NCBI RefSeq assembly: GCF_008000775.2
Contig: NZ_CP042905.2
Location: 990,001-1,022,000, forward strand
Source: Promethearchaeum syntrophicum
GTDB taxonomy: Archaea; Asgardarchaeota; Lokiarchaeia; Sigyniarchaeales; Promethearchaeaceae
Direction of reading: 5' to 3'
Length of the DNA: 32,000 nucleotides
This document shows, piece by piece, positions 1-32,000 of the stretch; positions within the stretch are counted from its first letter, which is position 1, and each line of letters opens with the position of its first letter. A model generated the notes under the pieces. That model was not told where the DNA came from and ran no database searches. It was given only the letters and a program-made list of their open reading frames with translations. A program made the position numbers and the translations under genes.

Positions 1-232
1 TCGCTAAATGATGAATCCATCCCCTTCGACCATCATAACCCCCTAGAACTGCTCCGAGAATTTTATTTTTTACAGTATCCTTCATAACCAAACATAATCC
101 TGGATTATGCTTTAACATTCTCACCAATTCTTCGTGTTTATCTGAATAGGTTAATTCGATCTTAACTAAACGCCACAAATCTAGAACTTGAGATAAATCT
201 CTCTCTACCATTTCGTGAATAACAAATTCCAT
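1..232 (-). CDS. GNAT-family N-acetyltransferase, N-terminal part (gene runs off the left edge)
   Basis: Not in the ORF track because it is truncated. My reverse-strand translation from ATG (232-230) is MEFVIHEMVERDLSQVLDLWRLVKIELTYSDKHEELVRMLKHNPGLCLVMKDTVKNKILGAVLGGYDGRRGWIHHLA, open to position 1. The GAVLGGYDGRRGWIHHLA segment resembles the strand leading into GNAT motif A. Confidence 0.55.
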   Translation of the reverse strand, partial: MEFVIHEMVERDLSQVLDLWRLVKIELTYSDKHEELVRMLKHNPGLCLVMKDTVKNKILGAVLGGYDGRRGWIHHLA

Positions 233-315
233 TGAGAGTTAGAAGGATTTGTTTTTTTTAAAATTTAAGAATGTAAGCAAAAGATTGTAAAGAAAATAAG
301 AAAATATAATATGTA

Positions 316-738
316 TCAAACTTGAAAATCAAATACATCATCGGGAACCATTAAATTATCTACAATATGTATTACTCCATTTGTACCTAAAATATCTTTT
401 ATGAGAATATTCGCTGATCCAATTTTTTCACCGTTCTGAAAAATCTCGATCATATTTCCTTCCAGTGTTGGTATTGATTTTCGGTGCGATAAATCGAAGG
501 AGGAATGCTTTCCAGGCAAAATATGGTTGGAAAAGACTTTTCTTAATACTTCTTTATCATGAAACAATTTAAATATAGTTTTTTCAGGCAATTTTCTTAT
601 TGCTTCTTCAACAGGCGCGATTATGGTAAACGGCCCCTTATCTTTCAAATCTTCGGTAAGTTTCACTGCTTCAATGCCTTCAAGGAATAAGTTAAATGCA
701 TTCATATCCTTTAGGGTCTTATATATATTTGAGGGCAA
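316..738 (-). CDS. Fasciclin (FAS1) domain protein
   Basis: 140-aa ORF. FAS1 signature order is present: GPFTIIAPVEEAI ... HILPGKH ... TLEGNMIEI ... NGVIHIVDNLMVP. Codon 1 is TTG (+ strand caa at 736-738); the first in-frame ATG is codon 12 (703-705), so the start is uncertain. No N-terminal signal peptide is visible. Confidence 0.7.
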   Translation of the reverse strand: MPSNIYKTLKDMNAFNLFLEGIEAVKLTEDLKDKGPFTIIAPVEEAIRKLPEKTIFKLFHDKEVLRKVFSNHILPGKHSSFDLSHRKSIPTLEGNMIEIFQNGEKIGSANILIKDILGTNGVIHIVDNLMVPDDVFDFQV

Positions 739-863
739 AATAAAATCACTGACTTTTTTTTTTTACAAACAATAGTACTAAATCTACATTTTTAAAACTA
801 TTGTAAAAATCACTACATTTTCATAAGACAAAAAAGGATAAAATTCGATTTTAAGAATAAAAA

Positions 864-936
864 TAGGGACGAAGAGAGTTGAACTCTTGACATCCACGGT
901 GTGAGCGTGGCGAAATAACCACTAGTCTACGCCCCT
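864..936 (-). tRNA. tRNA-Val (anticodon CAC), no intron, CCA not encoded
   Basis: Reverse-strand cloverleaf read by eye. Acceptor AGGGGCG/CGUCCCU, U8, D-loop AGUGGUUA. Anticodon stem CCACG/CGUGG with loop CU-CAC-AC. 5-nt variable loop, T-arm AAGAG-UUCAACU-CUCUU, discriminator A. The D-stem (GACU/UUUC) has only two Watson-Crick pairs. Confidence 0.7.
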
Positions 937-946
937 TAAGAAATGT

Positions 947-1240
947 TTAATAATTTTCATTAATCAACCATTTTACAGGAACGTCTTGACTTGTTCCATT
1001 AGGTAAATGTCTCCTAATGGTGATTGGTAACATTTTATTCTCAAGCTCGTAGGTTGCGATTTCTAAAGGATCATTTACACCTTGAGGAATTTCTATGAAT
1101 GGACTGGCTTGAAACGCGAGTTGTAATGCGCGAGCACCGATAATTCTGCTCCGTTCATATCTGGTTATAAAAATTGAACCAATTTTAATTTTTTTTTCTG
1201 CTTCAATATATTTATCGTATCTTTTTAACGTTCTGCTCAT
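947..1240 (-). CDS. rpoK: DNA-directed RNA polymerase subunit K (Rpo6/omega family)
   Basis: 97-aa ORF with the Rpo6 core TRYERSRIIGARALQLAFQASPFIE and the typical size for this subunit. Confidence 0.85.
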   Translation of the reverse strand: MSRTLKRYDKYIEAEKKIKIGSIFITRYERSRIIGARALQLAFQASPFIEIPQGVNDPLEIATYELENKMLPITIRRHLPNGTSQDVPVKWLINENY

Positions 1241-1342
1241 AAAAGTTGTTCAACCTAAAAAATAGTAATTTGATCAATAATCCATTTAAAAAAAGTTTTT
1301 CGGTATATTGAAGAGTTGAATTACAGAGTGGAAGATGAGAAC

Positions 1343-1708
1343 TTAATCAAAATCTTCCATTGTAAATTCTTGGTCAGATTGTGTCTTCTTCTTATTTTTA
1401 TTTTTTTTTATTTTCTCTTTTTTTATTTTTAGTTTTTTTTTATAAGAGATATTGGCTTCGGGTTCTGAATAAGATTGGAAACTATGTTCAGATGATGATG
1501 CATCTGATTCCTTTTTTTTTTTCCTGTCTTTTTTGATACCAACGATGAGAAATATTAAACCTGGGATAAACAAAATCAAGGCAAAAATTAGTAAAAAGAT
1601 TCCTATTAAGACTCCTCTGAGGTCTCCTCTACTTAATATAATAACTAGGATACCTAACGATGCTGGTAGGATACATAAACACATTCCGAATTTTTTAGAA
1701 AAACTCAT
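1343..1708 (-). CDS. Small membrane protein (two hydrophobic helices) with a long Lys-rich C-terminal tail
   Basis: 121-aa ORF. N-terminal half is hydrophobic (CLCILPASLGILVIILS ... VLIGIFLLIFALILFIPGLIFLIVGI). The tail is KKDRKKKKE...KKKLKIKKEKIKKNKNKKK. It starts 6 nt downstream of the histone gene stop on the same strand. Confidence 0.55.
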   Translation of the reverse strand: MSFSKKFGMCLCILPASLGILVIILSRGDLRGVLIGIFLLIFALILFIPGLIFLIVGIKKDRKKKKESDASSSEHSFQSYSEPEANISYKKKLKIKKEKIKKNKNKKKTQSDQEFTMEDFD

Positions 1709-1714
1709 ATCAAA

Positions 1715-1966
1715 TCACTCTCTAGATGCCCATACAATGTCGTCAGCTGATAATCTCTTGCGCTTTTCATCCTTAACCAATGATAGTGCCTTTTTTGTAG
1801 TCCTTTTAGCTTGCATTTCTAATTGTTCTATTAATAATTCAATGGCTCCATCGCTGACTAATGATGCTCCTTGTTCTTTCATAAATCTTTTTATTGGTGC
1901 CTTAGACATAAAATTCGTTTGAGATTTTGAATTTATAATAATTTTTTTCGATTTTTTTTTAGCCAT
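1715..1966 (-). CDS. Archaeal histone-fold protein with a 20-22 aa Lys-rich N-terminal extension
   Basis: 83-aa ORF. PIKRFMKEQGASLVSDGAIELLIEQLEMQAKRTTKKALSLVKDEKRKRLSADDIVWA matches the archaeal histone / NF-Y histone fold. The N-terminus is MAKKKSKKIIINSKSQTNF. An alternative internal ATG at codon 20 (1907-1909) would give a canonical tail-less histone. Confidence 0.75.
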   Translation of the reverse strand: MAKKKSKKIIINSKSQTNFMSKAPIKRFMKEQGASLVSDGAIELLIEQLEMQAKRTTKKALSLVKDEKRKRLSADDIVWASRE

Positions 1967-1988
1967 GATATTTCATTTTATGTTTTCA

Positions 1989-1996
1989 CTTAAATA
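1989..1996 (-). promoter_or_regulatory. TATA-like box (TATTTAAG on the reverse strand) about 23-30 nt upstream of the long-form histone ATG
   Basis: The + strand cttaaata at 1989-1996 reads TATTTAAG on the - strand. Its spacing to the ATG at 1966 fits an archaeal promoter producing a leaderless or near-leaderless mRNA, which favours the long (tailed) start. Confidence 0.35.
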
Positions 1997-2090
1997 CGTT
2001 TTTACGTTTTTAAACAACAAGAACCTCTTAGACTTTATAAACATATGAAGAAATAAATAAAATAGGCTCAATTTTAACTGAAGGAAAAAA

Positions 2091-4532
2091 ATGTTGGATC
2101 AATTTATTAATCATGAATTTTTAAAACCGAATTTACTTTTAAAACGGAAATATCAAGTTGATATTTTCGTCACTTGTTCAAAAAAAAATTGTTTAGTAGT
2201 AGTTCCAACTGGGTTGGGAAAAACTATTATTGCTTTATTGTTAAGTCTCCATTATTTAAAAAAAAAAAAAAAATCAAAGATTATTTTTTTGGCACCCACC
2301 AGGCCTTTAGTAGAGCAACACCTGCAAACTTTTAAAAATCTAACAAATTTTGATTCTGAATCACTCATAATGATGACTGGAACAATAGCGCCAAAAAAAA
2401 GGGTAGAATTATATAAAGAAGATGATACGAAATGTTTCTTCATGACACCCCAAGTGCTTCAAAATGATATTATTGGGAATAGAGTATCTTTATTAGATGT
2501 AGCTTTAATAATATTCGATGAGGCACACCGCGCAAGTGGAAATTATGCATATAATTTCCTAGCTAAGAAATATGTTGAACATGCAAGAAAACCAAGAATT
2601 CTCGCAATGACCGCTTCCCCCGGAAAAAATCGAGAAATAATAGAGGAAGTAATGCAAAACCTATTTTTAGAAACAATTGAGATCCGGACAGATTCGGATC
2701 CGGATGTTAAACCCTATATTCAAGATGTGAAGGTGATATGGAAAGATATTGAGCTTCCTGAAGAAATGCATCAATTGAATCGACTTATTGTGGAAATGAA
2801 GAAGAAAATCTATAAAGAATTAAAATCAAATGAATTATTGGATTCAGAAAATGTGCAAAAAATCACACGAAGAAACTTGTTAAGTGCGATGTCTGCCTTA
2901 GATGCACTTATTGTAAAGGGAAAATACGGAAGTGACCTTCCTCGACTTTTATATTGTAAAAAATTATTCTCTAATGCAATTAGATTATCTCATATGTCTG
3001 AATTGCTTGAAGCTCATGGGATTAAATCATTAAAAACTTATCTTGATAAGAATTTAAAAGATGTCCAAGAAGGAAAAGGAGGGAAATCTCTTGAGGAATT
3101 ATTCAATAATTCACGAATGGATGAGATAATTGAGAATGTGAAAATGCTTACTTTTGATAAAGTAGATCATCCCAAAATGATCATTTTGATGGATATATTA
3201 CAAGAACAATTCCAGATTAACCCTGAATCTAGGATATTAGTTTTTTGCCATTTTCGTGATACGATCTCTCATATCATTAAAGAAATTAGCAATAACGAAC
3301 TAATTAAACCTTCAAAATTTATAGGCCAGCAAACTAAAGGCAAAGAAAAAGGATTTTCTCAAAAAAAGCAACTTGAAATTCTTGAACAATTCAAAAATGG
3401 GGATTTTAATACACTAGTGGCAACGTCTGTTGGTGAAGAAGGCTTAGATATTTCGGAATGTGATGTTGTAATATTTTTTGATGTGGTTCCCAGTGAAATT
3501 CGCGCCATTCAGCGCCGAGGGAGAACCGGTAGAAATAAATCAGGAAAGGTATACGTTTTTAAAACTAAAGGTACTCGTGAAGAAGGATATTTTTGGGCTG
3601 AAAAAAGGAGGGAAAAGGAAATGAAACGTGTTTTGAAAGAGATTAAGAAAGATTTGGGTGATTCACCCTTGCAGAGAAAATCTAAAAAAAAAAAAGATCT
3701 GATTTCTTTTATTCAAACTTCTGGAAAAAAGCAAATATCTTCTCAAAAGGAAGTTCTCGCTAAGGAAAAGAATAGTGAAAAGAGTGAAAAAAATGAGATT
3801 GATAATGAAACTAAATTTGAGAAAAAGAAAATCAATTTCTCTGCAAATACAGTCCCAATTGACAGTTCAGAACCTAAAATTCTAGTAGATTCCAGAGAAA
3901 CCGCCTCATCTGTCACAAGAGAGTTATCAGAAAGAAACGCTTTAATATCTCTAGAAAAACTACCAATAGGTGATTATATAATATCAGAACGCTGCGGAAT
4001 TGAGCGTAAAAGTGTTCAAGATTTTACTGATTCAATAAAGGATGGTCGACTTTTTAAAGAATTACAGAAACTTCGAACACAATTTTCTTTACCAATCTTA
4101 ATTTTGGAAGGAAATTTGAATTCCATTCTTAGTATTAAACGAGCTGCTATCCTTGGAACACTATCAAGTATTTTATTAAATATGAATATTTTACTACTTC
4201 AAACATTATCTCCCGAAGAAACTGCTGAAATGCTTTATGCTCTAGCAAAAAAAGAACAACAAACCAAAGATAAGAAGAATTTTTCTATCAGATTTAAAAA
4301 ATTACCTGAGAAGATTTCTGAGCAGATGGAATATATTGTTTCTGGAATTCCTGGAATAAATTCTTCAAGAGCTAAGGATTTACTTAACCAATTTCATTCT
4401 TTGAGAGAATTATTCTCTGCTGAGATAGAAGATCTAGAAAAAACTCCAAATATTGGTCCAGTTCTAGCTCAAACAATTTTAAAATATTCCATAACGGATT
4501 ATGAAAAATCAACAAAAACTGAAAATCAGTGA
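2091..4532 (+). CDS. hef: Hef: FANCM-type DEAH helicase fused to an XPF/ERCC4 nuclease and C-terminal HhH
   Basis: 813-aa ORF. Helicase motifs: VVVPTGLGKT (motif I), FDEAHRASG (DEAH), MTASPG, VATSVGEEGLD, RRGRTGR. A Lys/Ser/Glu-rich linker follows. Then the ERCC4 motifs VDSRE ... GDYIIS ... GIERKSVQDF and a terminal helix-hairpin-helix region (GIPGINSSRAKDLL ... IGPVLAQTI). Confidence 0.9.
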   Translation: MLDQFINHEFLKPNLLLKRKYQVDIFVTCSKKNCLVVVPTGLGKTIIALLLSLHYLKKKKKSKIIFLAPTRPLVEQHLQTFKNLTNFDSESLIMMTGTIAPKKRVELYKEDDTKCFFMTPQVLQNDIIGNRVSLLDVALIIFDEAHRASGNYAYNFLAKKYVEHARKPRILAMTASPGKNREIIEEVMQNLFLETIEIRTDSDPDVKPYIQDVKVIWKDIELPEEMHQLNRLIVEMKKKIYKELKSNELLDSENVQKITRRNLLSAMSALDALIVKGKYGSDLPRLLYCKKLFSNAIRLSHMSELLEAHGIKSLKTYLDKNLKDVQEGKGGKSLEELFNNSRMDEIIENVKMLTFDKVDHPKMIILMDILQEQFQINPESRILVFCHFRDTISHIIKEISNNELIKPSKFIGQQTKGKEKGFSQKKQLEILEQFKNGDFNTLVATSVGEEGLDISECDVVIFFDVVPSEIRAIQRRGRTGRNKSGKVYVFKTKGTREEGYFWAEKRREKEMKRVLKEIKKDLGDSPLQRKSKKKKDLISFIQTSGKKQISSQKEVLAKEKNSEKSEKNEIDNETKFEKKKINFSANTVPIDSSEPKILVDSRETASSVTRELSERNALISLEKLPIGDYIISERCGIERKSVQDFTDSIKDGRLFKELQKLRTQFSLPILILEGNLNSILSIKRAAILGTLSSILLNMNILLLQTLSPEETAEMLYALAKKEQQTKDKKNFSIRFKKLPEKISEQMEYIVSGIPGINSSRAKDLLNQFHSLRELFSAEIEDLEKTPNIGPVLAQTILKYSITDYEKSTKTENQ
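2258..2273. repeat. A16 homopolymer inside the hef coding sequence (encodes KKKKK)
   Basis: Read directly: ...cattatttaaaaaaaaaaaaaaaatcaaag..., lying between helicase motifs I and Ia. Confidence 0.95.
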
Positions 4533-4568
4533 AATTAAATCTAAAATATTCTTATTTGATTACATAAT

Positions 4569-5411
4569 ATGGGAGAAAAAACAATTAAACATAACAAATT
4601 CCGAATTTTTAAAAGAATTCTCCCAAATTGGGATCATGATTTACACGTTCATTCAAATTGGTCTCAAGATAATCTCGATGGCCCTTCATTAGAAGAATTT
4701 ATTCCCTTGGCTGAACGATTTAAAATTCATATTGGATTTGCAGATCATTTTGAATTCAAATTTCCTAATCCTAAGGATCCAAAATGTAAGGAATGTCGTT
4801 TAAATCAAAACTCTGTTGATAATTACTTAGAAGAAATTGATAAAATCAAAGAAAATTACCCTTTTATTACTTCAGGACTAGATTTTAAATTTATTCCAAT
4901 TCGTAAAGACAAATTGCAAGAATTTACGGATGATTATAGGAAACAATTCGATTTTTTCATAGGTAAGGTACTTGAAATTGAAGAAATCCCTTCAATCCAT
5001 AAAAAAAGTTCTTTAAATGATGTGCTAGACAAATTCTTTCAATTAGAAGTAGAACTCTTAAAGTCTAAAATTTTCGATTGTATAGCCCATCCAGATAAAA
5101 CTTTTCGCTTTTTTGCTAAAAAAGAACTTAAAAATCATCCCGAATATGCATTTGATGAAAGAATTTTAGAATTGGGTGCATTATGTGAAAATACGCGTAC
5201 AATGATGGAAGTAAACTTGAGTGGGTATCGATTTCCTTGGAAAACCCCCTTCCCCAATTTAGATTATTTACATCATTTACTTGCTCAAGGCGTTTCCTTC
5301 ATCGTAGGATCAAATAGTTATACTCTTGAGGATTTCTCGAATAATGTTCTTAATATCAGGAGGATAAATCAAATAATTAAAGGGGAATTTTTGTTTACAA
5401 AAAAATTTTAA
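4569..5411 (+). CDS. PHP-domain metal-dependent phosphoesterase (histidinol-phosphatase HisJ-like family)
   Basis: 280-aa ORF with the N-terminal DLHVHSNWSQD motif, then GFADHFE and CIAHPD. This fits the spacing of metal-binding His/Asp clusters in the PHP fold. Confidence 0.6.
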   Translation: MGEKTIKHNKFRIFKRILPNWDHDLHVHSNWSQDNLDGPSLEEFIPLAERFKIHIGFADHFEFKFPNPKDPKCKECRLNQNSVDNYLEEIDKIKENYPFITSGLDFKFIPIRKDKLQEFTDDYRKQFDFFIGKVLEIEEIPSIHKKSSLNDVLDKFFQLEVELLKSKIFDCIAHPDKTFRFFAKKELKNHPEYAFDERILELGALCENTRTMMEVNLSGYRFPWKTPFPNLDYLHHLLAQGVSFIVGSNSYTLEDFSNNVLNIRRINQIIKGEFLFTKKF

Positions 5412-5435
5412 AGTTACAGAACTACATCATTTTTA

Positions 5436-6053
5436 ATGGCTAGGAAAAAAAAAAAAAAACAACAAGAATCACCTTCGAGTACTATTCAACCTTTGGAGCA
5501 AACAAAAGAATTAATGGGAATGTTACAAGGGTCGGATGATAAAGAAATTATTAAGCAAGAAAAAACTGAGAGTTCTGAAATCGAAAAAAGTGTTAATCAA
5601 TCGCCACCTCCTCCTCCTCCTCCTCCATCAACTGATTCTTCTGTAGCCCCTCCGATATCTCAAGAAGAACAAAAAACTGATGAAAGAACCACTTCTTCCT
5701 TTTTCAAAGATACGGGAGAATTCTTCAATCAACTTGGGGAGGCTTATGAAGCTCGTTATTCTCTCTGGGAAAAATCAGATTTAACAGTAATGGCAATACT
5801 CCGTGAAATTAGAAAAATAAATGAAGAAAACACAGATCAATTTGTTAAAGCTATTAATGTTTTGGATAATAAGATCTCAAAGGGTTTTAATGAATTTTTA
5901 GTTAAAAGAAGTGAACTTGAAAGATATTCAGATACAGATTATAAAGAAATCGCTAAAAATTTCCAAAAAACATTAGATTTATTAAATTTTCAAATCAGAG
6001 AGTTTAAGCTAAATCAAATGGTGACGGCGATGTTCAATATTTATGCAAAATAA
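5436..6053 (+). CDS. Hypothetical protein: basic/low-complexity N-terminus, P8 tract, helical C-terminal half
   Basis: 205-aa ORF. Starts MARKKKKKQQ (an A15 run at 5445-5459), then SPPPPPPPPS. The C-terminal ~110 aa reads as amphipathic helices. I recognise no family. Confidence 0.5.
   Translation: MARKKKKKQQESPSSTIQPLEQTKELMGMLQGSDDKEIIKQEKTESSEIEKSVNQSPPPPPPPPSTDSSVAPPISQEEQKTDERTTSSFFKDTGEFFNQLGEAYEARYSLWEKSDLTVMAILREIRKINEENTDQFVKAINVLDNKISKGFNEFLVKRSELERYSDTDYKEIAKNFQKTLDLLNFQIREFKLNQMVTAMFNIYAK
5607..5624. repeat. (CCT)6 trinucleotide repeat encoding the core of the poly-proline tract
   Basis: Read directly: cca cct cct cct cct cct cct cca (5604-5627), in frame with the 5436 ORF. Confidence 0.95.
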
Positions 6054-6160
6054 AATCGAGTCGAATTGTTTTACGTACATATGCGAATGGGATTTTTTCA
6101 AAGATATTAATTTTTCATCAAATTTTATTTAAGGTTATAATCCTTATTAGTTTTAGAATA

Positions 6161-7249
6161 ATGGATATCTTAATTGATGTTGGAGCTTTTGAAAGTTTGA
6201 TTGGTATTCCAAATGAGGAAATTTATAGATTCCGAGAAAGATCTGTATATTCTGATTCAAATAATCCTATAATTAAAAAAACAGTAATGCAAGGTGCTCT
6301 AGCAGAAATTAATTTTAAGAGGTATTATGGAAATGCTGCATTGCGGTTTAAAAATGTACTAAATGTTCAGTATTTCATGAAAGAGAAGGATTTCATTTCT
6401 TATTCAAAATTAATTGGAAAAAAATTGCTTGAATTATCATTGAAACCAAAAGAAACAGGGTTGGTGTTAGTGGTATCAAATCACTTTTCAAAAAATGATA
6501 AACTAAATCTTCAAAACTCATTATTTCAAACTCTTAAAATCCCTCGAATTGCCTTTTTACCTCACACAGCTTCAATTTTAACTGAATTGGAATTAAATAC
6601 AGGAGTAATTATTGATATGGGATATTATTCTACTAGAATTGAAAGTATTTATAAAGGTTTTCCTAATTCGGATAGTCAATTTATATTTCCATTGGGTGGA
6701 TATCATGTTACTCAACAGATACTTAATAATATCTTTTCTCGTCTTGAATATAGGTCGGATTTACCACTTTTATGGGAATCAGAACGTATTAAAAATGAAA
6801 AATTATTTGTTGTGGAAGATCCTGAGAAGTGCTCTGACCAAATTCATAAAGGATTTAAAAATTTTGATTTCATCATGGAATTACCTGATGGAAAGGAGAT
6901 AATATTAAATAAAGAAAGATATGAACCCGCAGAAATCTTTTTTAATCCATTAATTGCCCATACCAGATCTGAAAATATAGTTGAATTAATTGAAAATTCT
7001 ATAAAATCTTGGGAAAGAGATCATTTAAGAGAACTTTGCTCCAATATTATCATTATAGGTAATGGTGGTAAAATTCCAGGATTAAATCAAAAAATTGAAA
7101 AATTATTAAAAAAAAGATTTGCGGAATCAGTGGATGTTAAAATCATTGAAATTTCAGATCAAAAAGATATATTCTGGATCGGGGCTTCTAAATTTATTAA
7201 ATCTAAAAAAGAATTAAAATGGATTTCAAATCCATCAACGGAGATTTAA
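6161..7249 (+). CDS. Actin-family protein (divergent actin-related protein with degenerate nucleotide-binding loops)
   Basis: 362-aa ORF. By-eye alignment to actin: [17 protein letters not shown] ~ [42 protein letters not shown] ~ [46 protein letters not shown] ~ [31 protein letters not shown] ~ YSVWIGGSIL. The N-terminal [12 protein letters not shown] stands in place of VVDNGSGMCKAG. Confidence 0.8.
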   Translation: [362 protein letters not shown]

Positions 7250-7252
7250 AAA

Positions 7253-9814
7253 TTGTCCAAATTAGAATTAGAGAATATTACCGATTTCTATAAAAAAATT
7301 TCCAAGATTCAAAATTTATTAGATGAATTTAATCATTTTTGGGCAAAAGAGTTATTTAATCAAATTATTAAGGAAATCGAAATAAAAATTGAAACAATAT
7401 CTGAACGTATAAGTATTTATAACATTTTAATTAATATTTGGGAGTCTTATGTTAAAAATTTAGTTTCAGATTTGTATAGTAATTGGCCTTTGATCTATGA
7501 TGCATATAATTGTATTTTTGAAATTTTATCTGTCTTAAATGAATCAAATCGCATTTCAGAGATCGGAATTAGGCTAGTAAAAATTTTCCATAAAATAAAA
7601 TTTACCAATAATAAAAATATTGCAAAAATATTAGAGTCACTTGCATTATTGATATATAATTCTGAAAACTTTCAAAAATCGTTAGAATTATTCTTCTTAT
7701 CATTCTATTTTAATGAAGGATTTCTCCAGACTCCCAGCAGTGATGAATGTTTTAAAAAATTTAATTCTCTACTTTTAAAATTATCCACTGATCATCGTGA
7801 TATTTTGCTTAATGCATTTTTATTTGAGATTTATGATGGTTTTTTTGATGGTAACAATATAAAATTTCAAGATTTTACTGAAATGCTGTATAGGATATCA
7901 TTCCAAAATTTTGAATTCACCCTTCACAAAAGTATGCAAAAAATATCCCAACATTCCATAAATTTTCAAGAAGAAATAGGATTAGTAGAAGAAACTATTG
8001 ATTTTCTTCAAATGATAAAGGAAGAAAGATGGGCTTTTTCAGTAGTGAAAATATATTCCAATATACTCTATAAACTAAATAAAAATCAAAAATTAGAGAA
8101 ATTCATTTATTCCTTTATAGAAAAATCGTGTAAACATGGTGAATATTCAACCGCGTTAAAAACTTATTCTTATTTGGATGAGATAACATATTCAAATGAT
8201 TCTGAATTTCAAATAAGAAGCATTAAGATATGGGCAAAAGCTGCCAAAAATTTTAGAAAATTAGCTGACAAATCATATTTTGTCTCAGCAATAAAAAGCT
8301 TCCGTGAATTATTAAAATTACCCAAAGATCCCCGGTTATTTCAAGATTTTACATACGCATTCAATGAATATTATCGTTTAGTTCGGGGAAGGTTGAATAT
8401 TGATGAAGAAGAATTCTGGTGGATTGCTTTTCATAGAAGTATTTTTGAAGAGGGATTTAAAGATATTGCAGAGCTAAGTGCTAAAAATCTAAATATTGCC
8501 CAATTACCATTATTTGAATCAATGATTAATGACGGCATTCAGAAAACAATTGAAATGAAAACAAGACTAGCTAAAACTAACGATCCTATAGATATTGGAG
8601 GAATGATACCATCTAAAATTATTATTAAACTCCGAATTCCGGCAAATAAAAATATGAAAATGTATTCTGAATTAATTTATACATCAGGTTTTTCTAAACC
8701 AGAATTAGTAAAAATTGACGAGATATGGAAAGAACCTCAGTTAATTAAGTTATATATGCAATTGCCATTCAATAATCCCCAAATCGAAAATTTAAATCAA
8801 TCTCAAATATCACAAGTTCAATTTGGAAAATTAGCTTTTCTTTTTCTTCCTCAAGAACTTAGAATGTTTTTCTCACAACTAAATATTGGAAAGGATCATG
8901 TTCCTGAAATTTTCATTATAATGGATGAACCTGGGTATCCATTTGAAATGTTACACGATGAAAAATCATCATTAGGAACAAAATTCGCATTTGGATATAG
9001 GTTTGATGAACCAAAATTAAGTCCAGAGAAAATAGTAATTCAAGACCAACCTGAAGATGTTGTGAATTTGAAATATATGATCTTAGCTATAGGTGATTTA
9101 AATAGGAATTTCCCTAAAATTTGGAATGAAAATGATAAGAAATATTATCCCCTCTACCCATTCCCCGAGAGTTCAAAACAATTAGAATTTCTTGAATCTA
9201 AATTAAATAATCTTCTACATTTAGTCGAAAAATCTACATTTCTCAATTCACAGTCCGGAACTTATCAAAATATTGAAAAAGAAATTACTTCTGGTTTATA
9301 TAATATCATCTACATTTCTTCAAACCTTTTTTATATTGAAGAAAATCCCCTTCATTCATATTTTATCACTCCTGATGATAAAATAATAAACCTTCAAGAT
9401 ATTCTAGAAATGCTTGAATTTGCTCAAAAACACAATGAGATACAAGGAATTCCATTCTTTAAACCATTATTAGTTTTTGATGCCCATATTATTGATAGGT
9501 CTGGTAAGATCATATCTAGATCGTTCAATCAATTAAGTAATATATCAAAATTAGTTGGATCAAAAAATAATCTTGGAATTTTAGCGAGGATCTCTATTGA
9601 ATTCGATGAAATTTTAAAATTATTTTTATCTGAATTTATTAATCGGCTCTTTCTAAGAGAATCAATAGGTTCAGCCTTACTCAAAGCTCATAAACAGCTA
9701 TATAGAATAGTCAAAAGTTTAGAAAAACTTGATGAAGACAATTATTCTCTTTCGCAAACGCTCTTAGAGACTCATTATGTATTTTATGGTAATTTATTTA
9801 ATTTTTTGGAATAA
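7253..9814 (+). CDS. Large hypothetical protein: N-terminal helical (TPR-like) region plus C-terminal CHAT-like (caspase-fold) domain lacking the His/Cys dyad
   Basis: 853-aa ORF with a TTG start 3 nt after the actin-gene stop. GGAG at 7240-7243 is a plausible Shine-Dalgarno. There is no in-frame ATG for roughly the first 210 codons. The C-terminal ~300 aa follow CHAT motif order: IFIIMDEPGYPFEML, FAFGYRF, PFPESSKQLEFLE, NIIYISSNLFY at the His-motif position, KPLLVFDAHIID at the Cys-motif position, and IGSALLKAHKQL at the end. Confidence 0.6.
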   Translation: MSKLELENITDFYKKISKIQNLLDEFNHFWAKELFNQIIKEIEIKIETISERISIYNILINIWESYVKNLVSDLYSNWPLIYDAYNCIFEILSVLNESNRISEIGIRLVKIFHKIKFTNNKNIAKILESLALLIYNSENFQKSLELFFLSFYFNEGFLQTPSSDECFKKFNSLLLKLSTDHRDILLNAFLFEIYDGFFDGNNIKFQDFTEMLYRISFQNFEFTLHKSMQKISQHSINFQEEIGLVEETIDFLQMIKEERWAFSVVKIYSNILYKLNKNQKLEKFIYSFIEKSCKHGEYSTALKTYSYLDEITYSNDSEFQIRSIKIWAKAAKNFRKLADKSYFVSAIKSFRELLKLPKDPRLFQDFTYAFNEYYRLVRGRLNIDEEEFWWIAFHRSIFEEGFKDIAELSAKNLNIAQLPLFESMINDGIQKTIEMKTRLAKTNDPIDIGGMIPSKIIIKLRIPANKNMKMYSELIYTSGFSKPELVKIDEIWKEPQLIKLYMQLPFNNPQIENLNQSQISQVQFGKLAFLFLPQELRMFFSQLNIGKDHVPEIFIIMDEPGYPFEMLHDEKSSLGTKFAFGYRFDEPKLSPEKIVIQDQPEDVVNLKYMILAIGDLNRNFPKIWNENDKKYYPLYPFPESSKQLEFLESKLNNLLHLVEKSTFLNSQSGTYQNIEKEITSGLYNIIYISSNLFYIEENPLHSYFITPDDKIINLQDILEMLEFAQKHNEIQGIPFFKPLLVFDAHIIDRSGKIISRSFNQLSNISKLVGSKNNLGILARISIEFDEILKLFLSEFINRLFLRESIGSALLKAHKQLYRIVKSLEKLDEDNYSLSQTLLETHYVFYGNLFNFLE

Positions 9815-9830
9815 GCTAAAAGTTAAAAAT

Positions 9831-9866
9831 AATAGATAGAATTAGAAAATAATAGAATTAGAAAAT
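9831..9866. repeat. Imperfect tandem repeat (aatagaattagaaaat unit, twice) in the gap upstream of the 172-aa gene
   Basis: Read directly: aatagATAGaattagaaaat followed by aatagaattagaaaat, ending 22 nt before the ATG at 9889. Confidence 0.8.
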
Positions 9867-9888
9867 ATTACATCGAGGTAAATTTGAA

Positions 9889-10407
9889 ATGTCCTTATTA
9901 CGTGCAGAAAACATAAAATTGAGAACTAAAGTTGAAGATCTTGAAAATCGATTATTAAATTTAGTCGGAACGATTAAAATCTTCACCGGTGGAATGCCCG
10001 GGAACGAACATATTATGAATAACAATATTGCAGAAATAATCACAAATGCAACTGATTTAAAGATTGTTGCACCTTACATCACTAATGAATATGCTATGAT
10101 ATTAAAAGATCGGGCAATGAATGGCATTAAAGTTCAAATTGTCCTAAATGACAGGCGAATGTGGCCCGCAAAATTTGTCGATATATATGATGAAATAAAA
10201 GTGACAAATGGAATAGATCTCATTAACAATCCAAATGTAAAATACCTTTTAGTTTGGAGTCCAAAAACAGCTTTATTTACCAGTGGACCTCTTGATAAGG
10301 ATTCTCTGATGAATACGGTTCTTATTGGCACTCTAATCAATGAAAAAGGTAAAATAAATGAATTATTAAAAATATTCCAATTAATGTTGCCTTCTTTCAT
10401 GCGATAA
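9889..10407 (+). CDS. Hypothetical protein: short N-terminal coiled coil plus PLD-like (PLDc_2-type) domain with a degenerate HKD motif
   Basis: 172-aa ORF. The layout resembles single-domain PLD/Nuc proteins: DLKIVAPYITNEYAMILKDRAMNGIKVQIVLNDRR ... NVKYLLVWSPKTALFTSGPLDKDSL. NVK stands where HxK is expected, and no Asp is at the +7 position. Confidence 0.4.
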   Translation: MSLLRAENIKLRTKVEDLENRLLNLVGTIKIFTGGMPGNEHIMNNNIAEIITNATDLKIVAPYITNEYAMILKDRAMNGIKVQIVLNDRRMWPAKFVDIYDEIKVTNGIDLINNPNVKYLLVWSPKTALFTSGPLDKDSLMNTVLIGTLINEKGKINELLKIFQLMLPSFMR

Positions 10408-10434
10408 ACTCTTGAGGTTCTGGAAAAATTATAA

Positions 10435-11652
10435 ATGGTAGAACATATGGAGAAAAAAACATACATCATCCCCGAATCAGGTGAAAATTCTGATTTTGTA
10501 TATAATTTTTGCATGAAACTATTTTTCTATTTAGGGATGATATGTTTTATTCCTTATTTTATAATCCTCAATATATTAACTACTCCCTTTTTTCCAGATT
10601 CAAGCAACAAGATTTTAATTTATGGATTGATCATAGGCACTTTATTTCTTCTATTTATAATGGATAATATTGGAATGCATTCCTCCTTTATTGATCGAAT
10701 AAGTCGCCTGATAACTTTAATATTAACTGTAGTAGGTGCCTCTCTCTCGATATTAATTCTTATTATCCCGAATATGGTTACTAGTTCAACAAATGTCGAA
10801 TTTTACTTAAAATTGGCAATAATTTTAACATTTGAAATTCTAGGATGGTTTTTCATTAGAAACAGTAGAGGCCTTTCTAAAGTTAAAGTTAAACCATTTT
10901 ATAATACAAGCATGTGGTCTCTTCTACTGTGTGGCATAATCTTTCTGTTTGAATACTTCGTGAAAAATGCAATCTTTGTATTCTTAGCAATAATTTTTTT
11001 GATTTATCCTATTATGATAATTGGATGGGGAAAACTTAAGGTAATTCCTTCAATTAAACCAAGAAAATTGGTGAGACCTTATAAAAGAACTACATTTTAC
11101 AATTATGCCATTGATATTGGAAAAGCTGTAATAATTCTTTTAACAATTCTTGCAGTTATTTATGATGGAACAGTTGTGTTATATCCTGCTGAATTAAGTT
11201 CTAATCCCGCTGCATGGATTCGGAATTTGGCAATAGTTGGAATTTTTGCAGCATTAGCAATGGAATTTTATATAAAAATTCAAACCGCTTTTTATGGCTT
11301 GGCTGTTATAATTATTCTCTATTTACTTTGTTTAATTCAATACCTTCTTGTTAACACTTTTTATTTTCATTTTTGGTATCTAATTGCACCAATAAATGGA
11401 TTCACGCTAGCGGGAGTTTATTTCTTCATCGAACAAAAATTATTTAAATCCAACAATGTAAGAGCAATGCCGGGAAGTTTCTATGTATTAATCCTAATTA
11501 TTGTTATCAGCGCGATAATCCTAAGAATAACCCCTGATGTTGATGATATTATTGAAAATTCGAAATTTGCATTATCCTTAATTGGATTGGCTTATATCAT
11601 AGGATATATACGTGAAGCACCAAAACAAACATCACTTCGAATTTCTATATAA
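10435..11652 (+). CDS. Polytopic integral membrane protein, unknown function
   Basis: 405-aa ORF, almost entirely successive hydrophobic segments. It starts 27 nt after the PLD-like gene on the same strand. Confidence 0.55.
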   Translation: MVEHMEKKTYIIPESGENSDFVYNFCMKLFFYLGMICFIPYFIILNILTTPFFPDSSNKILIYGLIIGTLFLLFIMDNIGMHSSFIDRISRLITLILTVVGASLSILILIIPNMVTSSTNVEFYLKLAIILTFEILGWFFIRNSRGLSKVKVKPFYNTSMWSLLLCGIIFLFEYFVKNAIFVFLAIIFLIYPIMIIGWGKLKVIPSIKPRKLVRPYKRTTFYNYAIDIGKAVIILLTILAVIYDGTVVLYPAELSSNPAAWIRNLAIVGIFAALAMEFYIKIQTAFYGLAVIIILYLLCLIQYLLVNTFYFHFWYLIAPINGFTLAGVYFFIEQKLFKSNNVRAMPGSFYVLILIIVISAIILRITPDVDDIIENSKFALSLIGLAYIIGYIREAPKQTSLRISI

Positions 11653-11692
11653 AAAAGAAAAAAAAACCTCAAGTAAAAAACGTATTCTTATT

Positions 11693-11956
11693 TTATTCCG
11701 CTTTCTTTTCTTCCTTATCTTCAAAAAGAGTTGTTTTAATCCATCTTTCTGAGGCTCTTTTGTTTCTGGATCTATTATAGAAAATAAAAGCACCAATATT
11801 GAATAATCCATAAAGGAAATATATAGAGGGATCAAGCACTCCAGCAATATCAATTATAATGAGAATGACCCAAACGAGAGCAAGTAATGATGCCAAAATC
11901 ATCATAAATTTATTCTCTTCAGCTTGCATTTTTTCTGCTATTTGTTCTTCAGACAT
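11693..11956 (-). CDS. Small membrane protein (two predicted TM helices)
   Basis: 87-aa ORF with two hydrophobic stretches (FMMILASLLALVWVILIIIDIAGV and IYFLYGLFNIGAFIFY) and charged termini. I prefer it over the overlapping 73-aa ORF at 11632-11853. Confidence 0.45.
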   Translation of the reverse strand: MSEEQIAEKMQAEENKFMMILASLLALVWVILIIIDIAGVLDPSIYFLYGLFNIGAFIFYNRSRNKRASERWIKTTLFEDKEEKKAE

Positions 11957-12424
11957 ATTTTAATCACTTAAAATTATATTTACTAATTATTGGTTGAATA
12001 TATTTTTTCTTCTTCTTATTTTTTCTTAAAAAATCTAATTTTTATTTATTATTAGGTATATATGTTCATGTAAATCTTTCATAAACTCCGAGAAGTTTAT
12101 TACTTTCCTGTAAATGAAGAAACTATTTGTGAATTTCTGCTCCCATAGATAGGGGCATTTCTGCGCGTTTTTCAATTATCTCTGTTTGGTTATATGGAGG
12201 GTAATCCATTATGAGACTTACTTCTGAAATTTTAATGAAGGTTATATTCTTGAGAAAAATCGGTTTATTTACCATATAAATACACTGAATAAATACTCGA
12301 AACTCCCAAGTAACCTTGTTTTGAATATTATTCTTAAATAATTTCGAACCAAATTCTGCTATCCCTCCTTTTGATTAATAACGAGTTAATGCAAAGGGAA
12401 GTTGGCAAAAAAAAAGAAGAAAAA

Positions 12425-13858
12425 TTAAGCTAAAGCATCTTTCAAAGATTTTTCAAATCGGTGGCATATTTCCTCAGTTTCCTCATCAGAAATTATTAGC
12501 GGAGGTTTAATTTTAAGAATATTTCGCATCATTTCACCATTGGGTTTAAGAATAGGCATACTCTCTCCAAACAGAATATTATTCTTCAAGCCTTTTTCAA
12601 TCACTTTTTCCACCAATTCATTAAATGGCTCTCTATTCTTTGAATCTTTTATTAATTCAATCCCAATAAAAAGACCAGGACCCCTTATATCACCAATTTG
12701 GAAATATTTATTTTGTAGGTCCTTGATAAAACTTGTAATTTTCCTTCCTTGTCTTGCTGCATTTGCGGGAATCTTTTCTTTCTGAAGGATTTCAATTGTA
12801 ACCAAGGAAGCTGCCATCAATACAGGAGATGAAGAATAAGTGCTATGTTCTTCTGCTTCTGATAGCATTTTCATTTTTGGATTTGCAATTGTTACTCCAA
12901 GAGGAAACCCTCCTCCTACTCCTTTCGTTGCAGTAAGAATATTCGGTGATACATCCTCATTAGTTTGTTTATTATACCATTCTGTAGCCCACATTTCTCC
13001 AGTACGGCCAAACCCGGTTTGACATTCATCGAAAATTAGTTTTATTTTATTCTCTTTACAAATTTGCTTCAATCCAATCAAGAATTCTACTGGTGCTGGA
13101 ATTTGTCCACCGGCTCCTTGCATGGTTTCAAGTAATACTCCAGCAATTCCACTTGTATGAAAATATTCAATATGTTGCCTAACTAATCCAAGACACTCTA
13201 ATTTGCATTCAGGATCTTTCTTTCCCTCGAATCCGTTTTTATAACCCCACGGGCACCGATAACAATACGGGAAAAAAGTTTTAACAAATCTATCAATTCC
13301 AAATGGTCTATATCTCATTGCCATTCCGATCTGTTGTGTTGCAGATGAAAGTGCTAAACTACTTCCATGGTATCCACGCCAAAACGTTACGATTTGATCC
13401 CGATTTCCTCGCGTATTAATAAAAGCGGTTCTAATTGCACATTCTACAGCTCCTCCTCCGCCTAAATTATTTATAGCAATTCTTCCACCTTTTAATTCTC
13501 CAGGGGCAATTTCTGCTAATTTATTACATAGTTTTACTCGTATTGGAGTTAAATAACCATATCGAACATGATTTGCATGCTGTCCTTGAAGTGCAACAGC
13601 GTAATTAACATCAGAGGGGGCATGACCCAAATTTAGTGACCATGCTTGCGCTGTGCAATCCAAAATTGGTTCTTCCTGATTTCTGAATTTGAAATAAGAA
13701 GTTCCTCCCTTTCCGGGTTCTGTTGTTCCCTCAACAATTTCATTGAGAACAGGAACTAAAAGATGGCTTTTTTTGCATTTTTCAACGTCTTCATCAGATA
13801 TTTTGCTTAAAATTAACTCTTCAATTTCTTTCTTGGTCAACCATTTAGTATCAAACAT
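12425..13858 (-). CDS. Class-III PLP-dependent aminotransferase (omega-amino acid / acetylornithine aminotransferase family)
   Basis: 477-aa ORF. Motifs: GYHGSS, FDECQTGFGRTGEMWA, LTATKGVGGGFPLG (Lys at the PLP position) and the Cys-containing PYCYRCPWG segment seen in this family. An AAGGTGA Shine-Dalgarno-like sequence precedes the ATG. The gene lies 33 nt downstream of the acyltransferase gene. Confidence 0.85.
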   Translation of the reverse strand: MFDTKWLTKKEIEELILSKISDEDVEKCKKSHLLVPVLNEIVEGTTEPGKGGTSYFKFRNQEEPILDCTAQAWSLNLGHAPSDVNYAVALQGQHANHVRYGYLTPIRVKLCNKLAEIAPGELKGGRIAINNLGGGGAVECAIRTAFINTRGNRDQIVTFWRGYHGSSLALSSATQQIGMAMRYRPFGIDRFVKTFFPYCYRCPWGYKNGFEGKKDPECKLECLGLVRQHIEYFHTSGIAGVLLETMQGAGGQIPAPVEFLIGLKQICKENKIKLIFDECQTGFGRTGEMWATEWYNKQTNEDVSPNILTATKGVGGGFPLGVTIANPKMKMLSEAEEHSTYSSSPVLMAASLVTIEILQKEKIPANAARQGRKITSFIKDLQNKYFQIGDIRGPGLFIGIELIKDSKNREPFNELVEKVIEKGLKNNILFGESMPILKPNGEMMRNILKIKPPLIISDEETEEICHRFEKSLKDALA

Positions 13859-13891
13859 TGTTTTTCACCTTTTAATTTAATATTCTTGATT

Positions 13892-14722
13892 TCACAAAGA
13901 TTTGAAACACCATTCTTCTTCTAAACAGCCACTGTGAATCATAAAGTACATATCCTCTAAGAAACGTGAGGCAGGAGCTCCATCTATCACACTGTGATCG
14001 AATGCAATGGTAGCTGCTAAACGTTCTCTTTCGACAATTTTTCCTTCTTTATCCAGTTCATAACCTCTAGAAATTGCCCCTATCCCAAGAGAAAAAGTAT
14101 GGGGTGTTAGATGAATCATCCAACCTAATTGATTTGCGGTTTTTGCCATCATCCCTGCAGCAGTTAATCCCACTGTCCCTAATAGTTTCTTTTTTAGCAA
14201 AGGGGTTGAAAAAATCTTATGAATTATTATCTTGCGTATAAAACGAGGAAATTTTGGGAAATATTTAATTAATTTCTTCCCCCCCTTATTACCGGTTGTT
14301 AATTCGATTTTTTTTGTTTGCGCTGCTCGAATTTCATTATGAATTTCTCTGAGTGTTTTTATATGTGCGTTACGAACAGTATAATTGACTGGTTTTTTAA
14401 CCCCATCTACATTTCTTTCAATATTTGTCATAACGTCTACCTCATCAAAAATAAAATATTCTTTCTTCTTATATCTCAGCGTATTTATTGGATATTTATG
14501 TTTTTCAACCACTCGAGCATAACAAGCAATGAGAAAGGCAGTAAAGCTGATTGATTCTCCAGATGTTTCCTTATGTTTTCTGAGTCTTTTCCTACATTCT
14601 GTAATATCTGCTGCGCCGAAGGCCCAAATGGTATGCATCTGTTTTGCCACAGAGCGGTAATCATCAATTGCTTTCGCCATAGGGCTTATTTTTTTAATAG
14701 TAACTGAATCTTTTTCTTTCAT
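13892..14722 (-). CDS. Stand-alone 2-oxoacid dehydrogenase E2-type acyltransferase catalytic domain (CAT-like), paralog A
   Basis: 276-aa ORF. The C-terminal catalytic motif is AFDHSVIDGAPASRFLEDM (DHxxxDG). The N-terminal part resembles the start of an E2 catalytic domain (ISFTAFLIACYARVVEKHKYPINT). It is too short to hold lipoyl or subunit-binding domains. Confidence 0.75.
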   Translation of the reverse strand: MKEKDSVTIKKISPMAKAIDDYRSVAKQMHTIWAFGAADITECRKRLRKHKETSGESISFTAFLIACYARVVEKHKYPINTLRYKKKEYFIFDEVDVMTNIERNVDGVKKPVNYTVRNAHIKTLREIHNEIRAAQTKKIELTTGNKGGKKLIKYFPKFPRFIRKIIIHKIFSTPLLKKKLLGTVGLTAAGMMAKTANQLGWMIHLTPHTFSLGIGAISRGYELDKEGKIVERERLAATIAFDHSVIDGAPASRFLEDMYFMIHSGCLEEEWCFKSL

Positions 14723-14737
14723 TAAATATCACCCATT

Positions 14738-14769
14738 TCTAGATAAAATCGCTTATTATTTTATCTAGA
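14738..14769. promoter_or_regulatory. Perfect 12-bp inverted repeat TCTAGATAAAAT-N8-ATTTTATCTAGA just upstream of acyltransferase paralog A
   Basis: Read directly. The arms are 14738-14749 and 14758-14769. The proximal arm begins 16 nt from the start codon at 14722. Confidence 0.5.
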
Positions 14770-15025
14770 TATTTTGTTATATAAAAATGATTCATGTTGC
14801 AAATGGAATTATTTAAAATATATTTCTTTTTCCAAAGTTTTAATGTGTCAATCAGTTTTGTTATAAAAGGTGAAAATTAAAGTTTTAATCTATTCTGGTT
14901 AAAGTTTCAATTAAAATATACAATAAAGTTCTAAATTTTTAAAAGAAGAAACTTTAATTAGAAAAAACACGAATTTCAATTAAATAAGAAATTCATACCA
15001 ACCATATTCAGAGTGTTTTATTATC

Positions 15026-15856
15026 ATGAAGAAAAATATTTCCTTTATCGAGAAGAACATTAGCAGAAATCAACGATTAATTGATGACTATACAACAGAA
15101 GCAAAAAGTAAAAATTTGATTTGGGCTTTCACAGAGATGGACATAACTGAAGCTCAAAAGAAACTACGTGCTTATAAAGAAAATGGTGTAAAAATTAGTT
15201 TTACTGCATTTCTCATCGCTTGTTATGCGCGTTCAGCAGAAAAATATAAATATCCTATAAATACACTGCGCTATAAAAAAAAGAAATATATTACTTTTGA
15301 TGAAGTAGATGTAATGACAAATATTGAAAGAACTATAGATGGTGTAAAAAAACCAGTCAATTATACTGTACGGAATGCTCATAAAAAAACGTTAAGAGAA
15401 ATTAACGATGAGCTAAATGAAGCAAGAACAGTAAAAAAAGTAGCATTGACCACTGGTAATAAAGGGGGGAAAAAATTGCTGAAATTAGTTCCAAAACTAC
15501 CTAGGTTCCTCAGAAAAATAATTATTCATAAAACTTTTATAGATCCTTTCTTAAAAAAGAAATTATTGGGTACAATAGGTCTTTCGGCTGTGGGAATGTT
15601 TGGAAAAGATATAAATCAATTAGGTTGGATGATTCATATAACACCTCATACAATTTCTGTAGGTGTAGGCTCGATTGAGAAGAAATTTGAGATGCAAAAA
15701 GATGGTAATATTAAAGAACGTGAATTCTTAGCGGTCACAATCGCAATGGACCATGCTATAATAGACGGAGGGCCGGCTACGAGATTCTTTCGTGATTTTT
15801 ATCTTATGCTTAGAGACAATTGCTTGGAAGCAGACTGGTGTTTTAAATCATTGTAA
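15026..15856 (+). CDS. Stand-alone 2-oxoacid dehydrogenase E2-type acyltransferase catalytic domain (CAT-like), paralog B
   Basis: 276-aa ORF of the same length as paralog A. About two thirds of positions are identical by eye, for example ISFTAFLIACYAR, YPINTLRYKKK, FDEVDVMTNIER, DGVKKPVNYTVRNAH, TTGNKGGKKL, NQLGWMIH and WCFKSL at the C-terminus. Catalytic motif AMDHAIIDGGPATRFF. Confidence 0.75.
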   Translation: MKKNISFIEKNISRNQRLIDDYTTEAKSKNLIWAFTEMDITEAQKKLRAYKENGVKISFTAFLIACYARSAEKYKYPINTLRYKKKKYITFDEVDVMTNIERTIDGVKKPVNYTVRNAHKKTLREINDELNEARTVKKVALTTGNKGGKKLLKLVPKLPRFLRKIIIHKTFIDPFLKKKLLGTIGLSAVGMFGKDINQLGWMIHITPHTISVGVGSIEKKFEMQKDGNIKEREFLAVTIAMDHAIIDGGPATRFFRDFYLMLRDNCLEADWCFKSL

Positions 15857-15882
15857 TTTAAGTCTAGATCTAAATTTTTCAC

Positions 15883-18800
15883 CTATTTTTCCCCAAATAA
15901 TAATTTTTTAAAACTTACGAGAAGATCTTGAGGATTTCCTTCAAAAGTATTAATGAAACCTTGCGTAGATTCTTGTTTTCCTCCTCCTTTCCCTTTAAAT
16001 TTATTTAAAAATTTTTTAGTAATGCTGGATAAGTTAATCTCCTTTAGATTCTGCCCGCGCATTGAGATAAAGTTTATACCCCCATTTGTGCTTCCTACAA
16101 ATAAGATTATCGCTTTTAATTCCCGTTTTAATATGCTTTTTGATAAATTTACTAATATTTTATTACTTATTTTTGGGTAAAATGCTGCGATAAATTTATA
16201 ATTATCTACAATTTCTGCATTTTTTATCAGTGTTTCTATGTTTTTTTGTCCTACCACCTTTGATATTTCAAAAATTTCGTTTTTCATTTCACTCCATTCA
16301 TCCTTTAACTTCTGAAGTTTCGGAAAAAGTAATTCTTCGGTGGTTTCAAAATATCTTGTTAATTCTTTTAACGGTTTTTTTGTCGAACGGGTTTCACTGG
16401 TTAATTCTATCATTTGTTTCGAAAAAATTCCGGTCGATTTTGCTTTAGTTAGTTCTCTCCACTTTGTTAATAATTCTTTCGCTCTTTCTAATAAAAAATC
16501 CGGTTGAGTATCTAGAAGTTCGCATAAATTTTCCGTTATTTGTTTATGTTCTTTCAAAATTTTTGTAGTTGCAGCTCCCGCTGTATATGTTAGGCGAACA
16601 ATTCCATCTTGAATCTTTTGAGATTTTAAAATCTTAATTTTACCGATTTCAGATGTGTTGTTAACATGAGTACCTCCACAAGCTTCCACTTCAACATCTG
16701 GAGTTTCCACAACGCGTATACTTTTCCCGGGAATAGCTCCACCTTGATATAATCTGATACCGTACATTTTTTCGGCTTCAGCACGGGACATAAATCTATT
16801 TTTGGATTGAATTTTCTTACTAACTATCTTATTTGCTTCCTTTTCAATTTGATCTACTTGATCGTCTGTTAAAGATTCGTAATGAGTTATATCAAGATGA
16901 GCTTTTGAGGGTGTTTTCTTTGCGCCTGCTTGATTAATATGATCCCCAAGGATTTTACGCGCCGCTGCATTAACGATATGAGTTGCTGAATGGTGTTGCG
17001 CCAATAATTTTCTTCTTTTTTTATTGATTTTTACGGAAACTGTATCTCCCTCATTAAAAGATGGTTTTTTTGAAAGCATATGAACGATACACGGACCTAC
17101 TTTTATTACATCTAAAAATGGGATATCATTAATTTTTCCAGTATCGTTTAATTGACCACCTGAGGTTGGATAGGCAACTGATGATTCTAATATTACACCC
17201 CAAGAATTCTGGTTCAAATTCTTTCCTTTATCTGAAGAACCCTCTTCTTCTTTCATTGAATTATTGGTATTATTGTTATATGTTACTTTCTGGATTTTTA
17301 GCACTTTACTTGTGTTTTCTACATCTAAATAATTTGAATAATATAGAGATTTTGTTGGTGGTAATCCTTTGATATCAATTTCGATTAATTTGTGCGTTGC
17401 ATGAACCTGAGTAATTTTTTCGTGCCTTGCCATGACTTTTCCATAGAAATCATCAGGCATTTTAATTTCTTTCCCTAACTTACGAGCGGCTGAAATTATA
17501 ATCTCTGGATTAATTCCATTACTATCATATAATTCAAGTAATTTTTCTTCAGAGATTTCTGATTTTTGGATTAATTTTTTTACAATTTTTCCTGCATTTT
17601 CTTTAGTAGCCATATATTTTTGCTTTTCGATTTCTAAGATCCTACAAACATCATCTAAATTATCACTCACTTCTGGAAAAATCTCAAACAATTCTTCCGC
17701 ATGCCATCTGCACACTTCTTCCATATTCAGATCCCAATTAAACCTGTCAATAAATCCCATTGCACGCCTGAAAATAACCCGTAAGTTATAGCCTCCTCCA
17801 ACATTTGATGGTAATTTTCCATCCGATATTGCAAATAACAAAGCTCGACTATGTTCTGCTACTGAATACACCGCAGTCATTGGGATAATTTTCTCTTTCA
17901 ATATTTTAGGATCCATATTCATTTCTTTTCCTACTCTTTCCCAAGCGATTTCCATGCTTTCTACTTCATCATTGTTCAAGAATGCGGAAAATTGTGAAAA
18001 TTTATTGAAAAGCTCCAAATCAAGTTCAATTTTTGTACGTTTTCTAATTTTAGATAGGACGAAAGGAAAAATAGCATCATAAATTGTAGGAGTCCCTTGA
18101 GAAAACCATGCAATCCGTTCTTGCCCCATTCCCATATCCAAAACTTTCAATTGTAATTCAACAGGTCCTTCTGGAGTTTGCTGGTAGAGCATGTAAACTT
18201 GATTAAATAATTCAACACCTCGACTGAAGAATTCTAGACAGGATCCATAGTTCCCACCTCCTGCCCAAACATCCTCTTGAATTTTAAATTCATGCTTTTC
18301 TAATCCAACTCCCACTACAAGAAAATCGAAAATATCTTGAAATGCTTGTTCTATATCCCATTCATCCTGAGAAACAAATTGATGTTGTCCTATCATTACA
18401 AAACCAGTGCAGTGACTTCCTGTAATACCTACATTTTCAACATCCCCAAATCTTAAACAAAATTGCGGTATTACCAATTTTTTAGCAGGTGGTGGTACTT
18501 CTCCCGAGATCACAAATGGTTGAAAAGCAGCTATTGATGCCATTGTGAATTCAGTGGTAGGATTCCAACGCGCAACCACTGGATATCGATTAAGAGGTTT
18601 ATAGCCTCGAGGTTCGAGAATTTCAACGATCTTCTTCCAGACATCTATAAATGATAGAGAATTTTTTGAGGGGTTGTTGTCAACTACTTGAAATCCTTTA
18701 TTACATCCCGGTTCCCCGCAAACATTTGATTCAGTTGAACTCCAGTAATATCTCCCACATTTTTCGCATTGAAAGCGTGTAAAACCGTTTTTTTTCAACG

Positions 18801-18885
18801 CATTTGTAGGGTAATATCTTTCTGGATCTGCTGAAGCAATTTTAATAAACTGTTTTTTTTGCGCTTTATCTGAAAGAAGTGCCAT
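15883..18885 (-). CDS. alaS: Alanyl-tRNA synthetase, archaeal type
   Basis: 1000-aa ORF. N-terminal Cys cluster FQCEKCGRYYW...CGEPGC. Class-II core (FCLRFGDVENVG, MGMGQERIAWF). Editing-domain motifs HSATH and CGGTHV. C-terminal DHHA1-like region ending GKGGGKQESTQG. Confidence 0.9.
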   Translation of the reverse strand: MALLSDKAQKKQFIKIASADPERYYPTNALKKNGFTRFQCEKCGRYYWSSTESNVCGEPGCNKGFQVVDNNPSKNSLSFIDVWKKIVEILEPRGYKPLNRYPVVARWNPTTEFTMASIAAFQPFVISGEVPPPAKKLVIPQFCLRFGDVENVGITGSHCTGFVMIGQHQFVSQDEWDIEQAFQDIFDFLVVGVGLEKHEFKIQEDVWAGGGNYGSCLEFFSRGVELFNQVYMLYQQTPEGPVELQLKVLDMGMGQERIAWFSQGTPTIYDAIFPFVLSKIRKRTKIELDLELFNKFSQFSAFLNNDEVESMEIAWERVGKEMNMDPKILKEKIIPMTAVYSVAEHSRALLFAISDGKLPSNVGGGYNLRVIFRRAMGFIDRFNWDLNMEEVCRWHAEELFEIFPEVSDNLDDVCRILEIEKQKYMATKENAGKIVKKLIQKSEISEEKLLELYDSNGINPEIIISAARKLGKEIKMPDDFYGKVMARHEKITQVHATHKLIEIDIKGLPPTKSLYYSNYLDVENTSKVLKIQKVTYNNNTNNSMKEEEGSSDKGKNLNQNSWGVILESSVAYPTSGGQLNDTGKINDIPFLDVIKVGPCIVHMLSKKPSFNEGDTVSVKINKKRRKLLAQHHSATHIVNAAARKILGDHINQAGAKKTPSKAHLDITHYESLTDDQVDQIEKEANKIVSKKIQSKNRFMSRAEAEKMYGIRLYQGGAIPGKSIRVVETPDVEVEACGGTHVNNTSEIGKIKILKSQKIQDGIVRLTYTAGAATTKILKEHKQITENLCELLDTQPDFLLERAKELLTKWRELTKAKSTGIFSKQMIELTSETRSTKKPLKELTRYFETTEELLFPKLQKLKDEWSEMKNEIFEISKVVGQKNIETLIKNAEIVDNYKFIAAFYPKISNKILVNLSKSILKRELKAIILFVGSTNGGINFISMRGQNLKEINLSSITKKFLNKFKGKGGGKQESTQGFINTFEGNPQDLLVSFKKLLFGEK

Positions 18886-18937
18886 ATTATTATTCGAAAA
18901 AATCTTAGATTTATGAAAAATTTTTGGAAAAAAAATG
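18868..18937. repeat. Copy 1 of a ~65-70 bp repeat: the native alaS 5' end (first 6 codons) plus upstream promoter region
   Basis: atctgaaagaagTGccatATTATTATTCGaaaaaatcttagatttatgAaaaattt... aligns with 20987-21050. The two share an identical 12-mer and an identical 19-mer. Confidence 0.85.
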
Positions 18938-18983
18938 AAAACCTTTTTTTTTTTAATTGTTTCCTTATTTACTGGAGTAAATT

Positions 18984-19544
18984 ATGATTTTTTTTCCTCG
19001 ATTTGAATTAGGGTGGTTAAACGGTTGGTTGTATCTTTGTGTTTTTTATCTAGTTTTTGGGATAATAATTCTAAGTTCTCCAATGGAAGTCAGAGCACGT
19101 TTATATAGTACATCAAATTTACCAAAAAAATCAAGATTTTACTCAATTTCCACAAATATTCTTGGATTTTTTTTCCTATTACAAACAATATTTACTCCAT
19201 TGAAAACAGATTCAATTGAATTTATTCTTGGATCTTTGATGATAATTGTTAGCATTATTTGTATGAGTATCTCTCTAATTAACTATAAAAATACTCCATT
19301 GGATGTACCCGTAACTAAAGGGATTTATGAGATTTCAAGAAATCCCCAGATTATTATGATCTTGCTGACTTGGTTTGGAATTTCATTTTCTATGGGTTCT
19401 TGGGTGGCAATCATTACAGTAATTTCGATAGCATTTTTTTTCCATTTTAAAATTCTTGATGAAGAAAAAGCTTGTTTAAAACAATACGGAAAAAAATATC
19501 AAGATTATATAGAGAAAGTCTCTAGATATTTCTTTTTTTTCTAA
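18984..19544 (+). CDS. ICMT / phospholipid methyltransferase-family membrane protein
   Basis: 186-aa ORF with several TM helices. The C-terminal signature GIYEISRNPQIIMILLTWFG ... ILDEEKACLKQYGKKYQDYIEKVSRYF fits the pattern G.Y..vR.P.y......EE..L...fG..Y..Y...v. Confidence 0.6.
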   Translation: MIFFPRFELGWLNGWLYLCVFYLVFGIIILSSPMEVRARLYSTSNLPKKSRFYSISTNILGFFFLLQTIFTPLKTDSIEFILGSLMIIVSIICMSISLINYKNTPLDVPVTKGIYEISRNPQIIMILLTWFGISFSMGSWVAIITVISIAFFFHFKILDEEKACLKQYGKKYQDYIEKVSRYFFFF

Positions 19545-19601
19545 ATGAATCCCAGAAATTCTGGACAATATGAGAAATATAATAAAAAAAAAGGTAGCAT
19601 A

Positions 19602-20885
19602 TCAAGGAATAGGATATACAATAAAGAAAAAATACCTTGAAAATAAGAAGAATACATAGAATCCAACCGCTAAAATAAGCAAGATTTTATAGATGATGCC
19701 ATAGATTTTATTTTCTTTAATTTTTTTATAGAATTTAAATTCTATAGTTTGCCAAATAATTCCTCCGGGAATAGTTATAAGAAGGTTGAGGGGATAATAC
19801 CATAGATAATCAATCGGATGTGAATCAAAACCATTCTCTAAACTGAACCAGAAATGATAAGCGATTGAGAAATATAATATTTGGAATAATAAAATATGAT
19901 AGGTTGATCTACTGATTTTTTTTATTATCTTACTAAATTTATTATCTAGTTTTTTCGGAAAAATCTTTAATACTATTAGAAACAGAAAAGCACTGTAGGG
20001 AAATGAGAGAAAATGATAATCTCCCCCAATCCATCCTAAACCAATTACATACATAAAATTATATAATTGATAAAAACCGTATTGTGCAAAAATAATTAAA
20101 TAAAGTAAACTTATTGGCAGCAGAATCCAGAAAATTATAGTTACCATTGATGAAATTTCATTTCCCATTGATAAAATTTCATGATCTTCAGAGATCCAAA
20201 GCCCCATCCCAATACCTGAGAACAAATAAAAAATATGAGTTGTGAAAAACATTTTCGTGAAGAACCAACCATCAATATAAATATTATAAGATAAAATATG
20301 CATGAACCACTCAATTAGAAAACAGAAAATAAACGTTGCTATTGGGGCATTTTTAAAGCAGATATATAATAATGGAAAGACTAAAATAGACCCAAAAAGC
20401 GCAGGAATGAACCACATACCAGGTCCCCATAAAAAGGTAAAACCAAGAAAACGTAATCCCTCCAAATCATATGGCCATACTTCAATTATATCAGGTTGGA
20501 AAACATAATAAACTAGCAGAAATATAATTGTCTGGATAAAATATAGAATAATATATGGGATAATATATCTTTTCATTTTCAATATGAAATATTCCTTTGA
20601 ATAGGCTTCTTTTAATGTAGTAATTCCTTTTTCTTTGAAGGAAATCCCTAAATTAAATCCCATAACGATAATAAATCCTGGAATAGCAATCCTTTCCCAC
20701 AAAGGTGACCCAAATTGAACCAAAAAATCATGGGTTGTCGAATGATCTAAAATCACTAAGAAAATCATCCACGCTTTCATTATATCTACTTGAAAAAAAT
20801 TTTTCCCAGATTTTAGGTCCCCATTAGAATCTAGATCATTTTCTGAATTCAAATCATTTTGAGATATTTCTAATTTCTTGTCCAT
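19602..20885 (-). CDS. Membrane acyltransferase (acyltransferase-3 / HGSNAT-like family), tandem paralog B
   Basis: 427-aa polytopic ORF. The VDIMKAWMIFLVILDHS segment resembles the conserved first TM motif of acyltransferase-3 proteins (lD.lRg.a...Vv..H). It is highly similar to the 21062-22330 ORF. Confidence 0.5.
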   Translation of the reverse strand: MDKKLEISQNDLNSENDLDSNGDLKSGKNFFQVDIMKAWMIFLVILDHSTTHDFLVQFGSPLWERIAIPGFIIVMGFNLGISFKEKGITTLKEAYSKEYFILKMKRYIIPYIILYFIQTIIFLLVYYVFQPDIIEVWPYDLEGLRFLGFTFLWGPGMWFIPALFGSILVFPLLYICFKNAPIATFIFCFLIEWFMHILSYNIYIDGWFFTKMFFTTHIFYLFSGIGMGLWISEDHEILSMGNEISSMVTIIFWILLPISLLYLIIFAQYGFYQLYNFMYVIGLGWIGGDYHFLSFPYSAFLFLIVLKIFPKKLDNKFSKIIKKISRSTYHILLFQILYFSIAYHFWFSLENGFDSHPIDYLWYYPLNLLITIPGGIIWQTIEFKFYKKIKENKIYGIIYKILLILAVGFYVFFLFSRYFFFIVYPIP

Positions 20886-20986
20886 AATATACTATTTTAT
20901 TTTGTAATAATATAAAGAATCACATATATGTGAAAAACAGCTATTTATAACATAGTGAATTCAGTTGGGGGAATTTCAACCAGATA

Positions 20987-21050
20987 ATCTGAAAGAAGAT
21001 CCATTTTATTAATTGAAAAAATCTTAGATTTATGTAAAATTTATGAAAAA
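20987..21050. repeat. Copy 2 of the alaS 5' end/promoter repeat, lying between the two acyltransferase paralogs
   Basis: The reverse strand reads ...cataaatctaagattttttcaattaataaaATGGATCTTCTTTCAGAT..., versus the native alaS ...cataaatctaagattttttcgaataataatATGGCACTTCTTTCAGAT.... After codon 6 the copy diverges and stops after 19 codons (20945-21004). Confidence 0.85.
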
Positions 21051-21061
21051 AAGAGAATATA

Positions 21062-22330
21062 TCAAGCTGCTGGAATTGGAAAAACTATGAAGAAAATGTA
21101 TCTTGAAAATAAGAAAAACACGTAGAATCCAACCGCTAAAATAAGTAAGATTTTATATGTTATGCCAAAGATTTTATTTTCTTTAATTTTTTTATAGAAT
21201 TTTGATTCCAAAGTATGCCAAATAATTCCTCCGGGAATGGTAATAAGAAGGTTGAGTGGATAATACCACAAGTAATCAATTGGATGCAAATCGAAACCAT
21301 CAGCAATAGAGAACCAGAAATGATAAGCGATTGAGAAATATAGTATTTGAAACAATAGAATGTGATAGGTTGATCTACTGATTTTTTTTATTATCTTACT
21401 AAAGGTATTATTTGGATCCTTGGGAAATACCTTCAAAACTAATAAAAATAAAACAGCACTGTAGGGAAATGAGAGGAAATTATAATCTCCACTAATCCAC
21501 CCTAAACCGACCTGATACATTGCTACTCTTAAATTATAGAAACCGACAACGGCATAAATGATTAAATAAATCAAGCTTAAAGGTAGTAGAATCCAGGTAA
21601 TAATCACATTTCGAGGTGAATTTATTTCATAATCATCGGAGATCCAAAGCCCCATGCCGACACCAGAAAACATATAGAATATATGAGTTGAAAAAAACTG
21701 CCTCGTAACCCAGGGTTCAAAATATATATTGAAAGCTAATCTATGCATGATCCATTCAATAATAAAACAAGCAACAAAAGTTGCTATTGGGGTTTTTTTA
21801 TAACAAATATATAATAAAGGAAAGACCAAAATTGACCCGAACAGCGCAGGAATGAACCACATACCTGGACCGTAAAAAGGGGTATATCCTAACATCATAT
21901 ATTCTGAATAATAATAAGGTGCAACTTCAATCATTTCTGGTTGGAAAATAACATTAACAAATAAAAATATAATTGTTTGGAACAAATACAGAATTATATA
22001 AGGGATTATATATCTTTTCATCTTGGAAACAAAATAATCCTTGGAATACGCTTCTTTTAATGTAGTAATCCCTTTTTTTTTGAAGGAAATTCCCAAATTG
22101 AACCCCATTATTACAATAAATCCTGGAATAGCAATTCTCTCCCATAATGGTGACCCAAATTGAATCATAAAATCATGGGTGGTCGAATGATCTAAAATAA
22201 CCAAGAAAATCATCCATGCTTTCATTATATCTACTTGAAAATAATTTTTCCCGGATTTTAGATCAATATCAGATTTTAGGCCATTCTCTGATTTTAATTC
22301 ATTTTCGGAAACTTCCAACTTTTCGTCCAT
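21062..22330 (-). CDS. Membrane acyltransferase (acyltransferase-3 / HGSNAT-like family), tandem paralog A
   Basis: 422-aa polytopic ORF with the same N-terminal motif VDIMKAWMIFLVILDHS. Long runs are identical to paralog B (ISRSTYHILLFQILYFSIAYHFWFS, HPIDYLWYYPLNLLITIPGGIIW, YKILLILAVGFYVFFLFSRY). About 45 nt upstream of both start codons is also similar. Confidence 0.5.
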   Translation of the reverse strand: MDEKLEVSENELKSENGLKSDIDLKSGKNYFQVDIMKAWMIFLVILDHSTTHDFMIQFGSPLWERIAIPGFIVIMGFNLGISFKKKGITTLKEAYSKDYFVSKMKRYIIPYIILYLFQTIIFLFVNVIFQPEMIEVAPYYYSEYMMLGYTPFYGPGMWFIPALFGSILVFPLLYICYKKTPIATFVACFIIEWIMHRLAFNIYFEPWVTRQFFSTHIFYMFSGVGMGLWISDDYEINSPRNVIITWILLPLSLIYLIIYAVVGFYNLRVAMYQVGLGWISGDYNFLSFPYSAVLFLLVLKVFPKDPNNTFSKIIKKISRSTYHILLFQILYFSIAYHFWFSIADGFDLHPIDYLWYYPLNLLITIPGGIIWHTLESKFYKKIKENKIFGITYKILLILAVGFYVFFLFSRYIFFIVFPIPAA

Positions 22331-22440
22331 AATAAACTAGTTTATTTGCAATAATTTAAAGAACTTTAGCAAATATAAAAAAACATAAAAAAGTATTAAT
22401 TAATAAATCAAATAAAGAAGATTCTGGAAAAAGTGATTTT

Positions 22441-24153
22441 GTGTCAAATAAAGATGAATCAAAAGAAACAAACAGTGTGAAAGAAAGCCCTAAAGAAAAA
22501 GACGCAACAAAAGATTTAAAGGAAATTAAGGATATAAGGGATGAAATTGATAAAAATTTGCGAGAAGTAAAAGTTTCTCTTGAAGAAAGTGATACTATTG
22601 GAAAAGATATACAAGAGGAAATGATTCTTTCTGAGAAAAAAATAAAGGAATCAATTAAAACTAAAAATCACCAATTAAAAGAAATTGAAAAATTAATTAA
22701 AGACCAGCAAGAGAAACTTGATAATATTAATGATAAGATATCGGGAATGGAATCTCTGCACGAACAACAAACTGAACGTGTCAATCAAGTAAAAAATGAA
22801 TTAGGAACATTAGAAAAAGAAAAATCAAATCTTGAAGAATTAAAAGATAAATTGAACAAAAAAGTAATAGAACTAAATAACCAAATTTCATTACAAGAAC
22901 AATCTTTTGATAAAGTAGATTCAAATTTACAGACCAAAAATATTGAATTTAAAGAAATGGAAGAGAAATTTGAAAAAATAAATTCCGAATATCAAGAAAA
23001 ACAAAATATTATTGATAATCTCGATCGTGAACATATTGAGCAAAAAGAAAAACTTGTTGATTTTAAGAACCAAATTAAAGAAAAAGACGATGAATTAACA
23101 AAAATTAAGGAATCTCTTGAATTAAGAGAGAAATATAAGCTAGATCTTGATAAAAAAATATCAGATAGAACACAAACCCAACAAATGTTATCTCAGAAAC
23201 GAGAAAACCTCACTCTAAAAATTTCAGAGCTCGAAACAATAGCTGATGAAAAAAATACAAGAATCGAAAAATTAGATGATATTCTTGATGAAAAGAAAGC
23301 ATTTAATGAAAGTATCGAGAGAGACGCCATTGCTGCTCAAGAAAAGCTGAAAACGATAAAAACAGAAATCGAAGAAAAAGATGACGAGCTTTCAAAATTG
23401 AAAGAAAATCTTGATATGAGAGAAAAATATTACGAAAATTTGGAGCAAAAGATAACAGATCACACTGAATTATATCAAACTATTGAAAATAAATATCGAG
23501 ATCTACTGAAATTAATTCCCGAACAAGAAAAGCAAAGTCAAAAATTAAAAGAAGATATTGAAAAAATCGAAAAGGAATATGAAACCAGCAATTCAAAATT
23601 AGAAAGATTAAATGAAAAAATTGATGTTCAAAAAAGTTCATTAACAAAAATCAATGAGAAAATCGAAGGTAATGATGTTTTAATAACGCAAAAAGAGAAA
23701 CGTTTAGAAGAATTAGATGCAACTTACCTAAACACACAAAATGAAAAGGATAAACTCGAAAATCAATATAATCTTTTAAAAGAAAGAATTGAAGATGGTA
23801 ATGAAGAATTAAATTTCAACCAAAAACAGAAGAAAAATTCTGAGAAAATGTTGAAAGAAGCTGAAACAAACCTTGAGAATTTAAGAAAGAAGCTTTTAAC
23901 AATGGAAAAAAATATTAGAGAAGCGGAAGCAAGAATCCAAGAAAGCATGGTTTTAACTCGCATCAGGAAAATTGCAAAGATTTATGGAGGGGCGGCATTC
24001 ATTATAGGTTTAGTGATATTTCTGTTTGGTCTAACCAGTTCCTTTCTTCAGCCCCTTCTTCCCGATTTATTTATTGCACAAATGAACACATTTCTTATGA
24101 TTTCTATGGGTTTACTTGTCTTTATTTCGGGTTTATTACAATTAAGTACCTAA
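22441..24153 (+). CDS. Long coiled-coil protein with two C-terminal transmembrane helices
   Basis: 570-aa ORF with a GTG start. About 500 aa of Glu/Lys/Leu-rich heptad-like sequence contains an internal ~45-aa duplication. The C-terminus is hydrophobic: AAFIIGLVIFLFGLTSSFL ... FLMISMGLLVFISGLLQL. Confidence 0.6.
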   Translation: MSNKDESKETNSVKESPKEKDATKDLKEIKDIRDEIDKNLREVKVSLEESDTIGKDIQEEMILSEKKIKESIKTKNHQLKEIEKLIKDQQEKLDNINDKISGMESLHEQQTERVNQVKNELGTLEKEKSNLEELKDKLNKKVIELNNQISLQEQSFDKVDSNLQTKNIEFKEMEEKFEKINSEYQEKQNIIDNLDREHIEQKEKLVDFKNQIKEKDDELTKIKESLELREKYKLDLDKKISDRTQTQQMLSQKRENLTLKISELETIADEKNTRIEKLDDILDEKKAFNESIERDAIAAQEKLKTIKTEIEEKDDELSKLKENLDMREKYYENLEQKITDHTELYQTIENKYRDLLKLIPEQEKQSQKLKEDIEKIEKEYETSNSKLERLNEKIDVQKSSLTKINEKIEGNDVLITQKEKRLEELDATYLNTQNEKDKLENQYNLLKERIEDGNEELNFNQKQKKNSEKMLKEAETNLENLRKKLLTMEKNIREAEARIQESMVLTRIRKIAKIYGGAAFIIGLVIFLFGLTSSFLQPLLPDLFIAQMNTFLMISMGLLVFISGLLQLST

Positions 24154-24208
24154 TCGTTTAACCACAAAAACAAAAACACATTAAAACGCAGAAAAGGATG
24201 TTAATATA

Positions 24209-26074
24209 TTGTATTCGAAAAATATGCTAAATGAAATTATTACAATTCTTGAAAATGAAGGATATATATCTAATGATCAGTTTGACTCTGTTCTCCGATA
24301 TTCAATTATCAAAGATCCAGAGTTCACTTTAATTTTAGGAGCTAAATTACCCATTAAAATTCCGATATTAAACAAGCCTCCCATTGAGCTAGTATCGTTC
24401 TATCCCTCAATTTGTATTCGTCCACGTCGATTAGATGATAGTTTTCTAACTATGGTTCGTTATTTAGCTGCTTCGTTTAAAGAAGCAATGATAATTAATT
24501 TAGAACCTTATAAGTATGATTTTAATATCGACAATTATAAATCTCAAATATCTGAATTGGTGCAAAAATTGTACCCTAATGAGAGTAATTTTGAACCTGA
24601 AGCACTAAAAAGTGAAAAAGAAGTAATCCTTACAATTAGAAACAATATTTTGAGAGATTATGATACTTTTGAAAATAGTTATATGAAAATATCACAAGAT
24701 GTTTTTGATATTTATCGTGATTTTCATCTTCTACCTACGGAACAATTACCTCCTGAACTTGATGAGGGTTTTCCTCGTAATCGACGTAATTGGGTTGTAA
24801 TTTTTAAGAAAGATAGTCCTGATGAATATTTAATGGAAGAACCAGGTTGTCTCACTTATTGGCGAGATTTTATTCATAAAAACGTATGGATCCGAACTGG
24901 ACTAGAAAGTTATAGTGTTAATATTTGGTATGAAGCATTTAAGGACCAGAACTTCAAGTTAAATTATCTATTTTATGATTGGATTATATACTGTCGTGGT
25001 TTAATAAAGAAAATTATCGAACCTATCTTGGATCAAATGCAATTTGAAGCGGGTTTACTCAAATCTTTTAGCGAAATTCGATTGTTAAAGGAATACCTCT
25101 CAAAAAATGGTTCATCAGCATTATTTTTACCCAGAATTATCTATGAAAATCTTAATTCACCTGAAAAAGATACAAGTGAACGCTTTCTATTTCAAGGGGC
25201 ACCTTGTTCTCTAGAAGAAATGAGTGCTGTTGAAGATTTTCGGTTAGCAGAATTGTTTGAAAGAAAGGGAAACTATAATAGATCTCTCGAATTACTTCTT
25301 AACGCAAAGAAAAAGCTGAAAAAATTCCATCATATTAATGGCCAGATTAAAGTAATATTCAAATTAAACGATCTTGTAATAAAGGACAAAGATTATAATA
25401 AATCGGTTGAATTTCTTAGTGAGGCTTTAGAACTATCAAAAAGTGGACAAGTGTCTGTTGTTAACATTGTTAATATCCATCTTTCTTTGGGTTATTCTTA
25501 CGCCCTTGGAAATTCTGCCTTTAAATCGGAAACTCATAACCAGATTGTAAAAACCTTCTTAAATTCTCTCCCCTCAACAAAACAAAATCAGAATTTAATT
25601 TGCCGTATGTATTTGGAATTTGCAAAATTAAACTTAATACAAGAGGAATATGAAGAAGCAGACGCAAATTTCAAGCAACTATTAAAACATATAAAGAAAA
25701 ATTCTCCCTATGAGTTTTTATACTATTTCGAACGCGCCCATTATTATAATTCCGTGAAAAACGAGACGAAACACTATCTTTCTCTAAAAAAGGCAATTGA
25801 AATTGATAAAGGACCTCTGATTGAAAGAATTTCTGCAAATTTCGAGTTGGGAAAATTCTATCTATACACAAAACAAGATTCTGAGAAAGCTATTGATTAC
25901 CTCACTAAAACTCTAACAATGATTACCGATATAGATGTTGAAAGTCTGAAGATAAAAGTTAAGACTTATGAAATTATTGCTGATGCATACCGTGCACGAG
26001 ATTATGAAGAAGCAGCTCGTCAAGCATCTGAAGAAGCGGAAAAAATTCGAGAACGCTTAGACCGTATAAATTAA
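24209..26074 (+). CDS. Hypothetical protein with C-terminal TPR-like helical repeats
   Basis: 621-aa ORF, start at TTG 24209 or ATG 24224. The C-terminal ~270 aa shows TPR-like periodicity (AELFERKGNYNRSLELLLNA, YNKSVEFLSEALEL, EEYEEADANFKQLL, SEKAIDYLTKTL). I do not recognise the N-terminal ~330 aa. Confidence 0.5.
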   Translation: MYSKNMLNEIITILENEGYISNDQFDSVLRYSIIKDPEFTLILGAKLPIKIPILNKPPIELVSFYPSICIRPRRLDDSFLTMVRYLAASFKEAMIINLEPYKYDFNIDNYKSQISELVQKLYPNESNFEPEALKSEKEVILTIRNNILRDYDTFENSYMKISQDVFDIYRDFHLLPTEQLPPELDEGFPRNRRNWVVIFKKDSPDEYLMEEPGCLTYWRDFIHKNVWIRTGLESYSVNIWYEAFKDQNFKLNYLFYDWIIYCRGLIKKIIEPILDQMQFEAGLLKSFSEIRLLKEYLSKNGSSALFLPRIIYENLNSPEKDTSERFLFQGAPCSLEEMSAVEDFRLAELFERKGNYNRSLELLLNAKKKLKKFHHINGQIKVIFKLNDLVIKDKDYNKSVEFLSEALELSKSGQVSVVNIVNIHLSLGYSYALGNSAFKSETHNQIVKTFLNSLPSTKQNQNLICRMYLEFAKLNLIQEEYEEADANFKQLLKHIKKNSPYEFLYYFERAHYYNSVKNETKHYLSLKKAIEIDKGPLIERISANFELGKFYLYTKQDSEKAIDYLTKTLTMITDIDVESLKIKVKTYEIIADAYRARDYEEAARQASEEAEKIRERLDRIN

Positions 26075-26089
26075 ATGTTGATTATTCTA

Positions 26090-26111
26090 TTTTTTTTAGG
26101 GTATTTTTTTT
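26090..26111 (+). terminator. Two T8 runs downstream of the 621-aa gene (archaeal oligo-T terminator candidate)
   Basis: Read directly: T8 at 26090-26097 and T8 at 26104-26111, starting 16 nt after the stop codon. Confidence 0.4.
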
Positions 26112-26334
26112 CTTTAAATATGCAGTGTATAGACTATTAATAATGTTGTGATTTTTCCAATTTTATAATCAAAAAAAGATAAGATTCCCCTTTTTTAAAG
26201 ACAATTTTTAAAAATATGAACATTGCTTTATATTTGAAAAAAAAAAAATTCCCATAATTCAATTTCTGTAATATAAGATCTGCAATTTAATAGAATCTGT
26301 GATAATACAGTACCAATTGAACTCGAACAACAAG

Positions 26335-26344
26335 TATTTTAAAG
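26335..26344 (+). promoter_or_regulatory. TATA-like box (TATTTTAAAG) centred about 27 nt upstream of the candidate RNA 5' end
   Basis: Read directly. Its spacing to the first base of the closing helix (26367) matches archaeal TATA-to-TSS geometry. Confidence 0.35.
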
Positions 26345-26366
26345 AGAGTTGGTTAAGTTTAATTTA

Positions 26367-26521
26367 AGAGCCGGAATCTATTTTTCAACTTATTATGAGT
26401 TGTTGAGACATGTCTCATTATATCGAAGTCTGACTTCGGATTCCTTATCTTCGCTATGTTGGCGAAGAACTCCCTCTTTTTATTTTTACATCAGGGGTAA
26501 GCAATTACCCCCTCCGGCTCT
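26367..26521 (+). ncRNA. Candidate structured non-coding RNA of unknown class (~155 nt multi-helix element)
   Basis: A perfect 9-bp closing helix joins AGAGCCGGA (26367-26375) to TCCGGCTCT (26513-26521). It encloses four local hairpins: TGAGACA/TGTCTCA (26404-26417); CGAAG-UCUGA-CUUCG (26424-26438); TCTTCGC-N7-GCGAAGA (26448-26468); GGGGTAA-GCAA-TTACCCC (26494-26511). The last has a GNRA tetraloop only on the + strand. T5 runs follow at 26523-26527 and 26533-26537. Confidence 0.5.
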
Positions 26522-26608
26522 ATTTTTCTTTCTTTTTCCCAACATTTTAATAAAGAAATTATCCAAAATTAAATAAAAAATAAAAAAAACTAGGAATAAT
26601 TTAAAGTG

Positions 26609-27271
26609 TTAATAATACCACCCAAGGATTCCTGCAATGACATTCATTATAATTGCTACACCATAAATACAACCGATTGCAATTAATCTCTTTTTCATGG
26701 ATTTGATTTTGAGAACTAAAATACATGCCACATAAAAATGGAAATAACCAAAAAGAAAGATTAACCATACACCGGCGAAAGATCTATTCCAAAATGGATA
26801 AGTCCAAGTAAGAAGACCCCCAATGTTTAAAAAGATTTCAATAACAACGCAAAAAATTGCATATCCCAATCCCCAAAACCATCGATTATTAATGCCAAAT
26901 ATCTTCTCATTTTTGTCTTCTGATATAGTTTTTCCGTAAATTAGTCCACTAATCAAAAACATGAAAATTATTTCAACGTTCCATCCAACCATTACTCGAA
27001 GGGCAGTAGGTCCAGGGGTTGTCCAAAAAGCTTGATCTTGAGTTAGCCACGCTACCCAACCATTCCAAGTTTCGTTGAAAAAATCCATTCCGAACAGTGT
27101 TAAGCCGCAAACAATTACATCCCAATTTCCTGATTTGCGTGCTTTCTTGATTTCTGTTACATAGATGTAAAATACGAGAGCTAATAATGGTATAACAATC
27201 CAACCCATTTGTGTTAAATCACGCAATCCATCCAAAGCTGCTTGAGTATCTGTACTTCCATACGGTTCCAT
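26609..27271 (-). CDS. Integral membrane protein, unknown function (Trp/Gly-rich TM segments)
   Basis: 220-aa ORF with about six hydrophobic segments. I recognise no family. Confidence 0.5.
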   Translation of the reverse strand: MEPYGSTDTQAALDGLRDLTQMGWIVIPLLALVFYIYVTEIKKARKSGNWDVIVCGLTLFGMDFFNETWNGWVAWLTQDQAFWTTPGPTALRVMVGWNVEIIFMFLISGLIYGKTISEDKNEKIFGINNRWFWGLGYAIFCVVIEIFLNIGGLLTWTYPFWNRSFAGVWLIFLFGYFHFYVACILVLKIKSMKKRLIAIGCIYGVAIIMNVIAGILGWYY

Positions 27272-27498
27272 TTTTTTTCACCAAATTCTTCAATAAAAAA
27301 GAAAGCAAATAGAATTCAATTTAAATTCGATATTAAGTTTTAAAAATGTTATTAATGACAATAACCAAAAAAATAGAATATGAAATTATTTATATCGAGA
27401 ATTTTCAATATAAATTCATTGTTATTATGAGAAAAAAAATGAATATGTTTAGAAAAAAATCATAAAATTCAAGATTTATCTATGCTTGAAAACAAATA

Positions 27499-29274
27499 AT
27501 GGATACTAAAAAATTAAGAAAATTTATTTCATATTACAAACCACATAAAAAAATTTTCATAATAGATATGATCTGCGCATTTGGTGTAGCGGCTTTAGAT
27601 CTCATATTTCCAATGATTTCAAATATTTTTTTTAATGATTTCATTCCAAATCGAAATATATCTGCACTTCTCATATATTCAGTAGTATTACTGATTCTAT
27701 ATTTAATTAGGAGTGTTGCTAATTATATTATGGCATATTGGGGTCATATGGTTGGAATTAAAATGGAATTCGATATGCGAATTGATCTCTTTAAGCATTT
27801 TCAAACAATGCCGTTCTCATTTTATGATGATAGGAAGACAGGTCAATTAATGAGTCGTTTAGTTGGGGATTTACGTGAAGTGAGTGAGTTGGCTCATCAT
27901 GGACCAGAAGATCTCTTTATTTCTGTAGTGATGATATCGATAAGCTTTATATATCTGATGTTAGTGAACTGGGCATTAACTTTAATTATTTTTTCTTTTG
28001 TACTAGTGCAATTGTGGTTCAGCTTAACTAAAAGATGGAAAATGAGAGAAGCATTCAGAGGTACAAGAAAGGAACACGCTTCAATTAATGCAAAAATTGA
28101 AAATAGTATTTCTGGAATTAGAGTTTGTAAATCATTCGCTAACGAAGAATACGAGGTGGATAAATTTCAAGTTGAAAATCTAAAGTATAGGAGGTCTTAT
28201 AAGAATGCCTATAAAGTTATGGCCGAATTTTCTGCAGGTAATAATTTTATGATGGAAATTCTAAGTTTAGTCGCTATTGCTGTGGGAGCATTATTCTTAT
28301 ATTTTGAAATTCCCAATTCAGATTTTAATTTAGCTGATTTAATGACTTTTCTTTTATTTACTGCAATATTCATTAGACCTATAAGACGATTACTTCAATT
28401 TACTCAACAATATCAAATGGGCGCAGCGGGATTCGAGAGATTTTATGAATTAATGGAACTTAAACCTGATATTGCTGATAAAGAAAGTGCAATTGAAATG
28501 GTTGACCCCAAAGGAAAAATTGAATTCAAAGATATCTCATTTGGATATAACGAGCATCTTGGAAATGTGTTAGATAAATTTAATTTATCGATAGATGAAG
28601 GAAAAACTGTTGCTTTAGTTGGACCATCTGGTGTGGGAAAGACAACTATATCTCATTTAATCCCTCGATTTTATGATATTACTGAAGGAAAAGGAGAAAT
28701 TCTTATCGATGGAGTTAATATTAAAGATATCAAACTCGAATCAATAAGGAAAAATATCGGATTTGTTCAGCAAGATGTTTTTATTTTCTTTGGCACAATT
28801 GAAGATAATATAATCTATGGAAAACCTGAAGCTACAGAACAAGAAATTATTTTCGCAGCAAAACAAGCTAATATTCATGATTTTATAATGAGTTTGCCAG
28901 AAGGATATGAGTCTTATGTTGGAGAAAGAGGTGTTAAACTTTCTGGTGGTCAAAAGCAAAGAATTGCACTTGCTAGAATATTCCTTAAAAATCCTCCTAT
29001 GTTAATATTAGATGAGGCAACTTCTTCATTGGATAATGCAACTGAACTTCAAATTCAAGAAGCAATCGAAAAAATTGCGAAAAATAGGACAACATTAATT
29101 GTAGCTCATAGATTATCAACAATCATGAACGCTGATGAAATTTTAGTGCTAGAAAAAGGAAAAATTGTAGAACGTGGTTCGCACAAAGCACTCCTTAAAT
29201 CAAATGGATTATATGCTAAGTTATATCTGGCTCAATTTCAAGGATTTATCCCCGATTTAATCAAAACCGCTTAA
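27499..29274 (+). CDS. ABC exporter, fused permease and ATPase (MsbA/MDR-type half transporter)
   Basis: 591-aa ORF with an N-terminal six-helix ABC exporter domain. Walker A GPSGVGKTT, signature LSGGQKQR, Walker B MLILDEATSSLD, H-loop VAHRLST. Confidence 0.9.
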   Translation: MDTKKLRKFISYYKPHKKIFIIDMICAFGVAALDLIFPMISNIFFNDFIPNRNISALLIYSVVLLILYLIRSVANYIMAYWGHMVGIKMEFDMRIDLFKHFQTMPFSFYDDRKTGQLMSRLVGDLREVSELAHHGPEDLFISVVMISISFIYLMLVNWALTLIIFSFVLVQLWFSLTKRWKMREAFRGTRKEHASINAKIENSISGIRVCKSFANEEYEVDKFQVENLKYRRSYKNAYKVMAEFSAGNNFMMEILSLVAIAVGALFLYFEIPNSDFNLADLMTFLLFTAIFIRPIRRLLQFTQQYQMGAAGFERFYELMELKPDIADKESAIEMVDPKGKIEFKDISFGYNEHLGNVLDKFNLSIDEGKTVALVGPSGVGKTTISHLIPRFYDITEGKGEILIDGVNIKDIKLESIRKNIGFVQQDVFIFFGTIEDNIIYGKPEATEQEIIFAAKQANIHDFIMSLPEGYESYVGERGVKLSGGQKQRIALARIFLKNPPMLILDEATSSLDNATELQIQEAIEKIAKNRTTLIVAHRLSTIMNADEILVLEKGKIVERGSHKALLKSNGLYAKLYLAQFQGFIPDLIKTA

Positions 29275-29300
29275 TCACCACTTTCCTATTTTTTATTTTT

Positions 29301-30548
29301 TTACCGAATTTTAATGCCTTCTTTATATACAGAATTTGGATGAAATAGACGTTCAAGATTGTCTAAAGGATTTCTATCTGCAGCAAAAACAATGAAATCC
29401 GCATATTTTCCAACTTCCAAGGAACCAAGCTTATCTTCCCGACCCATAATTTTTGCATTATTGATTGTAGCACATTGAATACTTTTTATAGGGCTCAATC
29501 CGAATTGATTGTGCAACATAATAATTTCCTGTGCAATTTTACCATGATATACTAATGGAATTCCTGCATCATCACCTGCTCCAATAAGAATTCCATCAAA
29601 AGAAATTGCTTTCCGGAGGCCTATTTCTATTTCTTTAGAAATTCTCAGATCATTTATCAATTCCATTTCAGATAAACCAGTTTCCTCTCTTGAATGATTA
29701 CTATATGCATTTCCGGCTGCTAACGTAGGTATAATTCCTATTTGTTTTTCCTGTAATACTTTTAATATTTTATCATCATAGTTTGAACCGTGTTCGAGTG
29801 AATTTATTCCTCCGATAATACTATTTAACGAACCTTTATTCCCCTCTGAATGAGCTGTAACTTTTAAGTTATGTTTATGTGCAATATCACAAATTTCTGT
29901 AATTATTTCAATTGATAATTCTGCTTTTCCTGCTGTATCCAACGTTTTTGCACCGGTCACAGCTCCAGTTGCCATTATTTTAATACAATCTGCTCCTTTT
30001 TCTATTAAAGAATTCACAACGTGTTTTGCTTCTTCTATATTTGTAATTTCTATGCAAACTAATTCTCCGTGACTTCCCTTAAGGGCAATAGCTTTTCCAG
30101 CGGTGAAAATTCGAGCCCCTATTTCTTTTCCTGAATTAATTTTATCCCGGAGTTCAAAAATTCTTAAATCAGCTTCTCCCAAAGACCGGACTGTTGTAGT
30201 TCCGCTTAACAAGGCAGTCATAGCACTCTTTTTCATCGTATCATACATAATTTTTTTGAAAAATCTACGTTTTTGGATAAATTTCACTAATGTTTCATAT
30301 TTTGCGATTTTTGGTAATGGATTTCCACTCCCGCTCAAATGGCAGTGATTATTGATTAATCCAGGCAAAATCCATTGATTTTTAAAATCAATTTCAATAG
30401 AATTTATCGGGTTTTGGATATCTGTTCCAATTTTTTGAATTTTTTTGTCTGAAACAATCATTTTCATATTCAAAAGTGTTGTTTCTGAAACAGGATCGAT
30501 ATAGTTAAAGTTATGAAAGAAACTAATTTTAACGGGTTGGTTTGACAC
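29301..30548 (-). CDS. Amidohydrolase-superfamily metal-dependent hydrolase
   Basis: 415-aa ORF with a GTG start. LPGLINNHCHL (HxH metal motif), VTAHSEG, LEHGS, GAGDDAG, and C-terminal LGSLEVGKYADFIVF. This layout is typical of the imidazolonepropionase / Xaa-Pro dipeptidase-like amidohydrolases. Confidence 0.75.
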   Translation of the reverse strand: MSNQPVKISFFHNFNYIDPVSETTLLNMKMIVSDKKIQKIGTDIQNPINSIEIDFKNQWILPGLINNHCHLSGSGNPLPKIAKYETLVKFIQKRRFFKKIMYDTMKKSAMTALLSGTTTVRSLGEADLRIFELRDKINSGKEIGARIFTAGKAIALKGSHGELVCIEITNIEEAKHVVNSLIEKGADCIKIMATGAVTGAKTLDTAGKAELSIEIITEICDIAHKHNLKVTAHSEGNKGSLNSIIGGINSLEHGSNYDDKILKVLQEKQIGIIPTLAAGNAYSNHSREETGLSEMELINDLRISKEIEIGLRKAISFDGILIGAGDDAGIPLVYHGKIAQEIIMLHNQFGLSPIKSIQCATINNAKIMGREDKLGSLEVGKYADFIVFAADRNPLDNLERLFHPNSVYKEGIKIR

Positions 30549-30637
30549 AAATATTCTTTATTTTATAAAACTAAATAATTTTTTAATTCATCTTTTGCTT
30601 TCAAATCGTGGTTTCATTATTAATAGGTGAAATTTAG

Positions 30638-31972
30638 ATGGCAGGTAAATCTTCAATTAGTAAAAGAATTGCTATTTTAGGTCTTTCTAATATATTATGG
30701 GGTCTCATCCCTTGGCCTGCTTCAAATTTATTTAAGGATTACTCGTCTTTGCTTATTATTTTTACAAGATTCATGTTTATGAGTTTTTTTCTTCTCCTAA
30801 TTGTAGGTATATTACTAATAATTGATCGAATAAAAGTGAAAGATAAAAATAAGAGTATAAATCTGAGAAAACTCATCCAATACTTAAAATCAAGAAATTA
30901 CGAGTTTTTTAAATTTCCACAATGGGCTTATTTATTAATAGTTGGTATTTTTGGTTTAAATTCAATGACTATTCTATTTTTCCTGGCATTAAAAACAATA
31001 GGGGTTATTACCACTTCTATTGGTGTTCTTACATCTTTAGTGATTGTTACTGCCATTAATTGGGGTCGTGGAAAGGAAGAAATGACAAAATTCAAAGTGC
31101 TCTACCTAACCACTCTTATTGGGGCTACTTTCATTCTTGGTTATATAAGTCAAGTATATTCCATAAGTGAATCTTCTGTATCCTTTGGATCCATCGTTTT
31201 AGTACTAATTTATGGAATTGCTCTTTCCTTTTTTGTTATTACTGGTTCAACTGATAAAATGAGTTTAAATGAATTCAAAATAGTCAAAGAAAACCCACGA
31301 TATCAACTTATAAGGACATTTTTTAAATTGGGTATGTTAGGTTTCTTTTCTGCATTAGTATATATTCCATCTCTTTTTCTTATGAGTAAATTTCATTTCA
31401 ATGAACAGATTGATTCTGAGATTACCCTTTTCTTTACTCATTTAAGCGATTGGTGGAAAATAGCTTTAAATTTTGATGGTATTATATTGATTATTGTTTG
31501 CACACTTATTCCATACGTGATCTACTATATAATGGCTGCTAATTGGCCAAAACACACTTCTTTTAATTTATGGGTAGGAGTAATGCAACTTATTGAACCT
31601 TTAATTAACATAATTATTGGAATTACTCTTCTAAATGAAGTATTCCCACTTTCTTGGTTACTAATAATTATATTTCTTTTTGGAATTGCAATTTTCACCC
31701 GTTATTTAAGTGAAACTGAAACCCAGATATTTGCAATATTTTTACTTAAAATTAAACCTCAATTCCAGCTAGCGGCAATGCAAAAAGCTTTTACTATTAA
31801 ACCTGTGAAAGAAGTATCTCACATGATTGGAGATTATGATATTTTTTTGGATACCCAGCTACATTCTTCCCAAGCATTGAATAAGTTCATTCAGCAAGAT
31901 ATTTTAACACTCCCCGGGTTAATTCGGTATGATTTTTTAATTATTACAAATAATATTCTTGAAAAAGATTAA
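30638..31972 (+). CDS. DMT/EamA-type transporter fused to a C-terminal Lrp/AsnC-type RAM (ligand-binding) domain
   Basis: 444-aa ORF. The first ~360 aa are polytopic with an EamA-like opening (LGLSNILWGLIPWPAS...FTRFMFMSFFLLL). The last ~85 aa, QIFAIFLLKIKPQFQLAAMQKAFTIKPVKEVSHMIGDYDIFLDTQLHSSQALNKFIQQDILTLPGLIRYDFLII, match the AsnC_trans_reg pattern (..V.e.....G.yD.ll.v...d...l..f....l..l.gv..t.t.iv). Confidence 0.6.
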   Translation: MAGKSSISKRIAILGLSNILWGLIPWPASNLFKDYSSLLIIFTRFMFMSFFLLLIVGILLIIDRIKVKDKNKSINLRKLIQYLKSRNYEFFKFPQWAYLLIVGIFGLNSMTILFFLALKTIGVITTSIGVLTSLVIVTAINWGRGKEEMTKFKVLYLTTLIGATFILGYISQVYSISESSVSFGSIVLVLIYGIALSFFVITGSTDKMSLNEFKIVKENPRYQLIRTFFKLGMLGFFSALVYIPSLFLMSKFHFNEQIDSEITLFFTHLSDWWKIALNFDGIILIIVCTLIPYVIYYIMAANWPKHTSFNLWVGVMQLIEPLINIIIGITLLNEVFPLSWLLIIIFLFGIAIFTRYLSETETQIFAIFLLKIKPQFQLAAMQKAFTIKPVKEVSHMIGDYDIFLDTQLHSSQALNKFIQQDILTLPGLIRYDFLIITNNILEKD

Positions 31973-32000
31973 AGAAAATTAGAAAAAAAATTGGCGAACA

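Follow-up and report, generated by a model that had tools for sequence, protein, structure and literature searches.

Within the window analysed here, a stretch of 32,000 nucleotides of the Promethearchaeum syntrophicum genome, a gene for an actin-related protein (Arp) is followed in the same reading frame by an ORF for an 853-aa protein, with only TAA-AAA between them. This arrangement raises the question of whether the locus yields one protein or two and, if two, how translation of the second begins. The original prediction offered three readings, namely coupled re-initiation at a TTG codon, stop-codon readthrough to give a fusion protein, and a recently split gene or assembly error. We consider it highly probable that the locus encodes two separate proteins in one operon, with Shine-Dalgarno (SD)-assisted and probably coupled initiation at the TTG codon, and that the shared frame is accidental. 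The features concerned are listed below.

5436-6053, + strand: gene for a 205-aa protein with poly-Pro and a helical C-terminal domain, the conserved upstream neighbour
6161-7249, + strand: Arp gene (362 aa), with an ATG start, a TAA stop and a match to Pfam Actin PF00022
7240-7243, + strand: SD-like GGAG within the Arp coding sequence, close to its 3′ end, 9 nt before the TTG
7247-7249, + strand: TAA stop codon of the Arp gene, read from the sequence
7250-7252, + strand: 3-nt spacer AAA, read from the sequence
7253-7255, + strand: TTG start codon of the 853-aa gene, the sole canonical start in the open frame
7253-9814, + strand: gene for the 853-aa protein, predicted by AF2, Foldseek, VIA and hhalign to combine helical (TPR-like) repeats with a CHAT/separase-like domain that lacks the catalytic dyad
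9889-10407, + strand: gene for a 172-aa PLD-like protein, the conserved downstream neighbour

Direct reading of the junction gives ...acg GAG ATT TAA AAA TTG TCC..., and this sequence together with the ORF coordinates (6161-7249 and 7253-9814) bears out the common frame reported originally. The first in-frame ATG of the 853-aa frame is codon 211, in agreement with the claim that ATG is absent from about the first 210 codons, the next TTG is codon 74, and no GTG occurs within the first 220 codons. Because the frame opens right after the TAA, TTG 7253 is the sole usable canonical start. The N-terminus of the 853-aa protein, MSKLELENITDFYKK, is kept in relatives, of which the closest metagenomic representatives (P0002-P0012, 71-88% identical) were compared by their protein N-termini. 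Homologues align from residues 2-9, and independent gene calls begin at the residue that matches the TTG 7253 start, which is where the annotated start of this gene belongs.

The 3′ end of the 16S rRNA in the source genome reads ...GGATCACCTCC, with the anti-SD sequence ...CCTCC, and the GGAG at 7240-7243 is complementary to it; the predicted distance of 9-10 nt between this motif and the TTG proved to be 9 nt. A GGAG-type motif occurs at the same place in four orthologues from the window's family (L002, L003, L005 and L006). Non-ATG starts recur among orthologues of the 853-aa gene, with TTG in L005, L010, L034 and L038 and GTG in L039, and an SD-like motif precedes all six distinct non-ATG starts. 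Across the genome, 48% of tight junctions (defined as −8 to +12 nt between co-directional long ORFs; n = 306) carry an SD-like motif, compared to 4.5% of the background, which is a ten-fold enrichment. Thus, the sole TTG start, the conserved N-terminus, the anti-SD match and the SD enrichment all support the proposal of coupled or SD-assisted initiation. Use of such a start is further supported by 61 long ORFs genome-wide that have an obligatory TTG start; TTG is nevertheless a weak start codon, which counts against the view of SD-assisted coupled initiation.

In the mechanism that we favour, ribosomes would finish the Arp at TAA 7247-7249, and the 853-aa protein would be started 3 nt later at TTG 7253 with the aid of the GGAG in the Arp coding sequence. 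With a spacer of this length, initiation is probably coupled to upstream termination (termination-reinitiation), which would help to keep the two products at matched levels. Termination-reinitiation requires overlaps or very short spacers, and the gene pairs that use it often encode subunits of heteromeric complexes (Huber et al.; PMC10666635, PMC6728339). The Arp and 853-aa genes resemble the coupled archaeal and bacterial pairs described previously (Huber et al. 2019, PMC6728339; 2023, PMC10666635) in that they are co-directional, are separated by a few nucleotides, have a usable start and a ribosome-binding motif at the junction, the SD falling within the last part of the upstream coding sequence, and are conserved as a pair, as is typical for subunits of one complex. 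However, the spacer here is +3 nt rather than the −4/−1 overlap that is commonest among those pairs, the start codon is TTG, and most members of a sister family have far longer spacers. Coupling in the window's pair and co-transcription of the two genes are inferred. A scan, the promoter part of which is a sigma-70 model that does not apply to an archaeon, found no terminator-like site on the + strand between the two genes. Operon junctions with short spacers are common in this genome, and the TAA-AAA-TTG junction, being one of them, calls for no special mechanism.

The orthologue set comprises 33 distinct loci (41 in all), drawn from two families within a single Asgard order. An Arp gene lies directly upstream of the 853-aa homologue in all 33 distinct loci, with spacers that range from −4 to +63 nt and in some cases contain 2-5 in-frame stops. 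All six species in the window's own family have spacers within −4 to +5 nt, whereas those of the sister family (f3) are AT-rich, mostly lack an SD and measure 10-63 nt, with a 2-nt spacer as the one exception. Given these f3 spacers, coupling is not conserved along with the pair; what is conserved is adjacency. This pattern gives some weight to the possibility that the downstream gene is initiated independently of termination, either by de novo binding of the 30S subunit at GGAG/TTG or on a short-leader transcript made from a promoter within the 3′-terminal part of the Arp gene. Ribosomes can be recruited by an SD alone, TATA-like boxes are frequent in AT-rich sequence, and the sister-family pair works without tight coupling. 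Against this, the narrow spacer range in the window's family is that of efficient termination-reinitiation (PMC10666635), and a weak TTG start would gain from coupling. We judge independent initiation to be rather unlikely.

For the preferred reading of two proteins with SD-assisted initiation, the shared frame needs no explanation. It is a coincidence and carries no information, because frames are approximately random across orthologues and many tight junctions genome-wide are in frame. Specifically, the three frame relations are distributed 14/14/13 over the 41 loci and 12/13/8 over the 33 distinct loci, and 90 of the 306 tight junctions in the genome are in frame. An exact 3-nt spacer separates 22 co-directional long-ORF pairs in the genome, several of which read 'TAA aaa ATG'. 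In L002 and L003, which are from the same genus, the stop is at the homologous position and the start is at the homologous residue, yet the two genes are in other frames. The presence of the stop in these relatives indicates that the Arp stop codon is ancestral and is not an assembly error.

Readthrough of the TAA to produce a minor Arp-TPR-CHAT fusion of ~1217 residues (about 1216 aa as originally proposed) beside the separate proteins has the common frame, with just TAA-AAA between the ORFs, as its sole evidence, and we regard it as very improbable. The genes are in another frame in 21 of 32 distinct orthologous loci, and the same-frame loci often have 2-5 stops in the spacer. TAA is generally the stop codon least prone to recoding. 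The predicted RNA fold of positions 7205-7300 is no better than that of shuffled sequences (z = −0.27), which gives no sign of a stimulatory RNA structure after the stop. Open frames of the 853-aa family are all 831-891 aa in length across 67 genomes, and the 1.84 billion representative proteins searched include no family member with an N-terminal extension or an actin domain. A search of related genomes for a single fused ORF, as had been suggested, found none in the 67 genomes, and no fused Arp-CHAT protein was found among the 1.84 billion representative proteins. CHAT relatives outside the family carry other N-terminal domains, never actin. Orthologues in other frames or behind long spacers had been named in advance as refuting evidence; both were found, with spacers of up to 63 nt and extra in-frame stops, and together with the lack of a fused form they tell against this reading as well as against a split gene or assembly error.

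The idea that one gene was split recently, or that the TAA arose through an error in sequencing or assembly, could likewise explain the same frame and the absence of ATG from the start of the downstream ORF, but we give it almost no credence, given that the homologous stop and start are in other frames in L002 and L003, no fused ORF was found, the two-gene state is ancestral because both families share it, the Arp aligns to actin profiles over its full length up to the C-terminus, the N-terminus of the partner is conserved, the break does not lie within a domain that is continuous in relatives, and the genome is a single closed contig. For annotation, then, no readthrough, fusion or assembly problem is warranted at this junction.

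The labels 'Arp' and 'TPR-CHAT' given to the two ORFs both hold. The 6161 ORF matches Pfam Actin PF00022 at 3.3e-29 with 102.2 bits (cut-off 27 bits), which places it in the actin family, and its best PDB sequence matches are actins at ~1e-20. The genome contains six actin-family loci including this one, and the true Lokiactin is encoded elsewhere (433 bits). Like the Asgard ARPs catalogued from Lokiarchaeum ossiferum and relatives (Rodrigues-Oliveira et al. 2022, PMC9834061), it belongs to the actin family, is distinct from Lokiactin and occurs in a genome with several paralogues. Unlike those ARPs, it is very divergent, as reflected in its 102 bits versus 433 for Lokiactin, and it is restricted to two families, where it is found alongside the TPR-CHAT-like partner. 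A literature search for a pairing of an Asgard ARP with a CHAT or separase protein found no relevant description.

The domain in the 853-aa protein was identified only by fold comparison and profile-profile comparison. The protein itself has no Pfam match at E ≤ 0.01, CHAT PF12770 included, and searching PDB sequences with the profile of the family returned nothing at E ≤ 1. The family profile does retrieve Pfam-CHAT proteins, and hhalign of the family against one such protein gives 98.3% probability. For the AF2 model (pLDDT 82, pTM 0.75), Foldseek reports the Csx29 TPR-CHAT protein at 2.7e-11 and VIA reports Csx29 with a Z of 19.9 and the separase protease domain 5fby with a Z of 17.8 (rmsd 4.5 Å, 290 residues). 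The C-terminal part (residues 451/595-853) yields VIA Z values of 14-20 to Csx29, separase, gingipain and SAVED-CHAT and of ~10 to caspases, and the predicted structure thus has the caspase-like alpha/beta fold expected of CHAT and clan CD peptidases. The CHAT-like domain of the family lacks the catalytic His-Cys dyad and has no invariant His or Cys; in the hhalign alignment, the catalytic His falls on an Asn that is invariant in the family (N691), and the Cys falls on H745 here and on Gln in the family consensus. Taken as predicted, the 853-aa protein is a helical-repeat protein with a CHAT/separase-like fold that is catalytically dead.

Among known proteins, Csx29, the TPR-CHAT component of the type III-E CRISPR 'Craspase' (PDB 7y9x, 8eex, 7zoq), shares with the 853-aa protein an architecture of helical TPR-like repeats at the N-terminus and a CHAT caspase-fold domain after them (VIA Z 18-20). 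Csx29 is also encoded beside a partner protein and works bound to that partner, and the 853-aa gene likewise adjoins a partner. However, this partner is an actin-related protein and there is no CRISPR context, both catalytic residues are replaced throughout the 853-aa family, sequence identity is ~10%, and Pfam CHAT gives no direct match. In separase (PDB 5fby, 5u1t, 7nj1), which consists of a helical region, a pseudo-protease and a caspase-like protease, the substrate-binding and protease domains superpose on residues 451-853, and the helical N-terminal region of the 853-aa protein is similar in overall layout. The latter protein is much smaller, lacks the dyad and has no securin or kleisin context evident around its gene, and its likeness to separase is established only at the level of the shared CHAT/caspase superfamily.

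The lasting value of this locus is the gene pair, in which an Asgard Arp is inherited, placed and lost jointly with a dead separase/Csx29-like protein. The Arp paralogue and its partner are confined to two families of one order, and the 853-aa family was not found in eight genomes (five of which are at least 91% complete, with one of those five closed), where only actin paralogues of 26-32% identity were found. Strict synteny and this joint loss support a functional link between the two proteins, which upholds one part of the original suggestion of a physical or functional link. The physical part is not supported by an AF2 model of the read-through fusion, which gives no confident relative placement of the Arp and its partner (pTM 0.43, compared to 0.75 for the partner alone) and is a weak test, being a monomer model with a shallow alignment, a 2-residue tether and no PAE. 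This model covers 1200 aa, the partner being shortened by its final 17 residues, and has a mean pLDDT of 70.9 and a disordered linker with pLDDT < 50. The paired rows of its alignment, A3, are nine naturally same-frame sister-family pairs with stops read as Gly; an earlier alignment, A2, was discarded because MAFFT had placed stand-alone Arp rows on the CHAT region.

The Arp and the 853-aa protein probably act together and may make physical contact, and the dead CHAT-like protein might serve the Arp as a scaffold or regulator that does not cut. A broader and more tentative proposal, to which we assign slightly less than even chances, is that the junction reflects a need for matched subunits, with the divergent Arp and the dead separase/Csx29-like TPR-CHAT protein in a stable complex, perhaps with the poly-Pro and PLD-like neighbours. 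Such a complex would be an actin-related module specific to Lokiarchaeales, with a pseudo-protease as the scaffold that holds an actin-fold ATPase or regulates it. As a candidate for a complex of archaea that contains an Arp, the pair is concrete and open to testing.

The neighbours named in this proposal recur at orthologous loci. Within 1.5-kb flanks, loci from each of the two families encode the C-terminal domain of the 205-aa protein ahead of the Arp gene. A homologue of the 172-aa PLD-like gene, which has a weak Pfam PLDc_2 match (0.0034), is absent from L030 and from L038, the latter of which ends at a contig end, and lies directly downstream in the other 31 of the 33 distinct loci, with 38-90% identity.

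The Arp gene, which encodes a 362-aa divergent actin-related protein, lies directly upstream of an 853-aa ORF on a closed chromosome (4.32 Mb, 31% GC), of which the window spans bases 990001-1022000. The original prediction described the two ORFs as sharing a frame across TAA-AAA with only a late ATG downstream, and all of these elements are correct by sequence and ORF reading. The junction reads acg-GAG-ATT-TAA-AAA-TTG-TCC, and the relevant features of the window are:

2091-4532, Hef-type helicase-ERCC4 nuclease gene, which marks the DNA as archaeal
6161-7249 (+), Arp ORF, 362 aa, in the same frame as 7253-9814
7240-7243 (+), GGAG motif, from the sequence
7247-7249 (+), TAA, Arp stop, from the sequence
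7250-7252 (+), AAA spacer, from the sequence
7253-7255 (+), TTG start of the 853-aa ORF, from the sequence
7253-9814 (+), 853-aa ORF, in the same frame as 6161-7249

Comparative sequence evidence indicates that TTG 7253 is the real start of the 853-aa gene. The frame opens directly 3ˊ of the TAA, and therefore this TTG is its sole canonical start; the earliest in-frame ATG is codon 211. Alignments of homologues begin at residues 2-9, independent gene calls in relatives start at the same residue, reading MSKLELENITDFYKK..., and the homologous position in orthologous loci holds ATG, TTG or GTG. TTG is also a regular minority start in this genome: for 61 long ORFs with a TTG start the following 60 codons contain neither ATG nor GTG, and a Shine-Dalgarno (SD)-like motif accompanies a quarter of these ORFs.

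Because the 16S rRNA 3ˊ end reads ...GGATCACCTCC, the GGAG motif can pair with it. Similar motifs (caGGAGaat, ctGGAGAg, tAGGAGaaGGA and caGGAGGG) are found at the equivalent position in the window's family, and GGAG, GAGG or GGTG occurs at -16 to -5 in 48% of tight junctions in the window genome versus 4.5% of random positions. Among orthologues, an SD-like motif precedes 6/6 distinct non-ATG starts. In Haloferax and E. coli, termination-reinitiation coupling works only where genes overlap or lie a very few nucleotides apart and has nearly vanished at ~20 nt, and gene pairs spaced this closely are enriched for heteromeric-complex subunits (Huber et al., PMC10666635, PMC6728339). The 3-nt spacer falls inside this coupling range, which suggests SD-assisted initiation at the TTG that is probably coupled to termination of Arp translation. 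The TTG start and SD reading of the original prediction thus hold, with coupling the likely mode. De novo 30S binding at the TTG is a less likely alternative to reinitiation.

The non-ATG starts are TTG at loci L001, L005, L010, L034 and L038, and GTG at L039, with GGAG, AGGAGG, GGTGG, GTGAG or GGAGAG in the preceding 20 nt. In contrast, AT-rich spacers of 18-63 nt that lack an SD-like motif precede the majority of sister-family ATG starts, which hints that the same pair of genes is initiated in two different ways.

The shared frame carries no meaning and is a chance coincidence; the flagged feature is an ordinary operon junction. We compared 41 loci (33 distinct) from two families, the window's own and its sister, which belong to one Asgard order. 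In all 41, the next gene upstream is the actin-family orthologue, in the same orientation, and the three frame relations are distributed 14/14/13 (12/13/8 among distinct loci). Spacers in the window's family are -4 (an ATGA overlap), +1, +1, +1, +3 and +5 nt; in the sister family most fall at 10-63 nt and a single one is 2 nt, and its same-frame loci often have 2-5 in-frame stops in the spacer. The window genome has 306 co-directional long-ORF junctions with spacers of -8 to +12 nt, including 90 in frame and 22 with exactly 3 nt, several of them 'TAA aaa ATG'.

Readthrough producing a fusion of ~1217 aa, another of the proposed readings, fails against these differing frames, long spacers and extra stops. 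A word-indexed search over lengths of 469-1493 aa, which would span the fusion, returned only 844-853-aa proteins. Six-frame searches found the 853-aa family in 30/41 and then 67/301 genomes, and the open frames of full-length matches were all 831-891 aa, with no single fused ORF. Among 1.84 billion representative proteins, a profile search matched 90; those of full length measure 833-911 aa, and their matches start at residue 2-16. Ten distant matches were scanned, five of them >1000 aa; all carry Pfam CHAT, with other domains including LRR-Roc, TPR, AAA and prenyltransferase-like, and none carries an actin domain. The predicted junction RNA fold is no better than that of shuffled sequence (z = -0.27), which together with the absence of fused forms rules against readthrough. 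A split gene or assembly error is likewise rejected, because the homologous Arp codon is a stop in same-genus relatives too, and none of these searches found a fused orthologue.

The 853-aa protein has no Pfam match and no PDB sequence match. Its AF2 model (pLDDT 82, pTM 0.75) comprises 21 helices over residues 1-442 followed by a beta domain and an alpha/beta domain. The top Foldseek ranks are Csx29 TPR-CHAT, the CHAT anti-sigma factor DdvA and separases (best E 2.7e-11), with VIA-align Z scores of 19.9 for Csx29 and 17.8 for the separase protease region (rmsd 4.5 A, 290 residues). Alignment by hhalign to a bona fide CHAT protein (98.3% probability) sets an invariant N691 against the catalytic His and matches the catalytic Cys with H745, a Gln in the family consensus, and the CHAT-like domain has no invariant His or Cys across the family. 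The fold likeness and this alignment lacking catalytic residues therefore identify a predicted TPR-CHAT/separase-like pseudo-protease. Residues 451-853 (beta and CHAT-like domains) superpose equally well on the separase substrate-binding and protease domains (5fby) and on Csx29; the separase likeness may reflect specific kinship or only the shared clan fold.

The interesting biology at the locus is the conserved pair of Arp and dead TPR-CHAT protein rather than the junction frame. The genes are adjacent in 33/33 distinct loci. Apart from one weak partial match, the 853-aa family turned up only in the two families (67/301 genomes sampled from the phylum). Genomes of these families in which no member was found are G005, G007 and G013 from the window's family (each at least 91% complete, and one closed) and G029, G213, G245, G271 and G280 from the sister family (two 99% complete). 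Nor was the orthologous Arp found in these eight, where the best match is a 26-32%-identical paralogue; Arp orthologues in the sister family share 50-100% identity with the query for that family. The two genes thus appear to have been lost together, as a unit, a pattern given no statistic since related genomes are not independent. Adjacency and apparent co-loss support the functional link originally proposed between the proteins. In a weak, crude test of physical contact, the read-through fusion folded with a partly paired alignment gave pTM 0.43 and mean pLDDT 70.9, with a disordered linker, and so did not support a fixed arrangement of the two proteins.

The flanking genes are conserved, and a four-gene order of poly-Pro/helical protein, Arp, TPR-CHAT-like protein and PLD-like 172-aa protein (window 5436-10407; loci L001-L041) is common to both families. 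Within the flanks available, the next gene (405 aa, 10435-11652) is found only in the window's family.

Arp is an actin-family protein (Pfam 102 bits; PDB actins ~1e-20) from one of six such loci in the genome and is distant from its Lokiactin (433 bits), and it therefore counts as an Asgard ARP as PMC9834061 uses the term. In the fusion model, window 6245-6379 (Arp residues 29-73, the counterpart of actin subdomain 2/D-loop) has pLDDT <50, and the rest of the Arp core 70-86. Arps of the window's family have DVGAFES where sister-family orthologues keep the actin-like DIGSxxxRxGWAGDD. At L004:5100-5160 (- strand), in a closed 6.0-Mb genome of the window's family (G012), the stretch of the orthologous Arp ORF from an in-frame TAG to the conserved N-terminus (G-I-H-I-T-D-V-K-F-D-I-L-V-E-L-G) downstream of it contains no ATG, GTG or TTG. 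GGGG lies 7 nt ahead of an ATC codon; initiation at a non-canonical codon (ATA/ATC/ATT) or an error in the sequence could account for this.

What the first reader, a model, noticed from the sequence alone, without database searches (positions are those of the whole stretch)
8810..9700. CHAT-like (caspase-fold) domain with both catalytic positions substituted
The C-terminal third of the 853-aa protein follows the CHAT motif order I recognise. Where CHAT has the ilHlatHg His motif, this protein has IIYISSNLF. Where CHAT has lvvLsaCetg, it has LLVFDAHIID. The closing helix (SIGSALLKAHKQL) matches the a.Alr.Aq..l ending.

A TPR-like N-terminus plus CHAT is the classical architecture of this family, seen in bacterial conflict and PCD proteins and in separase-like enzymes. 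Here it appears to be a pseudo-protease. A His next to the former Cys position could alternatively mean a shifted active site.
Basis: inference. Interest (0 to 1): 0.65.

Follow-up and report, generated by a model that had tools for sequence, protein, structure and literature searches.

The report
Dead TPR-CHAT protease beside Asgard ARP
An 853-residue protein of the Asgard archaeon Promethearchaeum syntrophicum has the fold of a CHAT/caspase-type protease but lacks both catalytic residues in every known relative. Its gene always sits directly behind an actin-related-protein gene, so it is most likely a non-cutting scaffold of an undescribed archaeal actin-related-protein module.

Summary
ORF 7253-9814 (+) is DSAG12_01480 of Promethearchaeum syntrophicum MK-D1. 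It has a TPR-like N-terminal solenoid and a C-terminal CHAT/caspase-fold domain.

The window protein itself does not hit Pfam CHAT. Homology is shown in three other ways:
- Five homologues exceed the Pfam cut-off (best 43 bits).
- An AlphaFold model (pLDDT 88) best matches the CHAT proteins DdvA, SAVED-CHAT and Csx29 (Foldseek E 3e-8 to 2e-6).
- Putting His at N691 and Cys at H745 in silico raises the window protein's own CHAT score to 27.7 bits, above the cut-off.

Across 37 family members the His column is N/S/T/Y and the Cys column is Q/R/K/L/H. H745 is unique to this strain, so a shifted active site is not supported. The domain is under strong purifying selection (dN/dS 0.08).

Beyond the finding: in all 12 independent genomic contexts examined (protein identity down to 14%, GC 30-67%), the gene lies directly downstream of an Asgard actin-related protein. 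The L. ossiferum ortholog of that protein is UYP47647.1. A basic, linker-containing (often Pro-rich) small protein, and usually a His-less PLD-like protein, accompany them.

Most likely it is a non-catalytic scaffold of an Asgard ARP complex. That function is inferred, not shown.

The parts
7253..9814 (+). Whole gene: 853-aa TPR-pseudoCHAT protein (DSAG12_01480). TTG start 3 nt after the stop of the ARP gene.
   Evidence: N-terminus conserved in 12 orthologs
7253..8569 (+). Residues 1-439: all-helical TPR-like solenoid.
   Evidence: AF2 helices; Foldseek LGN/Pins TPR 3e-4, TPR-CHAT 7zoq_A 4e-4; HMMER match to the TPR array of canonical TPR-CHAT P0051; weak Pfam TPR_3 in 7/13 orthologs
8570..8887 (+). 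Residues 440-545: beta-rich N-terminal extension of the CHAT domain (three long strands plus helices). Contains conserved W492 and the LP..R motif (L532, P533, R537).
   Evidence: AF2 model m225ddb6e6d5b; conservation
8888..9811 (+). Residues 546-853: CHAT/caspase-fold core, with order b1-a1-b2-a2-b3-hairpin-a3-b4-a4-b5-helices-b6.
   Evidence: the restored window fragment aligns residues 551-818 to Pfam CHAT positions 25-268
9323..9325 (+). Codon of N691, the position of the catalytic His (motif IIYISS-N-LF). Asn in 33 of 37 family members, never His.
9485..9487 (+). Codon of H745, the position of the catalytic Cys (motif LLVFDA-H-IID). Q/R/K/L elsewhere, never Cys.
9662..9700 (+). Residues 804-816, SIGSALLKAHKQL: closing helix motif of CHAT. 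G806 and A812 are invariant in the family.
6161..7249 (+). Upstream partner gene: actin-related protein (DSAG12_01479, 362 aa).
   Evidence: Pfam Actin 3.3e-29; PDB actins 1e-20; directly upstream of the pseudoCHAT gene in every context examined; the L. ossiferum ortholog carries the UYP47647.1 primers
5436..6053 (+). Cassette gene (DSAG12_01478, 205 aa): basic N-terminus MARKKKKK, a variable low-complexity linker that is Pro-rich in this strain and some relatives, and a conserved ~125-aa helical C-domain.
   Evidence: present in all contexts long enough to show it; downstream instead of upstream in L011
9889..10407 (+). Cassette gene (DSAG12_01481, 172 aa): coiled coil plus a PLD/TrmB-C-like domain without the HKD His. 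Invariant C-terminal LPSFMR.

Best explanation
DSAG12_01480 is a catalytically dead member of the TPR-CHAT (caspase-fold) protease superfamily. It keeps the complete fold but no longer cuts proteins.

It most likely acts as a non-enzymatic scaffold or receptor for the actin-related protein (ARP) encoded 3 nt upstream. In this reading, its TPR surface and the former substrate groove clamp extended peptide segments of its partners. Candidate segments are the low-complexity linker of the 205-aa protein and the invariant LPSFMR tail of the 172-aa PLD-like protein.

The four co-encoded proteins would then form an ARP-containing complex specific to Promethearchaeota (Lokiarchaeia-type Asgard archaea).

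Shown here: the fold, the loss of the dyad, purifying selection, and the invariant gene pairing.
Inferred: physical association, and peptide clamping as the mechanism.
For: Fold and family:
- Pfam CHAT hits in 15/22 members, five above the cut-off.
- AF2 pLDDT 88.3.
- Foldseek best matches are CHAT proteins at 3e-8 to 2e-6, then clan-CD proteases.

Dead site:
- The profile-probing restoration test identifies N691 and H745 as the dyad columns.
- None of 37 sequences has His or Cys at these columns.
- No other His or Cys column is conserved.

Still functional:
- dN/dS is 0.08 in the CHAT part, the lowest of the protein, against 0.11 in the TPR part.
- Asn at the His column is 89% conserved. N617, P621 and W624 after strand b1 are 100% conserved.

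Partnership with the ARP:
- An Actin-family gene lies directly upstream on the same strand. Where both gene boundaries are called, the gap runs from a 4-nt overlap to a 15-nt spacer.
- This holds in the window and in L001, L002, L003, L004, L005, L007, L009, L010, L011, L012 and L014. Protein identity runs from 85% down to 14%, and GC from 30% to 67%.
- Starting from the ARP side gave the same pairing in two further contexts.
- The 205-aa protein co-occurs in all contexts long enough to show it. The 172-aa protein co-occurs in most.

Not defence:
- No PADLOC hits for the CHAT protein or the ARP.
- Only the cassette is conserved in distant genomes, while the flanks differ.

Precedent from established knowledge: eukaryotic ARPs work inside multi-subunit complexes, and TPR-CHAT proteins dock onto partners (Csx29 on Cas7-11, separase with securin; PMC11506125).
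Against: - No direct evidence of a physical complex. Conserved adjacency and tight gene spacing prove co-inheritance and probable co-translation, not binding.
- No multimer model could be run.
- The 172-aa gene is absent next to the pair in L010 and L011 (short contigs), so the cassette is not fixed at four genes.
- The ARP is transcribed several-fold less than Lokiactin in L. ossiferum (PMC9834061).
Confidence: 0.55

Rival explanations
1. It is still a peptidase that uses a non-canonical or shifted catalytic apparatus, for example H745 or another nucleophile/base pair.
For: The fold is intact and strongly conserved. D743 (D/N in 34/38) and D748 flank the former Cys position. S702 is 97% conserved.
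Against: - H745 is unique to this strain, and orthologs 85-88% identical have Q.
- No column in the domain has His or Cys above 48%, so no conserved base or nucleophile pair of a clan-CD type exists.
- The Cys column is Q/R/K/L.
Confidence: 0.06
2. It is a component of a biological-conflict, defence or programmed-cell-death system, like bacterial TPR-CHAT proteins (Craspase, SAVED-CHAT, DdvA).
For: The closest structural matches are defence-associated CHAT proteins. The 172-aa neighbour weakly resembles the DISARM PLD nuclease DrmC (E 3e-4).
Against: - No PADLOC hit for the CHAT protein or the ARP.
- No CRISPR, CBASS or STAND genes in the window. The neighbours are Hef, a PHP-domain protein, AlaRS and an aminotransferase.
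- The protease dyad and the PLD His are both lost.
- The cassette is vertically conserved across deep divergence, not patchy.
Confidence: 0.08
3. It is a pseudo-protease scaffold or regulator that acts on targets other than the ARP. Examples would be a TPR co-chaperone-like adaptor, or a decoy/regulator of an active CHAT protease encoded elsewhere. Adjacency to the ARP would then reflect only shared regulation.
For: Pseudo-caspases such as c-FLIP act by pairing with active paralogs (PMC7586951). TPR domains bind many ligands. The complex with the ARP is untested.
Against: The gene pairing survives divergence down to 14% identity, with tight spacing and 4-nt overlaps in two contexts. This is typical of subunits of one complex. 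No active close paralog was found among 1.84 billion representatives; only 48 hits passed, and every one that covers the site lacks the dyad.
Confidence: 0.25
4. The CHAT resemblance is a chance motif match in an AT-rich, low-complexity protein.
For: The window protein alone has no Pfam CHAT hit at E<=1 and no PDB sequence hit.
Against: all point to true homology.
Confidence: 0.01

Closest known systems
Csx29 / TPR-CHAT of type III-E CRISPR 'Craspase' (PDB 8EEX, 7ZOQ)
   Same: Same two-part architecture: an N-terminal TPR solenoid plus a C-terminal CHAT caspase-fold domain. It works docked onto a partner protein encoded next to it. Foldseek E 1.6e-6 for the CHAT part and 4e-4 for the full length.
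   Different: Csx29 has an active His-Cys dyad and is linked to Cas7-11 and CRISPR. Here the dyad is N/H (family-wide N and Q/R), there are no CRISPR genes, and the partner is an actin-related protein.
DdvA periplasmic TPR-CHAT domain of Myxococcus xanthus (PDB 8ROT; PMC11506125)
   Same: Best structural match (E 2.9e-8). A TPR-CHAT used in a regulatory or sensing role, with no proteolysis yet demonstrated.
   Different: DdvA keeps the canonical dyad H862/C907 and is a transmembrane anti-sigma factor. The Asgard protein has no dyad and no predicted membrane anchor, and its gene context is different.
Separase (peptidase C50; PDB 5U1T, 5MZ6, 9HN0)
   Same: A large helical N-terminus plus a caspase-fold C-terminus. 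It binds an extended pseudosubstrate (securin) in the groove. Weak Foldseek matches (6e-3 to 5e-2).
   Different: Separase is active, much larger and eukaryotic. No specific sequence relationship was detected, and no cohesin/kleisin link is seen here.
Pseudo-orthocaspases, TbMC4 and c-FLIP (dead caspase-fold proteins; PMC6426788, PMC7586951)
   Same: Both dyad residues are replaced while the fold, and apparently the binding pocket, are conserved. These proteins are presumed to be non-catalytic binders or regulators.
   Different: They belong to peptidase family C14 (p20 domain), mostly with Y/S substitutions. They were reported absent from Archaea (PMC6426788). Here the domain is CHAT, the substitutions are N and Q/R, the organism is an Asgard archaeon, and the protein is paired with an ARP.
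Canonical bacterial-type TPR-CHAT protein P0051 (1074 aa)
   Same: It is the only canonical TPR-CHAT protein among the 48 significant hits of the exhaustive search. Its TPR array matches the family's N-terminal region (E 4.7e-10). Its 'HLSTHG' motif aligns with the window's 'YISSNL'.
   Different: P0051 scores 169 bits on Pfam CHAT, with intact 'THG' and 'SACETALG' motifs and classical TPR_12/TPR_10 repeats.

Membership tests
CHAT domain superfamily (Pfam PF12770, clan CD caspase-hemoglobinase fold) | The protein itself reaches the Pfam CHAT gathering score (24 bits). | tested here: not met
   No CHAT hit at E<=1, or even at the E<=10 setting. It reaches 27.7 bits only after the in-silico changes N691H+H745C.
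CHAT domain superfamily (Pfam PF12770, clan CD caspase-hemoglobinase fold) | Homology to CHAT demonstrable through its own family (transitive profile evidence). | tested here: met
   15/22 full-length homologues hit CHAT. Five are above the cut-off (43.2, 39.0, 29.9, 26.2 and 24.0 bits) over profile positions ~15-272 of 289. These homologues match the window family profile at E 1e-5 to 1e-75.
CHAT domain superfamily (Pfam PF12770, clan CD caspase-hemoglobinase fold) | Caspase-hemoglobinase fold with the dyad sites after strands b3 and b4. | tested here: met
CHAT domain superfamily (Pfam PF12770, clan CD caspase-hemoglobinase fold) | Catalytic His-Cys dyad. | tested here: not met
   The His column is N691 and the Cys column is H745. 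Family-wide there is no His and no Cys at these columns, and no alternative conserved His or Cys.
TPR-CHAT architecture | N-terminal TPR or TPR-like solenoid preceding CHAT. | tested here: met
   Helical solenoid over residues 1-439. Foldseek TPR proteins at 3e-4. HMMER match to the TPR array of P0051. Classical Pfam TPR models hit only weakly.
Craspase (Csx29) | Genetic association with Cas7-11/gRAMP and a CRISPR array. | tested here: not met
   None of the 24 ORFs of at least 100 aa in the window has Cas-like domains. No padloc hit.
Separase (C50) | Active dyad, securin/kleisin partners, size above 1000 aa. | tested here: not met
   Dyad absent. Length is 853 aa. Only marginal Foldseek similarity (6e-3). 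Partners were not testable.
Pseudo-orthocaspase / C14 p20 | Match to the Peptidase_C14 p20 domain. | tested here: not met
   No C14 hit in any of 22 members, and CHAT is the only protease family found.
ARP-containing multiprotein complex (functional class) | Physical association with an actin-related protein. | not testable with these tools
   Only genomic evidence: invariant ARP-then-pseudoCHAT adjacency in 12 contexts.

The most novel reading that the evidence does not exclude
The ARP (UYP47647.1-type), the TPR-pseudoCHAT, the basic small protein with its low-complexity (often Pro-rich) linker and the His-less PLD-like protein form a dedicated, stoichiometric Asgard ARP machine. It would be an archaeal counterpart of the eukaryotic rule that ARPs work only inside scaffolded complexes. 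In it, a protease fold has been turned into a peptide-clamping scaffold, with a separase/securin-like binding mode but no cleavage.
Probability: 0.35. Interest if true: 0.8.

Novelty: new variant of a known kind. Interest (0 to 1): 0.6.

Why it matters
Asgard archaea carry several actin-related proteins whose functions and partners are unknown. Only Lokiactin filaments have been visualised (PMC9834061).

A gene pair conserved down to 14% protein identity gives one of these ARPs a concrete candidate partner set. That makes its function testable by co-expression, pull-down and cryo-EM, in two cultured species: P. syntrophicum and L. ossiferum.

It also documents a whole family of dead CHAT proteases in Archaea. 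A 2019 survey found no pseudo-caspase homologues of the C14 family in Archaea (PMC6426788). This adds a clear case of a protease fold reused as a scaffold.

If the complex is real, it bears on how ARP-based machines arose before eukaryotes.

Tried and rejected
- Direct Pfam and NCBIfam scans of the window protein gave no CHAT hit.
- PDB sequence searches with the single protein, with profiles A1 and A3, and with P0029 found no CHAT chain.
- The first AF2 run, with 13 close orthologs, left the C-terminal domain unmodelled (pLDDT below 50). A 41-sequence alignment fixed this.
- tblastn of P0035 against plasmids, run to fetch canonical CHAT genes, found nothing.
- hhalign, hmmalign and E-INS-i against the single canonical CHAT P0051 were unreliable, because P0051 has a ~50-residue insert between the His and Cys motifs. 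Only L-INS-i aligned the His motif.
- The search for homologous proteins with the diverse alignment returned only close relatives.
- The search for related loci failed with the diverse alignment A2 and worked with A4.
- Literature searches for the locus tags, Asgard plus CHAT, Asgard plus separase, Asgard plus ARP plus TPR, and the assembly accessions found nothing relevant.
- Rejected ideas: a shifted His active site, a defence system, and a chance motif match.
Full report
WHAT IS THERE

The window is part of the Promethearchaeum syntrophicum MK-D1 chromosome. The ORF at 7253-9814 (+), 853 aa with a TTG start, is 100% identical to DSAG12_01480. NCBI calls it hypothetical and UniRef calls it 'CHAT domain protein'.

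IS IT A CHAT DOMAIN?

The protein itself gives no Pfam CHAT hit even at permissive thresholds. It also has no sequence match to any PDB chain.

The family is small. An exhaustive HMMER search of 1.84 billion cluster representatives found 48 proteins at E<=1e-3. All named members come from Promethearchaeota MAGs, Promethearchaeum spp. or Candidatus Lokiarchaeum ossiferum.

Scanning 22 diverse members individually changes the picture. Fifteen hit Pfam CHAT, and five exceed the 24-bit gathering score: P0029 43.2, P0035 39.0, P0024 29.9, P0023 26.2 and P0058 24.0. The alignments span profile positions ~15-272 of 289.

A first AlphaFold run with 13 close orthologs left the C-terminus unmodelled. 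With a 41-sequence alignment, residues 440-853 fold with pLDDT 88.3 and pTM 0.89. The strand and helix order is that of the caspase-hemoglobinase fold.

Foldseek against the PDB ranks CHAT proteins first:
- DdvA 8rot, 2.9e-8
- SAVED-CHAT 8tl0, 1.1e-7
- Csx29 8eex_B, 1.6e-6

The N-terminal 439 residues are an all-helical solenoid. It matches TPR proteins (LGN/Pins 3e-4) and the Scalindua TPR-CHAT 7zoq_A (4e-4). At the sequence level it matches the TPR array of a canonical TPR-CHAT protein, P0051 (E 4.7e-10).

WHERE ARE THE CATALYTIC POSITIONS?

I could not superimpose coordinates, so I probed the Pfam CHAT profile with point substitutions.

His column:
- In P0029, His at N588 raises the score by 4.9 bits.
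- His at the three neighbouring positions lowers it by 0.5-4.1 bits.

Cys column:
- In P0035, Cys at Q278 raises the score by 4.9 bits, against -0.4 to +1.9 at neighbouring positions.

Window protein (C-terminal fragment):
- N691H alone brings it from undetected to 21.1 bits.
- N691H+H745C gives 27.7 bits, above Pfam's cut-off, and the alignment extends through the Cys motif.
- N691H+I746C gives only 22.6 bits.

An L-INS-i alignment with the canonical protein P0051 ('HLSTHG', 'VLSACETALG') also pairs its catalytic His with N691. In P0029 the Cys gain peaks one residue downstream, but that column has no conserved Cys either.

IS THE LOSS FAMILY-WIDE, AND IS THE DOMAIN STILL CONSTRAINED?

In 37 sequences covering the site:
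- the His column is N33/S1/T1/Y2;
- the Cys column is Q21/R12/K2/L1/H1.

H745 is unique to strain MK-D1, and orthologs 85-88% identical have Gln. No column of the domain reaches 50% His or Cys. A shifted His/Cys site is therefore not supported.

The domain is nevertheless the best-conserved part of the protein. Identity to P0013 is 53% in the CHAT part against 35% in the TPR part. dN/dS against the L001 ortholog is 0.08 (CHAT) against 0.11 (TPR).

Family-specific residues are strongly conserved: N617, P621 and W624 after strand b1, N691, P699, S702, D708, R/K779, G806 and A812. This is a maintained pseudo-enzyme, not a decaying gene.

CONTEXT

The gene starts 3 nt after the stop of a 362-aa Actin-family gene (Pfam 3.3e-29; best PDB matches are actins at 1e-20).

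The same pairing, ARP then TPR-pseudoCHAT on the same strand, is found in every context I could examine. Where both gene boundaries are called, the gap runs from a 4-nt overlap to a 15-nt spacer. The contexts are:
- close relatives (L001, L005);
- an uncultured archaeon with a 42%-identical protein (L002);
- L. ossiferum (L007);
- L009, L012/L013 and L014;
- and the deeply divergent L003 (24%), L004 (23%, 60% GC), L011 (20%) and L010 (14%, 67% GC).

The L. ossiferum ARP carries both RT-qPCR primers published for UYP47647.1, one of the three non-Lokiactin actin homologues of that organism (PMC9834061).

Two more genes travel with the pair:
1. A small protein (window 5436-6053) with a basic N-terminus (MARKKKKK), a variable low-complexity linker and a conserved helical C-domain. 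The linker is a proline run in the window protein and (AAPPG)n repeats in L010. The protein is present in all contexts long enough to show it.
2. A 172-aa protein (9889-10407) with a coiled coil and a PLD/TrmB-C-like domain. It lacks the HKD His and ends in an invariant LPSFMR tail. It is present in most contexts.

In the distant genomes only this cassette is shared and the flanking genes differ. No PADLOC defence model hits the CHAT protein or the ARP. The window's other genes are housekeeping genes.

INTERPRETATION

Shown:
- a TPR-CHAT protein with an intact fold;
- a family-wide dead dyad;
- strong purifying selection;
- strict co-inheritance and tight gene spacing with an Asgard ARP.

Inferred:
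- It is a non-catalytic scaffold or receptor of an ARP-containing complex.
- It probably binds extended peptides through the TPR surface and the former substrate groove, in the way Csx29 docks on Cas7-11 and separase holds securin (PMC11506125).

I put about 0.9 on 'dead CHAT-fold protein' and about 0.55 on 'ARP-complex scaffold'.

Rivals:
- a scaffold for other targets (0.25);
- a defence/PCD component (0.08);
- a cryptic active protease (0.06);
- a chance resemblance (0.01).

COMPARISON AND NOVELTY

The architecture is that of the known TPR-CHAT proteins Csx29, DdvA and, more distantly, separase. However, a defining feature of the enzymes, the His-Cys dyad, was tested and is not met.

Dead caspase-fold proteins are known: pseudo-orthocaspases, TbMC4 and c-FLIP. 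These belong to family C14, and a 2019 survey found none in Archaea (PMC6426788).

I found no paper in the searchable library on an Asgard CHAT protein or on an ARP-TPR/CHAT gene pair. UniRef already labels the protein 'CHAT domain protein', so the domain call itself is not new. What appears new is the family-wide inactivation and the obligate ARP partnership. I rate it a new variant of a known kind, with interest 0.6.

Noticed in passing
window 6161-7249 (+); alignment A7: The partner ARP looks like a poor ATPase. The residue aligned to the Asp of the actin 'D-x-G-D-G' nucleotide-binding motif is D/N/G/S across orthologs (window 'IIDMGYY'). From my recollection of actin numbering (D154, Q137, H161), the residues at the Q137 and H161 positions appear to be T and R in the window protein; those two were read by eye from the alignment.
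   Followed up: partly
window 9889-10407 (+): The 172-aa protein has a coiled coil plus a PLD-like domain (poxvirus F13/OPG057 E 0.002, NucT 0.004, weak DrmC; UniRef name 'TrmB C-terminal domain'). It lacks the HKD His (N/T/E instead). Its C-terminal tail LPSFMR is invariant in six orthologs down to 40% identity. This makes it a second apparent pseudo-enzyme in the same cassette.
   Followed up: partly
window 5436-6053 (+); L010 1-545: The 205-aa protein starts with MARKKKKK and has a proline run (PPPP PPPP) in its linker. The 67%-GC ortholog in L010 has (AAPPG)n repeats in the same place, while other orthologs have non-Pro low-complexity linkers. The conserved ~125-aa helical C-domain has no Pfam or PDB match.
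   Followed up: partly
window 2091-11652 (+): Seven co-directional genes with short spacers: Hef-like helicase/ERCC4 nuclease, PHP-domain protein, the four-gene cassette, and a 405-aa multi-pass membrane protein. This order is conserved in L. ossiferum and other Lokiarchaeia-type genomes, but not in the most distant cassette carriers.
   Followed up: partly
window 13892-14722 (-) and 15026-15856 (+): Two divergently oriented 276-aa ORFs both hit only the catalytic domain of 2-oxoacid dehydrogenase acyltransferases (E 2e-13 and 2e-14). They look like stand-alone paralogs without lipoyl domains.
   Followed up: no
window 19602-20885 (-) and 21062-22330 (-): Tandem paralogous Acyl_transf_3 membrane acyltransferases (E 2e-17 each).
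   Followed up: no
window 22441-24153 (+) and 24209-26074 (+): A 570-aa protein with weak coiled-coil-type matches (tropomyosin/MLP-like) is followed by a 621-aa TPR-containing protein with a TTG start. Both are uncharacterised.
   Followed up: no
window 1715-1966 (-) and 316-738 (-): An archaeal histone-fold protein (CBFD_NFYB_HMF, E 9e-10) and a fasciclin-domain protein (E 2e-25) lie upstream of the Hef gene. The histone is conserved next to Hef in L001, L005 and L012.
   Followed up: no
window 10134-10514 (-): A 126-aa antisense ORF overlaps the 172-aa gene. Its apparent conservation in L005 probably just reflects the overlap, so it is likely spurious.
   Followed up: no
P0051 (from the search): The only canonical, dyad-bearing TPR-CHAT protein among the significant hits matches the family through its TPR array, not its CHAT domain. 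It has a ~50-residue insert between the His and Cys motifs.
   Followed up: partly

What the first reader, a model, noticed from the sequence alone, without database searches (positions are those of the whole stretch)
26335..26537. Candidate novel structured RNA in a 530-bp intergenic region
A perfect 9-bp long-range helix (26367-26375 with 26513-26521) encloses four perfect local stems of 5-7 bp. One is capped by a GCAA (GNRA) tetraloop that exists only on the + strand. The element is preceded by a TATA-like box at about -27 and followed by oligo-T runs, so it has the hallmarks of an independent archaeal transcription unit.

Two of the hairpins reuse the same CGAAG/CTTCG pairing, which allows alternative folds. 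The stems are visibly more GC-rich than the surrounding AT-rich spacer. I see no tRNA, SRP RNA, RNase P, C/D-box (no RUGAUGA) or clear H/ACA signature. The track's 75-aa ORF (26349-26576) overlapping it looks spurious.
Basis: seen in the sequence. Interest (0 to 1): 0.7.

Follow-up and report, generated by a model that had tools for sequence, protein, structure and literature searches.

The report
New structured RNA gene in Lokiarchaea
The intergenic hairpin cluster is a real gene for a roughly 155-nucleotide non-coding RNA, found across cultured and uncultured Lokiarchaea (Asgard archaea) and matching no catalogued RNA family; its function is unknown, but an unpaired, pyrimidine-rich stretch of 17-19 bases that barely changes between lineages is probably the working part.

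Summary
The 9-bp closing helix (26367-26375 with 26513-26521) and five local hairpins are present. The fold is far more stable than shuffled sequence (-54.3 kcal/mol, z = -6.1).

The window is Promethearchaeum syntrophicum MK-D1. I recovered the element from 8 other close Promethearchaeum lineages and 5 distant ones, including Lokiarchaeum ossiferum.

- **Structure:** The closing helix, hairpin 1 and hairpin 4 change sequence completely between lineages yet stay paired. On a hand-registered core alignment, 20 of 20 pairs show double changes and 98% of cells pair, against 70% in shuffles.
- **Strand:** G-U pairs place the RNA on the + strand.
- **Transcription unit:** A TTTA-containing TATA-like box lies about 26-27 nt upstream of the helix, and a U-tract follows it, in every lineage.
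- **Most conserved part:** The unpaired tract CUCCCUCUUUUUAUUUUUA. Its 17-base core is identical in all but two lineages, which differ by one base each.
- **Known families:** Rfam 15 has no match. There are no C/D or H/ACA boxes and no conserved reading frame.
- **Linkage:** The gene always lies within 4 kb of one TPR-protein gene.

Function is inferred only: most likely a trans-acting RNA or RNP using the pyrimidine tract to bind a U-tract-binding protein or purine-rich RNA. The GCAA-capped hairpin and the alternative CGAAG/CTTCG fold are not conserved.

The parts
26117..26335 (+). Conserved but unstructured upstream DNA, presumed regulatory. It contains TTCCAA-type motifs and the block GTGATAATACAG.
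   Evidence: About 73% column identity among 7 close lineages. The consensus fold is only -0.37 kcal/mol. Blocks are recognisable in L017 and L019.
26326..26343 (+). Promoter-like element: a purine-rich BRE-like AACAACAAG followed by the TATA-like ATTTTAAA, centred about 27 nt before P1.
   Evidence: TTTA and AACA are invariant in the close group. An A/T-rich box sits 26-27 nt upstream of P1 in L017, L019, L018, L042, L043 and L044. Promoter function is inferred.
26367..26375 (+). P1 5' strand (AGAGCCGGA). The RNA 5' end is probably here.
   Evidence: Perfect 9 bp. Five different P1 sequences occur across lineages and all are complementary.
26376..26385 (+). J1, a single-stranded pyrimidine-rich linker (AUCUAUUUUU).
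   Evidence: Largely conserved in the close group, with small differences in L005, L010, L011 and the L006 group. Related CUA/CUC + U4-5 sequences occur in the distant lineages.
26386..26402 (+). hp1: CAACUUA / UGAGUUG.
   Evidence: All 7 pairs show double changes across 13 sequences.
26404..26417 (+). hp2: U-GAGA-CAUG-UCUC-A. The GAGA(U) motif after hp1 is conserved in all lineages.
   Evidence: The stem is invariant in the close group. In L018 and L042, GAGA(U) pairs instead with a UCUC in J1.
26424..26438 (+). hp3: CGAAGU-CUG-ACUUCG. This is the variable domain.
   Evidence: G-C changes to A-U in the L006 group. It is replaced by a long insertion or a different hairpin in L017, L019, L044 and L018.
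26439..26448 (+). J3, a single-stranded linker (GAUUCCUUAU). Its counterpart in the distant lineages is CCCUY.
26449..26467 (+). hp4: CUUCGC-UAUGUUG-GCGAAG. It always lies immediately upstream of the pyrimidine tract.
   Evidence: All 6 pairs show double changes. The loop UAUGUUG is identical in L017 and L019 although the stem differs completely.
26470..26488 (+). Near-invariant single-stranded pyrimidine tract CUCCCUCUUUUUAUUUUUA. This is the presumed functional site.
   Evidence: The 17-base core CCCUCUUUUUAUUUUUA is an exact match in every homologue except L016 (one substitution) and L042 (one U fewer). It is unpaired in every fold.
26494..26511 (+). hp5: GGGGUAA-GCAA-UUACCCC. An optional, hypervariable hairpin.
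   Evidence: Length and loop vary (CAAU, UCCG and UUCG loops, or a 13-bp arm) while pairing is kept. It is absent in L017, L018, L019, L042, L043 and L044.
26513..26521 (+). P1 3' strand (UCCGGCUCU).
26522..26537 (+). U/T-rich tract (AUUUUUCUUUCUUUUU), the presumed archaeal terminator.
   Evidence: A T4-5 run follows P1 within about 5-20 nt in all lineages. Terminator function is inferred.

Best explanation
**Shown**
- Window 26367-26521 (+) is a stand-alone gene for a structured non-coding RNA of about 155 nt. The family ranges from 113 to about 220 nt.
- The family is conserved in the Promethearchaeaceae (Lokiarchaea).
- The 5' and 3' ends pair in a closing helix, P1.
- P1 encloses a multi-helix junction: hp1, the GAGA element (hp2), a variable domain (hp3), hp4 and an optional hp5.
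- The stems drift freely by compensatory change. The unpaired junction strands, above all CUCCCUCUUUUUAUUUUUA directly 3' of hp4, stay almost fixed.

**Inferred**
- The RNA is transcribed from its own TATA/BRE-type promoter and ends at the U-tract after P1.
- It acts in trans. The helices serve as a scaffold that presents the pyrimidine tract, together with the related J1 and J3 strands, as the functional surface.
- The likeliest partner is a protein that binds U-tracts or pyrimidine-rich RNA. A Sm-like archaeal protein is the most obvious candidate, because AUUUUUA flanked by helices resembles a Sm site.
- The tract could alternatively pair with purine-rich RNA of the form A5-N-A5-GAGGGAG.
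- The constant linkage to one TPR-protein gene suggests that protein may be part of the same RNP or pathway.
For: **Fold**
- The fold is far better than shuffles.

**Homologues**
- Close homologues came from syntenic loci and pattern scans.
- Distant homologues were found with a covariance model at E-values from 7e-9 to 5e-6: L019, L044, L018, L017 (Lokiarchaeum ossiferum) and L043. L042 is weaker.

**Covariation**
- On the MAFFT alignment of 9 close sequences: 97.4% of cells pair against 91.1% in shuffles, 24 cells show double changes, and 0 of 500 shuffles reach that.
- On the 13-lineage core alignment: 98.1% against 69.9%, 20 of 20 pairs with double changes, 0 of 500 shuffles, and slid registers give only 31-45%.
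- 19 of the 260 paired cells are G-U and would be A-C on the other strand.

**Conservation**
- The RNA is as conserved as the neighbouring coding sequence at the DNA level (81% against 79-81%). The 3' spacer decays to 60% and 24%.
- The promoter-like box is at a fixed distance and a U-tract follows in all lineages.
- The 17-base core of the pyrimidine tract is an exact match in every homologue except L016 and L042, which differ by one base each.

**Exclusions and context**
- No Rfam family matches.
- No conserved ORF exists.
- The RNA lies within 0.1-3.7 kb of the TPR-gene orthologue in 7 of 7 lineage groups, while other neighbours differ.
Against: - There is no expression data, so the ends and the promoter are inferred from sequence only.
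- No partner protein or target RNA has been identified.
- The window holds no convincing complementary site.
- The tract is not an anti-Shine-Dalgarno mimic, because MK-D1 genes use GGUGA.
- The Sm-site resemblance is imperfect: A replaces the consensus G, and there are two U5 runs.
- A U5-A-U5 run inside an archaeal gene is itself a termination signal. The full-length P1-closed form may therefore not be the only product, or even the main one.
- The core alignment behind one search was registered by hand, which favours pairing. The shuffle and slide controls address this only in part.
- The TPR protein shows only generic TPR fold matches and no RNA-binding signature.
Confidence: 0.6

Rival explanations
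1. Two-isoform or attenuator design. The internal hp4 + CUCCCUC + U5AU5 acts as a conditional terminator or cleavage site (archaeal RNAP with aCPSF1/FttA). This would give a short RNA lacking hp5 and P1-3', and a read-through P1-closed RNA. The ratio between them, or sequestration of the termination factor, would be the function.
For: - The tract looks like a terminator. The 3' trailer of tRNA-Val in the same window (GTCCCTATTTTTATTCTTA) matches the 19-mer apart from 3 mismatches.
- The same 19-mer forms the descending arm and U-tract of phage rho-independent terminators.
- The P1 5' strand can pair instead with J3 in the close group (GGAAUC/GAUUCC, 94% of cells).
Against: - P1 covaries strongly, so the read-through form is under selection.
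- Real terminators are degenerate, whereas this tract is nearly invariant.
- The alternative helix shows no covariation and is weak or absent in L019 and L044 (sequences).
Confidence: 0.12
2. A cis-acting 3' UTR or inter-gene element belonging to the TPR-protein mRNA (stability or termination element), not an independent gene.
For: - It lies about 290-350 nt downstream of the TPR gene on the same strand in MK-D1 and L019.
- It is linked to that gene in all lineages.
Against: - A promoter-like box is conserved at a fixed distance, with 250 bp of conserved upstream DNA.
- The RNA is on the opposite strand to the TPR gene in L042 and L043.
- It is separated from the TPR gene by opposite-strand genes in L017 (one gene, about 3 kb) and L018 (three genes, about 3.6 kb).
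Confidence: 0.08
3. A highly diverged member of a known RNP RNA class (H/ACA or C/D sRNA, SRP RNA, RNase P RNA, tRNA-like) that Rfam models fail to recognise.
For: - ACA follows the tract in most lineages.
- The P1 sequences of L017 (AAGUCGGG / CCCGGCU) loosely recall RNase P helix P4. That comparison rests on memory of the E. coli sequence.
Against: - No hit to any of these families even at E <= 10 on three different homologues.
- ACA is not invariant: L018 has AAC. It is not placed 3' of a pocket-bearing hairpin.
- There is no RUGAUGA/CUGA pair, no K-turn, no GGAAAGUCC or ACAGAA-type conserved regions, and ARAGORN is negative.
Confidence: 0.05
4. A DNA-level element (MITE or transposon remnant, recombination site, origin-like repeat), or a small protein gene (the 75-aa ORF).
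For: - Terminal inverted repeat of 9 bp.
- ORF at 26349-26576.
Against: - The element is single-copy and syntenic.
- G-U pairs are valid on one strand only.
- Hairpins change sequence but keep pairing.
- The frame is broken by indels and stops in relatives.
- The ORF has no Pfam hit.
Confidence: 0.03

Closest known systems
Eukaryotic Sm-class snRNAs, and archaeal SmAP/LSm-bound RNAs
   Same: A short, single-stranded, U-rich site (AUUUUUA; the Sm consensus is RAU4-6GR) is flanked by helices. The RNA is small and stable-looking, with its own promoter and a terminal U-tract.
   Different: No Sm or LSm binding has been tested. A replaces the consensus G, there are two U5 runs, and a conserved CUCCCUC precedes them. 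None of the snRNA-specific sequences (for example ACAGAGA or 5' splice-site complementarity) is present. No sequence homology is detectable.
Bacterial trans-acting sRNAs with a long conserved single-stranded seed (for example the GcvB R1 region), and protein-sponge sRNAs with repeated motifs (CsrB/RsmZ)
   Same: The stems are variable and the single-stranded motif is invariant. The pyrimidine motif recurs: CCCUY in J3 and in the tract. It is a stand-alone gene.
   Different: Archaeal host. The closed multi-helix junction is much more elaborate. No targets or binding protein are known.
Y RNAs
   Same: The 5' and 3' ends pair in a terminal stem that closes a pyrimidine-rich, largely unpaired interior. 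A 3' U-tract follows.
   Different: No Ro-binding bulged helix motif is present. No Rfam Y RNA or YrlA hit. Whether a Ro orthologue exists was not examined.
Orphan archaeal structured RNAs found by G+C or covariation screens in AT-rich genomes (HgcC, SscA)
   Same: A G+C-enriched structured island in an AT-rich intergenic region, lineage-restricted, function unknown.
   Different: No sequence or structure match to those Rfam families. The architecture is different.
Rho-independent terminators of bacteria and phages
   Same: The 19-mer CTCCCTCTTTTTATTTTTA occurs verbatim as the 3' arm plus U-tract of phage terminators.
   Different: In this RNA there is no upstream GAGGGAG to pair with CUCCCUC. 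The tract lies inside P1, and the covariance model does not recognise the phage loci as homologues.

Membership tests
Any Rfam 15 family | Covariance-model score at or above the gathering threshold. | tested here: not met
   The only window hit is tRNA-Val at 864-936. The best hit in the region is 16.7 bits against a threshold of 50. Distant homologues and their loci give none.
Box C/D sRNA | C box RUGAUGA near the 5' end and D box CUGA near the 3' end, forming a K-turn next to the terminal stem. | tested here: not met
   No RUGAUGA is present. The only CUGA lies in the hp3 loop and is lost in L005, L012 and the L006 group.
Box H/ACA sRNA | A hairpin with an internal pseudouridylation pocket and a K-turn or K-loop, followed directly by ACA. 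| tested here: not met
   The hairpins are short and uninterrupted. ACA follows a single strand of about 20 nt, not a stem, and becomes AAC in L018.
tRNA or tRNA-like | Cloverleaf detected by ARAGORN or the Rfam tRNA model. | tested here: not met
RNase P RNA and SRP RNA | Universal conserved regions (CR-I to CR-V with P4; the helix 8 and 5e motifs) detected by the Rfam models. | tested here: not met
   No hit at E <= 10 on MK-D1, L017 or L018. The length (113-220 nt) and architecture do not fit.
Sm/LSm-bound RNA (works-like claim only) | A single-stranded U-rich heptad flanked by helices. | tested here: met
   UUUUUAUUUUUA is unpaired between hp4 and hp5 or P1 in all folds. L042 has UUUUUAUUUUA, one U fewer.
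Sm/LSm-bound RNA (works-like claim only) | Physical binding of an Sm or LSm ring. | not testable with these tools
   Needs EMSA or co-immunoprecipitation.
Cis-regulatory leader or riboswitch | A constant position upstream of, and co-oriented with, a regulated gene. | tested here: not met
   The downstream gene is convergent in MK-D1, L042 and L043, and differs elsewhere.
MITE or mobile element | Multiple dispersed copies with terminal inverted repeats and target-site duplications. | tested here: not met
   One copy per locus, syntenic, and none elsewhere in the 32-kb window. Whole genomes were not searchable.
Independent archaeal transcription unit | A BRE/TATA element about 25-27 nt upstream of the start, and an oligo-T terminator. 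| tested here: met
   The sequence elements are conserved in position in all lineages. Transcription itself was not testable.

The most novel reading that the evidence does not exclude
The RNA is the core of an Asgard-specific RNP. In this reading a Sm-like (LSm/SmAP) ring assembles on the AUUUUUA-type site between two helices, and the linked TPR protein joins it. That would make it an archaeal counterpart, and possibly a relative, of eukaryotic Sm-class small nuclear RNPs. The gene layout would also recall snRNA genes: a TATA box at -27 plus conserved proximal and distal upstream elements.
Probability: 0.07. Interest if true: 0.9.

Novelty: categorically new. Interest (0 to 1): 0.66.

Why it matters
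Lokiarchaea are among the closest cultured relatives of eukaryotes, and almost nothing is known about their non-coding RNAs beyond rRNA, tRNA, SRP RNA and RNase P RNA.

- **The evidence is of the kind that usually marks an important RNA.** This RNA is 113-220 nt long and has strong covariation. It has a multi-helix junction and an almost unchanging single-stranded tract.
- **It matches no catalogued family.** Its function is therefore open.
- **It gives experimenters a concrete target.** Both Promethearchaeum syntrophicum MK-D1 and Lokiarchaeum ossiferum can be cultured and both carry it. Experiments can look for its protein partners and targets.
- **It opens a specific evolutionary question.** Do Asgard archaea possess Sm-type or other RNPs that foreshadow eukaryotic ones?
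- **It has a practical use.** Genome annotations currently call spurious ORFs over the gene (75, 89 and 37 aa).

Tried and rejected
1. **Known RNA classes.** Rfam at gathering and permissive thresholds on the window and on distant homologues gave nothing consistent. ARAGORN was negative.
2. **Anti-Shine-Dalgarno mimic.** MK-D1 genes in the window use GGUGA, not GAGGG, upstream of their start codons. Rejected.
3. **Target search.** I searched the window for the complement of the tract. The only hits were the RNA gene itself and two sites with 3 mismatches, one of them antisense to the tRNA-Val trailer. No target was found.
4. **Viral or mobile origin.** The 19-mer occurs in 21 viral contigs, but most of these are phage rho-independent terminators (GAGGGAG...CTCCCTC + T-run) and none scores as a family member with the model. 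Rejected.
It has no covariation and is broken in relatives. Rejected.
6. **Alternative helix GGAAUC/GAUUCC competing with the top of P1.** It is possible in the close group, but without covariation, and it is not kept in L019 or L044. Left open.
7. **Pseudoknot between the hp4 loop (AUGU) and ACAU after the tract.** It fits some lineages and not others (L005, L012, L044). Judged by eye. Not supported.
8. **Structure in the conserved upstream 250 bp.** None found.
10. **Metagenome pattern scan.** Three of the four hits were G+C-rich false positives.
11. **Literature searches.** Searches for Asgard or Lokiarchaeal sRNAs and for the motif found nothing relevant.
Full report
**1. The observation**

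All coordinates come from the sequence read.

- AGAGCCGGA (26367-26375) is the exact reverse complement of TCCGGCTCT (26513-26521).
- Between these two strands lie five local hairpins:

| Hairpin | Window coordinates | Note |
|---|---|---|
| hp1 | 26386-26392 / 26396-26402 | 7 bp, one G-U |
| hp2 | 26405-26408 / 26413-26416 | 4 bp plus a flanking U-A pair |
| hp3 | 26424-26429 / 26433-26438 | 6 bp |
| hp4 | 26449-26454 / 26462-26467 | 6 bp |
| hp5 | 26494-26500 / 26505-26511 | 7 bp, GCAA loop |

- RNAfold returns exactly this architecture as the minimum-energy and centroid structure: -54.3 kcal/mol against -30.9 +/- 3.8 for 200 dinucleotide shuffles, z = -6.1.
- The reverse strand also folds well (z = -5.5). 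Energy alone does not give the strand.
- The element sits in the 534-bp gap between two convergent genes: a 621-aa TPR protein ending at 26074 (+) and a 220-aa AF_1327-family membrane protein ending at 26609 (-).
- It is single-copy in the window.

**2. Source organism**

- The TPR protein is 100% identical to DSAG12_01492 of Candidatus Prometheoarchaeum syntrophicum. The window is therefore from strain MK-D1, now named Promethearchaeum syntrophicum, family Promethearchaeaceae.

**3. Close homologues**

- Syntenic loci of AF_1327 orthologues (74-86% amino-acid identity) carry the element.
- An exact-pattern scan of representative genomes added three Promethearchaeum sp. MAGs.
- A metagenome scan added one more sequence and three G+C-rich false positives.
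- In the MAFFT alignment of the nine distinct close sequences, RNAalifold recovers the same six helices. The consensus energy is -45.7 kcal/mol, and 9 of 38 pairs show compensatory double changes.
- Counting pairs on that alignment gives 97.4% of cells paired against 91.1% in shuffles. There are 24 double-change cells against 10.7, and 0 of 500 shuffles reach the observed values. Slid registers pair only 35-48%.
- P1 is invariant within this group.
- hp5 varies in length, from 5 to about 13 bp, and in loop (GCAA, CAAU, UCCG, UUCG), but is always a hairpin.
- At the DNA level the RNA is as conserved as the flanking coding sequence: 81% against 79-81% (MK-D1 vs L005) and 67% against 73% (vs L006). 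The spacer 3' of the RNA decays to 60% and 24%.

**4. Distant homologues**

A covariance model built from the close group was run on loci around distant orthologues of the TPR protein (40-50% identity). It found one significant hit in each locus:

| Locus | Source | Score |
|---|---|---|
| L019 / L020 | metagenome | 47 bits |
| L044 | metagenome | 46 bits |
| L018 | metagenome | 43 bits |
| L017 | Lokiarchaeum ossiferum, complete genome | 39 bits |
| L043 | MAG | 35 bits |
| L042 | metagenome | 20 bits, E = 0.002 |

Reading these sequences and folding them (z = -4.3 to -11.2) gives a common architecture:

P1 - J1 (pyrimidine-rich) - hp1 - YGAGAUU - variable hairpin(s) - CCCUY - hp4 - CUCCCUCUUUUUAUUUU(U)A - [hp5, optional] - P1'

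- **P1 occurs in five unrelated versions, all complementary:**
  - AGAGCCGGA / UCCGGCUCU
  - AGUCGGG / CCCGGCU, extended by GGAA / UUCC or GGUA / UACC
  - GAGC-CGGCGAAC / GUUCGCCG-A-GCUC
  - GGAAGACUAGGGGG / CCCUCUGGUCUUCC
  - GGUGGU-GGGGG-UGC / GCA-CCUCC-ACCACC
- hp1 and hp4 each occur in six or more unrelated versions.
- On a hand-registered core alignment of 13 lineages, 98.1% of cells pair against 69.9% in shuffles. All 20 pairs show double changes. No shuffle out of 500 reaches the observed values, and slid registers give 31-45%.
- That alignment was registered by eye, which favours pairing. The shuffle control, which asks whether each 5' arm pairs with its own 3' arm rather than with another lineage's, is the relevant safeguard.
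- 19 of the 260 cells are G-U. They would be A-C on the other strand, so the RNA is on the + strand of the window.

**5. What is conserved and what is not**

- The most conserved part is not a stem. It is the unpaired tract CUCCCUCUUUUUAUUUUUA (26470-26488).
- Its 17-base core is an exact match in every homologue except two: L016 has one substitution and L042 has one U fewer.
- Also conserved:
  - GAGA(U) after hp1;
  - the pyrimidine-rich J1;
  - a CCCUY element before hp4;
  - the hp4 loop UAUGUUG, which MK-D1 and L. ossiferum share although their stems differ completely.
- GAGA pairs with a local UCUC (hp2) in MK-D1, L017 and L044. In L018 and L042 it pairs with a UCUC in J1 instead.
- hp3 is replaced by an insertion of about 90-95 nt in L017, L019 and L044, and by a different hairpin in L018.
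It shows no double changes, and its end pairs are broken in 5 of 9 and 3 of 9 sequences.
- A different alternative, GGAAUC of P1/J1 pairing with GAUUCC of J3, is possible in the close group (94% of cells). It shows no covariation and does not carry over to L019 or L044. I leave it open.

**6. Transcription unit**

- In the close group, TTTA of the TATA-like box and AACA of a purine-rich element just upstream are invariant.
- In every distant lineage an A/T-rich box lies 26-27 nt upstream of the first P1 base.
- A T4-5 run follows P1 within about 5-20 nt in all lineages.
- About 250 bp upstream are also conserved (about 73% column identity) but have no conserved structure (-0.37 kcal/mol). This fits regulatory DNA, not RNA.
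- The gene is on the same strand as the TPR gene in most lineages but on the opposite strand in L042 and L043. In L017 a gene of about 3 kb on the opposite strand lies between them, and in L018 three opposite-strand genes spanning about 3.6 kb do. This argues against a 3' UTR element.
- The downstream gene is not constant and is often convergent, which argues against a leader or riboswitch.
- Transcription itself was not testable here.

**7. What it is not**

- Rfam 15 has no match at gathering or permissive thresholds, on MK-D1 or on the distant homologues.
- It is not a tRNA.
- It has no C and D boxes.
- ACA follows a long single strand rather than a pocket hairpin, and becomes AAC in L018.
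- The 75-aa ORF has no family match, and its frame is not preserved in relatives.
- The tract is not an anti-Shine-Dalgarno mimic, because MK-D1 genes use GGUGA.
- The 19-mer occurs in 21 viral contigs. Most of these are phage rho-independent terminators in which GAGGGAG pairs with CUCCCUC, and the model does not recognise any of them as a family member.
- Literature searches found no description of this RNA.

**8. How it most likely works**

Shown:
- It is a conserved, structured + strand RNA with paired ends.
- Selection acts hardest on its unpaired pyrimidine strands.

Inferred:
- The helices form a scaffold that displays the tract, with J1 and J3 converging on the same junction, to a partner.
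- Near-identity of the tract across lineages whose neighbouring protein is only 40-45% identical implies a partner that is itself highly constrained.
- I favour a protein that binds U-tracts or pyrimidine-rich RNA. AUUUUUA between two helices resembles a Sm site, and from general knowledge archaeal Sm-like proteins bind oligo-U.
- The alternative is pairing with purine-rich RNA (A5-N-A5-GAGGGAG). No such site was found in the window.
- A U5-A-U5 run inside an archaeal gene is also a potential termination signal. The tRNA-Val trailer in this window matches the 19-mer apart from three mismatches. A short isoform ending there is therefore a serious rival or complement.

Linkage:
- The RNA gene lies within 0.1-3.7 kb of the DSAG12_01492 orthologue in all seven lineage groups, while the other neighbours differ.
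- This suggests a functional tie, but the protein gives no clue. Its AlphaFold model is confident (pLDDT 90.5).
- The model shows an N-terminal alpha/beta domain of about 330 aa with no Pfam match, plus a C-terminal TPR solenoid.
- The structure search returned only generic TPR scaffolds.

**9. Verdict**

- It is an RNA family that is absent from Rfam and that I could not find described. It occurs in at least two genera of Promethearchaeaceae and in several unclassified metagenomic lineages.
- Confidence that it is a genuine structured RNA gene is about 0.9.
- Confidence in the proposed mode of action is about 0.4-0.5.
- I marked novelty as categorically new because it matches no known family and could not be placed in any known functional class. 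As a general kind, a stand-alone structured small RNA, it is not unprecedented.

Noticed in passing
window 26117-26335; L017 9060-9130; L019 5990-6060: About 250 bp upstream of the RNA gene are conserved but unstructured. They contain repeated TTCCAA-type motifs: near-palindromes of the form TTGGAATATTTCCAA in L017, with a one-base variant (TTGGAATGTTTCCAA) in L019. They also contain a block GTGATAATACAG (GTGATTTGTACTG in L017). This looks like transcription-factor binding sites for a regulated promoter.
   Followed up: partly
window 24209-26074 (TPR protein DSAG12_01492) and its orthologues in L005, L006, L017-L020, L042-L044: The RNA gene is always within 4 kb of this TPR-protein gene, although the other neighbours change. 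The protein has a confidently modelled N-terminal alpha/beta domain of about 330 aa with many invariant polar residues, no Pfam match and no PADLOC match.
   Followed up: partly
window 852-870 and 864-936 (-): The 3' trailer of tRNA-Val(CAC), GTCCCTATTTTTATTCTTA, matches the RNA's 19-base tract apart from 3 mismatches. It gives a weak covariance-model hit (17.6 bits). The tract is therefore terminator- or trailer-like in sequence.
   Followed up: partly
window 26609-27271 (-): The AF_1327-family membrane protein has hundreds of homologues at 62-67% identity. Among those listed, the few that carry a source name are attributed to Desulfobacterales or Deltaproteobacteria MAGs, alongside Promethearchaeota. 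This could reflect transfer between syntrophic partners or binning contamination.
   Followed up: no
window 19602-20885 and 21062-22330 (-): Two tandem paralogous genes (427 and 422 aa) share 76-86% nucleotide identity over most of their length. This looks like a recent duplication.
   Followed up: no
window 13892-14722 (-) and 15026-15856 (+): Two divergently oriented 276-aa ORFs form a long inverted repeat with 73-78% complementarity.
   Followed up: no
L018 9445-9714 (-); L043 6731-6844 (+); window 26349-26576 (+): Gene callers place short ORFs (89, 37 and 75 aa) over the RNA gene in different genomes. These are probably spurious annotations.
   Followed up: partly
L021-L041 (viral contigs): The exact 19-mer CTCCCTCTTTTTATTTTTA recurs in a family of related phage contigs, as the descending arm and U-tract of a terminator (GAGGGAGCTTAGTCTCCCTC + T-run) just upstream of an AAGGAGG ribosome-binding site. 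This is a coincidental match, not homology.
   Followed up: yes
window 22441-24153 (+): The 570-aa protein upstream of the TPR gene is a long coiled coil with an internal repeat of about 95 nt (23072-23166 and 23366-23460) and a C-terminal membrane segment. A similar long ORF precedes the TPR gene in L017 and L044.
   Followed up: no
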